DNA of 64,000 nt from Dimorphilus gyrociliatus (taxonomy: Eukaryota > Animalia > Annelida). The DNA lies in contig CAJFCJ010000009.1 of NCBI GenBank assembly GCA_904063045.1, forward strand, positions 1,922,968 through 1,986,967, given 5' to 3'. A program made the translations under genes and the position numbers. Positions within the stretch are counted from its first letter, which is position 1. Every line of letters begins with the position of its first letter. A model generated the notes under the pieces. The model did not search any database. It was not told the DNA's origin and saw nothing but the letters and a program-made list of their open reading frames with translations. Below, one piece after another: positions 1-64,000 of the stretch.

Positions 1-165
1 ATTTACAAATCCAGAAATCTTGTTTCTTAGCCTCTTGCTGGGGATGATTGCAATTTCCTCGCAGATTCTCTTATTAGTATGAAAATCCATGGTAAGACGA
101 GTGTAATATTTTTCAATAATTACACGGGCGGCTTTTTTTACGGTTTTGGTTCTTACACGACCCAT
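1..165 (-). CDS. RPS17: 40S ribosomal protein S17 (eS17), 5' part; truncated by the window edge
   Basis: Not in the ORF track. The minus strand from ATG at 165 translates to [53 protein letters not shown], the near-invariant eS17 N-terminus. Confidence 0.97.
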
Positions 166-216
166 TTTTTTTTAAATTTTGATTGTGAACAAGGCACGAC
201 AGAGAGCGGCGTGGAT

Positions 217-223
217 AAAAGAA
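217..223 (-). promoter_or_regulatory. Polypyrimidine (TCT/TOP-like) initiator candidate of RPS17
   Basis: Minus-strand TTCTTTT about 55 nt upstream of the RPS17 ATG fits the TCT initiator typical of ribosomal protein genes. A YY1-like AAAATGGCCGC lies near 296-306. Confidence 0.45.
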
Positions 224-1002
224 CGATATTTCGTGAGACATGCCGGTCATTGGCTTTCTATATTTTTAATAATGGCTGGTATATTGTAGAGTGTTAGCGG
301 CCATTTTGATACTTTATATTTTCAACTTCTATAAAATGAAAAATTGTCTCTATAACCTGGTTCAGTAGTCCCACTCGAAATAGACTTGCTACAAACAAAA
401 ATAAAATACCAAACCTGAATTTTCTACATTCTGAAACTTTATAAGTAACTATAAGTTGTATTAGCATCTGTTACATTAGATTCGTTGAGTTTGGATAACC
501 AGATTGACAGATAAAATATGGAATTGAAGTTTCGCCTTGTTCAATTACGCTAAAAACATGGGACATTTAACTATTGATAGATACTTAAAACAATATATGT
601 AATATTCTAATAATCAGCAATTAAAGAATTTTTTTCTTCATATTTCCTCCTTCCTTAAAATTCAAGTGGAAAATAAAAAAACTTTAAATTTTACTTCGCC
701 CGTAAAGCTAATATCCAGCTGCCCACTGTCTATTCGAAATCTTAATGAAATATCGTTAAAATTTTATGATTTACTTTTAAGTTATAGGGCTAATAAGGTT
801 TTTTTCTTGGAAACCGACATCTTAAACTAAATATTTCATTTCAAGTAAGAATACTTCCATTTAAAGTAGTTCCTCTTTGAAGAGTAATGAATTACTATCT
901 GTATTTGTAATCATTTTTATTGTAAAATCGTCTAATACTGACTCAACAGGTAAGAAAAACATTAACCAATAGCACCTTGAAGATGAGTTACTAATGACTT
1001 TA

Positions 1003-3970
1003 TCATTCTGGTACGTATTTGGCAGCTTTAGCACCATACTTTTCAAACAAATCGTTGTAAAATTCTGCTTTAAGGGTTTTTAAACATCTAAAAAATATAT
1101 AAATATTTAACAAATATTTCATAACTCCTTTATAAAACACTTACTTTCTGTATAAGGAACTAGATCGAAATTTAGCAATATCTAAGCTTGGGGCATGCGG
1201 CATGTGAATCATAAATGCATTCGGTAGTACTATAAATTCAAACCTAAAAGTTCATATATTATTAAATATAATATTTATAGAGTATTTGAAGGAAATGAAA
1301 AAAGGTATAGTTACTCTGCAGCGTCCAAACTGAGAGCGTGAGAAACTTTATTCCATCCAAATCCCACAAAACGCCTATCGTATGCCGGAATTTGATCAAC
1401 TTTCATTACCAAGTATGGTTCGAAATCTCTTTCCCATTCGACTTGATAAGGAGTTGTTGCAGTTCGCCATTTGTTAAATTGAGTAGGAGCATGGCCACGA
1501 GGCCAAACATGATATCTAAATGTAAATAAAGAGCCAACGTCCAATTGAGCTAAAAGGTCGGTCTTGGAGGTGGGAAAGTTGAAGCGATACCGTTGTGTTT
1601 CAAAGGCTGGTACAACTAATGCCTATTGAATAACGACAGTAAGTAGATTTAGGATTAAGAAGTTCGTTAAATTTATCTAAGCTTACTTTTTTAGCATTAG
1701 AGCTAACTTCTAATTCAACAACAGTTTTTCGTAAATAATCATATAAACCATACATAGGCAAAAAGTCTATATCGGCTAAGAAAACGAACGGTGTTCGAAC
1801 TTGTCTCAGAGCAACATTTCTCAAGTGGTTTACAGGATAAAATTGTCCATCTTTATAAACAATATGATAGCCTATATTTCTTCTTGACATTAATATTGAG
1901 GATGCTAGGGCGAACCGCAAAAATTGCTGAGCTTCGCCATCAGACATATAAAGAGCTATTGACATTGGTCCTTGCCAATGTTTACAAATCGTTTCCAACA
2001 TTTGCAGACGATCCATTGAAAGTTGGGCCACTAAAGTGACATCGTTTTCAATGGGTACATAATCATAATCCAGGTAATACAAATGGGTTCTATAAATAAG
2101 AATTCCCTCTCGTCGGAACTCAAAGCAGTCATCATCCTCATTCAAAGTAGATATTTTTTTCTCAATTATAGCTAATGGTTTATTCTGACCTGTACAACCA
2201 AATAATTCTCTACGTAATAGATTTCCATCGTATTCCAAAAACGTTAGATATAAATTTCGAAAAAATTCTATATGTTGATTTTTAACTTTAACTTTCCTAG
2301 GAGAATTCCAATGAATAACCTGTTTTTTGAGTAATTTAATTAAAATTTCTCAAAGGAATACATTTAATAACCTTGAGATCCGAAACATCAGAATAACAAT
2401 GGTGACTTCGAGTGTTATCGCTTAATTGTACATTCCATTGGCAGGGTAATGTGTATACAAGATGAGGATATTGTTTGAAAACAGCATTAAAAATGTCCTT
2501 AAGAAGGAAAGATTAAATGTATACTGAGTTAATATGTATATTTGAGATCATACCTGATCAGCTAGCGCCGTAGAGAGAAGAGTTATCAATTCACGTTCTG
2601 CTATAGTACGCCAAACTTTCATCCACGAGATATCCCTTAACTTTTTTAAATCCATAAGTATAACCCCGGTGTTAAAACCTCTCCCCTAATTTCGATATAT
2701 AATTAATACACTACATTTTCAACTATCATTTTACTAATTGTACAAACCAATGCAGGCCATGGGTGATGATTTCTCCATAATTTACCTAAATACCAATCGC
2801 TTTGATTTTCAACTAGACCGATAGATTGCCTTTTTGAGAACTTTAGAAACATTTTCCATAGCTCAGCTATATCAGTAGCAAATGTTATATCGGTATCCAA
2901 AACGATAACTTTCTCAAGAGTTTTGTTTAAGGTTTTGGGTAAGGTTAATTTCATAAGACCGTAGACTCCGGAATAATGTGTATTTGGAATCCATTGTATT
3001 TCAGGCTATAAATTTCGTAAAAAGTAGAAAATTTAATTAGATATCAAGTTGATCAATACTATTCAATTATTTAGATGAAAATTTTTCACAAATAGCAAAA
3101 CACGGCAAATGATCAAAACAATTGAAAATAAGTCTATGTAAATGATAACAAATTAGTGGTTGATAAATGATAAGGAATTCGATAATACTTCAACAAACGA
3201 CAAAAATTACTCCAATATTTGTTTTTTTTTCATGCTGCTACTATACCTTCAAATCATCTGCTAAATACAGTGAAACCTCCACTGTTAACGAAGAGAAAAT
3301 ATCACGAAAACCAAATCAATGTGAGTAGAAGATTATATTATTTATAAAAAAAGTAATAGAAAAACTTACAAGCCGGAACTGCCCATGTTTCAAATACGCT
3401 CTGCAATATTAATCTAGCTGCCGGGTCCGAAATAAGGTGAATATGTAAGGGGTTGCGACGATAAAATAGAACGCTCTTTATCAGAGTAACAACGTCCCTG
3501 CTTGAGTTATACCGTGCGCAAACGATAGCGATATGAATGACCTTAAGAAAAAATTTACATTTAATAATATTAATCCATGTATTTGCCGAATTTTCTTACT
3601 TCGCATTTATTAATTCCATGACTGCTGGTAAAACAAGAATGGTTTCCAGAGTCGTATTTATTAGCAATTTGTGCTTTAATATCCCTGAAATGACATAAAA
3701 AGGATATGTGTCTTGAACAAATAATAAATATTGATTACAACCTAATGTTCTTTTTTAGAATATAATTTTCTTCCATCAATTGTCTTATAAAGATTTGTTG
3801 CTTCTTTCTTGCTTTGGTATCTGAAGCAAAAAGGAAATTTTTAGCATCTGGAAAAAATTAAGGTTCTCTATACCTGTAGTTTTCTTTTTTGAGTGAAAAC
3901 TCCATAAAGCTATCAAGACAAACAATGCTGACAAACCAAGCAGAACGAACCATTTCTTCTTTATTCTCAT
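1003..3970 (-). CDS. LARGE1: Xylosyl- and glucuronyltransferase LARGE (multi-exon)
   Basis: N-terminal signal anchor ([23 protein letters not shown]). GT8 domain with [43 protein letters not shown] and VIHWNSP. GT49 domain with [37 protein letters not shown] and [12 protein letters not shown]. Last exons [19 protein letters not shown] and CLKTLKAEF...KYVPE, stop at 1003-1005. Confidence 0.95.
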
Positions 3971-4707
3971 ATTAATAACAACTCTAAGAACTTTATACAT
4001 TTACCCATTCCATTGTATACGTTATCACTTGACTAAATTTTCTGAAATGATTAGAAAGAGTGAAAGTCCATTAATTAAAATTCAAACAGATAGACTGTCA
4101 TGTTGTACATTTCGTATAAAAACGTATCTTTTATTTAAATACTAGAAAACAGCTTATTAGATAAAACGGAATACGTCGTTATCTTTAAAAAACGCTCTTT
4201 TCAAAATACGAAAATAAAAATAAGCACTTCCGGTTTACCCTGATAGCACGTTCATAACATCTATTCAAACGCTCTAATTTAAAAATCTTCTCCAATCACG
4301 ATTGTTGAACGTTTTATCTACCCTAATCTTTTAAATAATTTTATATTATGATAGTTTTCAAATTTTATCACTAGTAAAACGTTGAAAATGAGAAGATTAT
4401 CTACTTTCTTTTAAAGTCTAAAAATTACTTTAAAGTGTCAAGTACTTTATAAATGGTCATTTATTTATTAAAATTCTGTTGAACAATAAATCAAAAGCCT
4501 AACTGGCTACAAACTTTTGAAATTAAAGTAATATATCTTCCTTCAATTACTGATAAACGATTTCCATATAACTGTGTCTAATTATATCTTTGCTAGTTTT
4601 TAAGCGTGGACTTCACTTTTGGAATTTTATAAAGATAAATAAAGCAAAAACGAAAATAAGATTTGGCTTCAAATGTATTAGTGATAAGTAATTATCATTA
4701 TATTCTT

Positions 4708-5741
4708 TTATAGTTTTCCATTTAAGACTTGAGAATGATGCTTAATATGATCTTCAATGAATGTTGCAATAAAGAAATAACTATGATCGTATTCCTGTAC
4801 AGATAATTTGAATAAATAAATTTTCGTTTTATAAATTAATAAAGAGATTTATCTTACATTTTGCATTCTAATAGTCACTGGTAGATTTTTATCGGAACAA
4901 ACTTTCTCCAAATTTTCAGGAAGAAGCTGTTTTTGGAGAAGAAAAGAATCTGCTTTTCCTTGATCAACTAAAATTGGTATTTTTAGAGAACCATTAAAGT
5001 TCTTAGCCATTTCACAAGCATCGTAGTTCTTGAAAAATACTCAACTTAAATGAAAGTGTCAATTTGAATTAATATAAATATACCTTCCAAGTTTCCTTGT
5101 TTTGTCCCAAGTACCCGTTAAAAGCTTTTTGACCCCATGGACATTCAATCGGATTACAAATAGGAGCAAAGGCGGAAACGCTCTTAAACTTATCAGCGTT
5201 TTTGAAAAATATTGTTAAAGCCCCATGTCCGCCCATACTGTGACCCATAATAGAAGCATTACTAGTGTCAACAGGGAAGTTTCCACCAATAATTTTTGGT
5301 AGTTCTTCAGTTATGTAAGAGTACATCCTATAATTATTTCTCCATTTTTCTTCAGTTGCATCAACATAGAAACCGGCTCCGGTTCCAAAATCCCACGACT
5401 CTTCTTCTCCTTCGATATTACATCCTCGAGGACTGGTGTCGGGTGCGACTATTGCAATACCCTCTTCATTGGCATATTTCTGAGCCCCTGCTTTTGTAAC
5501 GAAATTTTGCTCAGTGCAAGTTAAACCAGACAGCCAATAAATAACTGGAACTTTTTTGGTTTCCGATGTTTGTGGGAGGTAAATTCCAAAGTTCATCTTA
5601 CACTTAAGGACTGAACTATGAAAAGCATTCAATTATTATCTTACAAATACACAAAATACTTGAAGACAAAAACCTTTCATGGCTAAAGACCTTTTGCCAT
5701 CCCGAAAACATACGAACTTTGGACACTTCTATTAATCCCAT
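4708..5741 (-). CDS. ESD: S-formylglutathione hydrolase / esterase D
   Basis: Exon 1 [22 protein letters not shown]; [13 protein letters not shown]; nucleophile GHSMGGHG; ILVDQGKAD; last exon [20 protein letters not shown], stop at 4708-4710. Confidence 0.96.
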
Positions 5742-6337
5742 TTTCTATAAAATTTGGAAAAGATGCAAATATATGGAATTATAATAACAATCGAATTAGT
5801 ATGTTATATAACATCTTTCTATTACCTTTCTTAAAGAATAACAAAAAAATTTGTGAGTAGCCGAGATTAGAGTGATAGGAAAAAATGAGTGTTTTTCATA
5901 TTTTACTAAGATAACTGGTAGTAAATAATTTGATAATAAAGGCATTACAAGCAATGGTTTATTATCATAAACTTTTTTTAGATACAAAACTGTCTTAAAT
6001 TAAGGTCAAAATATATCATATCAAAATTTCCATTTAAGATGTTCTTATGCATGTTTAAAACTTTTTGAGATAGTATAAAGTATCTATCATTGAAGTATAG
6101 TTTTCGCTTAAAGGAGATATTTTTAAACATTACTATCTAGATCAAAGATTTTATGTATTCATAGAATAAGTATTACCAACTAACAAATAAGTCCGATAAA
6201 TAATTTGACTATTTTCTCATATCAAGCATTTTGCTGTTTTCCAAGTAATAGTTATAAAAGCAACAATAACAAAGAATAAAAATGAGCCAGTTCACTTTAA
6301 CACAGAAAATAAGTATTTCCTTAATATGTTTGCAGGT

Positions 6338-6992
6338 TTAAGGATAGGTTATCTTCTTAATTTTCCCGTTGATTGGTGAAGATTCAAGCGATTCATCCAT
6401 CTGTCAATATTTAAAAAAGTTTATGCTAGTAAAATATATTTCTTTTGATAAATAAACCTGTCGTTTGCTTGATTTTCCTGGACTACTGAGTTGTATTACT
6501 TTTCTGTCCTTATTTATTTGAGAGGGCGGAATACATTTTTGACTTTCAGGTGTGAATGGAACAAATAGCCTTGGTGATTCTTTACTGGAGTATTTTAAAT
6601 GAAGTTTTTAATAAATTATTTAATATTAATGGAGCTATTTCTGTTTATTTGAAATAGAAAATTTGAGTAACCTTGATAATTTAGCCTTTTTGACAGAGAA
6701 TTCATTTTCATCTGCCTGCTGGCTCTTTCTCTTATTGATATTTTTTTTCCCTCTTCTATTTTCTCTATATTGTCGTTGCGGTTGGGGTAAAATGTGAGCT
6801 TTAAATAATTCTAACAAGACCGCTTTATCTTCAGATTCAAGTTTTATTTGCCGCTGTTTCAAGTAAATGTGTATTGTAGGAAGAAGAGATTAAAATTTTA
6901 AGTACCTTTGTAAGAACAGCTACAATTTGCTCCTGAGTTAGTAACTCAGGGTGCATTATGTCTAAATTCGTACAATCTCCAGGATCATTCAT
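6338..6992 (-). CDS. C2orf49: Ashwin (tRNA-splicing ligase complex subunit)
   Basis: Spliced product MNDPGDCTNLDIMHPELLTQEQIVAVLTK-RQIKLESEDKAVLLELFKAHILPQPQRQYRENRRGK...KIKKITYP*. This matches the ashwin HPELL, (A)I(P)LPQR..P.NR.GK and C-terminal K..xTWP-type motifs. Confidence 0.85.
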
Positions 6993-7865
6993 AATGCCGG
7001 ATATCAAAATAAGAAACGAAATCTGATATTAGTTGTATTGAGTGACAAAAACTGGTAATTGTTTTACCCTAAAGTACAGTACTGCTACACTGGTTATATA
7101 AAAATGGCCGACAATAGTTCACTTAAGGTAGCCATTTTAAACGTTATTTTAATATTTTTAAAATTTCTCCCTCTTTTAATAAAATACAACTTTTCTAACC
7201 ATGTGGTTTTTTTATAAATAAAAATGTGGAATAAAGTTTTAATAAAGTCTTCAGATTTCGTTAAACTTGGGAAGAAACTATTAAACTGATCAGGAAGTCC
7301 TAGATAACTTGAAACAACGAAGAGATTACTCGTTGCTAGAGATTAAAATTTTATGATGAAATGATGGGTAATAGCGTTTCATTGCAATGGTTTGTCATCA
7401 TTTAGTAATTTTATTATTATTAAAATAATATCTGTTCATAGAATGTTTAACAGACTAATACTAGGTTATATTCTCAACCCTTTCTACAGTGATTATTTAA
7501 ATTGTAGCCAAAAGAGGGCGACCGGGGAAATATATTCCTATAGGTGGAACTGTCCATGTTCTAGTTCCGGTTCTGTGGAGGCGTCGAAGCAGAAAAGTTA
7601 AAAACAGTAAAATTTATTCTACTAGTTAAACACCGAACAGATCCGCTAATTAAAATATAGTAATATAAAAATAATTGAATTGATATCTAATTTGTAATAA
7701 TTGATGTTGATGTTAATGTTGAATATAGATAAAAACAAACTAATCATAATTTGTTTATTTACATATACGTAGCTTCCGTACTAAGAACGAAATACCTGTC
7801 ATAAGGCTCTGATCCAGGATCAAGGAAAGGTACTTTCGGACACGATAAGGATTTGTGAAGCAGAT

Positions 7866-8570
7866 ATGTCATCCAAAAGCTCAGCGAACAAAAGTCGCAT
7901 ATTAAAGGTATTTTACCGTGTCACGATAATATGACTAATGTTATGGTAACATTCTATAATTCCTCTGTAGATTGTTTTGGTTGGTGACGGTGGTGTTGGA
8001 AAGAGTTCATTAATAACAAGATATGTCAAGAATGAATTTAATGTAAATTGTTTTCACACCATTGGAGTAGAATTTCTAAAAAAAGATGTATCATATCAAG
8101 GAGTCACATACGCCCTGCAGATATGGGACACAGCAGGTCAGGAGCTTTTCAAGAGCTTACGAACACCCTTTTACAGAGGATCGGATGCTTGTTTTCTGAC
8201 TTATTCGGTTGACGACGAAAATTCATTTAAAAACTTACAAACTTGGAAAGAGGAATTCTTGCAGTATGCTAAAATCGGCGAGGATCAATCTTTTCCATTT
8301 GTCGTACTAGGAAATAAAGTTGACATTGACCCTTATGAACGTAAAGTTGACCTGCAGACAGCCGTAGATTACTGTGATAAACAAAGAATACTGCACTTTG
8401 AAACAAGTGCTAAAAGTTCAGCTAACGTTGAAGCAGCATTCATGAAAATTGTCCAAACCATTGCCGAATTTGATAGGTCTAATTATTTGTCAAGTAATAC
8501 AATGAAAACTAGTACAATTAACTTACAGAAAATGGAGAAAAAAAGTGACAGTGAAAGAGCCTGTTGTTAG
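7866..8570 (+). CDS. RAB9: Ras-related protein Rab9
   Basis: Exon 1 MSSKSSANKSRILK, intron 7908-7970, then GDGGVGKS, FHTIGVEFL, WDTAGQE, SLRTPFYRGSD, NKVD, ETSAK and a C-terminal CC prenylation motif. Confidence 0.9.
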
Positions 8571-8941
8571 ATAATATTACTATTTTTAAGTGCATAAATT
8601 AGCAATACTCAAGAGTTTTACCTATTATTGTAATAACGCTACATGTATGCTATGTTTCTTACTATTGTAAATATTTGCCCAGATTGTTACTGAGATGAGA
8701 TGACTTGATTAATTAAATTTGGTTATAAATTCATTTAGTCCTCATTGACTGATTATTATTAATTGGTTTACAGATTTCGTACTTCTGTTTAATAGTAATA
8801 CTCTTATATATTCTATTTATAAAGTTATAAATATAAAATTTGGTACTTTATCATAATGAATAATAGAAAGAAAGGATCTTTTTAAAAAGGCGTGTGCCTA
8901 AACTGCATAATGAAAAGTACAATGGTTGAATAGTTAAATAG

Positions 8942-9052
<111 letters not shown>

Positions 9053-9477
9053 TAGACTAGTTATTTACAATTTTTTCTATGATCTTACTTTTTTCGTATC
9101 TGAATTTTAATAAGGGAAAGTATATCTACCCAGAATAGATTATTATCTAATTATATCTTTGTCTTTTAAGTAAAAGTCTTTTTTGTGGTTAATTAAATTA
9201 CAATAGGCGGCAACTTTCTGAGACCTTGTCAATAATGTACTTCATCTTTTGACTACTCTCATCAATATGTGAATACATTTAGAACTGCTTATAAATTTAT
9301 AACATTCTAGTGTACGTACTGTCATCCAAGAGAAGACCTAATGTTCATAAACAACTCCAGATGTCGCTAGTAGATTACTTTACGAATAAAACTGGTTTCA
9401 TATTCAGGACAAGGGAAAACACTCTGATGCCTTATTTTACTACAGACTGACTGCTTTCTATTTTGAGAGTTATTTAA

Positions 9478-11634
9478 ATGGCATCAATACGAGATTATGA
9501 TCAAATATTATGCATTATTTGCATGTCAAAAATACAAAATCCTTTAATGAGTAGAATATGTGGTCATTCTTATTGTGATACTTGTATTCTTTATCAATTG
9601 GCCGAAAAAGAAGTTGAATCGTGTCCTATTTGTTCGAAAGCGTTAAGCGAAAGAGATTTGGTGGAAAATATACACTTGAAAGACTATTTAAAATTACGCC
9701 AGTTTCATGTTAGTCTGAGACAATGCTCAAAATGTCATTCGGAAGGGATTTGTTCATTTCATAAGTTGTTGCGCAATGAGAACTCATTCGAAGATGACGA
9801 ACTAGCGAAATTAGATTGTTTTGAAAAGACATTGAATGGTGATACTGATAAATTGCCATCATTTAGTATGATAAAAGATGAACTTGAATCAGACAAGCGT
9901 ACATGTCAAATAGATTTGGAAACAGTTCGTAGAGCAGCTAGAGAATGTAATTTAAAACTATCTGAAGAGATGATGGAAGACGGTATAAATATAATTTTTA
10001 TTCTTTATTTATAAAATTAATATAATAAAGCTTTTATTTTATTATAAAGATGAGATTGAAGAATCTAATCCAATGATTGATCGTCATATAGAAGATATTG
10101 AAAAAATTTTGTTATCTTATGGCAGGGAGTTACCATCTTATTTTCAAGATCTTGGTCCTAAAATATGTCAGATATCTACATTTAGTTTCCCTAATTTAGA
10201 AGAAGCTAATGGTAATTCAGATGTAGGAGAAGTAGAACTTTTAAAGCAATTAGATTCTCCACCACCTATCTTGAAGTCTATACCAGATGAAGAGTATAAA
10301 TCAAAACCTGAAGCAGCTTTGAAAGATTATGTTAAATTGTGTTTAGGACATAAGTATATGTCCTCAAAAAATAAGCTAAGTGATTCTCCATCAATAAAAG
10401 AATTGGAAGATGCTTACGAGGAAAAGCAAGCTGAAGAAGCATCTCTTTCTGCCAATAAAAATGTTCGTAAAAGTGATTTTCAAAAAGGTATAGAAAGGAT
10501 TATCTGTGCGGCAATTAGATATTCAAGTTTAGAACAATTATATAAATTTCATGGTACTGTAAATACCAACACAATAACTCCTAGTATTCAAACAATAAGC
10601 TTCAATAGAACTGGAGAGTTGTTTATTGCTGGCGGCACTATGAGATTTGTCAGAGTTTACGAATTTGAAAATATGATAAAATCACCACAGAATTTGGCAC
10701 CTTATGTAAACAATTTCGATTGTCAGCATAGAGTGTTTTCATCTTGTTTCAATCCAGTTGAGGATGCAATCTTTATAACAGGGAATAGTAATGGTGAATT
10801 GACATGGTTCGACTCAGTTCATTGTTTGCAGAAAAGTATGGATAGTCTTGTATCATCTAGTCATTCTCAAAATCATGCTGTATTTTCATTGGATTGGTCT
10901 TCGTGTTTTAAAAATGTTTTGGCTTCCGCTGCAGCTGATTCAATTTTGAAAATATGGGATATCAACATATCAAAGCCAATTGTAAAGAGTATTAAGATAA
11001 AAGTAAGTCAAAACTTTGATAAGATTTAACATATTGATAATAATGCTGTGTTTGATTGAAACAGGATCCGATAAATTGTGTTCACTTCAACCCAGTGGAC
11101 TATACATTATTAGTAGCCACAGATGCCTATTCTATTTTTACACTAGACTTTCGGATGTTGAAGAAAGAATCAAGGAATTTTAAGATTTACGCTCGTAAAA
11201 TACCTTACGCTAAATGGATAGATCGTTCACATTTTTGTACAAGTTCCAATGATGGAACTGTTCGCTTGTGGCATAAAGATCATAACACTCCTCTTATGAA
11301 ATATGAAGATCACAAACTCACTGAAAATTTTACAGGATTTGACGTAAAAGATGATCTAATAGCGGTCGGTAGCGAAGACGCTAAAGTTTACATATACGAC
11401 AAACTATTGTCAAAGTCAATACTATCTCATGAATTTCAATTTTCCACAACCCTTATGCAATTAGGAGGCGACGATATAATAAGTGGTAGCAAATTAAATT
11501 CACTTATTCCTAGATCTATGACATGGAGGCCTAGGGTTTACCACGACGGACGAAATATTTTAGCTGTTGGAACAAGTACCGGCGAAATTCAAATATTATC
11601 ACCAAAAAGAACCTACGAATCAGAAGACAGTTAA
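9478..11634 (+). CDS. Divergent COP1/RFWD2-like E3 ligase (C3HC4 RING, helical region, WD40); 3 exons
   Basis: RING CIIC..CGHSYCDTC..CPIC. WD40 segments SFNRTGELFIAGG..VRVYEF, SSNDGTVRLW, H..TENFTGF and IAVGSEDAKVYIY resemble COP1 FDRD.DYFAIAG..IKVYEY, SASTDSQLKLW, GHINEKNFVGL and IACGSENNSLYLY. Introns 9983-10049 and 11003-11064 join the three ORFs in frame. Confidence 0.75.
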
Positions 11635-12003
11635 GATAATTAGTTCAATTAAATATTTGAACTTTCGCTAATTTTCTATTGTTAAAGAAGTTGAATTTTT
11701 TTTTTGTTAATTTTAAAAATTTCTCAAGTTATAAAAAATAATGAAAATCATTAAAAAGAATTGAATCTCGTTAAAATACATTGAAATATAGCTTTGTTTA
11801 CCTTTTTTATTATTCCCTTCTATGTACAAATGATGCTTTTAATACTCTCGATATTCCATTAGTTATTTCATAATATGAGTTTCTTCTTGCTTTAGAGTAT
11901 CCTGTAATACTAAAAATTACTATGGCTATTGCTTGATTTTGATTGGCTGGAGGGAGAAAATACTTAAAAAACAATATTTTTTATAAGTTTCAAATTAGAG
12001 ACT

Positions 12004-12013
12004 ATCACGTGAT
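12004..12013. promoter_or_regulatory. Palindromic E-box ATCACGTGAT (USF/MiT-TFE type) upstream of TFCP2
   Basis: Perfect 10-bp palindrome about 290 nt upstream of the TFCP2 ATG. GTCACGTG also abuts the tRNA 5' end at 8961-8968. Confidence 0.35.
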
Positions 12014-12297
12014 TTGATTACATGATAGGAGCAGACGACATAGTTCGTATAGCGAGAGGAAGTCAAACTTTGCTGAAAACGTTTTTCCACGTTAAGTTAA
12101 CTTTGTTTAACTAAAGATAGAGGTATATGTTTAGTAATTTAAATAAGCTTTATTCGCCTGTAGGCTCTGGAATATTTAGAATAAACGAGTTTTTTTATCA
12201 GCAACTTCACCTTTTATCACTCCAAGTTTGAAAATTTACTAACGTTTACATTTTACCAATTTTTCAGTATTTTCATTAGAGATAATAGCAATAGGTC

Positions 12298-14971
12298 ATG
12301 TCGCATCAAGAAATAGTAGAAAATCCCCTTTTATCATTGTTAATGAGGTCCGAGGACATTAATTGCGATGGCTTGGCAGAAACTTTTGAAGGGTCACTAT
12401 CGGGATTGGGAATAGAGTCTAACACACATAATTATAATATGACGTAAGTTTGACTATTGAGTAATTCCTTAATTCTAAGGATTTTCCCAGAAAGTATTCT
12501 AGGTTCAACGTTCTATTTTAGAACGTCTTCATAAGTTATAGAATTTTACAAGTTTGGCGCCAAATTAATTTTAACGAAAATAGACGTTGTTTAAATATAA
12601 AAATTAAGGATATATGTATAAATATACTTGTTACTCTTATCAAATAGAATATAAAGAATAAACAGCTTCTATAAAATAGAAAAGTATACTTGACTATATT
12701 TTCTGTCTCGTTAAAACACTATAGTACATTGAACCAATATGACATAGAATGTTTTTTCTATTAAAATTTCTAGTGAAGCACTTCAAGCACTACCTAAATG
12801 TCGGGAATCGAGTATCTGCAATACTTCTTTCTCGCCAGACTGCTGCCTTACTTCTCCGTCTATTGAATCTAACGAAATAAATTTAGAATGCGAATTAATT
12901 GCACCAACATCAGCTGCAACAAAACAAACTGAAGAAACGTTAACATATCTTAATCAAGGTCAAAACTACGAGTTGAAATTATTTAGAGGCGATAATAGGT
13001 AAAAAAAAGTTTATAATAAACAAGAGAAGAAAGATTTGTCTAGTATAGATAGTTGTAAAATACACTATGTATTGATATTAAAATTTATCTCTTTTATTAG
13101 TATTCTGGATGAATGTTAATAAAAAAATAAATTATGCCTATTGGAATTTGAACTAATTTGATTATACTTCAGATTAAAATGGGGATATAAATTATTATAT
13201 ATAAACATATTATAAACTAAAAAGAAAACTCCTATTGCATCATTTTTAAAACTTTAATGTCTATTTATAACTTGAAATATAGCTTTTTATTATTTTCTTT
13301 TTTGTTTTATAGCTTAAATGATATGAAGAGTATTATAAGAATTATTTTCCACGAGAGAAAGATGCAATTTACAGAGAAAGAACTTCTTGATAGATGGAGG
13401 AACGAACATCCTGGTAAAAGATTTATTGATGTCGACCTACCACTTTGCTTAGGTCTTACAGATCTTAGCATTGATCCTGATGTTTTAAATACCGCGACTG
13501 TATTCTGGTATGAGAGTTGTTCTATTTCACTGAAAGTGCATTGTATAAGTACTGAATTCACTTTGAGAAAACACGGCGGGGAAAAAGGTGTTCCATTTCG
13601 AATTCAAGTGGAAACCTATGATAAAAATGAAGAAAAACTGTTGCATTGTGCCTCGTGCCAAGTTTGTAACGAGAAAAATAGCGTAAAACACTTGATAATA
13701 AAGCAAATTGTTGCAGATAAAAGTCTTTAAGCCAAAAGGAGCAGATAGGAAGCATAAAACTGATAGAGAAAAAATTGAAAAAAAACAAATTGATGAGCGA
13801 AGAAAATATCGACCAGTAGCAGCTACAACAATACTAAAACACATTCCATTGGAAATGGTTCAAAGCTATCATATTATGAACAACAAGAATCAAATACCTG
13901 ACATTGACCGTAACGCTGAAATTGTATTTAATATACCAACTCCAAGTCCAACAGAAGTTGTCAAATTTCCATCAGAGTCATCAGAAATCATTAGTATTCA
14001 GTCTACAGCAGCAGAAGTTGTAGAATGGCTAAATAACAATAGGTAATTAAAGATTTATTACATCTACTGATTATAAAAGAAACTAACATAAACAACTAAC
14101 ATAAACAGATTTTCGGAGTATAGTAAGGTTTTCGAGAATTATGCAGGAAAGGATATATTGAGATTATCTAGAGGTGATCTAATTGAGATATGCGGAAATC
14201 TCGCTGATGGAATCCGTTTAAACAATGCCCTCCAATGTAAAAATATAAGACCTAGGTTAACATTATTCATAAGGCAAGAGAATACTGTCGATAAAAGGAA
14301 TTGTGACAAGGATGATAGTCGTCTTTTAACCAGAGTTAGATCAGAAGGATCACTGCTTTTTACCAATGATGATTCACTTATAACTTCATTGAATAATTTT
14401 CAAGAATCATTACAAGTTCGATGTCATTTTCTTATAAGTTTTTCTTTTTGATTTTCATTATTAATTCATTTCCTTTTAATTTTTGATAATTTGTGAACAT
14501 TTTTATGGTTGGATTTATTTTTTTTTCTAGCAACAGGATCCTAAACCATATAGGAAGGTTGTGAAAGGAAAACGAACTAATTGCATAGGTATTGGTCTTA
14601 AGGAGGGTCCAATAATTAATTGCGCAAATCCGAGATCAAAACGCCATAAAGATGATAGCGATATTTCGGACGATGAAGCCTATTATCTAAAGAAGCAAAA
14701 GAAGAATAGGGTATTATCAGAGGATAATACATATCATGCCCTTCATTTGAATGATCTCGATCTTTCTTCCTTAAGAGATGGTTTAGCAGAGTTTTTTGGC
14801 GAAAATAAGAATTCTTTTAAAGAAATCTATACAATTGAAGAAGAAGGAATATTCGTTTGTGTTTGCGATGAAGTTATTCGAAGTATAAAAGATAGATCTA
14901 AATTCTCAGTAGAGTTCAGTCAAGATGAAGAAAAAGGTGACTTAAAGGTTTTTATGCGTTATATAACATAA
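12298..14971 (+). CDS. TFCP2: CP2/LBP1-family transcription factor (TFCP2/UBP1/gemini)
   Basis: N-terminal [76 protein letters not shown]; SAM domain LSRGDLIEICG..DGIRLNNAL; C-terminal YHALHL and GIFVCVCDEV. Confidence 0.93.
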
Positions 14972-15533
14972 ATTATTTAATTTGAATCATTTTCTTCTCC
15001 AATCTTTCATTTATTTTCTCTATTTTTTCTTACAAAAAACAAAGAAAACTCGTTTGTGTTTGTTGAATATTTATCCTAAGTAATAGTTTGTTAGGTGGAA
15101 ACATTAGGTTCCCAGATTTATAACCAATTGAAATGTTAAAAAGAAAACTCTTGACATACTTATAATAAACCATTTAATTTTTATTTAAGCTGTATCAAGG
15201 AACTCAGCCTTTTAACTATTTTCTTATAAATAATCTTTTTAATTGAAAAAAAAATCAGTGTGGAAGATGAATACGCCTATAAAAATAAACGCAATAACAT
15301 TTTTAATATTATACGATAGAGAGAAAAACAAAAAATAAATTCTACAAATGCGATTTAGACGTACAGGGAAATTTATTTATTATAGATAAATATATATATG
15401 AATATACTAGCATACTAATACAGGTTTATATACTGTATATCCATATATAGATCACCTATTTATATACAATTCTTTCTTTCTGCTCTTTCGATAACAAATG
15501 ATTTCTTTAAATGCATCAGTAGAAACTATTTGA

Positions 15534-15536
<3 letters not shown>

Positions 15537-15564
<28 letters not shown>
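15537..15564. repeat. (TA)n microsatellite
   Basis: Uninterrupted TA run between the convergent TFCP2 and EHBP1 3' ends. Confidence 0.9.
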
Positions 15565-15671
15565 CTACTATATGTATTGATATATATATACATACAGTAT
15601 ATATATTAATATATATATATATATATGTGGTACATTTGTGAATATACTGTTTTTAGTCTTGTATTTATTAA

Positions 15672-18600
15672 TTACATAACTTTGCACTTGTCTTGTTGCT
15701 CGTCCTTCTGCATTCGATCATTTAACTCTCTTCCAATGCTTTCATCGTCAGCAGTCTCTTGTTCGTGATTGTCCATACGCTTCGATAAAGCTTCTCGCTC
15801 GTCTACAATATTAACGAGCTCATCTAATAAGTTTTGTTCCCGATTTCTTTGTTCCTCATTCTTTTGCCAATCTATAATTTAACGATTGAGTAAATTTAGA
15901 CAAATACACACAGCATATATAAACTATTTAGAACTATGTTTACCTGGAAAAGAATTTAAATTTCTTAGTTTCGTATTGATACTGTTTTGTCTTTCAGTCA
16001 ACTCTTTAGCTTTTTCCCTATAAAAATATCCAATTTTCATAAAACTAGAAGTGAGATTAAAAAATTTTATCGATTAACTTACTGTAAATCGAGAAATTCA
16101 ATTCGTCGATGGAGTGCGTTCTTAGCATTGACGAATTGAACTTGTGCACTTCTTAAATCACTATCATCTTCACCTTCTTTTTGAGCTTCTCTAATTTTCT
16201 CTAAGATTTCCTCTAATTTTTTATCCATTCTAACTTGCTCTTGTTCCAACTGCCGTCTCTCATCCTCCAAACTCATTTCTTGAGATGGGCTTTTTAGCTC
16301 GACTGACGGTTTTTTATACTATAGTAAAGATTATTGAATTATTGATAATAAGTAGTTTAAATACTTTAATTTCGAAGCAAACCTGTTCAATTAGTTCTCT
16401 TGCTTTTGTCTGCAATTCTTGTTGTCTTTCGAAAGACATATATGATTTCTTTTCTAATGATTTCTTAACAGTAGCAAGATAGGCTATTAAGCTTTCCGAA
16501 TCATTTATCTTTGATGGTTTACTAATATTTTCAATTTTAAATAACGCTTCTATGACTCTATTGAGAGAAACAGGTGCAGTTAAATAGGGAGCCGCATGAG
16601 GTATATAGTGTCGGGTAATGATTGTGAGAGCCCGTCCATCCCTCCAAGAGCTAAAGTTTAAATCATTAATAGTAACGCCAAATTTCTTACATATGAAGGA
16701 AGACCATGCTAATATTTCCTCTTCTTGTTCACTAAAACGAAAAAAAAAGATATAATAAAACACGTTGACAAGGAGAAATAATTAAGTCATAAATTATTAT
16801 ACTATATTTATACAATATATATATTTAGAGTATATAATCTATATTAAAAACTCCTATTTCTAATTATCCTCTCTCCATAAGTATCTGGTATGGCCAGCGA
16901 ATTGTTACTATTCCTTTTTTAGCTTTATTTTGTCTGTTAGTGTGTCTGTACCTCTCTATCTCTCGTTCGTTTCAAGAATCTTATCTAGATTCTATCAGTT
17001 TTTTCTCCATATCAGACAATCAGAAAAAACTTGAATGAAAGAGTCAAGGTCGATAATATTAGCAATTTCATGTTGCGAATATTATCAATAAAAAAATCGA
17101 CATTGAATTGTGAATAATATAGGATTACGGGAGAGAAAAAATATACGAACCATCTGCTATTCTCCACAGCTGCTACCCCATTTGAGAACGAGGGAGTAGA
17201 ATTTTGAGATTCCCTAGTATAGTCTGAGTTACCATTGACAAAAGGATTGGTCTCATTTTGAATATTCGAAGAGTCATTCAGTTTATTTATATTGTCACTA
17301 ATCTTCTCTCTGATTTCACTATTAGATAATATCTTATCATCCTTTCTCACTTCTATATTCTCTTTTATTCCCTCTATCTCTTTTTCTTCTTCCTGTTCCT
17401 CCTCTTCTTCTTCTTCAATAATTTCCTCTTCTATTCTGACATCATATCTGTCTTCCGATCTAATTTCTAACGTTTGAGAAGTTATAAAATTTTTCTTGGC
17501 AGATTCTTTTTCGTATATGGAATATCCTTTGAAGATATCTTCCCCCTCTTGTTCACGTTCTGAGAAAATAGAACTGTTAGTTTTAAGTTTTTGTTCTTCG
17601 CTTAATTTCTCGGGTGAGTTATCTCTTGAGTTTCTGGTAGCGTATCTTGCACTCAAAGTATTTTCGACAGGACTAGACGGGTTTTCAAAATTATTTATAC
17701 AAAATGCGTCCACTTCCCTGGACATTTCTTCTAATTCATCATTGACAGACATGTCGTTCTTTTCTTCTTCAAAAGTATTATTCAAATTGGTTTCGGGCGA
17801 AAGAGCTAATCTCTTCCTCAATTCTTCTAAATCGATACTGTAATCGAAGGGAGTTTCCTCTCCCTTCTTTGGTAAAAATAAATTATTTGGTGGAGCTACT
17901 TTTAGTGGTGTAGGTGAAGGCACAGGCGACGGAGAATGAGACTCTTTCAGACTTTCTATATTTGAGAAAATCTCCAGAACATCCTCATTCCTTATACCAT
18001 TAGATGTGGGTAATGTCACCTCCTCTTCAACGTCTTCCATATTAGCAACGTCGTTAATTCTTGAGCAATCCGATGACGCTAGACTCCTTAGATCATCATC
18101 AGTCGCTAATGCTTCGGTTATTAGTGCCGTAGATATAGTTAATTGTATACCAGCACTGAAAAGGTTCATAGTAGTGAAAATCGATTGATATTTATGACAA
18201 TTATCAACTATTAGTACACGCTTTTTTTTTGTAACAATTACTAAGTATCTTTTTCACTAAGACTATAATCTATTAGGCATTGTAATACTTAATAATTGTT
18301 AAATTAAATTAAACTAACCTTTGACAATGTAATTTCTTAGCCTCCATTGTAATTTTTATTTTTTGTTGTACGGACTGGGTAGGATCAACGTGTTTAGAGA
18401 GATCCAAATAGGCTTGGCCCATCTCTTTATGTTTACCGTTCTTCTCTCGACCAAGAACGGTTACTTTCCATAATTTAGCATCAAATATAGTAGAATTTGC
18501 CAATCTAAAGAGAGTTACTCTAGCTTCTATATTACAAGGCGTTGTCCATTCCGCAACACCGAAATAAGGGTCGGTAACCTGAGGTTGCCAACTGGCCCAA

Positions 18601-18761
18601 GCGGTTTCGTGCTTCTGACGTCCAGATTTACACTTTACTCTTACTTCTGATGGCTGCCAATGACTAGTTGTTTTGACTTCGATTAGATCGAATGAAAGGG
18701 TTACTCTCCATTTGGATGCCCTTTTTCTCACTCTCTTCAAGTTCTGCCAAACAGAAGGCAT
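15672..18761 (-). CDS. EHBP1: EH domain-binding protein 1 (NT-C2, CH, bMERB, CaaX)
   Basis: N-terminus MPSVWQNLKRVRKRASK...WQP..V...SWQPQVTDPYFGV (NT-C2); CH domain ILAW..FICKKFGVTINDLNFSSWRDGRAL; bMERB coiled coil; last exon DWQKNEEQRNREQNLLDELVNIVDERE...DKCKVM*, ending in a CaaX box with stop at 15672-15674. Confidence 0.92.
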
Positions 18762-19208
18762 CCTTTTTCTTCTAGCCTCTATAAAGTGTAAAAGAATAAA
18801 TTAAATATTTAGAATTAAGATGCAGTCTATTAAAAGATCTAGTAAAAATTCTAGCTAAATTAACCTTCCATCTTAATTAGGTAGTAATCATAAAAATGAT
18901 ATTTTATTGTTTCTTAACTAAATTCTTTTGGCAGCCATGAAACCAATATGCATAGGAGAATGTAAAAATTCATAGACCTATTTAAGACTGGCCAATTCGA
19001 GCTGCGTAGGTTTTTTTTTTGGCCACTCTATACGCAATTTTTTACGTATAAAATTATAAACAATGATACCGGGAAAGTCCTGTTTATCGTATTACTGCAT
19101 TTAAAAACAATTATCTTTCTTTCTTTTTTATCAAAACGGGAAAAGCAACATAAAAAAAAATAAATCTAATAATTAAGTTTAACATAACATGATACTTTTG
19201 TATATATG

Positions 19209-19212
<4 letters not shown>

Positions 19213-19249
<37 letters not shown>

Positions 19250-19509
19250 TAATATATAATGTTATAGCAGTATATATGGATGACTAAGTTTGTTTCTTTA
19301 TTAATAAAACCTGGTAAAAAAAAAATACATCTGTCTTTAGTTACAAACTAAATTTTTCTTTATATATTTAATATATAATATTCTCGAATAGAAGAGACAA
19401 ACTCTATTATAATAATAATAATAATAATAATAAATTAATACTTCTAAAACAACAAACTTAAATGAATCTATAATAAAATATAATTAAGTAGTCCTATACA
19501 CATAAACGG

Positions 19510-19545
<36 letters not shown>
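19213..19545. repeat. Microsatellite cluster: (TA)n ~19213-19248, (TAA)n ~19409-19433, (TA)n ~19514-19545
   Basis: Read directly in the AT-rich intergenic region between EHBP1 and SLC49A3. Confidence 0.9.
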
Positions 19546-19549
<4 letters not shown>

Positions 19550-21347
19550 AATATTCTATCATATAAATTACCTTGCATGTCTTGTTAATCAAGCTATAGT
19601 AAATACTTCAAAGTAATTCTAGCTATTTTTGAAGAGTAGCGACTAATAACTATAAAAGTAGACGCAATCTGTTCTATACAACGACATATAAAAGTTAGAG
19701 ATACGTCTATGTGTAACATATCAATTATGAATTATTAAATTATGCAATTAAATTAAAATATGTTAACTTTTCAATTAAATTTAACATGATCATTGCAAAC
19801 ATTGCGATTGTTTTAAGGAGATTTTAAAGATCTAAAACCTCGAAATTGATAATCATATCCGGTTCTTGTAATAATATTAATAATATGTATAATTCTATAA
19901 ATTTCAATGACTAATGGTTATTCATAATTTCTAATATATTTTTTTTTATATAGAAAATTTAAAATTCAACTCACACTATTGTAATCTGGTTATTTTTTTT
20001 ATATATATCCATACATATGAACAAGTATGAGTAAGATACCTATAATTGTAATTATTATTAAAGATAACTCTTATTAATGATTATTCTATGAGTTTGAGTT
20101 ATTAAAATAATATTTCTAGTACCTATTTTCCTCAAAGACGAAGGCGGAGTTGAGAAATGCTATTGATTTTTTTTTTTTTTATTTTTGAAACATGTTTCTC
20201 TATCTCTATCTCTATCTTTCTTCCTTTCTCTCTTTCTCTACCCGTTAATAAAAACAAATAAGAAAAAGTCTTTTGCTTCTTTCTCAAATTTTACCAAGTA
20301 TTATCGGTCAACATGAATTGTTGAACTAAAAAATTCATATGAAATGCTTAATTTTAATATGTTACTACTTCATATACGAAATTGATTGTTAAGTCTGGAA
20401 CGGTCCACGTTTCAGCATTTATAACTTTAATATTGATTACGTTAGCTCAACTAAGTTTCTAATAAGTGAGATCAAACTATCTGAATATTATAGATAAATT
20501 TTTATCAGATGTAGATCAAAGAGATTGAAGGAGAGTATTGTAGGCTTTTACCACCCACAGGAGCAAGCATTTCATATTGAAGATTCTATAATCCCCCATT
20601 TCTCGAGGCTGGTGCAAAGTACTAACGATATTATCGCGCATGTTCTTTTCACGGTACAAGATGTCCTTAATTACCCAAGTCGTTCTGGTTATTTAATATG
20701 GGTAATGTGTAACGGCCATACGTTGTTTTCTTCATATAATCCTTACAACTAAGTAAAGGGGTTGTTACCTCGAAAGTATATGACCTTAAATTAAATAACT
20801 GACTGTAATTATTGATAAGACTTATCTAAAAATGAATTACTACTGATTAAGCCGAAAATTCATCATTTACCTCACCAATTGGCAGTAATCCGAAGAAATA
20901 AAATTTAAAGAATTTAATTGAATGTCTCACATAAATAAGATGTTGGAAAGGTGAAATCTTGAAACCAAATTCTTGTGAATATTACAGCATTTCTTGCTCT
21001 ATGAATTTGCTAGCCTGTTTATATTGTTGGCGTCATTTTCGTATTCAATTGAAAATTTTCTTGATTTTTGTTAGTATTTTAAGTTTTAAGTAATGTACAT
21101 TATTATTCGCTTATTTATAAATTACTAGATACATTTAATAAAGTAATAATAATACGAACAATAATAATGATAAATATATATATAATACATATACAGTATG
21201 TCTAAATGTTGATAAAGACACCAAAAAGAGTTCTAAAAGACGCTGTCCATAAACAAACTGCTCACATGACTGATCCTTGGAATTTTACTCAAGAGTTTAA
21301 TCAAAGTAATTTGAAATCAGAACATTAATATAAATCTATCAAGGAAG

Positions 21348-23344
21348 ATGATTGAAGAAGAAGATTCGGAAAGGACAGCTTTATTGACAGACCGAAACTA
21401 TAGAATAGTAAATCTTAGACAGAGCGATAATGGAACCATGGGAACTTATAAAACTTACAAAAGACGATGGATCATATTATTTGTCCTTTTCTTAACCAGT
21501 TTATCTAATGCAATGGTAAATTAAATGCTTAATTGAACTTCGCTTAAAGAACGATGTTTTATACTTTAATTAGATTTGGATTTCGTATTCACCTATTGCT
21601 GATAAAGCTGCAAATTTTTATAACGTTAGTGCTAAGTCGATTAATTGGTTTGCTCTAATATACATGGTTATTTGTATTCCTTTTGGATTTTGTGCAGCCT
21701 GGCTTTTGGATACTCGGGGACTTCGCATAACAGTTTGTTATAATTCTACATTCCCGTTGAGTTTAAAAATGTATTTATCTTTGTCTAATCCTTTTTTAGT
21801 TGCTGTTGGCTGCCTATTTAAATGTACTTGGCAGTGGTCTACGTGTACTGGCATCATTCCTTCCCAAAGGAGAGTTTTCAATAGCCATAACGGGACAAGG
21901 AATAGCTGCACTTGCTCAACCTCTTGCCGTCTTTGCTCCAACCAAATTGTCAGCTCTATGGTTCTCAGAACATCAAAGAACACGAGCGAATACCGTAGCT
22001 TCTATGGGTAAGAATCCTATATAACTGCAATAGGTTTAGTGTTTAAGATTTCTTTTACCCTCAATTAGCTAATCCAGCTGGTGCATTATTAGGAAGTTTG
22101 ATAGCCCCAGTGATTGTATATAATAATGACCGACATTTGATTGGTTACTTGGTATTATTGCAGAAAAAAGGATGTCAAATTAATAATTTTATAATTTAAT
22201 TTTTAGAATATTGGTTGCCTTGGTTTAGCCGCTATACCGGCTATTCTAGGAACTTTTACAGTATGCAGTTCTATTCCACCAAGCCCTCCATCAGCTTCAG
22301 CTGCCGAACCTTCTCAAACTTTTTTCAGAGGTCTTAAAATGGTTGGTAATTTCTCAATTTTTAATTTTATTATATATCTTTTATACTTTTCTAGTTGAAA
22401 TCAAATAAACCTTTCTGGTTGTTATGTCTCTGTTTTGGTTCTGGTCTGGGAACATTTACAGCTGTTTCAGCTCTTATTGAACAAATTCTTTGCCCTTGGG
22501 GATACAATAGCGTGAGTGTTTTAATAGAGTACGACAAAAAAATTCAAAGAAACAAAAAAAAACAAAAACAAACGGCAAAAAATCTAATATACATAACAAA
22601 TTTTTAACAGCTTTTCGCTGGAATTTGTGGAGCATTATTAATAGTGTTCGGCTTAATCGGATCAGCCATCATTGGTCAGATTGTCGATCGAACTAGAAAA
22701 TTCGAAGAGATTGTAAAAATTGGATTTTCTTTCGCATCGATAGCATTTCTGGCTTTCGTCGTTGTTCATCATTATACTGATATAAAAGTTGCAGTTGGAG
22801 CTTGCATTTCACTTTTCGGATTGTTTGCGGTGTCTCTATATCCAGTTTGTAACGAATTAGCCGTTGAATGTACATTCCCTGTTGCTGAGGGTACAAGTTC
22901 TGGTTTACTTTTTATCGCTGGGTAAATAAAGTTTAAACAAGATATAGAATCTATAGTATACTGTATAGTTATTTTTTTATTTTTTCTAATTAACAGTCAA
23001 GTTATTGGAGTTGTTATGTTGCTTGTGAGTCAAGCCATGGCTTCAGCGTCTCCTGTATCAACGCCTTATCAGCAGTGCGAAGCAGTTAGTCAAAAATACG
23101 GGGTTGAACCATACGATTACACATGTAAATATTATTTATTTAAACTTTAGCTACTACCACCGCCCTTTTTACTAAAAAAAAATAATTCTTATCTAAACCA
23201 GATGCTCTGTTATTCATGGCTATCATCTTATCACTATGCACATTATCCTTGGTGAGCTTCTTTCGATGTACCTATAGAAGATTGAAAGCAGAAGAAGAGC
23301 TGGCTGCCGAGAATATTCTTCAATCAGCTGTTCATCGCAATTAG
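21348..23344 (+). CDS. SLC49A3: MFS transporter, SLC49A3 (MFSD7)/FLVCR family
   Basis: YKTYKRRWIILFVLFLTSLSNAM-IWISYSPIAD, LDTRGLR, GQGIAALAQPL..FAPTKLSALWFSEHQRTRAN, PPSPPSASA, ELAVECTFPVAEGTSSGL; stop at 23342-23344. Confidence 0.88.
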
Positions 23345-24073
23345 CTTTCGATTATCTAGATATCTGGAAATAAATAATCTAGCTACCGATTCACTTCCCA
23401 AAATTTTATATAATTCTCTTTTATACAAGAAAATTTTATTGATGTCTTTAAATATCTTTTCATGTTTTTAAAGTGAAATCTGTTTATCTGCTATTTTGCT
23501 TTTATATTTTATACATTTTAAAAGCGACGATAATAATTATACATCATTTTATAGAGCGAATACAGTTTGACATCAAATTGAATAATTATATTAGTTGCAT
23601 TTTTTCTGTCAACTAAGAAAAAGTTATTTCGAGAGTAGGATTAGGACTATATCTTATCCTAATATGACCATAATCAATTTACTAGATATAATGGATAGTC
23701 AATACTCTATATACAGTATTAGGTGAAGAGAATAAATTCTGGTTGAATGATTACAAGTATTAAAAGAATCTATAAAAAGTTTAAGAGTAGAATTTATTAA
23801 AATAAAATGTAAAAAATTTTTAATAACAACCAATTGGACGGATTTAATATAATCACTTTAAAAGAAATCTATAAAATGTAAACTTTTCCGAGTCTCTGTC
23901 GAATAAAATTTGGATAGGATAATAAAATTTTTAATACATATACATAGAAAAGTTCTGAAAGAAAGATTCTATACTCAACAACAAAAAATTCCTAGAAAAG
24001 TAATCTAATTTTCAAGTAATTAGAGTTATTCTTCATTTTGTGAGAAATTGTGCCTGTATGAGATATTGAAATA

Positions 24074-26970
24074 TTATTTCCTATCTAATAGTTGACGTCT
24101 CTGCTGTTGTAATAAGCCTTCTAAGTGGTCAGCTCTTTTTAAAGCTGCATCATATTGCTGTCTTAGCTGTTTTACAATTTCTTCCTTCTTTTCTACAGCT
24201 GCTTTAACTCTTTTATGAACTTCTTCCATCTCAGCTTCTTTTGCTTTTTCAACTTTTTCGATTTGTTTTTTAACATCATCTAACTCGGCTTTATGCTTTG
24301 CCTTACATTCGGATAGATCATTTTTCAAGTTTTTACTCTCTTGTTCCGTTCTTGCTATCTTGTCAGCCAATTCTTGGCGAACGACATCTTCAAAATTTGA
24401 CTTTTCTTTTTGAAGTGTTTCAAGAAGGGATTTTAAATCGTCAATTTCTCTTTCTTTCTGTTTAACTGTAACTCTTAGAGTCTCATTATCACCTTGAACT
24501 TGAAGTAACTCTTTTTTAATTTCCAAATACTTTCTATTAATGTCTTTCTCAGAAAGTTCCAATTGACTCATTTCCTTTTCATACTTGTCTCTTAATCTTT
24601 TGATACGATTTTCAGCAACTCTTTCGCACTCTTCCCTTGATGACCTATATGACGAAAATATGCATATTATATATTTAATGCAACAGGTTATTTGCCTTAT
24701 TCTATTCATTTACCTATTATCCTCCTCTAATTGGGAAATAACCATGTCTATCTCCTTATCTCTTTCCTTCCTGGCTTTCTCTTTCAGTTCCCGTTCCTTG
24801 GCCGAAGTCCACGTATCCTGCTTCCTCATTAAATTTTCCATGAAGCTCTCTTTTTCAGCTTCCATTTTTTCCTTAATTTGACGTATTTCTTCCATATGCC
24901 TCTTTTCCTGTTCATCTCTTGCGGCTTCGTACTCTCTTCTCGTTGCCTCAGATGTCACTCGGGCATTTTTTTCCAGCATAAGCTGTTGCCTATCCGCTTC
25001 TTGCTTCATTCTTGAGTTTTGGGCGGCCAGTCGATCTTTCTCCTCAGCTATTTCAGCAAAGAGGCGTCGACGCTGCTGCTGAAGGGCTTCTTCTTCACTA
25101 CGAATTTGCTTCTCATAAGTTTGACGGGCAAGTTCTCTTTCCCTTGCACAAGCAGCTTCCTTTTCCTCTGCGAGTTGATCCCTGAGTTCTTCAATCATTT
25201 TTACATATCTCTTAGCAGCTCTTTCGTCAGCTTCCAACAGTTCAGCCTCCTGTATACTCTTTAATTTTTTAATCTCTGATTTGTGATCGGCAATTAACTT
25301 TTGAATTTCTGGTTCTAAACCTTTTACTGTCATTTCTTTAATTCTTTTTGTTTTTTCATCAATCCACCGCTCTCTTCTTAATTTTTCGGATGCACTAGCA
25401 ATTTCTTTAACTTTTTTTAATTCTATATTATGCTGTTCAGTTACATTTGTCAGTTTGTCTGTGTATTTTTTATCTTTCGTTTTCATTTCTACAACAAGTT
25501 TTTCGCATTTTTCACTCAGTATCTTTTTGTCATCTATTAACTGATCAATGAAGCCGAGATGACGTTTAACTGTTTCTTCATATTCAGCTTTTTGAACGTC
25601 TAGACGTTTTTGCATCTCTCTTTCAACGTCCTTGGCATGTCTTATTGTCAATTCTCTTTGTTGATCTAAGGCTCTTTGAAGCATCTTTATTCTTCTGGAT
25701 TTATCTTCGACCTGATTAATCATAATCAATTTAGTATTATTAAATTATATAATATTTAATCAAGCATAAAATTGGATTAGTTACAAACCTGAATTTTTTG
25801 AGATAAAACGGTCTGGGTCAGTTCGTTTGCCGTAGCTGTTGCTTGCTCCAACTGTTCAATCTCTTCGGCTGACGGAACTAATGGAGCAGAATCAGGAACA
25901 GTATCCAGTTCTAGCTCATCGAATCTCTCCCTCGTTTCGATATGATTTAGGTATGACATAATGCTTCTAAGTTTATCATCTGACAAATGAGGATTAGGGA
26001 GATCTTCTGTCTTCTTTTCTTGATTTGGAAATGTCTTCGGTTCTTCTAATTCTTCTAAAGTTGCTATTAAATCAGTGAACGTTGTTCTTGACTTTGTCGT
26101 TTTATCTTCCTCCAGTGTTCTTTCCGTTTGAGGTTGATTTTCATCTTCTTCATCGAAGAATACTGGTGAAGCCATTTTCTTCTTCACTATTGCTTCATCG
26201 TCTGAATTCTTTTTACCAGGCTGTCCGAAAAAAGAATCAAGAGTTCCATCATCGCTAGGAGCATTGTCTATAGCTTTCTTTTTTCCATTATCCTTTTTAA
26301 CTTCAACTTCCTTATCCTTTTTCTTTTTGTCAACTATCTTTCCAGAATCCTTCAAGAATTTGATTTCATCTTCAGCTAATTTTTTCTTTTCTTCTCGAGC
26401 CATCTCTCTCTTTTTATGTAATTCCTTAATAGCTTCTTGTCGTGCTTTTCTTGCCTTTTCTTCGCGCCTCTTTTGTTTATCTTTCTCCGTCTCATCACTT
26501 CCGTTGAGCTGAATGTCTCTTTTTTTTGAGACAAGAAAATTTTTCAAAATATCTTTACTCTTCTGACGCCTATACCAATTTTGTATTATGCTGGCTGCTA
26601 AATCCTGTGTATATTTATGTTTAATCTTTTTTCTTACCGGCACTATCTTTGTTTGAGCTTTTAATTTTGGTTGACTAAAAACGCTTTCATTGTTGTCAAT
26701 CGTACTAACACTCCTCGCACTGTTCAACCTTAAATTTCTAGATTTTGAGTTAAAAAAAGCTGACAGATCCTCGTCTTTTGACGACGGTTTTGTTTTAGAA
26801 ACTGATCGAGTTGATCTTGCTGAGTGTTCTTTTTTCGATCGAGTTGTAGATATACTATTCGAAACAACCGAATGCCGAGTTGACGTAGGCGCTTTTCGAG
26901 CCGAACCGATTTGTGATCCTGATAAACTTAGAGTAAGGCTATTTGCCGTATTCGACGGCTTTCTGGACAT
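24074..26970 (-). CDS. CEP131: Centrosomal protein 131 (AZI1), centriolar satellite protein
   Basis: IQ-like AASIIQNWYRRQK; LQRALDQQRELT..., YEETVKRHLGFIDQLIDDKKILSEKCE; RRERWIDEKTKRIKEMTVKGLEPEIQKLI; C-terminal EEVHKRVKAAV.KKEE..LRQQY.AA.KRADHLEGLL. Three exons. Confidence 0.93.
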
Positions 26971-27234
26971 TATTAGAGTCTTACTGTCATAGAAGCGAAA
27001 TAACAGAAATGTTGAAACCGGATGTTGACATTGGAATGTGTCAAGGATATTTTCGTATAAGGGAAAAAGATTTACGACTTTTCCTACAGATACTTATTTT
27101 TCACTGCTGCCACCTACATAAAAAATGAGATGTAAAAAACGAACAGGAAACTTTAAACAAACTTGCTGTTCATTTCACATTAATTTAAAAATTACCTATA
27201 AAAGAATTAAACAATTTTTATTTATAAGTACAGT

Positions 27235-29665
27235 TCACTTTTTGTTCTTTAACCAACGAAATATACTGTCTCTAACTTTCAAATTACGAGAGGGTTTTGT
27301 TGAATTTCTGCGATACTGACTTGAGCGTCTTCTTTCCCACATACTATCGTCAAGAAGAGAAGGAATTTCAAATGCTGTATCCGAACTATCGTTATTGTCT
27401 ATAGATAGTCTGATATCTTGAAGATTGTTTTCTAAAATATCGTTATATTTAGGCAATTCGTTAACTTTTCTACTTTTATCATTTGATTTGTACGTCTCTG
27501 TTGTTTTCATTAGTTCATCTTGTTTTTCTTTAATTTTTCTCTCAAGAGCAACTATTTCTGGGTCATCTTCGTCGTCTAGTAAAATATGTATCAATTCAGA
27601 AAAGGAGCAAAACCAGCAACTTTTGATCGACTCCTTTTCTTGCCTGGGTATTGACCTTTTTCTATATAAATTTGGTTCATAATTGCCTTTCGTTTCCCTT
27701 TCCGATTGATTTTTATTATTTGATGGACTAATCAAGGCTGATCTTTGTACTCTTGAATTTTGTCTCAAATCCGAGCTATATGTTTCATCACTGGTAGAAC
27801 TAGTTGTCGAATATTTACTTTCACCTCTACAGAAACTTTTACTGTCATTTTGAGAAGAACACGCCATAGTTTTTAATTTGGTTGAAGCATCTGAAGTATC
27901 TTTTGTCACTGATGCTGTAGCAAAAGAATTTGAAGATTTTCTAGAACTATTAGTAATAGCATTGGAATATTCTTTATTGGAGACTTCTGCCTCTTGTCTT
28001 GACTGTAAATGTTGTAGATATTATATGAAAAGAATTGGTAAAAAAGCTTTAGGCTTACAGGAATTGCTTTTTTTAATATAGATTTCCTTGGTAAATAAGT
28101 ATTGTTGGATGTAGTGGTTATTGTTGCTTCAGTAACAGTAGTTGTACTTGAACTTTCAGACTAAAATAGTTAATTTATCAGAATGTTAAAAGGTAATTGA
28201 TCGTAATTTAATTACTATTATATTAGATTCGTCTAATGAGGAATCAGACGATGAGGTTGTTCTTAGGAGGCTCCCCTTACTCTTTTGACTTTTCAGCGAT
28301 CTGCATTCCTTAATAATAGGTAATGCAGTTTCTTTCATCTTGTTTTTTTTCCTTTTTTTACTTTTATAAAACATGACTGGTTTACCATGTTTAATGCATT
28401 TTGGAATGATTGTATTAGCAACCTCTTGAACTGATTCGGTATTTATGCTTTTTGTATTATCTGCTAAACTTGTTGTTTCATCTGTTTTACTCGTCTTTCT
28501 ACTTGTTGTATCACTACTAGATAACGAATTACCAAAGCCCTCAGGCGACGTTTCATTCTTAGACGTATATGTAGGATTTGTACTTGTACTCGAGTTTTTA
28601 TTCTCAGTAGAAGTTTCTGGGGTGGTCGATTGAATGAGCGAACCCTTCTCAAAGTTCCAGGAAAGTCTTCTATTAGATTCTCTCCTTTCCTGTAGGCCTG
28701 TATTAGCTTGATTTAACGTATCTTTAATGTTACTACTAGCTTCTTTAGAAATATTTCTTTGGTTAGATTCTGCCGAAAATTTAATTGTTTTGAAGGGTTT
28801 TTTAAGTAATTATACCTATAGAAATATATTACTAAATTACTTGAAACACCTTTCTTTTGAAGATTTTTCGTTTTACTTGTACTAATACTCAAATTTTCAT
28901 TTGTTAGTTTATCTTCACAACAAGCACATTGGCATTTGCAAACTACCTTAATTGGATGATATGTAGGTGATATTTCAATTTCTTTCTCTGTTTGGGTGTC
29001 TTTAGCTTTGAAATTTTTCGTCATTTCTTCTTGAAAATAATTGAGTTTAGCTTTATCTAATGGATAATTCATACAGATATCAGTCTTCATCTCCCGATTT
29101 GAATCATTGTTCAAAGCTTTCTTTTTTAAATCCATTGAATTAATAAGCTTTGTGAAATTATGATAAGATATTACATGATCTTTACTAAGATTAGATTTTG
29201 TAGAATGTTCTTTAGTTGTCGAATCTATATGTAAATGTGAATTCTTTTCAGTTTTAATTAAACTACGATCCTTTCTATATGATTCTGTTCGTATTTTTTC
29301 CAAAGAAGCACTTTCATCTTTCAATTTAAATAAATCTAATTTTAAACTTTTATTCAATTTTTGCCTTTGATCTATAGAGCTTTTCAAATTGTTTATATAC
29401 TTTTTTGTAGATATTATTTGCTTTCCTAAAGGAATAAGATAATATATATTTCTAAGCACCTCAAAGTATTTAAACCATGTTAACATAGCTTGAACGTACC
29501 TTTAACATCAATTGTTTTGCATAATTGTCTTAATAGATCAGTGGTATTTTCTAAATTGATATGCAATTCTAGATTAGACTTTTTTACTTTATGATATTCT
29601 TTTATTTGTTCTAAGATCTTATTTTTTAAGTCTAAAAAGCTTTTTTCTTTGAATTTATTAGACAT
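27235..29665 (-). CDS. Uncharacterised multi-exon protein, roughly 700 aa: N-terminal coiled coil, Cys cluster, long Ser/Thr/Lys-rich region
   Basis: The separate ORFs 29480-29665, 28713-29486, 28186-28374 and 27235-27909 join in frame through short phase-compatible GT-AG introns (e.g. 29426-29499; the intron joining KK|ESNQR; CCT|gtaagc..cag|TCA). I recognise no family. Confidence 0.7.
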
Positions 29666-29981
29666 TATTTATTAGGGTATAACCCTAGCAAATTGTATAA
29701 TGTCTTGGCTGAGTAAAATTTTGATATGAAAAATCTGTTTAAATTGATCTAATTATGATAAAAATGATTCATTTTCACTTGAAATTTATCTTTGTTAATA
29801 ACTCATCTGAGCCGTTTGAAAATGTTCACGTATAAAACTTTTAAAAAATGCTACTCTAAGCAAAATTTGATTAACTTTATGAAAAAAACATGCTTTACAT
29901 TTATTTCTAAAATTCTTTTATAAAACTAATCGATTTATAAATGCCATTTTTAGAAGTTTTATTTTTACGAAAATAACTGCT

Positions 29982-29989
29982 CCGGAAGT
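29982..29989 (+). promoter_or_regulatory. ETS/GABP motif CCGGAAGT in the orphan/ATP9B bidirectional promoter
   Basis: Exact consensus about 30 nt upstream of the ATP9B start, in a 352-nt head-to-head interval. Confidence 0.45.
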
Positions 29990-30017
29990 CACTATTATTC
30001 TTAATGGCGGATCTGTT

Positions 30018-33000
30018 ATGATGAGTGATCAATACACGTACAATTCCCAAGAATTACATTCATATCGTTTACATCAACTAGAAAAAGAGAGTGAATCGTA
30101 AGTGGTATCACTTATCTACAATTCTTGTTTCAAGCAATTGAATGTCAACTGTTCCGAGTTTATATTTGTGTAATTGTGGAGCGAGATGAACCTGATAAAA
30201 TCGTGAGTGTAACTCATTATTTCACTATTAATACCGCCACTAGTACGAATCTTTTCCATCTTAATAATTCCTCTTAGTGAATCCTATTGGAGCGACGACC
30301 AAGTCACTGTGAGGTAAACCTTGTGTAGTTTGCTTAAGTCGATCGCTCTTTCAATGCAATCTCGAATAGGCTGCATTGATTTAATTTTGCAAGTTTTTAA
30401 TATATTATTTTTTGTTTGAAACGCACTTGCGGATTGTTCTTTTATTTTCAATTAATGTTCAAAAGAATTTATTATCTTCAAAAAGTTCTTATAATTTGTA
30501 TTTTTAGGTATGGATCATCGAATAGGAGGTCGGATGAAATTCCGTTAATGGTGAGTGATGACGGTTTTGACTCAGATGAAAGTGAATTTCTCATTCAACC
30601 CCGACGACAGAGATCGGACCGAACCGGGTGCTGCAGCAAGATCTTTTCGTTCTTTACAAATTGTTGCAACAGGTTTTTATTAGCACATTCCCTTCCCTTA
30701 TTACAGAGCACTGACCATTTTACCTCCCTTTCTCTCTTTACTGACAAATATCTTAGCTTGCTATCCTATATTCATATTTACTTCCATATTTCTTTCAAAA
30801 ATCTATCTATGTAAGTCCTAAAAAAATTGCTCACCTGTTGCACGTAGGTTATCCGAGGGTTTGGCAAAATCTTGCCGAAAGGAGAAGGAATACAAGTCAA
30901 GATCAGTGTTAATCGGAAAAGAGAATAGTAAATATGCCGAAGTCTTTCCTCCAAATATTATTAGAAATCAGAAATATAACATCTTCACTTTTATACCATT
31001 GGTTGGTGTTTCTTTAAGAAAAATATGCTTTCAGTTATGTTAAAGATGGCTAAATGTCTTACTCTCTTTTCTCTTTTTTGTGCTTTTTTATAGGTACTTT
31101 TCGAACAATTTCGATTCTTTTTGAATCTCTACTTTTTAATTATGGCCCTTTCACAATTTATTCCTGAAGTTCGCGTTGGATATTTATATACATATTGGGG
31201 ACCATTAGTAATTAATTTATCATATATAATATTATATTAATTGTGTACATGATTAATATTGTTAATTGATTTAAAGGGATTTGTAATTTCTGTTACTATG
31301 CTAAGAGAAGCAATAGATGATATTCGACGTTATAGAAGGGATAAAATAATTAATGGTGAAAAATATAAAAAATTGACTCCAAATGGAGTAATTAAGATTT
31401 CAAGTTCAGAAATTCACGTTGGTGATTTAATTATAATAGAAAAAGTATGTCCATAATATATATTTATATACATTCAATAATTTATTGTTACTACGATATT
31501 GTAATCGACATTTGTGTATCTATTTACAAACAAACTAAAATTAGGATCAGAGAGTTCCTGCAGATGTAGTATTTTTGCGAACTACTGAAAAGAATGGGTC
31601 ATGCTTTATTAGAACAGATCAGCTTGATGGTGAAACTGATTGGAAGTTAAGACTAGCTATAAGTAATACGCAACAACTACAATCGGACGAAGTAAGATAT
31701 ATATATATTTTTAATCATTCTAATTTAATTTCCCCCAATACTTCCCTCATCAGCTATCAGATTCAATAGTTTTATATATTTTTACTTATTTATTTATAGG
31801 AATGCTTTAATATTAATGCGCAAGTTTATGCTGAAAAACCTCAAAAGGATATTCATAGTTTCATTGGTACTTTTAGCAGAGTAAGTTTAAAATAGGAAGA
31901 TACTTATCTGTTAAGATTTATTAAAATTAATTAAAAAAAACTATTTATAGTCTGATGAAAGTAGTTACGAAGATTCTTTAAATATCGAAAATACACTGTG
32001 GGCAAATACTGTTGTTGCTTCCGGCACTGCCTTAGGTATTGTTATATATACAGGTAATGAAACTAGAAGCGTTATGAATACATCTCAACCAAAAAGCAAA
32101 GTTAGTTTAAATTATTTTATTATGATAAATATTAAATACAATTCATGTTTCAACATTAGATTGGTCTTTTGGATATTGAGATAAATACTCTCACAAAGAT
32201 GCTATTTTTCGCTGTTGTAGTATTAAGTTTAGTTATGATGATAATTAAAGGTTTTGGTGGTCCATGGTACAGGTACTTTTTTAGATTTATTCTCCTATTC
32301 TCCTACATTATTCCAATAAGGTATGTACAGATGTATTTTTTATCTATTTCATATATATATATATATGTATATATATCTTTTATGTCAAAATAGTTTACGC
32401 GTCAATTTGGATATGGGTAAAGTGGTCTATTCGTATTTCATTCAAAAAGATAAAGAAATGCCTGGATGCGTTGTCCGTTCAACAACAATTCCAGAGGAGT
32501 TGGGTAGAATCACCTATCTTTTATCAGATAAAACAGGGACTCTTACACAAAACGAAATGGTGTTTAAAAGACTTCATCTTGGTACAGTCTCATTTAGTTC
32601 TGACTCAATGGATGATGTAAAAAGTCACTTGAGAACAAGTTTTCAGAGTAAATCCGAAGGCTCCGGTAAAGTTAGGAAAACTGTAGTATCCAGGGTTCAT
32701 GATGCTGTGAAAGCAATAGCCCTTTGTCACAATGTAACTCCGGTTTTCGAGGAAATCGATGAAACCCCAGAGCAAAACGAAGCTAATATGCAAGGCTCTG
32801 AATCTGTTGTTTACCAGGCATCATCTCCAGATGAGGTTGCTCTAGTCAAATGGACAGAATCTGTTGGATTAGGATTGGTTAAAAGGGACCTAAATTGTAT
32901 GACTTTACGATCCCCCGATAACCGTCACCATGAATATGCATTACTAAACATATTTCCGTTTACTAGTGAAACTAAACGAATGGGGATTATAGTTAGAGAT

Positions 33001-34600
33001 TCATCAACAGGAGAAATAACTTTCTATATGAAAGGTGCTGACTCTGTCATGCAGTCAATCGTGCAGTACAACGACTGGTTAGATGAGGAATGTGGAAATA
33101 TGGCTCGCGAAGGTCTTCGAACATTGGTTGTGGCAAAAAAATCTTTAACCGAAGATCAATACATAGATTTCGAACAACGTTTTAATAACGCTAAAATGAG
33201 CGTTGAACAAAGATCAGCTCGTGTTGCAGCGGTATTGGAGGGATTGGAGAGAGATATGGAATTATTGTGTTTAACTGGAGTTGAAGATAAACTTCAAGAT
33301 AATGTACGGTCAACACTGGAGCTTCTACGTAACGGAGGGATAAAAGTATGGATGTTAACTGGTGATAAATTAGAAACGGCTACTTGCATTGCTAAATCTT
33401 CAAGATTAGTAGGAAAAACTCACGGAATTCATACTTTTAAAACTGTTAAAACGAGAGAAGAGGCTCATGCTGAACTAAATGCTTATAGAAGAAAACACGA
33501 TTGTGCTCTTGTAATAACTGGTGAATCATTGCAAGTCTGCTTGCAATTTTATGAACACGAGGTCGTCGACTGGGCTTGTCAGGCCCCAGCTGTTGTTGTT
33601 TGTCGTTGCTCACCTACTCAAAAAGCTGACATTGTAAAATTATTGAAAAATCATCAGGGTAAACGAACTTGTGCGATTGGCGACGGGGGTAATGACGTTT
33701 CTATGATACAAGCAGCTGACGCTGGCATTGGTATTGTGGGAAAAGAGGGAATGCAAGCATCCCTTGCAGCGGACTTCTCAATTAGTCAATTCGCCCATTT
33801 GGGACGTCTTCTTTTGGTTCACGGAAGAAATTCATATAAACGTTCTGCCTCGCTCAGTCAATTTGTTATTCATAGAGGTTTAATTATATCAACTATGCAA
33901 GCAGTTTTCTCGTCAGTCTTTTTTTTTGCATCAATTTCCTTATTTCCCGGCTTTTTGATGGTTGGCTACGCTACTGTATTTACTATGTTTCCAGTATTTT
34001 CCCTGGTACTTGATAAGGATGTTTCTGCAAATATAGCCATGACTTATCCCGAATTGTATAAAGAATTAACAAAAGGTCGCTCTTTATCGTTTAAGACTTT
34101 CTTTTTATGGGTTCTTATTAGCATATATCAAGGTTTGTACAACTAATATATTAATATATTAGAATACTCATTGTTTGTTTATTTATACAAATCTCTAGGT
34201 GGAATAATCATGTACGGTGCTTTAATTTTATTCGAAAATGAATTTGTGCACATAATTGACATAACATTTTCATCACTTATTCTTACTGAATTGTTAATGG
34301 TGGCTTTAACTATAAGAACTTGGCATTACATAATGGTTATAGCAGAACTTTTATCATTGGGAATCTACATAGCAAGCTTGGCTATTTTAAAGAATTACTT
34401 TGGTAAATATTTTACTTTCATTTTGCTTTGTAAAAACAAGTAAACATAAAAATAACTTTCTTTCAGATTCTGATTTTTTGAAAACTCCGAGCTTTATTTG
34501 GAAAGTTTCAGTGCTAACTGCAGTCAGCTGTATTCCGCTTTATGTTATCAAATTTTTAAGGAAGAGATTTTCACCTCCTTCCTACTCAAAATTAAATTAA
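30018..34600 (+). CDS. ATP9B: P4-ATPase phospholipid flippase ATP9B/ATP9A (Neo1 class)
   Basis: N-terminal [12 protein letters not shown] and [18 protein letters not shown] resemble ATP9B; [13 protein letters not shown]; [12 protein letters not shown]; phosphorylation motif LSDKTGTLT; [10 protein letters not shown]; [13 protein letters not shown]; C-terminus [11 protein letters not shown]. Confidence 0.95.
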
Positions 34601-35596
34601 AAACGTGGAATTTTTTATGTGTGTATATGTTAATACACGCATTCATCCGTCAATATATATATATATATATATACAGTATATATAAGTAAATAAATAAGAA
34701 ACCTATTTATAAACAAAAGTTGAAAATACATATTGTGCCTAGATTTTATTTTGTTTTTAGACGACGGAAGTTCAATATTAAGCAGCAAAGTATGAAAGGT
34801 ACAGACTTTCCTCTTTTGCTCATTTCAATATGGTATTGTATACAAAACCAAATAGATAGCTTACAAATCATTTACAATAAAATAATGATATGCGAATGAT
34901 GCTTTATTACTCGTAAAATGATCTTAATCCAGTTAATTAGGAATTTAATTATTTTCTTTATACAGTCTTAAGGTTTTGCGCCGTACATATCTGAAATAGT
35001 TATTTTCTTAGTATAGGAAATCATATGGGATTTTAAGAATAACACAGGAAGATACATTCCAAGTACTTTTTATTTAATGAACGATGTTAGATCTTTGATG
35101 TTTTTAATAAAAATATTAAAGGACTGTACACTTCTTCAGAAGGAAGAAGATATCGTATAATTACGAAAATATTGTTCTATATCTTTTCCATGATGTTATT
35201 AATAAAAGCAAGAGATAAGTAAATTACGTTAATCAATTTACTTTTACACTTGAACACTTCACATCATATAGATGAAAAGCTTCTATTATGTTTTATACCT
35301 TGACCCACATAATTTTATACACCAAGATTAAGGACAATTATGAAGAGCGTATTTTACAAATGGACAGATTTTAATTCTATCAGAAGAGAAAGAGTAACGT
35401 ATTTTCTCTAACAAAGTGTTAGAGAGGAAAAGAGTTTTAAAGAAGATAATCTTGTATTCAGGGAAAAATTACAACTAAATAAATTTTTCAACAACACCAA
35501 AATCATCTATCACTGATTTCTTTTTCAATAGTATTTTCTATATTTTTTGTTTTTTGGTCTCTTTTCTAAATACTTTATTGATATGCTGTTTACTAT

Positions 35597-38175
35597 TTAG
35601 TTAGGTGAAACGCGGGTGGACTTGAATCTGCTCTCCGTCACTACCTTAATTCGTTCATCAGATATAAAATAAACAGCGTAAACTTTCGGGAAGAATAGGC
35701 AAACAACAGTTAAAGCGGCATTAATTATAAGACTAATACTAAGTATAATAACTTTATAATAGGCGTAATACATTGTAAAGTAGGTAGGAAGGAAAACAAT
35801 CCAAAGAAATATCGTAGTTGAAACAGAGACAAAAACAAACCAAGATTCATTAAAGTTTTCTGGTAATTTTCGCGTCAAATAGCCGCAAACTGCGCAGAAA
35901 ATTAATAATAATATATTAAATGACAGAGGCAAAACCAAAGCCGGAAGTGGATTTGAACAGATTAACTCAACTCTCTTCTCTATTTCAACTTTTTGTATTC
36001 TATCCAAGTCGGGTTTCCAAATGATCAAACTTATTATAATCAGAATTACTTCCGTAATTATCGATAGTAACACAAATACCATCTGTGATTTTCCACTTAC
36101 GAATGAAGGTCGTTTGTTTCCCTTTGAACCAGCCTTAAATATTCTATATACTCTCAATGTCTTCACAAACAAAGGTGAGTATATTGTACAAATGGTCATA
36201 TGGAAACCGATGCGGTTGATGACGCAGGTAACAATTGATGGCTTAGTAATAAAGAAAAGAACCGTTACGTAACCCAAACTACATCCGAAGAGTATAATGC
36301 CTGATAGAAATCTTGAAGATGCTTTAATGATTTTCTCCTCCTTGTATACTCTGTATATAACAATTACAAAGATATTCATACTGACTCCAAATCCAGAAAG
36401 AATAATTAGGAGAATTGATAGTGAATCGGACCACTCAACGTATTCACTCTTTATGGGGTGGCATTTACTTTTAGTTTCCTCATCTAGAAAAATTAAGGTC
36501 ACCTTTAGTATCTTAAAAAGCACAATGCAAAATTAATTATTGATTTACCGGGCCAATGGAATAGAGGACACTTTCTACATTCAGTAACATTATTAACAAG
36601 AATTTCATTTTCTCTGCATTCTTTACAAAGCCAGCAACATTGTAATTCTTGTTGTATCCAAATAAACTTTGGCGGACATGGCTTACTGCATATAGATTCT
36701 AAGGTATATTTTTCGTCTATATAAAGAATGTCACCGTCTTGTTTCCATGAGCCAATATTTTTCAAATGTAAAGATGTATTAATATTCCGAAATTGAAGAA
36801 TGTCATATTCTGCGTAGACATCCCCTAGAGCGTTAAATTTGTAGTGAATACCTGAAGATGCTACAAAGTCTTGTTGCCTTAGAAATTTCAACACTTTTTC
36901 CCCGGTGACACAGTCCTATAAAATGACATAGTAGAAATACTTCGTTTGTAATGTTCTAGATTAAAAATAAGAACGATGATACTTAACCTTAAGTCGCTTG
37001 ATATTATAGAAATTTTCAGGGCAAACCGTTGATATTAACTGATGTAAGGATTCAGCATAAACTTCAACGCCATCACCAAGTTTTTGGATAAATGACAATT
37101 TATTTGACCCAAAGTTCCCAGTTTCTGATAAATTATTATAGTTGTGGCAATCATCGTTAAATTTACATTTGGCCAAACTTTCAAATAGCAATTTTGACTG
37201 TTCATCAGAATTGTTGTCAGGTTTCCAAGCAGATAAATAATTGTAAAGTTGCAAATCTTCACCAAAAGGATAGGTTATCTTAATGCCTTTGTCCAGTATA
37301 TGCTCAAATCCTTCTGTATTATAATGATCATCAGCGGATATGAAAATAAATTTTTCGTTCGTTAATAATTTATCTATCTCCTTAAGAAAATTTGGACCGT
37401 CAAAGTAGCTTAGAAGAAAGACGATAATCTTTGCATTTTTATATTTGAAGAGCTTCTTCGCTACATTGACAAATTCATCGGAAACTTCAGGGGAGAACCT
37501 ATGCGAATGGGCGATACATATCCCTCTCTTTTTGGCGTTTTTCTCAAAACTCTTAGCCATATTTTCGCTATAGTGCCCCTCCGAATAGAATAGTTGTACG
37601 TAATTCCATTTAAACTTGACCATCACATTTGTCATAGCTTCAGTGACGAACGAATCAGGTGGCACCAGCCTTGAGAAATAGCCAAAACGTCTCTTATCTG
37701 ACAATTCTTCTGACGTTGCGTGTGTCGCTAATATAGGTAATTGGTATTGGGACGCTAAACCTGCTGTAGGAATACACCTATCTGACAGATATGGGCCAAC
37801 TACACCAATTATTCCTTCACCAAAAGTTTCATTATCATCGCAGAAGTTTGGAAGTAATTCCAAGAGTCTTTGAACAGGTTTATTAATTCCTCCACAAGTA
37901 TCCAAATAGGTAAAGCCAAGTGTAATATTGGGTAACATTTTAGGATTCTTATTTACCTTATCAATACTATATTTAACAACTTCAATTCCCAATCCTAATC
38001 TTCCACTCAGAGATATACATTTGCCACTTGAATAAACAGGAAAGAGAATTCCAATATTTAAATCTCCAATTTGTTTCCAAGTCCTAATTGTTGTTTGAGA
38101 ATTACAAACATATGTAGATAAAACAAGAAAAATTTGTAAAAAGATGGAAATATCAAGTTGCTTAAAGGAAAGCAT
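35597..38175 (-). CDS. Class C GPCR, metabotropic glutamate receptor-like, copy A (3 exons)
   Basis: Signal peptide from ATG 38175; VFT with GDLNIGILF, LPNITLG, GVVGP and ATSEELSDK..FSRLVPPD; cysteine-rich domain CSKPC..CCWLCKEC..C..C; 7TM with KASSRFLS, KLPENFNES and FPKVY. Confidence 0.93.
35719..36355. repeat. 637-nt block identical to 49924-50560 (7TM exon of GPCR A versus B); 35700-35923 is also identical to 53701-53924 (copy C)
   Basis: Line-by-line comparison found no mismatch at offset 14205 (A/B) or, for the shorter block, at offset 18001 (A/C). Confidence 0.9.
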
Positions 38176-39387
38176 AACTGCGAATGAAAAATGCAAACTT
38201 TCCTAAAAGCGCCTGTGTACGCGCGCTTTCTTCGTATGTTAATATACTTAATACACTTCCTATAATGCAGTAGTTTTATATTTATAAATAATTGATACAT
38301 TATTTGAAATGTAAGTAAAATTAACATAGAATATATTAAAGGGAATATCACTCATTAAGTTTTGTATTAGTTAATTTTAATAATAAGCTGTACAAGTCAG
38401 ATAAATAAATGATGTATAAATCTTACTTAATTTTTAATTAATTCACTTGTTTATGATAACAATTATAAAGACTTTTCTATATTAAGATATCTGTATAGTT
38501 CTTGGTATGGAATCGAGTTTCAATACTTTTTCTTGCTCTCTTCTAATACAATAATACTAATAAGTTGTATTAATGCATTGCATGTATATTTTCTACAGTT
38601 TATACATGTAGCGTGTTTATCCCTGACTCTTATAAGTATATGTATAAAGTATTTTTCATTGTTGGCTTCCAGTCTTCAGACAATGAGCATAAAGAAGATA
38701 ATACTAATCAAGAAACGTGTTCCTTCCTTCAGTATTGTATCTTCGGTTAGAATATTGTATATATCTCTAAATAAATTTATATACGAGTAGTTTCAACGTT
38801 CAGCTTCGGAGAATTGGCGTCGACTAAGGCCTAAGTAATATTTGAAGCATCTGGATGCTAATTTTTATTGTCATGAACTATAAGAAAAACAAGGAGAGCC
38901 TCGTCATAGGTCAAAGATTTAAAAATGTGCACGACTAACGTATATTATTTTCATTATTGTAATATGGAAATGTTTCCTAAAAAAAACAAAAATTAGATTT
39001 TTAATAATAATAATTGGCTTTCTATCCTCTTAAAACATACAGAGAGTTATCATTTTGTCAGAGTTTGAAAGAAGGGTTAACACATTGTTTTTGTATATTT
39101 TACAGGAAATTGAATAGTAAGCTTTATATAAATATAAGATATATATATATATATATGCAATGTACTTAATGATCCTCTAATGGAGAATAAAGAAATTATT
39201 TCTAAATTCTGTACTCAAACGAGGTTACGTGTCTATAGCCTAAAACGAGGTCTTTCATAGTGTGAATGTTTATTTATGGTATCTAAGTTAATTCTGACTT
39301 GATTTCTTCAGTCTATTGTATTTGTTTTGCTTTAAATTTCATATATTGAATTTTAATCGATATGAAAATAGTATCAAATTTAATTCA

Positions 39388-39389
<2 letters not shown>

Positions 39390-39418
<29 letters not shown>
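39390..39418. repeat. (CT)n microsatellite
   Basis: CTCTCTC run read directly; another (CT)n lies near 41766-41783. Confidence 0.8.
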
Positions 39419-40330
39419 ATCCTTCTTTCTTTCTTCACGCTTTTATTGAATCATCCTCCTCTACATTTGACAACCCTATGACAATTCCTTTAATCACGGA
39501 TCAATTGATATAGAATTAGAGTTTTAGTCCCGCTGAAGAATGTAAAATACTTGCAAGGAATGAAAAATAGCAAATGCGCAATAAGAAAGAAGGAGAAAGA
39601 GAACGAAAAATAAGAAATAAAACTTTAATGTTCATTTATGTGATTTCTTAATTGATACGTAATAACTTTGATCCATTGCAGTAGTTATGAAAGAAAAAAA
39701 AGAAAGAGCAACTGCAATGTGAATTCTATTCTTTTTTCACAATTCCAATGAGAAAGTTGATGATAACAACGACAATTTTAAATACTAATATTTACTGCTA
39801 TCCATAGTAAAATTAGGCCTAATAGTGCAACAGCTTTGCTAAATGAAAGAATAGTTTTTAATCGTTAAAAGAGTACAGTTTTATATAAAAGAAACTGATT
39901 TTTATGTAAGAAAATCATAAAAAAAATGGAATAATATTGAAAAATTGTTGTAAAGATTTCAATATAAAACTTGGAATATTTAAAATGGTTGTTATTAATA
40001 GTTTCAATATAAGAGAAGGAAGGATAGTTGCTAATATATACAACTATAATAAAAATACACAAAGGAAATCGTCCAAAAAAATTTCTTCACTAGTTTGGAA
40101 TTTAAAAAATGCTATTAAATAGACATAATTATTAATAATCTTTTGTTTATATGTATAAAACATGTTAATACGGTAATAAACAATACGAAAATTTCAGACG
40201 TATTAATAAAAAATGGTAAAATTTTACATCTGATTTGAAATTATCGTTAGGTATAGAATTTAGTAGGCGGCGCTGTTAGTCAGGTTAGGCCTAAGTGAAT
40301 CAATCAGAATTTTCAGAGAGAAAGGAGAGA

Positions 40331-41763
40331 ATGTCGGCGGCTTTCGACTCCCTGTCAAATCTCTTAGATTTTTCAAAGAAAACATCGGTTTTACCATTGT
40401 TTACGGGTTGTACTGCAGCATATATTGTATATTATTTATTATGGCTAGTAAAGGTAAGGGTTTAATGGCAGCTTTTGCTTTGTCCCAGATAGTTGAACCT
40501 TTCTGACCCCTCTTCTCTACTAATGATTTAGAAACCGATTATTGCCTGTAACCCATCAAAGAAGCACTTCCTTCTAGAACGGATGCCTATATTGAAGAGG
40601 AAATTTTGGCCTACAATTTGGTGTACAGGTTACCGACTACAGACAATAGTACGAATGTTTATAAAGGAAAATCCACAAGTTGGATTCGATAGGGAAACTA
40701 TTAACTTGAAAGATACAGGAGAAATAGCTCTAGATTGGCTTCACCCGGAGGAGGATGATGAAAAAAAGTTGATTGTCCTTATCTTGCCAGGATTAGTAGG
40801 TCAGTTATCTAATTTGGAGCATGATAAAATAATGATTAGTGTGCACTTTGACCTTTAGATAACCACATGTTACGTTTGTTATAATAGTAAATTATTATTT
40901 TTTATATAGGAAGTAGTGACGAGAGCTACTGTCGACATTATGCCCAACAGGCCTACAACAGGAACGTTAGATCGGTCGTCTTTAATTATCGCGGAAATGG
41001 TAAGTAAAATACATTAAAAGTTAATCGGCATTCGTCCGATATACAAGTCTGACGGTTTTTGCATATTACAGGAGGCTCCACCCTGAGGACTGCTCGCACA
41101 TACTGTGCCACTTATACCGATGATCTATCGCAAGTTATTCAGCATGTTCAAAAACGTTATCCAAAAAATGCTGGAATTTTGGCAGCTGGCGTCTCTCTCG
41201 GTGGCCTCATTCTTACTAATTATTTGGCAAAGGTTGGAAAAAATTCTGGTATAAAAGCAGGCTTTACTGTATCAGCCGCGTGGAATGTTTTCGAATCTTG
41301 CAAAGCCCTTGAACAACCTATCAATTGGTTTGTCTTTAACCGTCTCCTAGCCGAAGCTCTTATCTCAAAGGTTAAAGAACACGCACAACTTTTCAAGAAT
41401 GAATTTAAGGATAGCTTAGATTTTAAGAAGGTTTGGAATGCTAAAACAATAAGAGAATTTGATGATTCTTTTACCTGCCGGCAATTTGGCTACTCAAGTT
41501 ATGTGGAATACTATGAAGATGCTTGTACTCATAAAAAATTACACCATATACAAACTCCATTATTATGTTTAAATGCCGCCGACGATCCTTTTTCTCCAGC
41601 TCACGCCATTCCCCTTGAAGAGGCCGAAAAAAGTGAGAATGTTGCAATTATAGTAACAGCCAAAGGAGGGCACATAGGTTTTATGGAGGGTATGTGGCCT
41701 TCGGGTGCAAATTACATGGATTTAGTTCTAGCCGAGTATATAGACGTCACTTCCTCTAGTTAA
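40331..41763 (+). CDS. ABHD3: Alpha/beta hydrolase ABHD1/ABHD3-type phospholipase
   Basis: N-terminal anchor; FWPTIWC..YRLQTIVR; DTGEIALDW; LILPGL; VFNYRG; RTYCATYTDDL; nucleophile GVSLGG; IREFD..FT; LNAADDPFSP; GGHIGFMEG. Confidence 0.88.
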
Positions 41764-43086
41764 TACTCTCTCTCTCTCTCTCTGTCTATTTTCTATCGGT
41801 CTCTCTCGTTCGCTCTAGTTTCCATATCTCATAAATAATTAAATTTATTTTTTGGTTGGTCTTCTATGCAATATTCTTGACTCAAATATGAATTAAATAG
41901 GCTAAAAAATAAAGAGGAAGAAGAAAAAAACAGCGCGTTCATTGTAAAAAAAAAACAAAAACAACAACCTAAGTACTTACTTTGCAGAGCAACAATAACA
42001 ACAATAATGTAACTTTCTTCTAGTTTTCTGGTTTTTTTTTCTTTTTTTTTTGCGTCCAAATGTATTGTATTAATAAAGATTACGTAATTATGTAATAAAT
42101 TGGAAAATAGATTTTTTATACATATTTTTTTATCTTATAATTATTTATGCAAAATTGAGCAAAATAAATACAAATTCTATTGCAATAATTATTATTAACA
42201 ATGATGATTATGATGTAAAACAATAAAAGAATAAGTAACTAAAATTACATTCATTATTCATTGTGGAATACGTTCGAGAACATTTTTATAAAGAATAAAA
42301 AACGTATGATAAAGTTGCCACAGCTTGTGACAATAAGATAGAATATTTCATTGAATAATGCTGTATACACGTTTATTGTACTTTACCAAAAATTTCTCGT
42401 TGTTAAGTACATAATGTAAGCCTATTTGTATGTTTGCTTTGTATATAAAAAAAGCCAATATATTCCATACAGAAAAATGTAAATTTCACTAACTAAACCT
42501 TATATATTCATTAGGTCGCTACGATAATTAGAGTATAAGATAATCCAAAAAAATATCTAAAGGTTCGAATCTTATCTAAAAGATTTGTTTAACTGATGTG
42601 CTATTTAATGCACTATAATCGCTCTAAAAAAAGAACGTTTTTAGTGTAGTAAACTATGCAATATTTAAATATATTTTTCCCGCCTAGGTCTAAAGAACTA
42701 TGTTTGTAACGCCATCTATTTTCAAACATATTATATAAAAACTTCTAAATGGTTGAAAGTTAACCTTGAACTTGACGAATATAAGCGAAACAACTCCGAA
42801 GAATAATTGGGGAAGAAAAGTATGATAAACAATAGAATATTTGTTATAATGGTTTATCATTTTAAGAATTTTTTCAACTATTTTTGTAGCATTTAAAATA
42901 GAAGGGAAAATATTTTTAGTGGACTTTGGAATCTGTTTAGCAATAATTAAACAAGAGAGGCTATAAACGTTAGTCTATTTCACATCGACTTTATATTTAT
43001 AAATACAAATATTACTCAAAAGAAATAGTTTAAAAACAACAAAAATTCATATTAATAAATTAAATAAGAATTTGTTTGAACAAACG

Positions 43087-44746
43087 ATGAATCAGGGATT
43101 TTATAAACACATGGCAGCCGCCTCTCTGTTTAAGAGATGCGTTGTTTCTCCAATTCAATATCGTTCATGCAATAGTACAGCAAGTTCTCGGGTTAGATTT
43201 CTATATTATTTATAATTTATATACAATTGAATTAATTATATATCTTTTAATTATAGCAATCAATTAAAGTTCAAGTAGAGGATTATGATCAAAAATGGGA
43301 GAAAATCCGTACAGCAAAGCCTTTTTCTGAATTTTTAACGGATAAATTTAATAGAAAACATAATTATTTGCGAATATCTTTAACCGAACGTTGCAATTTA
43401 AGATGTAAGCGAAATATTCTCCTTATTTCTGTTTGTAGACTCTCATGAAAGTGATAATGAATTTGACATTATAGGTCAGTATTGTATGCCTGAGGAAGGT
43501 GTTCAATTGACACCAAAGAAAAACATTCTAACATATGAAGAAATTATTAAATTGGCAACTATATTCGTAAAAGAAGGAGTAACAAAGATACGATTAACCG
43601 GAGGTGAACCTCTTGTCCATCCAAAAATTATCAATATTATTGGTAAAACCTATATAACACCTTTATTCTTATAAAATCTACTTTAATCTTTATAAAGGTT
43701 CTCTAAATGAATTGAAAAATTACGGTCTTGAAGATATTGGTATTACAACTAATGGAATCACTTTGAAAAGACATTTACCATCTCTAAAAGCTGCTGGTAA
43801 AACGATAAAATAATAACGACATTAATATAAAAAACATACAGTATAATGCTTATAATTCGTTCCTTTTAGGATTGACTCATATAAACGTTAGTCTAGATTC
43901 ACTAATTCCAGCTAAATTTGAGTTCTTCACAAGACGAAAGGGTCATTCAAAGGTGCTTGAAAGTATAGACACTGCCCTCAATATTGGATATAAACCAGTT
44001 AAAGTAAATTAAAGATTATATAAACTAATTGTACCTTTTGTACATAAATAAATACATAGATTTAACGCTGACATTTGTTTACTTTCAGGTTAATTGCGTA
44101 GTTATGAAAAATCAAAATGATGATGAAATATTAGACTTTGTTGAATGGACTAAAGATAAGGTATTGCCAAATGTCTTACTTAATAAAATTATTATCTTTT
44201 ATACTATATATCTCCATTAAGCATGTCGACGTTAGATTTATTGAATATATGCCTTTTGACGGAAATAAATGGAATGACAAGAAAATGATTAAATATTCTG
44301 ACATGTTGAACAAAATAAAAAAGTCTTATCCGGATGTCCAGCGTCAAGATGATGAGTTATCGTCTACCAGTAAAACTTTCAAAATACCCGGCTATAAAGG
44401 ATCATTTGGATTCATTTCCTCTATGACAGAAAACTTTTGTTCTGGTTGTAACAGGCTAAGAATAACAGCTGATGGAAATTTGAAAGTTTGTCTGTTTGGT
44501 AATTCTGAGGTTGATTTAAAAGATCTTTTGAGGAATGGTGGAACCGAAGATGAAATTTTGCAAATAATTGGAGCAGCTGTTGGCAGAAAGCACGCACGAC
44601 ACGCAGGTATGAATTTTTTTTGTCTGGATAAAATATTTTATTTAAATTATTAAATTTTGTTAATTTTTGTTTTTTTAAAAAAAAATGTAGGTATGTTCAA
44701 TATACAAAAGATGAAAAATCGACCTATGATTTTGATTGGTGGGTAA
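43087..44746 (+). CDS. MOCS1: MOCS1A, radical-SAM GTP 3',8-cyclase (MoaA homologue)
   Basis: Basic N-terminal presequence-like exon; [19 protein letters not shown] (CxxxCxxC); [10 protein letters not shown]; [10 protein letters not shown]; [17 protein letters not shown]; ends [14 protein letters not shown] at 44744-44746. Alternative ATG at 43111. Confidence 0.95.
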
Positions 44747-44837
44747 GGTAATTTTTACTAGCATTATTCAATGTTTCTTTAATACTATTTTGCAATTTTT
44801 TCTTCTTTTTCTTCTGTAAAAATTAAAAAAAACCCAG

Positions 44838-45555
44838 ATAAAGTCAAAGAAAGAAATTTTATATATACGTCCTCTATTTACGAAACAAACTATAATTATT
44901 CAATGCAAATTCGAAGATATTGCCATTCAAAATCCAACAATGATGAATACTATACGCAATATAATAAAATATTCCAATCAACAAGTGATAATTACGAAGA
45001 CCATTATAATAACATATTCAATCAGGTATACTCTAGATTTTTATAGATATTCTTTCTAGATATTTGTTTATTACAAATTAGAGTAAATTTTCTCATACTG
45101 ATGAAGAGGGAAGAGCACAAATGGTTAATGTTGGAGAGAAATCAGTTACAAATCGTACCGCTCTCGCCTCTGGAAAAATTCGTCTAAGTTCCGAAGCTTT
45201 TAGGCTTGTTGTTGAAAATAAGCATAAAAAGGGTGATGTATTAACTGTTGCTAAAATAGCCGGAATACAAGGAACAAAACAAACATCAAATCTAATACCT
45301 CTTTGTCATAATATTAATTTGGATGGCGTTGATATTAATTTCGATTTAGACAGGGAAAATAATGAAATTGTTGTTCGTGTATCTATTGAGTGTCATGCCA
45401 AAACGGGTGTTGAAATGGAAGCCTTAGTCGGCGTGTCTACATCATTGTTAACTATCTATGACATGATTAAGGCGGTAGATAAAACTGCTATTATATTTGA
45501 TGTTAAATTAGACAAGAAATTCGGTGGTAAAAGCGGACTGTTTATTAACAAATAG
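44838..45555 (+). CDS. MOCS1: MOCS1B, cyclic pyranopterin monophosphate synthase (MoaC homologue), with linker exon 44838-45025
   Basis: SKFSHTDEEGRAQMVNVGEK, KGDVLTVAKIAGIQG.K.TS.LIPLCH, KTGVEMEAL, IYDM.KAVD, KFGGKSG. The linker exon is open and in phase with exon 45082-45555. Confidence 0.93.
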
Positions 45556-45588
45556 CTTTGTTTTATATACATAGTATATAGAAGAACG

Positions 45589-48500
45589 CTAAAGTTCGAC
45601 GGTAACTGATGTTTGTTTCATAGCATTGTAAATAAAAGTATTGTTGAATGGCACATATTGACCAGTTATGAGTTTAATCGCTTCTTGCGCGGCGCATCCA
45701 CCCATGTAAGCAGCTATAGAATGCATTTCGCACGCGCCGTACCGGCAGCTAAGAGGAGGAAAACAGATAGCATAATAACTAAATACCATAAGCAAAAAGA
45801 GTATTCTAACTTACAACTCGTGAATAAGATCGTCTTTTATACTGCATGTTATCTTCCATTGCTGTAATAGCCTCGTAACACAAGACTAGAATAAAGATAT
45901 CAGTTAGAAATAAAGATAATTTAAGCAAATGTCTATTACCTTAAGGTTCATAATATCATCCTCCACTTCGTATATACCCGGATAATTTGAATAACAGAGG
46001 TAATATCGACTTACAGCTCTTAACAGAACATAATAAACCAGGTCATCGTCCTCGTCCTCAACTCGTTGAGCTAAACAAATAATATCCATTAAGAGAGATA
46101 GAAATGCAATGAAAAAATTCATAATCAACTCTTACCCATTTGCCTTAAAAAGATTGTAGACGGTGAATTGTATTCTTCCGATATTGATCGATATCTCAAA
46201 ACCCGAAGAAAAGCGGCGTTTTTACCTATATTACATAATATATATATATAAATAGACTGAGAAATAAACAAAACAAATACTAATAAATAAATAAATAATA
46301 ACAATAACAATAATAATAATAATACGTTAAACTTACAAAAATTTCTAATTTCCGCTTCCGAAATAATGCAAGGAATCTGTATAATTTTAAAACAAGAAAA
46401 GAATTAAACTAACGATATACTAAAGTCTTAAAAGAAGAAAAACTAAAAATATTAACATTACATAACAAAGAAATAGAATAAAAGAAGAAGCAAAATATTC
46501 GCGTGTGATTATAAAAGCTTTAATAAAAATATTAAAAATTAAAATATTAATAAAATGAGTAAAACTAGTAATACAAAAGAGAAGAAGAAAACATAATTAT
46601 GTCATTTGTATTTAGTTTAGGCGGTACCCACTTAAAATTTTAAACTTTAGAGTTTGGGTACCCACCTCACAGTTGAATTTCAGTAGCTGAAATTAAATGA
46701 TATTTTTACTCTCAATAGTTAAATGTTTATCAAATTTTGTTTAGTTTTACATTAACCTAATAAAAAAAAGAGAAAAAAGAAAAACAAGTATTCAAAATAA
46801 AGAAAATCTTTTAAATTGTTATACTTTATATACATATATATCTATATAGAGATATATGGATTGGGATAGTTTTCCTTGACAATGAATATCTAGACACTTT
46901 ACTAATTTTAATATTGAATATACATTGGATCAGCATCCTTAGCTAGGAAGCTATAAAGTTTTGACTATATGTTTCAGAACAAACAATGACATAAAGAGAA
47001 AATGAAAATATTAATAATTGTTAATTCTATTGTCTATAGAGTAAATTGTCTAGAAATAGATCTCCCAACCAGATATACAATAGAAGTACATATATTATAT
47101 TATTGAATACTTACCGATAAATTTGATACAACATTCTGTAGATGTTTATTAACTGCTTCCACATCTTTCGACGCTTTGTTCCTATAGACCTATATATATA
47201 TATATATATATATATAGAATTGATAAGTTGTACAATGACAAGAAAAACAAAACAAAAACTTATTATTAAAATGAAATTTACTTGTTGAAGTCGTATAAAA
47301 CTATCAGAATCGCTTGTCATGTCCGGAATGACACCTCTCAAGGGTAGGAAACCTATAAAAATAAAAGAAAGAAGTTAATAATAACTGCTGAAGGTTTATT
47401 TAGAAAATCGATTTGGGCTACTGACCTTCTCCTTCGCTTTTAACAAATTCTTTAACAGCCCTAACAAGAATCCAAAATGGTTCAGACTGAAAGAAAGTAA
47501 GTATTACAAGTAAATTATTGATTAGCTATGAATTAAAACAATAATAACCTTATTAACAATATTTATACATTCTGGATCTTCGAAAATATGTTTAACATCA
47601 TCTGGCATCTTTGTTGCTGATAGAGCAGTATTTACATTTCTGATAGCTTCGTCGAAATTTTCTTCCATTTCTGGATTGCCGTCTTTATTGAGGAGAATAC
47701 CTTCAAAAACAATAATCCATTTATAATAACAATAATAATAATAGTAATTTAATTTTACCAGATCTTATTAACTTCTTGAAAGCCTGCTTTTCTTGGTAAG
47801 TTTTAGGGATATTACCATTGTTCTAAAATAATGAATAAGTTAAATGAATAATGTAAAATTATAACTTATTTAAACGATATATAACTTACTTTATTCTTCC
47901 ATATCTCTAGATATTTGTAAACAACAATCAGCCAAGGTATATGACTATGTTCTTTTACATTCATTTTTCCTAAGTCGCAGGCATCACAGAGATCTCTAAA
48001 TTCTTTAAATGGTCTATCTAATCTTAAATCGTCCAAAGCATTATCGGGATGAGACTCTATGACTGAAATTTTAAATAAAGGTATACAATATAACAGTTTA
48101 GAATGTTATTTTTCCTCTCTTTACCAGTATGAACAGGCATAGCAATTCTCATGTAACCGATAAAACCGTAACTAACGCAATGCAAGAATGGCACTTTACA
48201 AGACCATAGATAACTTGAAATTTGGAGTAAAGTTCTCTCATTTAAGTCAGTTGCTATGACAACCGAGAACGTTGAGAAAAATTTGGCATTAACTTGAAAT
48301 AAATCTTCTACATTCTAGAGTAATGAAAAAAATGAACGATATAAAATGAAGAATAAATATCTGTATTGAAGATTTTAGAAAATATTACCTCATCAACATA
48401 ATTAGCTAGAACATCGTCATTAAGTTCTTGGAGTAGCTCGCAGGCAACTTGACCTCGATTCTAAAGAAATTTTATGTAATTATCGCTAATATTATCAATT

Positions 48501-48996
48501 GACAAAAACAATTACCTTTCCAATTGCTGATTTTTCGAGAAAAAAGCTAAATTAAAAAAGAAATTAGATATTTTATAGTATTTAATATTTTTACATAAAT
48601 AACAATGACTTACTTATTTCCTACATCTTCTCCAGAAACTTTATGTCCGTCCACAATTGTAAATGAGCCTATACCTTTTTATAAATATTTATAGTTATAT
48701 GCTGAGTGACAATATTTCTTATTTATTAACCTGGTAAAATCAAATTCTTTAGAATTTCAGTTCCAGTAGCAGTAGCATTAATTAAACAGATTCTAGCTTT
48801 TTCCAATTTTGACTGACCTTGGTCACCCCATAATCTAAAAAAAAATCCTTATTTTAAAATCATCGAAAAAAAGGGGCGATTGAAAATTGGTTAAGTTTGA
48901 TGGAGATTCACAGTCTTCAAATATTTTTTACCTGAGTTGTCTATCGTATTTGTTCGATTTATCTACGGGTTTAGAAGGTGATATGCTACCACTCAT
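45589..48996 (-). CDS. NAE1: NEDD8-activating enzyme E1 regulatory subunit (APPBP1)
   Basis: [57 protein letters not shown]; [17 protein letters not shown]; [41 protein letters not shown]; stop at 45589-45591. Confidence 0.95.
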
Positions 48997-49792
48997 TATT
49001 TGAAATAATAAGCTGCTTCCGTGTTTTCAAAGTGAAGACTGTTACAATTGGTTGGCGTTAAAGCCCTTTTTCTAGCCACTCTACTGTGAACAATTATGGT
49101 ACCACACTATTTGTAATAATAAACTGGTAAATTAATTTCCGCTATAATTCAAAAGACATTTGAAATCTTTCAAAAGAAATATACAGAATGTTTACATGCA
49201 TTGTTTTAAATAACCAAAAAAAAGCTATTTGAAGCGTATCAACAATTGTTGTCTTTTGAAACAATAACTAGGCAGGGGAATTGTGAGAACAACTCGCTGT
49301 ATTGTCTACTACTACAAATAACCTGAAGTGCATTTTTGAAGAAAACTAAATAATAGCACCTCAGTTTCAATACTTTAACAAAATGATAAACAATACAATA
49401 GGATAGTTTCTATACTTATCCAAAATTTCCCTTTATCTATATATCGTTTTATATATGCGTTAAATTTCTTCAAAATCTTAACTGCTAACTTACTTAAAAA
49501 GGATGTATGGAATATTGGAAAAAATACATTACTCATACTCCTACTGAAAATAGAAACCTCATATACAAAAGACTATCATTGGAAATTAGCTTCAAAGAGA
49601 ATTTTCATATACTTCATTAGATAAAATATTATCTTTTATTCAGTCGAACTTACAAACGAGTTTTCTTTTTACGGCATACAACAAGAGCTACAGTAACAAC
49701 AGAAGGACACTCTTTGTTCTATATTTAAAAATATCTCTTGGATGCTTTATTCGCTTAAGTCTTTATCTTCAATCTTTATCTAAACTAAACAG

Positions 49793-52485
49793 TTATGATC
49801 TCGATACTGAGCCAATTTTTGTTACCTTTCCTTTCGAATCTGGACGAATTGTAATTTCTTCATCCGAAACAAAATACAAAGCGTAGATTTTAGGCGCAAA
49901 TAAACAAAGTATTGTTATAAATCCATTAATTATAAGACTAATACTAAGTATAATAACTTTATAATAGGCGTAATACATTGTAAAGTAGGTAGGAAGGAAA
50001 ACAATCCAAAGAAATATCGTAGTTGAAACAGAGACAAAAACAAACCAAGATTCATTAAAGTTTTCTGGTAATTTTCGCGTCAAATAGCCGCAAACTGCGC
50101 AGAAAATTAATAATAATATATTAAATGACAGAGGCAAAACCAAAGCCGGAAGTGGATTTGAACAGATTAACTCAACTCTCTTCTCTATTTCAACTTTTTG
50201 TATTCTATCCAAGTCGGGTTTCCAAATGATCAAACTTATTATAATCAGAATTACTTCCGTAATTATCGATAGTAACACAAATACCATCTGTGATTTTCCA
50301 CTTACGAATGAAGGTCGTTTGTTTCCCTTTGAACCAGCCTTAAATATTCTATATACTCTCAATGTCTTCACAAACAAAGGTGAGTATATTGTACAAATGG
50401 TCATATGGAAACCGATGCGGTTGATGACGCAGGTAACAATTGATGGCTTAGTAATAAAGAAAAGAACCGTTACGTAACCCAAACTACATCCGAAGAGTAT
50501 AATGCCTGATAGAAATCTTGAAGATGCTTTAATGATTTTCTCCTCCTTGTATACTCTGTACATAATAACCACAAAGATATTCATACTGACTCCAATTCCA
50601 GAAAGAATAATTAGAAGAATTGATAGTGAATCGGACCATTCAACGTAATCATCGTTTATTTCATTACATTTCGTTTTAGTTTCTTGATCTTTAAAGGAAA
50701 AGAATTCAAAGAAAATTACACTCTATTATTCTATTCATTTTTTAATAATCAATATATTAGTTATTCATATTTGATTAATAATACAATGACATTTTAGAAT
50801 TTGTTTGCAATGTGTTATATATTAAAATAATGGATAAGGTATATTTAAATGGCTTACCTGGCCAAAAGAAAGTAGGACATTTTAAGCATTCTGTAGCATT
50901 CTTAACCAAAATTTCATTTTCACGACATTCTTTACATAGCCAACAGCAATGAAGTTCCTGTTGTACTCTTATTTGTGTTTGAAGACAGGGTTTACTACAT
51001 ACAGATTCAATGTTGAAATGTGTATTTATAGTAAGAATATCACCATCTTTTTTCCAAGATCCAATATTCTCCTCTGTCCATGATTTGTTATTCCATTTGT
51101 AGTGAACCAGCTCATATTCCCCTAACAAATCTCCTCTGTCATTGAATTTATAATGTACACCAGAAGAGGCTTGAAATTCCTGTTTTCTTAGATACTTAAG
51201 AACTTGTTTTCCGGTAATGCAATACTTAGAAAAGATAACGGATAGTATTTTCTTATGTTAAAGATTAAAATTGTGTTTTAATATTTACCTCTAATAGGCT
51301 TTTATTGAAAAATGCTCCAGGACAATTTGAAGTAATTAGATCATTTAATGCTCTGGAAAAAAGCTCAATACCGTCTCCTAATTTCATTATGTAACTTAAT
51401 TCATTATTGTTATTATATCCAGTTTCTGATAGATTTGAATAAAGAGAGCAATTTTTATAAAATTTACAGTGACCTAAATTCTCCCACAACTCTCTAATCC
51501 AATTATGTTTTGCTTCAGATGGTTTAAGCGATAACAAATAGTCGTTAAATTTTTCATCTCTACCCAAACTGTAAACAAAATTAAAACTTCCATCTTGCAA
51601 GTGTTCAAAGCCTTCGTGTCTAAAATAATCGTCTGCTGAGAGAAAGATAAATTTTTCGTTAGTAACGATTTGATTTAATTCGCTTAAAAATGGAATTCTA
51701 TCGTTGTAAAGGAGAATGACAATCAATATTCTGGCTAGTTTGTATTTTACTACTTTTCTAGCTACTTTTTTATACTCATCTGGATTATCTCCAGAAAATC
51801 TGTGTGAATGACCAATGCAAATTTTTCTCTTTTTTGCATTTTTCTCAATGCTTTTAGCCGCATTTTCGGCATAAGACCCTTCCGAATAAAGTAGTTGAAC
51901 ATATGTCCATCCGTAATCTTCTAATAAATGAGTCATTGCCTGAGTGACGAATGAATCGGGTGGAACCAAACGTGAAAAATATTCAAAGCGGCGTTTGTCG
52001 GATAATTCTTCTGATGTTGCAAATGGAGATACAATAGGTATTTTATATTGAGAGGCAAGACCAGCAGTAGGAATGGACTGATCGGACGAAAACGGCCCAA
52101 CTATACCAACAACTTGGTTAGATGTAGATGAAGTCGATGAATTAGAACAACTATCAGGGACAAACTTAAGGAATCTTTCAGCAGGTGTATTTATTCCACC
52201 ACAAGTGTCTAAGTATATAAATCCAAGTGTTATATTTGGTAATATATTTGGGTTTTGATTTATCTCTCGAACTCTATATTTTACTAATTCTGAACTTAGA
52301 GCTCCACCAGACAATATTTCTTTAGTACAATGACCATTTACTGAATCATAAACTGAATAGAGAATACCAATATTCAAATCGGCTTCTTCTCTCCATTCGT
52401 CATTCCGCAAAATCGCTCCAGAAATTTTATGAATTAACAACAGTGTACAAGTGAAAGGTAAAAAGAGTGTACCGAAGCACTGCAT
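49793..52485 (-). CDS. Class C GPCR, mGluR-like, copy B (3 exons)
   Basis: Same architecture as copy A: signal peptide, VFT exon (51265-52485 ORF), cysteine-rich exon, 7TM exon. Confidence 0.93.
50853..51065. repeat. 213-nt block identical to 54561-54773 (cysteine-rich domain of GPCR B versus C)
   Basis: Direct comparison at offset 3708. The same segment of copy A is clearly different (SKPCPPKFIWI versus SKPCLQTQIRV). Confidence 0.88.
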
Positions 52486-53210
52486 CTTGTTGAATGATTA
52501 CTATCCATGATGGAGAGCGTTGTTGTAGTTTACTTTTTTTTATGATAATATTAATATAAAATGACTTATAAACGCAAATATATATATATATATATATATA
52601 TAGAAATGTGCATATTTAGCATGGATATATCGAAATTTAATCGATTTCTTGGAAGAATATACTATATGTAAATATTGAGTTATTAATTAAGTCACACATT
52701 TATTTTAAAATTAAAAGAGAGAAATATGATTTTCCAAGTTTCAACATAATTTTGTGTTATAAATATCACGATTAATAGATCATTCTATTGTGGCATCTAC
52801 TTTTTAACACTTCGAATAAACAAATTCTCTTAAGTATCATCTCTTATGTCTTATTCTATAAATTCACTTTTGTTTTAATTAAACTTTCAAGTGGGTTAGA
52901 CTATTTTTCTTATAACAAAGAGATTAATTAATACATTATACACTGCCTACACAACACTATATACTGAACATTTTTTTTTTAATAGACGCATTATATAGAA
53001 TTATATACTAAATATAAAATATAATACATTAAATTTAATCGACACTTTTCCATTTGTCTTCTTTAGATATATAATCACTTTTTGTTAAATTCAATGAATT
53101 CGAAGGATTTGAATATTTTCCTATTCTTCTGTCTTTTAAAAGACATTTTTAATATTTAAGTATTTAATACTGTAGTATACGGTATATGTTATTGCTTGCG
53201 TTGTAGAGTG

Positions 53211-53224
53211 ATCGCTATGGCAAC
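53211..53224. promoter_or_regulatory. RFX X-box candidate ATCGCTATGGCAAC upstream of GPCR B
   Basis: Matches the degenerate consensus RTHNYYWTRRNRAC with a strong GGCAAC half-site; 726 nt upstream of the GPCR B ATG. Confidence 0.4.
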
Positions 53225-53570
53225 TCATAAGTCTTTTGATGAGAAAAGACGTAAAGACAAACTATGCAGGTTTAATTTATTAATATTTTTTTATGGTCAT
53301 TTAACCTTATGGTTTCTTTCAAAATGAAGGAAAGTCTCCATTTTACTTTCTAAAGATAACGTACGTAGAAACTTTCTATGAAATTTGTTAGTTGTTTTTT
53401 ATTGTACTTCATTAAAAGTATTCTTTATTATAATTTTTTACTTAAAGGATATAAAGCTTCATTTATTTTAACTACTGTCATATTTTACAATAACAAGCGG
53501 AAAAATTGACGATATAGTATTACAGAATAGAGAATTTAAGGAAAGATTACAAGAAATATATATATAGAAA

Positions 53571-56189
53571 TCATTGTGTTTTGGTAACATGTACAGACGA
53601 TATTGGGTTTATCTTAATCGACAAACCTCTTGTTTCAGTAAAAACTATAAAATCTTTATCATATTTGAACATTACAACATAGAATTTAGGAAAAAATAGA
53701 CAAACAACAGTTAAAGCGGCATTAATTATAAGACTAATACTAAGTATAATAACTTTATAATAGGCGTAATACATTGTAAAGTAGGTAGGAAGGAAAACAA
53801 TCCAAAGAAATATCGTAGTTGAAACAGAGACAAAAACAAACCAAGATTCATTAAAGTTTTCTGGTAATTTTCGCGTCAAATAGCCGCAAACTGCGCAGAA
53901 AATTAATAATAATATATTAAATGATAATGGTAGAATAAAATCATGTAGTGAATTTGAACACGTTAATTCAACTCTCTTCTCTATTTCAACTTTTTGTATT
54001 CTATCCAAGTCGGGTTTCCAAATGATCAAACTTATTATAATCAGAATTACTTCCGTAAATATCAATAGTAATATAAATACCATCTGTGATTTTCCACTTA
54101 CGAATGAAGGATGCTTTTTTCCTTTCAATCCAGATCTAAATATTCTATATACTCTCAATGTCTTCACAAACAAAGGTGAGTATATTGTACAAATGGTCAT
54201 ATGGAAACCTATGCGATTGATGACGCAGGTAACAATTGATGGCTTGGCAAGGAAGAAAAAAACGGTAACATAACCCAAACTACATCCGAAGAGTATAATG
54301 CCTGATAGAAATCTTGAAGATGCTTTAATGATTTTCTCCTCCTTGTATACTCTGTACATAACAATTACAAAGATATTCATACTGACTCCAAATCCAGAAA
54401 GAATAATTAGGAGAATTGATAGTGAATCGGACCATTCAACGTATTCGTCATTTATTTCAATACATCTGGTTTTAGTTTCTTTGTCTTTAAGAGAAAATGG
54501 GTCAAAATATGCAACTTATATTGTTTATGTAATTATTGTAATGATAAATAACGATAGTTTCTTACCTGGCCAAAAGAAAGTAGGACATTTTAAGCATTCT
54601 GTAGCATTCTTAACCAAAATTTCATTTTCACGACATTCTTTACATAGCCAACAGCAATGAAGTTCCTGTTGTACTCTTATTTGTGTTTGAAGACAGGGTT
54701 TACTACATACAGATTCAATGTTGAAATGTGTATTTATAGTAAGAATATCACCATCTTTTTTCCAAGATCCAATTTCTTCTGATATCCAGGAATTATTGAT
54801 CATTATAAACTGAGTTATTTCGTATTCTGCTAATGGGTCACCTCTGTTATTAAATTTGTATTGAATTCCAGAAGAAGCTTGAAAATTCTGATTTCGTATA
54901 TGGAAAAGAACTCGTTCTCCTGTGATGCATGTCTGTTATTTAAGGGAAGCAAAAGTTACTTTTTCAATGAAAACAAGCGTAGAGAGATGTGCAATTGTAC
55001 TTACATTTAAGAGACTTTTATCGTAGAATGCTTTAGGGCAATATTTTTCAATTAGCTGATTTAACGCTCTTGCATATAAATCAGTTCCATCTATATATTT
55101 GTTATAGAATACATATCTATCTAGGTTTTGATAATTAAGTTCAGACAGGGTTGAATAGACTGAACAGTTGGTATTAAGATTACATTTTCCAACGTGTTCC
55201 CAAAATTTTTTCATCCAAACATGCCTAACTTCATTCGGTGTTGTTGAGTGTATACATCTCTGAACTGTATCATAATTACCAATTCGATACCTAAATCTAA
55301 TGCTATACTGTTGAAGATGCTTAAACTTATCAATGATATCGTAGATATCATTTGAAATAAAAATAAAGCTTTCTTTCCCTATTATTTTATTTAGTTCTTG
55401 TAATAGATGATATGCCTCAAAATAGGTTAAACACACAACTACAACCTTTGCCTTTTTATATTTCATTATTGTTTTAACAACATTTTGAAATGCCCTTAAA
55501 GTATACGATGAAATTTTTTGTGCATTCGCAACGCAAATCTCACTATTTTGGACTTCATCTAAGAAATTTTTAGCAAAATTTTCGCATTGCGTTACTTTCG
55601 AATAGAGCAATTGAACATATGTCCATTTCTTTTCTTTTAGAAAATGAGCCATTGCTTCTGTAATAAAATTATCAGGCGGTACAAGACGAGAAAAATATTC
55701 AAATCGAGTTTTGTCAGATAGTTCATCAATTGTAGAATAAGATCCAATAAAAGGCATTTGAAAATAAGATGCCAAACCTGCTGCTGGAATTGCTCGCACA
55801 GATGTTGCACCACCTATAATACCAACATATCTATTTGAAATGGAACTTGAATTGTTGTTTGTGAAGATTTTGCTTAATTTTCCAACTTCGGCATTAGATC
55901 CACCACAAGTATCAATGAAGTTCAATCCAATTGTTAAATTTGGTAATAAAGTCGAATTTTTGTTTATTTCTTCAATGTTTTTGTAAACACAATTAGCCAT
56001 GAAACTATAAGCACTGTTAAAGCTGCTTAAACATCTGTTTCTTCTCGAATAGCGAATAGAATGAAGGACTACGATATTTAAATCGCCTTTTTTCCTCCAT
56101 TCGTTTATGTTTAGGTCTATACTCAAAATCTGTGTATATCTCAATGAAAGAATGTAAGTCAATATAAGGTGTATACTGAAAGGCGACAT
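53571..56189 (-). CDS. Class C GPCR, mGluR-like, copy C (3 exons)
   Basis: Same architecture as A and B; the most divergent VFT of the three. Confidence 0.92.
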
Positions 56190-56776
56190 GTTTATGAGTG
56201 AATATTTGCCTTAATGTTAACCTTGTTAAGTAGATGGAGAATAACAGAATTGCTATGGACAATATGTGTTGTATTATTAATAATGATAACTATTCCCTCT
56301 TTCTTCCCCAAACAAAATTCTAATTAATAAAGTAAATTGAATCACATGGTTTTTGTACTCAAAGATTTTTTATCCATAATATATTTATATTACTGTATGT
56401 GTACAAAGTAATATCTTTGAAAGTATTTGCCTGGTTTTTCCATCTCTTACTTGTTCATAAAGAATAAAACTATTGATTCAGGTCTTTAAGTGAGTTACGT
56501 AGTTTTTAGTAATTACAACTTATAAAAGTCTTTTGCTGTGTATTGAGATAATTAATGAACTCTTTGAAACCTTCTGATTTTTACATAGAGTGATCATTTT
56601 TCATCGAGATTAGAAAACAGTCCCTTATGTTAATAAAAATAAAACTACAGTTAATAAAACGTATTCAAGTATGAAAAATTTTAACTTTAATGATCAAGAA
56701 ACTGATAGCATTTAAGAAAAGATTACAAAAACCACTGTTATAGGCCTTAGGTTTTTATTCAGTGCGATCCTGCGCT

Positions 56777-56790
56777 ATTGCTATGACGAC
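56777..56790. promoter_or_regulatory. RFX X-box candidate ATTGCTATGACGAC in the GPCR C / DNAH1 head-to-head promoter
   Basis: Matches RTHNYYWTRRNRAC and lies 60 nt upstream of the DNAH1 ATG, where X-boxes of ciliary genes are expected. Confidence 0.5.
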
Positions 56791-56850
56791 TGCGAAACTA
56801 TACTTTTAGCGCTTTTCGTCAACTTAGATTTATTTAATTTAAGTAAGACG

Positions 56851-59800
56851 ATGAGTGGAAGAATTTTACAATCCTCAAGCAGAGGAAGATTATTTGAATC
56901 GAATTATCCACCAGGTACAAGTGGTAATTCTAGACAGACTGGAAAATACCCTGAAATTCGGCAGAGAGGGTATTATTCTGATGTTGTTGCTAAAGAAGCG
57001 GAAGAATCTTTAAATGTATGTGAAATAATTTAGATTATTGAGCTATTATATTTAAACCAAAATATTATAGAATGTTCAGCATGGACCGAACGCTCAGCAA
57101 CAAACGGTATGGAACGCCAGCAAGGAAATGCACATGCCGAATGTCCATACATTTGCCACTCCAGAAGAGAGCGAATTTTTAAAAGAAATTACAGCTCATA
57201 GCCAGCAGCACGGTCCTTCTACTAAAATTCAAGCAATTTCAGTAAGAATCATGTATTTTCCTTTGTTTGACTGCTTTATATAGTAGAATTTTTTCTGTAG
57301 GACTTTCCTGAGAAGGCATATCAACCAAAAGTTCAGCTTCCTTTCCTAACTCCTCCTGGTCATTGTCCTCGTAAAGTGGAAATTGAGAGGAGGAAACGTC
57401 TATACAGTTCACAGAGTTTGGAAGCTCTATTGATAAGTGAAAAAATAGATATAGGCTGCCTTATGCCCAAAGATTTAACGGATGGAGAAGAACATGTACA
57501 ACTAAATGCTGATCCTTCTAATCCAGCTCCTTTTTCTCCTTTTCTACCACTTCACACTTTTGATAATACTGAGTATGATATTAGAACGGAACCAGAATGG
57601 CTAACTCTTGGATACGAGGGAGAAGAGCGTAAACCAGTTCCCGCCAAGGCCCTGTTACCTACTAGAGATGATCTTCATCATCTCAGTGTTAAGGATGCAA
57701 CAATTGAATACGCTTACAGTGATGTAGGAGTTCTTGATTATAATCAAGAAAATCGTTTATATCTAGTTCAAAAAATCGACAAAAGTGGAAGGGTTGTTGC
57801 AGAAAATGCTGATAAAGATTTGCAGTACTGGATACCAAGAATCCAAATAATGTTTTGTGCAGAAGATCCAAGAATTTATGCTAAACGAGTGGCATTCGCT
57901 TATAAATTCAGAGAAGAAACAGAAGCTTTCCTCCGTTACCAAATGTATGTTGATTGTATGCCTATGGAAGGTGTTGGAGAGCTGGATCAAGCTAGTCTTA
58001 AAAGAATGATGGAGTGGGCCAAGGGATGTCCTTCACTGTGTCGTGATAAGTCACTTGACGATTATATGCAGGTTTTGGAGAAAGAAGTCAATATAGACTT
58101 TTGTAGGTCAATGAATAAAATCATATTTGATAAAACTGTCATATCTAACCCGGGAACATTCGCTTTCGTTCGAATACCTATCGAAGAAGAGCCAGAAGTT
58201 CCAGAAAAAGCCTGCTGTCTAGACATTCCAGAATATCCTTATGATGAACAATATGACAAATTCGCATTCAATTCTCTCTTGACAAGAGAGGAGAGTATAA
58301 ACGCTCTGGTAAAAGTTGGAACTGAATGCAATAAAGTGGCTTCTATGTCTCTCTTCCATGTACCTATGCCCAAGTATATGAGATTAGAGGAATTCGAACA
58401 AACTCAAAGCCAGAATACAGCCCAAACCGCTCTTTATCTCAAAGATGGATGGAAATTAGCATTAAAAAATGCTGTTAGAACTTGTCTCAGAGACGTTGGA
58501 AAAGGTTGGTTTAACATACACGAGACTAATTGGAATGTGTATCAAGTATCTAAAATGAAAAAATTAATGGAAAGAGTTAAATTTAATATGCAAGATTCAC
58601 TGAGATTCCTTGTTCAGGATTCCCTAGTCGCCTTTACGCAAATGGTTGTTGATGCTTCCAGATGTACGTTTGAATGTGAACCTGAAATGGAATGGGGCAA
58701 CGATCTAATCCAATCTCCATACAAGTAATTGAAACTTTTAAAAATTGCTTAAATGCCATTGTTAAATAACATTTGATAATAATAACTTCTCTTTATTAAT
58801 AGGCCAAAGAAGAATGCAATATTCTTTATGGATCTCGTCATTGATGCTGAGGGAGTTCATTTTAGCACTTTGTTGGGTAACTTTGAGCAAGTTTGCATCA
58901 ATTTATTCGATAAAGGAATCTCTTCAACTCAAAGTGTACCTCAATTGGAGAAATATGTAATGGAAGATTTAAATTTTACTGGTACGCCCCTTTTAGAATC
59001 TGTCGGCGAACACGAGCCTCCAGTAGAGGAACTACGTAACACTGTTCGACATGCACTTAAATGTTCACTTGTACCTCTTATTTCATATTCCAAAGAGTAC
59101 GAACAATTTGTCGAATTAATAAATTTGGACGTGAATGCGTATTGCAAAGAATACAACGAAAAAGAGCACACTGCTCAAGAAGTTCAAGCAGATGTTGAAA
59201 AGCATTTGACTGAAAAGGATCGTATAGAGGGAATCCTTCCAAATAATATTGTTATTGGCCCATATTATCTTAATACTGAAGGAGTTCGTCAGGCGATATC
59301 AAAAAAATGCAAAGCTTTATCAAATGCTCTGCTAGAACTGTTAGCTACCAAACTAAGAAAGCAAGCTGACGAAGCTTGCGAAGAATTCAAAACTTTCGCC
59401 AGAAAACTATACGAGAAACCAAATTGTATAGAAGAATTAGCGGAAATGAGAGAATGGATGAAAACAATACCAGATAAATTAAAGGAACATCAAGAGTTAA
59501 TTGATAAAGCTATGGTGGACTATGAGCTAATAGAAGAGTTCTATTATAACCTTTCTCAGGAAGATTTTAATACCAAGTGGACAACTGTTGGTTGGCCACA
59601 TAAAATTGAAATACAAATGGCCCAAACATACGAACAATTAGAGGAAGAAGAGGAGAAATTCCACAAACTACAATTATCGGATCAAACTACATTCAACGAC
59701 AAATTAGATTCTCTAAGTATGGCTGTGGCTGGTCTAGCCGGCTATACAGATCTAACAAGAGCACATGAAATCGCTAATGAAGTGAGAAGATTACATAAAC

Positions 59801-60039
59801 AGCTTAAAGAAGCTCAAGAACAAGCTGCAATCTACAATAACAGAGAAAGATTATTTGGGATGCCAGTTACAAATGTAAGTATTTTCCTTTGATAATTTAT
59901 TCTCACCCAACTAATATAAACTTTATTCTAATAATTATAAATTTATCCATTTGTATATTCCATTATATATCTTATACTGCATTATCCCTTAAAGAAATAC
60001 TAAGGAATTACTGCATTTATATACTTATTATTTATATGG

Positions 60040-60071
<32 letters not shown>

Positions 60072-63000
60072 GTAAATATGTTAATATATATATACAAAAA
60101 TATACGTATATACAGATTATTGATGTAAGGGTCAAGAATGTGGTAAATCATGTTGTACTAAAGAAATGCAACAGTTTATAGACTTTATGCATTTAAATAA
60201 AGATACACCTTATATTTTTATAAATTATTAAAGAAATAGAGAGCATGATAGAGCTTACTTCCTGCCTAACCTACAATATTATTCCCTCTCTCTCCTAACC
60301 TTAATACAAGTACTGATCAGGTGAAAACGAAATTTGCTTTTATAAAAATCGCCTAGTCACGTTTTCATTTGATCATTCCTTGTGTAATAGAATAATGCAT
60401 GCTTTAAATTTTATACATTTTATATTTGATAAATTCGATAATTTGAACTTTTAATGCAGTATGATAAATTAGCAAGATTAGTGAAAGATTTCGAACCCTT
60501 CCGTAATCTTTGGGTTACAGCCTCAGACTGGCAGAGATGGCACGAGAGCTGGATGAATGATCCATTGATATCTATTGATGCCGAAAGTGTTGAAAAAAAT
60601 GTTACAGAATCTTATAAGATTATGCATAAATCCGTTAGGTTATTTAACGATATACCAGGAGTATCGGACGTTGCTATGGACATTAAATTAAAAATTGAGG
60701 AGTTTAAACCAAACATACCATTGCTGCAAGGTTTAAGAAATCCCGGAATGAGGAATAGACATTGGGAACAACTAAGCGAGAACTTGGGATTCCCTCTAAA
60801 ACCAAAAGCAAATTTAACGTTTGCCAAATGCTTGGAGATGAACTTAAGTGAACATATTACAGTAATCTCAAAGATAGCCGAAGTAGCCGGTAAAGAATAT
60901 TCGATTGAACAAGCACTTGATAAAATGGAAAATGAATGGAAACCTGTTAGCTTTGAGATTATGTCTTATAAGGAAACAGGAACATTTATATTAAAGGCCA
61001 GTGAAGATATTTCCCAACTGTTGGACGATCATATTGTTATGACGCAGTCTATGTCTTTCTCACCTTATAAGAAAGCATTCGAAGAACGTATATCATCTTG
61101 GGAAAATAAGTTAAGAACAACCCAAGATGTTTTAGACGAGTGGCTACTCTGTCAAAGACAATGGCTCTATTTAGAACCAATCTTTAGTTCTGAGGATATT
61201 AACAGACAATTGCCAGTTGAGAGTAAACGTTATCAAACAATGGAGAGACTTTGGAGAAAGGTTATGAGAAATGCTAAGGAGAATCCACAGGTTATCTCAC
61301 TTTGTCCCGATAATCGTCTTCTCGACAATCTCAAAGAATGCAACAAACTGCTGGAGCAAGTACAAAAAGGTCTAAGCGAGTATTTAGAAACCAAGCGAAA
61401 TGGTTTCCCCCGCTTCTACTTCTTGTCTGATGACGAATTATTGGAAATTTTATCACAAACCAAAGATCCAACTGCTGTACAACCTCATTTGAGAAAGTGT
61501 TTCGAAAACGTTGCTCGATTAAAGTTCGAAGAGGATTTGAAAATTACAGAAATGTACTCTGCCGAAGCAGAAGCTGTTCCTCTTTCGGAAACGTTGTATC
61601 CAACCGGAAACGTCGAAGATTGGCTACTTGAAGTGGAAAGAGTAATGAGAGAGAGTTTAAGATCCATTTTAGGAAGAGCCATTGGCGAATATTATAATGT
61701 AAGCATTAGTCGAATTATCAATTGTCAATTATTCTATTTTTAAATAATCCTTTAAATAACAGGTTAAAAGAACAGAATGGGTATTGAATTGGCCAGGTCA
61801 GATAGTTATAGCTGGATGTCAGACGGCTTGGACAACTGAAGTTTCAGACTCTCTAGCTAAAGGTGATCTGTCAGGTCTTTTTCCAAAGTTACTTTCCCAA
61901 TTGGATGATTTAAGGTCATTGGTCAGAAGTCCACTCACCAAAATTGGTCGTATGATTTTATCGGCTCTCATTGTTATTGAAGTACATGCCAGAGACGTTG
62001 TGGGTAAGATGATAGAGGAAAGAGTAGAAAATATAAATGATTTTGAATGGATAAGTCAACTACGTTACTATTGGTCTGATGAAAACCTTTATATAAGGGC
62101 TGTAAACGCTGAATTTTTATACGGATACGAATACCTCGGTAATACTGGAAGATTAGTTATCACTCCACTAACTGATCGGTGCTACTTGACATTAACCGGA
62201 GCTTTACATTTGAAATTTGGAGGAGCTCCAGCAGGTCCAGCAGGAACGGGTAAAACAGAGACAACAAAAGATTTAGGAAAAGCAATGGCCGTACAATGTG
62301 TTGTATTCAATTGCTCTGATCAATTGGATTTTATGGCTATGGGTAAATTCTTCAAAGGTTTGGCTAGGTAATTTAAAAATAATGAATTTCAATATAAATT
62401 GATTTTTAAATTGAAAAAACTTTACTACTTTCTAGTGCTGGAGCATGGGCTTGTTTCGATGAATTTAATAGAATTGACATTGAAGTATTATCTGTTGTTG
62501 CTATGCAAATTACAACTATTCAAAAGGCACAACAGCAAAGGGTACGATAAATTGAATACTAATTTGCATATTGATAATTTAAACTTTTTAATTAGGTTGA
62601 TAGATTTATGTTTGAAGGTGTTGAATTAGCTCTAAAACCATCTTGCGCTGTATTTATTACAATGAATCCAGGCTACGCCGGCCGTACGGAATTGCCTGAC
62701 AACTTAAAGGCCCTTTTCCGACCTGTTGCTATGATGGTACCCGATTATGCATTAATTGCGGAGATATCATTATTTTCATTTGGTTTTTCGGATGCTAAAA
62801 ATCTGTCCAAGAAAATTGTCACAACTTTTAAATTGTCTTCTGAACAATTGAGCTCACAGGATCATTATGATTTTGGTATGAGAGCTGTAAAGAGTGTTAT
62901 ATCCGCTGCAGGTAATTTAAAACGTCAAAATCCGGATATGAATGAAGAATTAATAGCACTAAGAGCAATTAGAGATGTAAATGTACCGAAGTTCCTTATG

Positions 63001-64000
63001 GACGATCTGAAACTCTTTAATGGAATTGTTTCTGATTTGTTCCCAAATATTAAGTTAGTTATGCTATTTATATATAAAAGCATTGTTTTGCTAACATTAT
63101 TATTACCTTTAGGGAGGAGCCTATAGATTACGGTTCATTAGAGACGGCCTTGAGAAAATGCTGTACGAAAAATGGTCTAAAAGATGTTGATGGATTTATT
63201 CATAAATGTATACAATTATACGAAACAACAGTTGTAAGACATGGTCTTATGTTGGTTGGTCCAACAGGAAGTGGAAAAACGAAGGTTATTTTTCAAAAAC
63301 TATCGTAAATTAACTTATAAAATATACATTTCGTTTTCAATAGTGCTACGAAACTCTGCAAAAAGCGTCAACATCATTAAAAGGCGAGTTATCGCCGGCT
63401 GGAACAAATTTCGAGACAGTCTTAACTTGCGTACTAAATCCTAAATCTATTACCATGGGCCAATTATACGGTGAATTTGATCTTCTAACTCATGAATGGA
63501 CTGATGGTATTCTATCATCTCTTATTCGTGTTGGAGCCTCCTCAATGGATGAAGATAAGAGATGGTATATGTTTGATGGTCCAGTAGACGCCGTATGGAT
63601 TGAAAATATGAATACTGTTCTAGACGATAACAAAAAACTCTGTTTAAGTTCGGGTGAAATTATTAAATTGACTGAGAACATGACAATGATGTTTGAAGTA
63701 CAAGATTTGGCTGTAGCATCACCAGCCACAGTTTCACGTTGTGGTATGGTCTATCTTGAACCATCAATTCTTGGTTTACAACCATTTGTAGAATGCTGGT
63801 TAAAAAAATTACCTGACCTATTATACTCCTATCGAGATAAATTTCAAAGTTTATTCGATCATTTTCTGGAGCCTTCCATCAATCTGATTAGAAAGAAAAT
63901 GAAGGAGATCGTTCCAAGTGTCGATTCCAATTTAACATATAGCTTGTTAAAAATGTTGGATTGTTTCTTTAAACCATTCCTTCCAAAAGAAGTAAGTAAG
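56851..64000 (+). CDS. DNAH1: Axonemal inner-arm dynein heavy chain 1; 3'-truncated by the window edge
   Basis: DNAH1-type N-terminus ([37 protein letters not shown]); linker motifs [11 protein letters not shown] and [17 protein letters not shown]; AAA1 [10 protein letters not shown]; AAA2 VGPTGSGKT; [30 protein letters not shown]. Confidence 0.95.
60039..60067. repeat. (TA)n microsatellite in the long DNAH1 intron (59875-60459)
   Basis: Read directly. Confidence 0.85.

Follow-up and report, generated by a model that had tools for sequence, protein, structure and literature searches.

In the annelid Dimorphilus gyrociliatus, three tandem class C GPCR genes, referred to here as A, B and C, have very probably been subject to repeated interlocus gene conversion at the DNA level, and only in the core formed by the cysteine-rich domain (CRD) and the seven-helix domain (7TM). 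The argument rests on three observations that, taken together, lead to gene conversion: synonymous divergence has reached saturation in the VFT exons but is zero within the blocks shared by the paralogues, the identical partner switches along the exons, and the runs of concordant sites exceed those obtained by permutation. Regional gene conversion is a well-known process, and there is no new mechanism here.

The window, that is, the whole stretch of 64,000 nucleotides analysed, does not contain any N, and the three genes lie in it on the minus strand, intact and with three exons each (Table 1). Splice phases, read from the sequence, are 0 and 1, and the frames are consistent in the three genes. 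Each of them encodes a VFT, followed by NCD3G and 7tm_3, and A, B and C are thus class C GPCRs. Gene A has Pfam matches to ANF_receptor (5.9e-42), NCD3G (4.4e-13) and 7tm_3 (1.3e-56), and values were obtained for each exon of the trio (ANF_receptor 1e-39 to 8e-42, NCD3G 1e-13 to 4e-13, 7tm_3 1e-56 to 7e-51), with the 7tm_3 profile covered full-length. Homology searches were run exon by exon, a scope that leaves full-length relatives of about 820 aa out of reach. In the trees built from each of the three exons, A, B and C form a single clade every time.

Table 1. Positions of the three receptor genes, of the identical tracts between them and of other features of the 7TM exon (window coordinates).
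Feature	Position	Strand	Basis or content
Gene A, DgyrCDS7744	35597-38175	-	ORFs, Pfam, splice sites/phases; identity to P0004
Gene A exon 1	36988-38175	-	VFT
Gene A intron 1	36916-36987	-	
Gene A exon 2	36549-36915	-	VFT end + NCD3G
Gene A intron 2	36484-36548	-	
Gene A exon 3	35597-36483	-	7tm_3 + tail, including stop
Gene B, DgyrCDS7748	49793-52485	-	ORFs, Pfam, splice sites/phases
Gene B exon 1	51289-52485	-	100% identical to P0001
Gene B intron 1	51225-51288	-	
Gene B exon 2	50858-51224	-	
Gene B intron 2	50689-50857	-	
Gene B exon 3	49793-50688	-	
Gene C, DgyrCDS7749	53571-56189	-	ORFs, Pfam, splice sites/phases; P0011
Gene C exon 1	55005-56189	-	
Gene C intron 1	54933-55004	-	
Gene C exon 2	54566-54932	-	
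Gene C intron 2	54485-54565	-	
Gene C exon 3	53571-54484	-	
A=B perfect tract, 7TM exon	35719-36355 = 49924-50560	-	637/637 nt, direct comparison
A=C perfect tract	35700-35923 = 53701-53924	-	224/224 nt, direct comparison
B=C perfect tract	50853-51065 = 54561-54773	-	213/213 nt, direct comparison
Gene C relic-island zone, 7TM exon	53925-54270	-	four main islands of old divergence
Gene C island, TM2 end/ECL1	54246-54270	-	
Gene C island, ICL2	54111-54136	-	
Gene C island, TM4	54059-54074	-	
Gene C island, ECL2/TM5 start	53925-53967	-	
GTAAGT...AAG stretch, 7TM exon	A 36030-36100; B 50235-50305; C 54031-54101	-	71 nt

The three identical blocks that a sequence-only reading of this DNA had reported are exact to the nucleotide. 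The longest one, common to A and B, spans TM1 to mid TM7, and inside it gene C alone differs. The tract common to A and C spans TM5 to the end of TM7, and 205 nt of it (35719-35923 in gene A) are the same in the three genes; its final 19 nt correspond to an A/C-specific TM7 end, at which B differs, giving the reported contrast between INAALTVVCL in A and C and INGFITILCL in B. According to the protein alignment, the TM7 end of gene B resembles the family-typical state, as in E1/E2, a second tandem pair described below. The tract common to B and C takes in the final 208 nt of exon 2, with all of NCD3G and some 19 codons upstream of it, and continues into the donor-site GTAAG; gene A differs at 59 sites across this tract. 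Beyond its limits, B and C are about 65% identical in the 5' part of exon 2 and 82% identical in the first 45 nt of exon 3. Gene C also keeps relic islands in its 7TM exon, 16-43 nt long and 59-75% identical to A/B; between them lie runs of full identity reaching 74 and 92 nt, and two isolated synonymous differences are found between islands 1 and 2. These islands are clustered (P about 0 in 20000 simulations), and 17 of the 31 codon changes in the zone are non-synonymous.

Outside the blocks, the marked divergence of VFT exons, introns and C-tails that had been described was also found. VFT exons share about 55-70% nt identity within the trio, both in self-BLAST and in a three-way genomic alignment; introns 1 and 2 are unalignable (intron 2 being 65 nt long in A, 169 in B and 81 in C), and flanks and C-tails are at background identity. 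In the VFT exons pS reaches 0.65-0.77, meaning that synonymous sites are saturated, with omega about 0.2-0.35, whereas pS in the TM exon is 0.14-0.25 overall and 0 within the blocks, in agreement with the claim that silent sites are identical there. In the CRD, pS is 0.77 for A-B and A-C versus 0.29 for B-C. As a negative control, paralogues outside the converting pairs have the same TM5-TM7 protein motifs and yet show 64-70% nt identity. No such blocks were found in another, tiled class C cluster at C1:3.25-3.27 Mb, and GC3 is not raised in converted parts as compared with unconverted parts and paralogues.

The gene that differs from the other two switches cleanly along the exons. In the 3' part of the CRD it is A that stands alone, and the TM exon presents, in order, a B-odd patch, an all-identical stretch, the C-odd islands, the 205 nt identical in the three genes, a further B-odd patch and a tail in which all are diverged, the identical partner changing three times within about 1.2 kb. 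At trio-variable sites, the longest concordant runs are 40 (A-B), 59 (B-C) and 9 (A-C), and the maxima in a Sawyer-type permutation were 13, 14 and 11, respectively; the observed run was reached in 0, 0 and 3 of 10000 shuffles, and chance is thereby excluded as the source of the block runs. Segment trees give (B,C) for the 3' part of the CRD and (A,B) for TM columns 213-561. Thus, the proposal that no single tree fits all segments holds inside the trio, where the segments conflict, but not beyond it, since the trio is one clade in each exon tree. AU tests on the segment trees were non-significant in short mixed segments and not applicable where rows are identical; site patterns and permutation therefore carry the mosaic argument.

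Comparison with another species shows that the duplication is old. In the VFT, P0003 from that species is the partner of A (63% identity, support 100/100) and P0002 that of B (77% identity), A and B being only 53% identical to each other. Since A and B are closer to their own VFT orthologues than to each other, the A/B split predates that speciation. The 7TM exons of the A/B orthologues of the other species were not found, a full-exon query yielding D3-, D1- and E-type 7TM ORFs only (P0020, P0021 and P0022) and a 130-residue query nothing at all. A possible reason for their absence is that contigs of short-read assemblies break at the homogenised repeats.

An analogous situation exists in E1/E2, an independent tandem pair on contig C5, with a pS of 0.67 in the VFT and 0.026 in the TM exon. 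Its tract extends over 1.15 kb, from CRD-exon column 51 through intron 2, which is 100% identical, to the end of TM7. This arrangement points to DNA-templated conversion with the same 3' limit as in A/B/C. At D3, a locus of the same subfamily on contig C1, three VFT exon sets accompany one CRD exon and one 7TM exon.

Other histories could be thought to generate these blocks. Unequal crossing-over or exon shuffling might have swapped or re-duplicated whole 3' exons, once or a few times, in agreement with a homogenised part that corresponds approximately to exons 2-3, with a B=C block that stops at the exon 2 donor site and with the continuity of the E1/E2 block, intron 2 included. However, a crossover would homogenise all sequence distal to its breakpoint, and the introns between and around the A/B/C blocks are unalignable, the tails and the first ~45 nt of exon 3 are diverged, tract ends fall inside exons, the partner changes repeatedly over a short distance, and gene C keeps its islands of old sequence between perfect stretches. 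We consider such module swaps improbable, and exon shuffling, which had been offered side by side with conversion, is set aside, taking into account the tract ends inside exons and the lack of common introns and tails. Even less credit is given to an assembly artefact, in which consensus calling, short-read polishing or read collapse would have made the blocks. Where paralogues are near-identical, mis-mapped reads can make polishing homogenise them, and the edges of the 100% blocks may be slightly off; however, about 60% identity cannot become 100% in this way, and C-specific islands persist inside the homogenised zone. Moreover, the three copies lie on one 2.7-Mb contig between unique genes, in an assembly obtained from PacBio long reads with an N50 of 2.24 Mb (PMC7854359), and the blocks (<=0.84 kb), flanked by unique sequence, are far below PacBio read length, so that single reads can span them. 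Extra haplotig copies were looked for and none was found, and an independent case of this pattern exists on contig C5, but none in the other class C cluster.

Two further histories are, in our opinion, extremely unlikely. If the duplication were recent, the VFTs would have diverged adaptively at a very high rate while strong purifying or nucleotide-level selection maintained the 7TM, no conversion being involved. That the trio stays together as a clade whichever exon the tree is built from agrees with this possibility, and ligand-binding domains of chemoreceptors are often quick to evolve; nevertheless, it is opposed by the saturation of VFT synonymous sites at an omega of only 0.2-0.35, the unalignable introns, the greater proximity of A and B to VFT orthologues of another species, the 64-70% nt identity that purifying selection leaves on the same motifs elsewhere, and a partner switching that is incompatible with one history. 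Conversion templated by RNA, with spliced paralogue transcripts (as cDNA) guiding repair, seems to us just as hard to sustain. It would explain why A, B and C have no intron sequence in common, and the B=C tract halts 5 nt into intron 2, those 5 nt being the consensus GTAAG; but the three genes retain their introns, in B/C the conversion of the exon 2 end did not extend to the start of exon 3, and the E1/E2 tract crosses intron 2 without any difference.

Thus, patchwork conversion of CRD and 7TM, as had been suggested, agrees with the synonymous pattern, the clean switching, the permutation and the pre-speciation duplication. The most likely reading is that an mGluR-like class C GPCR subfamily of D. 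gyrociliatus includes A, B and C as old paralogues, and that homologous repair repeatedly copies short stretches of one into another, the tracts measuring between tens of nt and about 0.8 kb in A/B/C and 1.15 kb in E1/E2. On this reading the copying stays within the CRD and the 7TM, a core that evolves in concert as a result and is at present the same over hundreds of bases, synonymous sites included, while the VFT exon, the introns and the C-terminal tail, located outside the converting zone, keep their ancient paralogue-specific sequence. Tracts would end where homology has decayed (introns, VFT and tail), and selection may purge those conversions overwriting ligand pockets, the ICL2/ECL2 islands of gene C or the tails; the argument for a role of selection in setting the limits is their recurrence in three pairs. 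In the A/B/C tracts, donor and recipient are indistinguishable. With a shared core, the three receptors would be expected to couple to transducers in a similar way, if perhaps not in exactly the same one, and they may be compatible as dimers. The idea that the family has one output was overstated, given that each gene has a C-tail of its own and that diverged islands persist in ICL2 and ECL2/TM5 of gene C. As for the sensing module, which had been described as diversifying, it is not doing so rapidly: VFT sequences are ancient and have been conserved from one species to another, under the low omega given above, and the pocket residues of orthologues match fully or almost fully.

Among solved structures, the best matches of the trio are mGluR2/3 (E 2e-37 for the VFT and 5e-44 for the 7TM), with the same domain order in A, B and C; in the overall ranking of solved structures, mGluRs (E 1e-37 to 1e-44) stand well before CaSR (1e-27) and T1R (1e-12). 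Taking the list of ligand contacts of mGluR3 from PMC6080095, the residues that contact the alpha-amino-acid backbone (Ser151, Thr174 and Asp301) are kept in all members of the subfamily. Unlike in mGluR3, the positions of Arg68/Lys389 are occupied by G/F in A, S/Y in B and M/F in C, and that of Arg64, a distal-carboxylate contact, retains its residue in A only. These pocket replacements are paralogue-specific, and yet the orthologue of each gene in another species carries the same residues, with few or no exceptions. A further departure from mGluR2/3 is the very short tail of each of the three, with about 20-30 residues. Judging by the contact residues, A, B and C are mGluR-like orphans, probably of the amino-acid type. 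Their assignment as metabotropic glutamate receptors proper, activated by glutamate, was rejected, as the basic residues for the distal carboxylate (Arg64, Arg68 and Lys389) are not jointly present in A, B and C.

Repeated, lineage-specific regional conversion has been described in the variable exons of the clustered protocadherins of fugu and zebrafish (PMC1852091), where Noonan et al. 2004 is cited for regional gene conversion in protocadherins. Both systems consist of tandem paralogues with a diverged 5' recognition part and a 3' membrane-proximal part that is >99% identical at the nt level, synonymous sites included. However, protocadherins are cadherins and not class C GPCRs, and belong to another animal group; the converted parts of fugu protocadherins show raised GC3, which A/B/C do not; and in A/B/C the converting zone comprises two exons, with a fine patchwork among only three genes. 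Conversion has also been detected with GENECONV among subfamily 9 genes of fish OlfC (V2R-like) receptors (PMC6588630), which share with A/B/C the receptor class (VFT + CRD + 7TM), the tandem arrays and the same kind of test, although that description does not include a domain-restricted pattern of core versus head, and A/B/C are closest to mGluR2/3. The likeness to V2R/OlfC arrays that had been pointed out is thus maintained as a functional analogy only. In addition, the worm array is tiny (3 + 2 genes) in comparison with fish OlfC.

Protocadherin and UGT1-type loci are shared-constant-exon designs, with many heads on one core. The outcome in A/B/C is the same, but each gene owns a physical copy of CRD and 7TM, and sameness is kept by recombination instead of splicing. 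A broader reading, which we put forward as speculative and rather doubtful, is that the subfamily is under selection for one common CRD-7TM core with many heads, attained within one small genome along two separate genetic routes, homogenisation by recombination (A/B/C, E1/E2) and exon sharing (D3); the common core would perhaps enable the obligate dimers of class C to form between paralogues, and with them combinatorial sensing of amino acids, and the limits of conversion would be selected module borders. If this were true, those limits (CRD start, TM7 end and the ICL2/ECL2 islands of gene C) would mark the borders of functional modules. In any case, the trio stands out as a clean, small and fully resolved instance of concerted evolution restricted to particular domains of a receptor family, and as a natural experiment on which parts of class C receptors different sensors can share.

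Some practical consequences have to be highlighted. Trees inferred from 7TM sequence will mislead for these receptors, VFT exons being preferable, and the core will make both the mapping of short reads and the expression counts of DgyrCDS7744, 7748 and 7749 ambiguous. When the public protein sequences were set against the open 7TM frame, the models of A, B and C were seen to remove the 71-nt GTAAGT...AAG stretch (Table 1) as a predicted intron, leading to a frame shift after which all of them end at ...PSFFDHLETRLG; the public models of all three genes are probably truncated.

Genes A, B and C, the class C GPCR trio of the window, share one common architecture on the minus strand with every frame open, and direct comparison bore out the exact blocks of the sequence-only reading for A=B, A=C and B=C (637/637, 224/224 and 213/213 nt, respectively). 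The B=C block comprises the final 208 nt of exon 2 together with the GTAAG of the donor, taking in the entire NCD3G cysteine-rich domain (CRD). In a three-way genomic alignment, identity is 84-100% in distal exon 2 (B vs C) and in most of exon 3; the exons of the Venus-flytrap ligand-binding domain (VFT) show about 55-70% nucleotide identity, and no more than background identity is seen in introns, flanks and C-tails.

When every variable site is assigned to the odd-one-out gene, a mosaic appears along exons 2 and 3. Thus, in exon 2, an initial three-way mix of about 140 nt is followed by 59 consecutive A-odd sites. Exon 3 opens with about 45 mixed nt, a B-odd patch and a stretch common to all three genes; its middle contains a 345-nt C-odd zone (40 sites) and then 205 nt identical in A, B and C (35719-35923 in A), and it ends with nine B-odd sites at the end of TM7, followed by a tail divergent in all three. 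The longest concordant runs observed were 40 (A-B), 59 (B-C) and 9 (A-C) sites, against at most 13, 14 and 11 in 10000 shuffles of the variable sites. As had been claimed, the odd gene shifts between segments, with segment trees joining B to C for the 3' part of the CRD and A to B for TM columns 213-561. It had also been stated that no single tree fits; A, B and C form a single clade in every exon tree, so that the conflict concerns branch lengths and relationships inside the trio. The VFT path between A and B is 1.18 substitutions per site, the 7TM path 0.12. The differences of gene C are clustered (P ~0 in 20000 simulations): apart from two isolated synonymous changes, they make up four main islands, each 16-43 nt long, between which the sequence is perfectly conserved over as much as 74 and 92 nt. 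These islands, which map to the TM2 end/ECL1, ICL2, TM4 and the ECL2/TM5 start, are 59-75% identical to A/B, a VFT-level divergence, and, because synonymous and non-synonymous changes are mixed in them, they are unconverted relics, not new mutations.

Synonymous divergence (pS) and omega were obtained from Nei-Gojobori counts. In the VFT exons, pS is saturated for all pairs (0.65-0.77; omega ~0.2-0.35); in the CRD exon it is 0.77 for A-B and A-C and 0.29 for B-C, and in the 7TM exon it is 0.14-0.25 overall and 0 within the blocks, so the reported synonymous identity holds there. Purifying selection on the protein was considered as the cause of the blocks and rejected, in agreement with the earlier view that it is insufficient. 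Five further subfamily members on contigs C1 and C5 (D1, D2, D3, E1 and E2) carry nearly the same TM5-TM7 protein motifs, yet their nucleotide identity to A, B and C in this region is just 64-70%, and the class C cluster at C1:3.25-3.27 Mb has no perfect blocks, identity being even, at 66-82%. Thus, purifying selection here yields no such blocks.

Recent duplication followed by fast VFT evolution would be another explanation. Protein searches, all performed exon by exon, bear on its age. A word search also matched single-exon VFT ORFs from another species' genomic assemblies, which run on into the intron, as expected of genomic DNA. Taking into account that in the VFT tree ORF P0003 groups with A (support 100/100; 63% identity) and P0002 with B (77% identity), with A and B just 53% identical, the A/B duplication is older than the split from that species. 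The 637-nt block of perfect A=B identity must have arisen long after this duplication, which excludes a recent duplication with fast VFT evolution. No A/B/C-type 7TM ORF was found in that species at any length searched; perhaps homogenised repeats interrupt its short-read contigs as well. The same other species does yield the A and B VFT orthologues and D3-, D1- and E-type 7TM ORFs.

The short, patchy tracts of the trio change partners and end within exons, amid introns that cannot be aligned, in old paralogues separated by 1-14 kb; this is the signature of interlocus gene conversion, the patchwork process first proposed. The exon shuffling offered beside it is not supported, and a single unequal crossover or exon swap is not consistent with the blocks, since such events would also homogenise introns and all sequence distal to the breakpoint. 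Assembly collapse or polishing could also generate identical blocks; indirect evidence speaks against this: they measure at most 0.84 kb and are flanked by unique sequence, gene C-specific islands persist within the homogenised zone, the pattern is repeated on another contig and missing from another cluster, and there are no further copies elsewhere in the assembly. PacBio long reads were used for this assembly (N50 2.24 Mb; PMC7854359). Interlocus conversion would keep the core alike enough for further conversion, VFT, introns and tails having moved out of its reach through drift or selection, and selection would purge conversions overwriting paralogue-specific residues. No GC3 rise was found in converted tracts.

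The repetition on another contig concerns the tandem pair E1/E2, in which pS is 0.67 (VFT), 0.19 (CRD) and 0.026 (7TM). One tract of about 1.15 kb and near 100% identity (4 differences) runs from exon 2 column 51, in its first third, across intron 2 to the TM7 end. Since an intron lies inside the tract, DNA rather than spliced RNA served as the template. In A-B, A-C and E1-E2 the tracts stop on the 3' side at the same spot, the end of TM7, to within ~40 nt, and this recurrence is the main hint, an indirect one, that the module border is fixed by selection or by decayed homology. D1/D2 show no homogenisation (7TM pS 0.66).

The best solved relatives of both VFT and 7TM are mGluR2/3, CaSR and T1R scoring far lower. 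Gene B was aligned to human mGluR3 (native numbering; ligand contacts from PMC6080095), and the alignment was extended to the subfamily. Across all members, the residues equivalent to Ser151, Thr174 and Asp301, which contact the ligand backbone, do not change; A, B and C vary at the equivalents of Arg64, Arg68 and Lys389, the contacts to the distal carboxylate, as well as at those of Tyr150 and Ala172. At the variable positions B and P0002 are identical, and A and P0003 nearly so. The three heads are probably amino-acid-type sensors and, because pocket residues are paralogue-specific yet kept between species, are distinct, old and stable. Thus, of the proposed scheme, many inputs are retained, with paralogue-specific pockets, but not rapid diversification. 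The single output goes too far: ICL3 and TM5-7 are identical, but five ICL2 residues differ in C and the three tails are unrelated. Gene C has Gln at the Tyr222 position.

A comparable case is that of the protocadherin variable exons, whose 3' part is homogenised by regional conversion and whose 5' recognition part has diverged, a case resting on the same synonymous-site argument (PMC1852091). In fish OlfC genes, conversion has been detected by GENECONV (PMC6588630). Gene conversion goes unmentioned in the D. gyrociliatus genome paper, which describes the GPCR repertoire as conserved (PMC7854359), and a literature text search for "class C GPCR" and "gene conversion" returned nothing relevant. 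The process itself is already known; what is new is the core-versus-head pattern in a class C GPCR family, and in an annelid.

Features of the receptor trio, its surroundings and related loci (window coordinates unless a contig or locus is named)
Feature	Position or size	Strand	Remark
VFT exons with pocket positions	A 36988-38175; B 51289-52485; C 55005-56189	-	
Exon 1 (A, B, C)	~395-399 codons	-	ANF_receptor match (VFT)
Intron 1 (A, B, C)	64-72 nt	-	phase 0
Exon 2 (A, B, C)	exactly 367 nt each	-	VFT end and NCD3G
Intron 2	65 (A), 169 (B), 81 nt (C)	-	phase 1
Exon 3 (A, B, C)		-	full-length 7tm_3 match, then short tail
71-nt GTAAGT...AAG stretch	36030-36100 (A); 50235-50305 (B); 54031-54101 (C)	-	within 7TM exon
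E1/E2 tandem pair	C5:3081352-3087443 (L071 1352-7443)		
VFT exon sets, C1:85-95 kb	L070 1122-2304, 4230-6051, 7539-8762		three, consecutive
Lone CRD exon, C1:85-95 kb	L070 9375-9722		
Lone 7TM exon, C1:85-95 kb	L015 1453-2337		
P4-type ATPase (flippase)-like neighbour	32323-34146	+	ORF translation only
Alpha/beta-hydrolase-like neighbour	40295-41763	+	ORF translation only
MOCS1-like molybdenum-cofactor gene	43486-45555	+	ORF translation only
NAE1-like neighbour	45589-48036	-	ORF translation only
Dynein heavy chain-like neighbour	57376-58728	+	ORF translation only
AT-rich element, ~60-90 nt	15527-15627, 19192-19568, 60009-60112		direct and inverted copies, 75-85% identity; copy 15537-15626 self-complementary

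The public Dimorphilus gyrociliatus models are DgyrCDS7744 for gene A and DgyrCDS7749 for gene C, and DgyrCDS7748 matches gene B exon 1 at 100% in a word search. Their proteins (655, 643 and 580 aa) share one C-terminal end (...PSFFDHLETRLG), the models having removed the 71-nt stretch as an intron, with a resulting frameshift. Since the genomic frame is open across TM4-TM7 with a full 7tm_3 match, these models are probably truncated, or reflect splicing that is alternative or unproductive. The GTAAGT of this stretch is found only in A, B and C, D3 having GTAAGC.

The window (31% GC, AT-rich, no N) is part of contig C9, in a genome of 77.9 Mb. A gap of 1.1 kb separates B and C, and A stands 11.6 kb off, with three unrelated genes in between; none of the five neighbours listed is related to the receptors. 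At C1:85-95 kb, where the three VFT sets accompany a single CRD exon and a single 7TM exon, other-species orthologues are P0009 for the second cassette and P0005 for the third, the latter apparently on one 7.6-kb contig with the D3-type 7TM ORF P0020.
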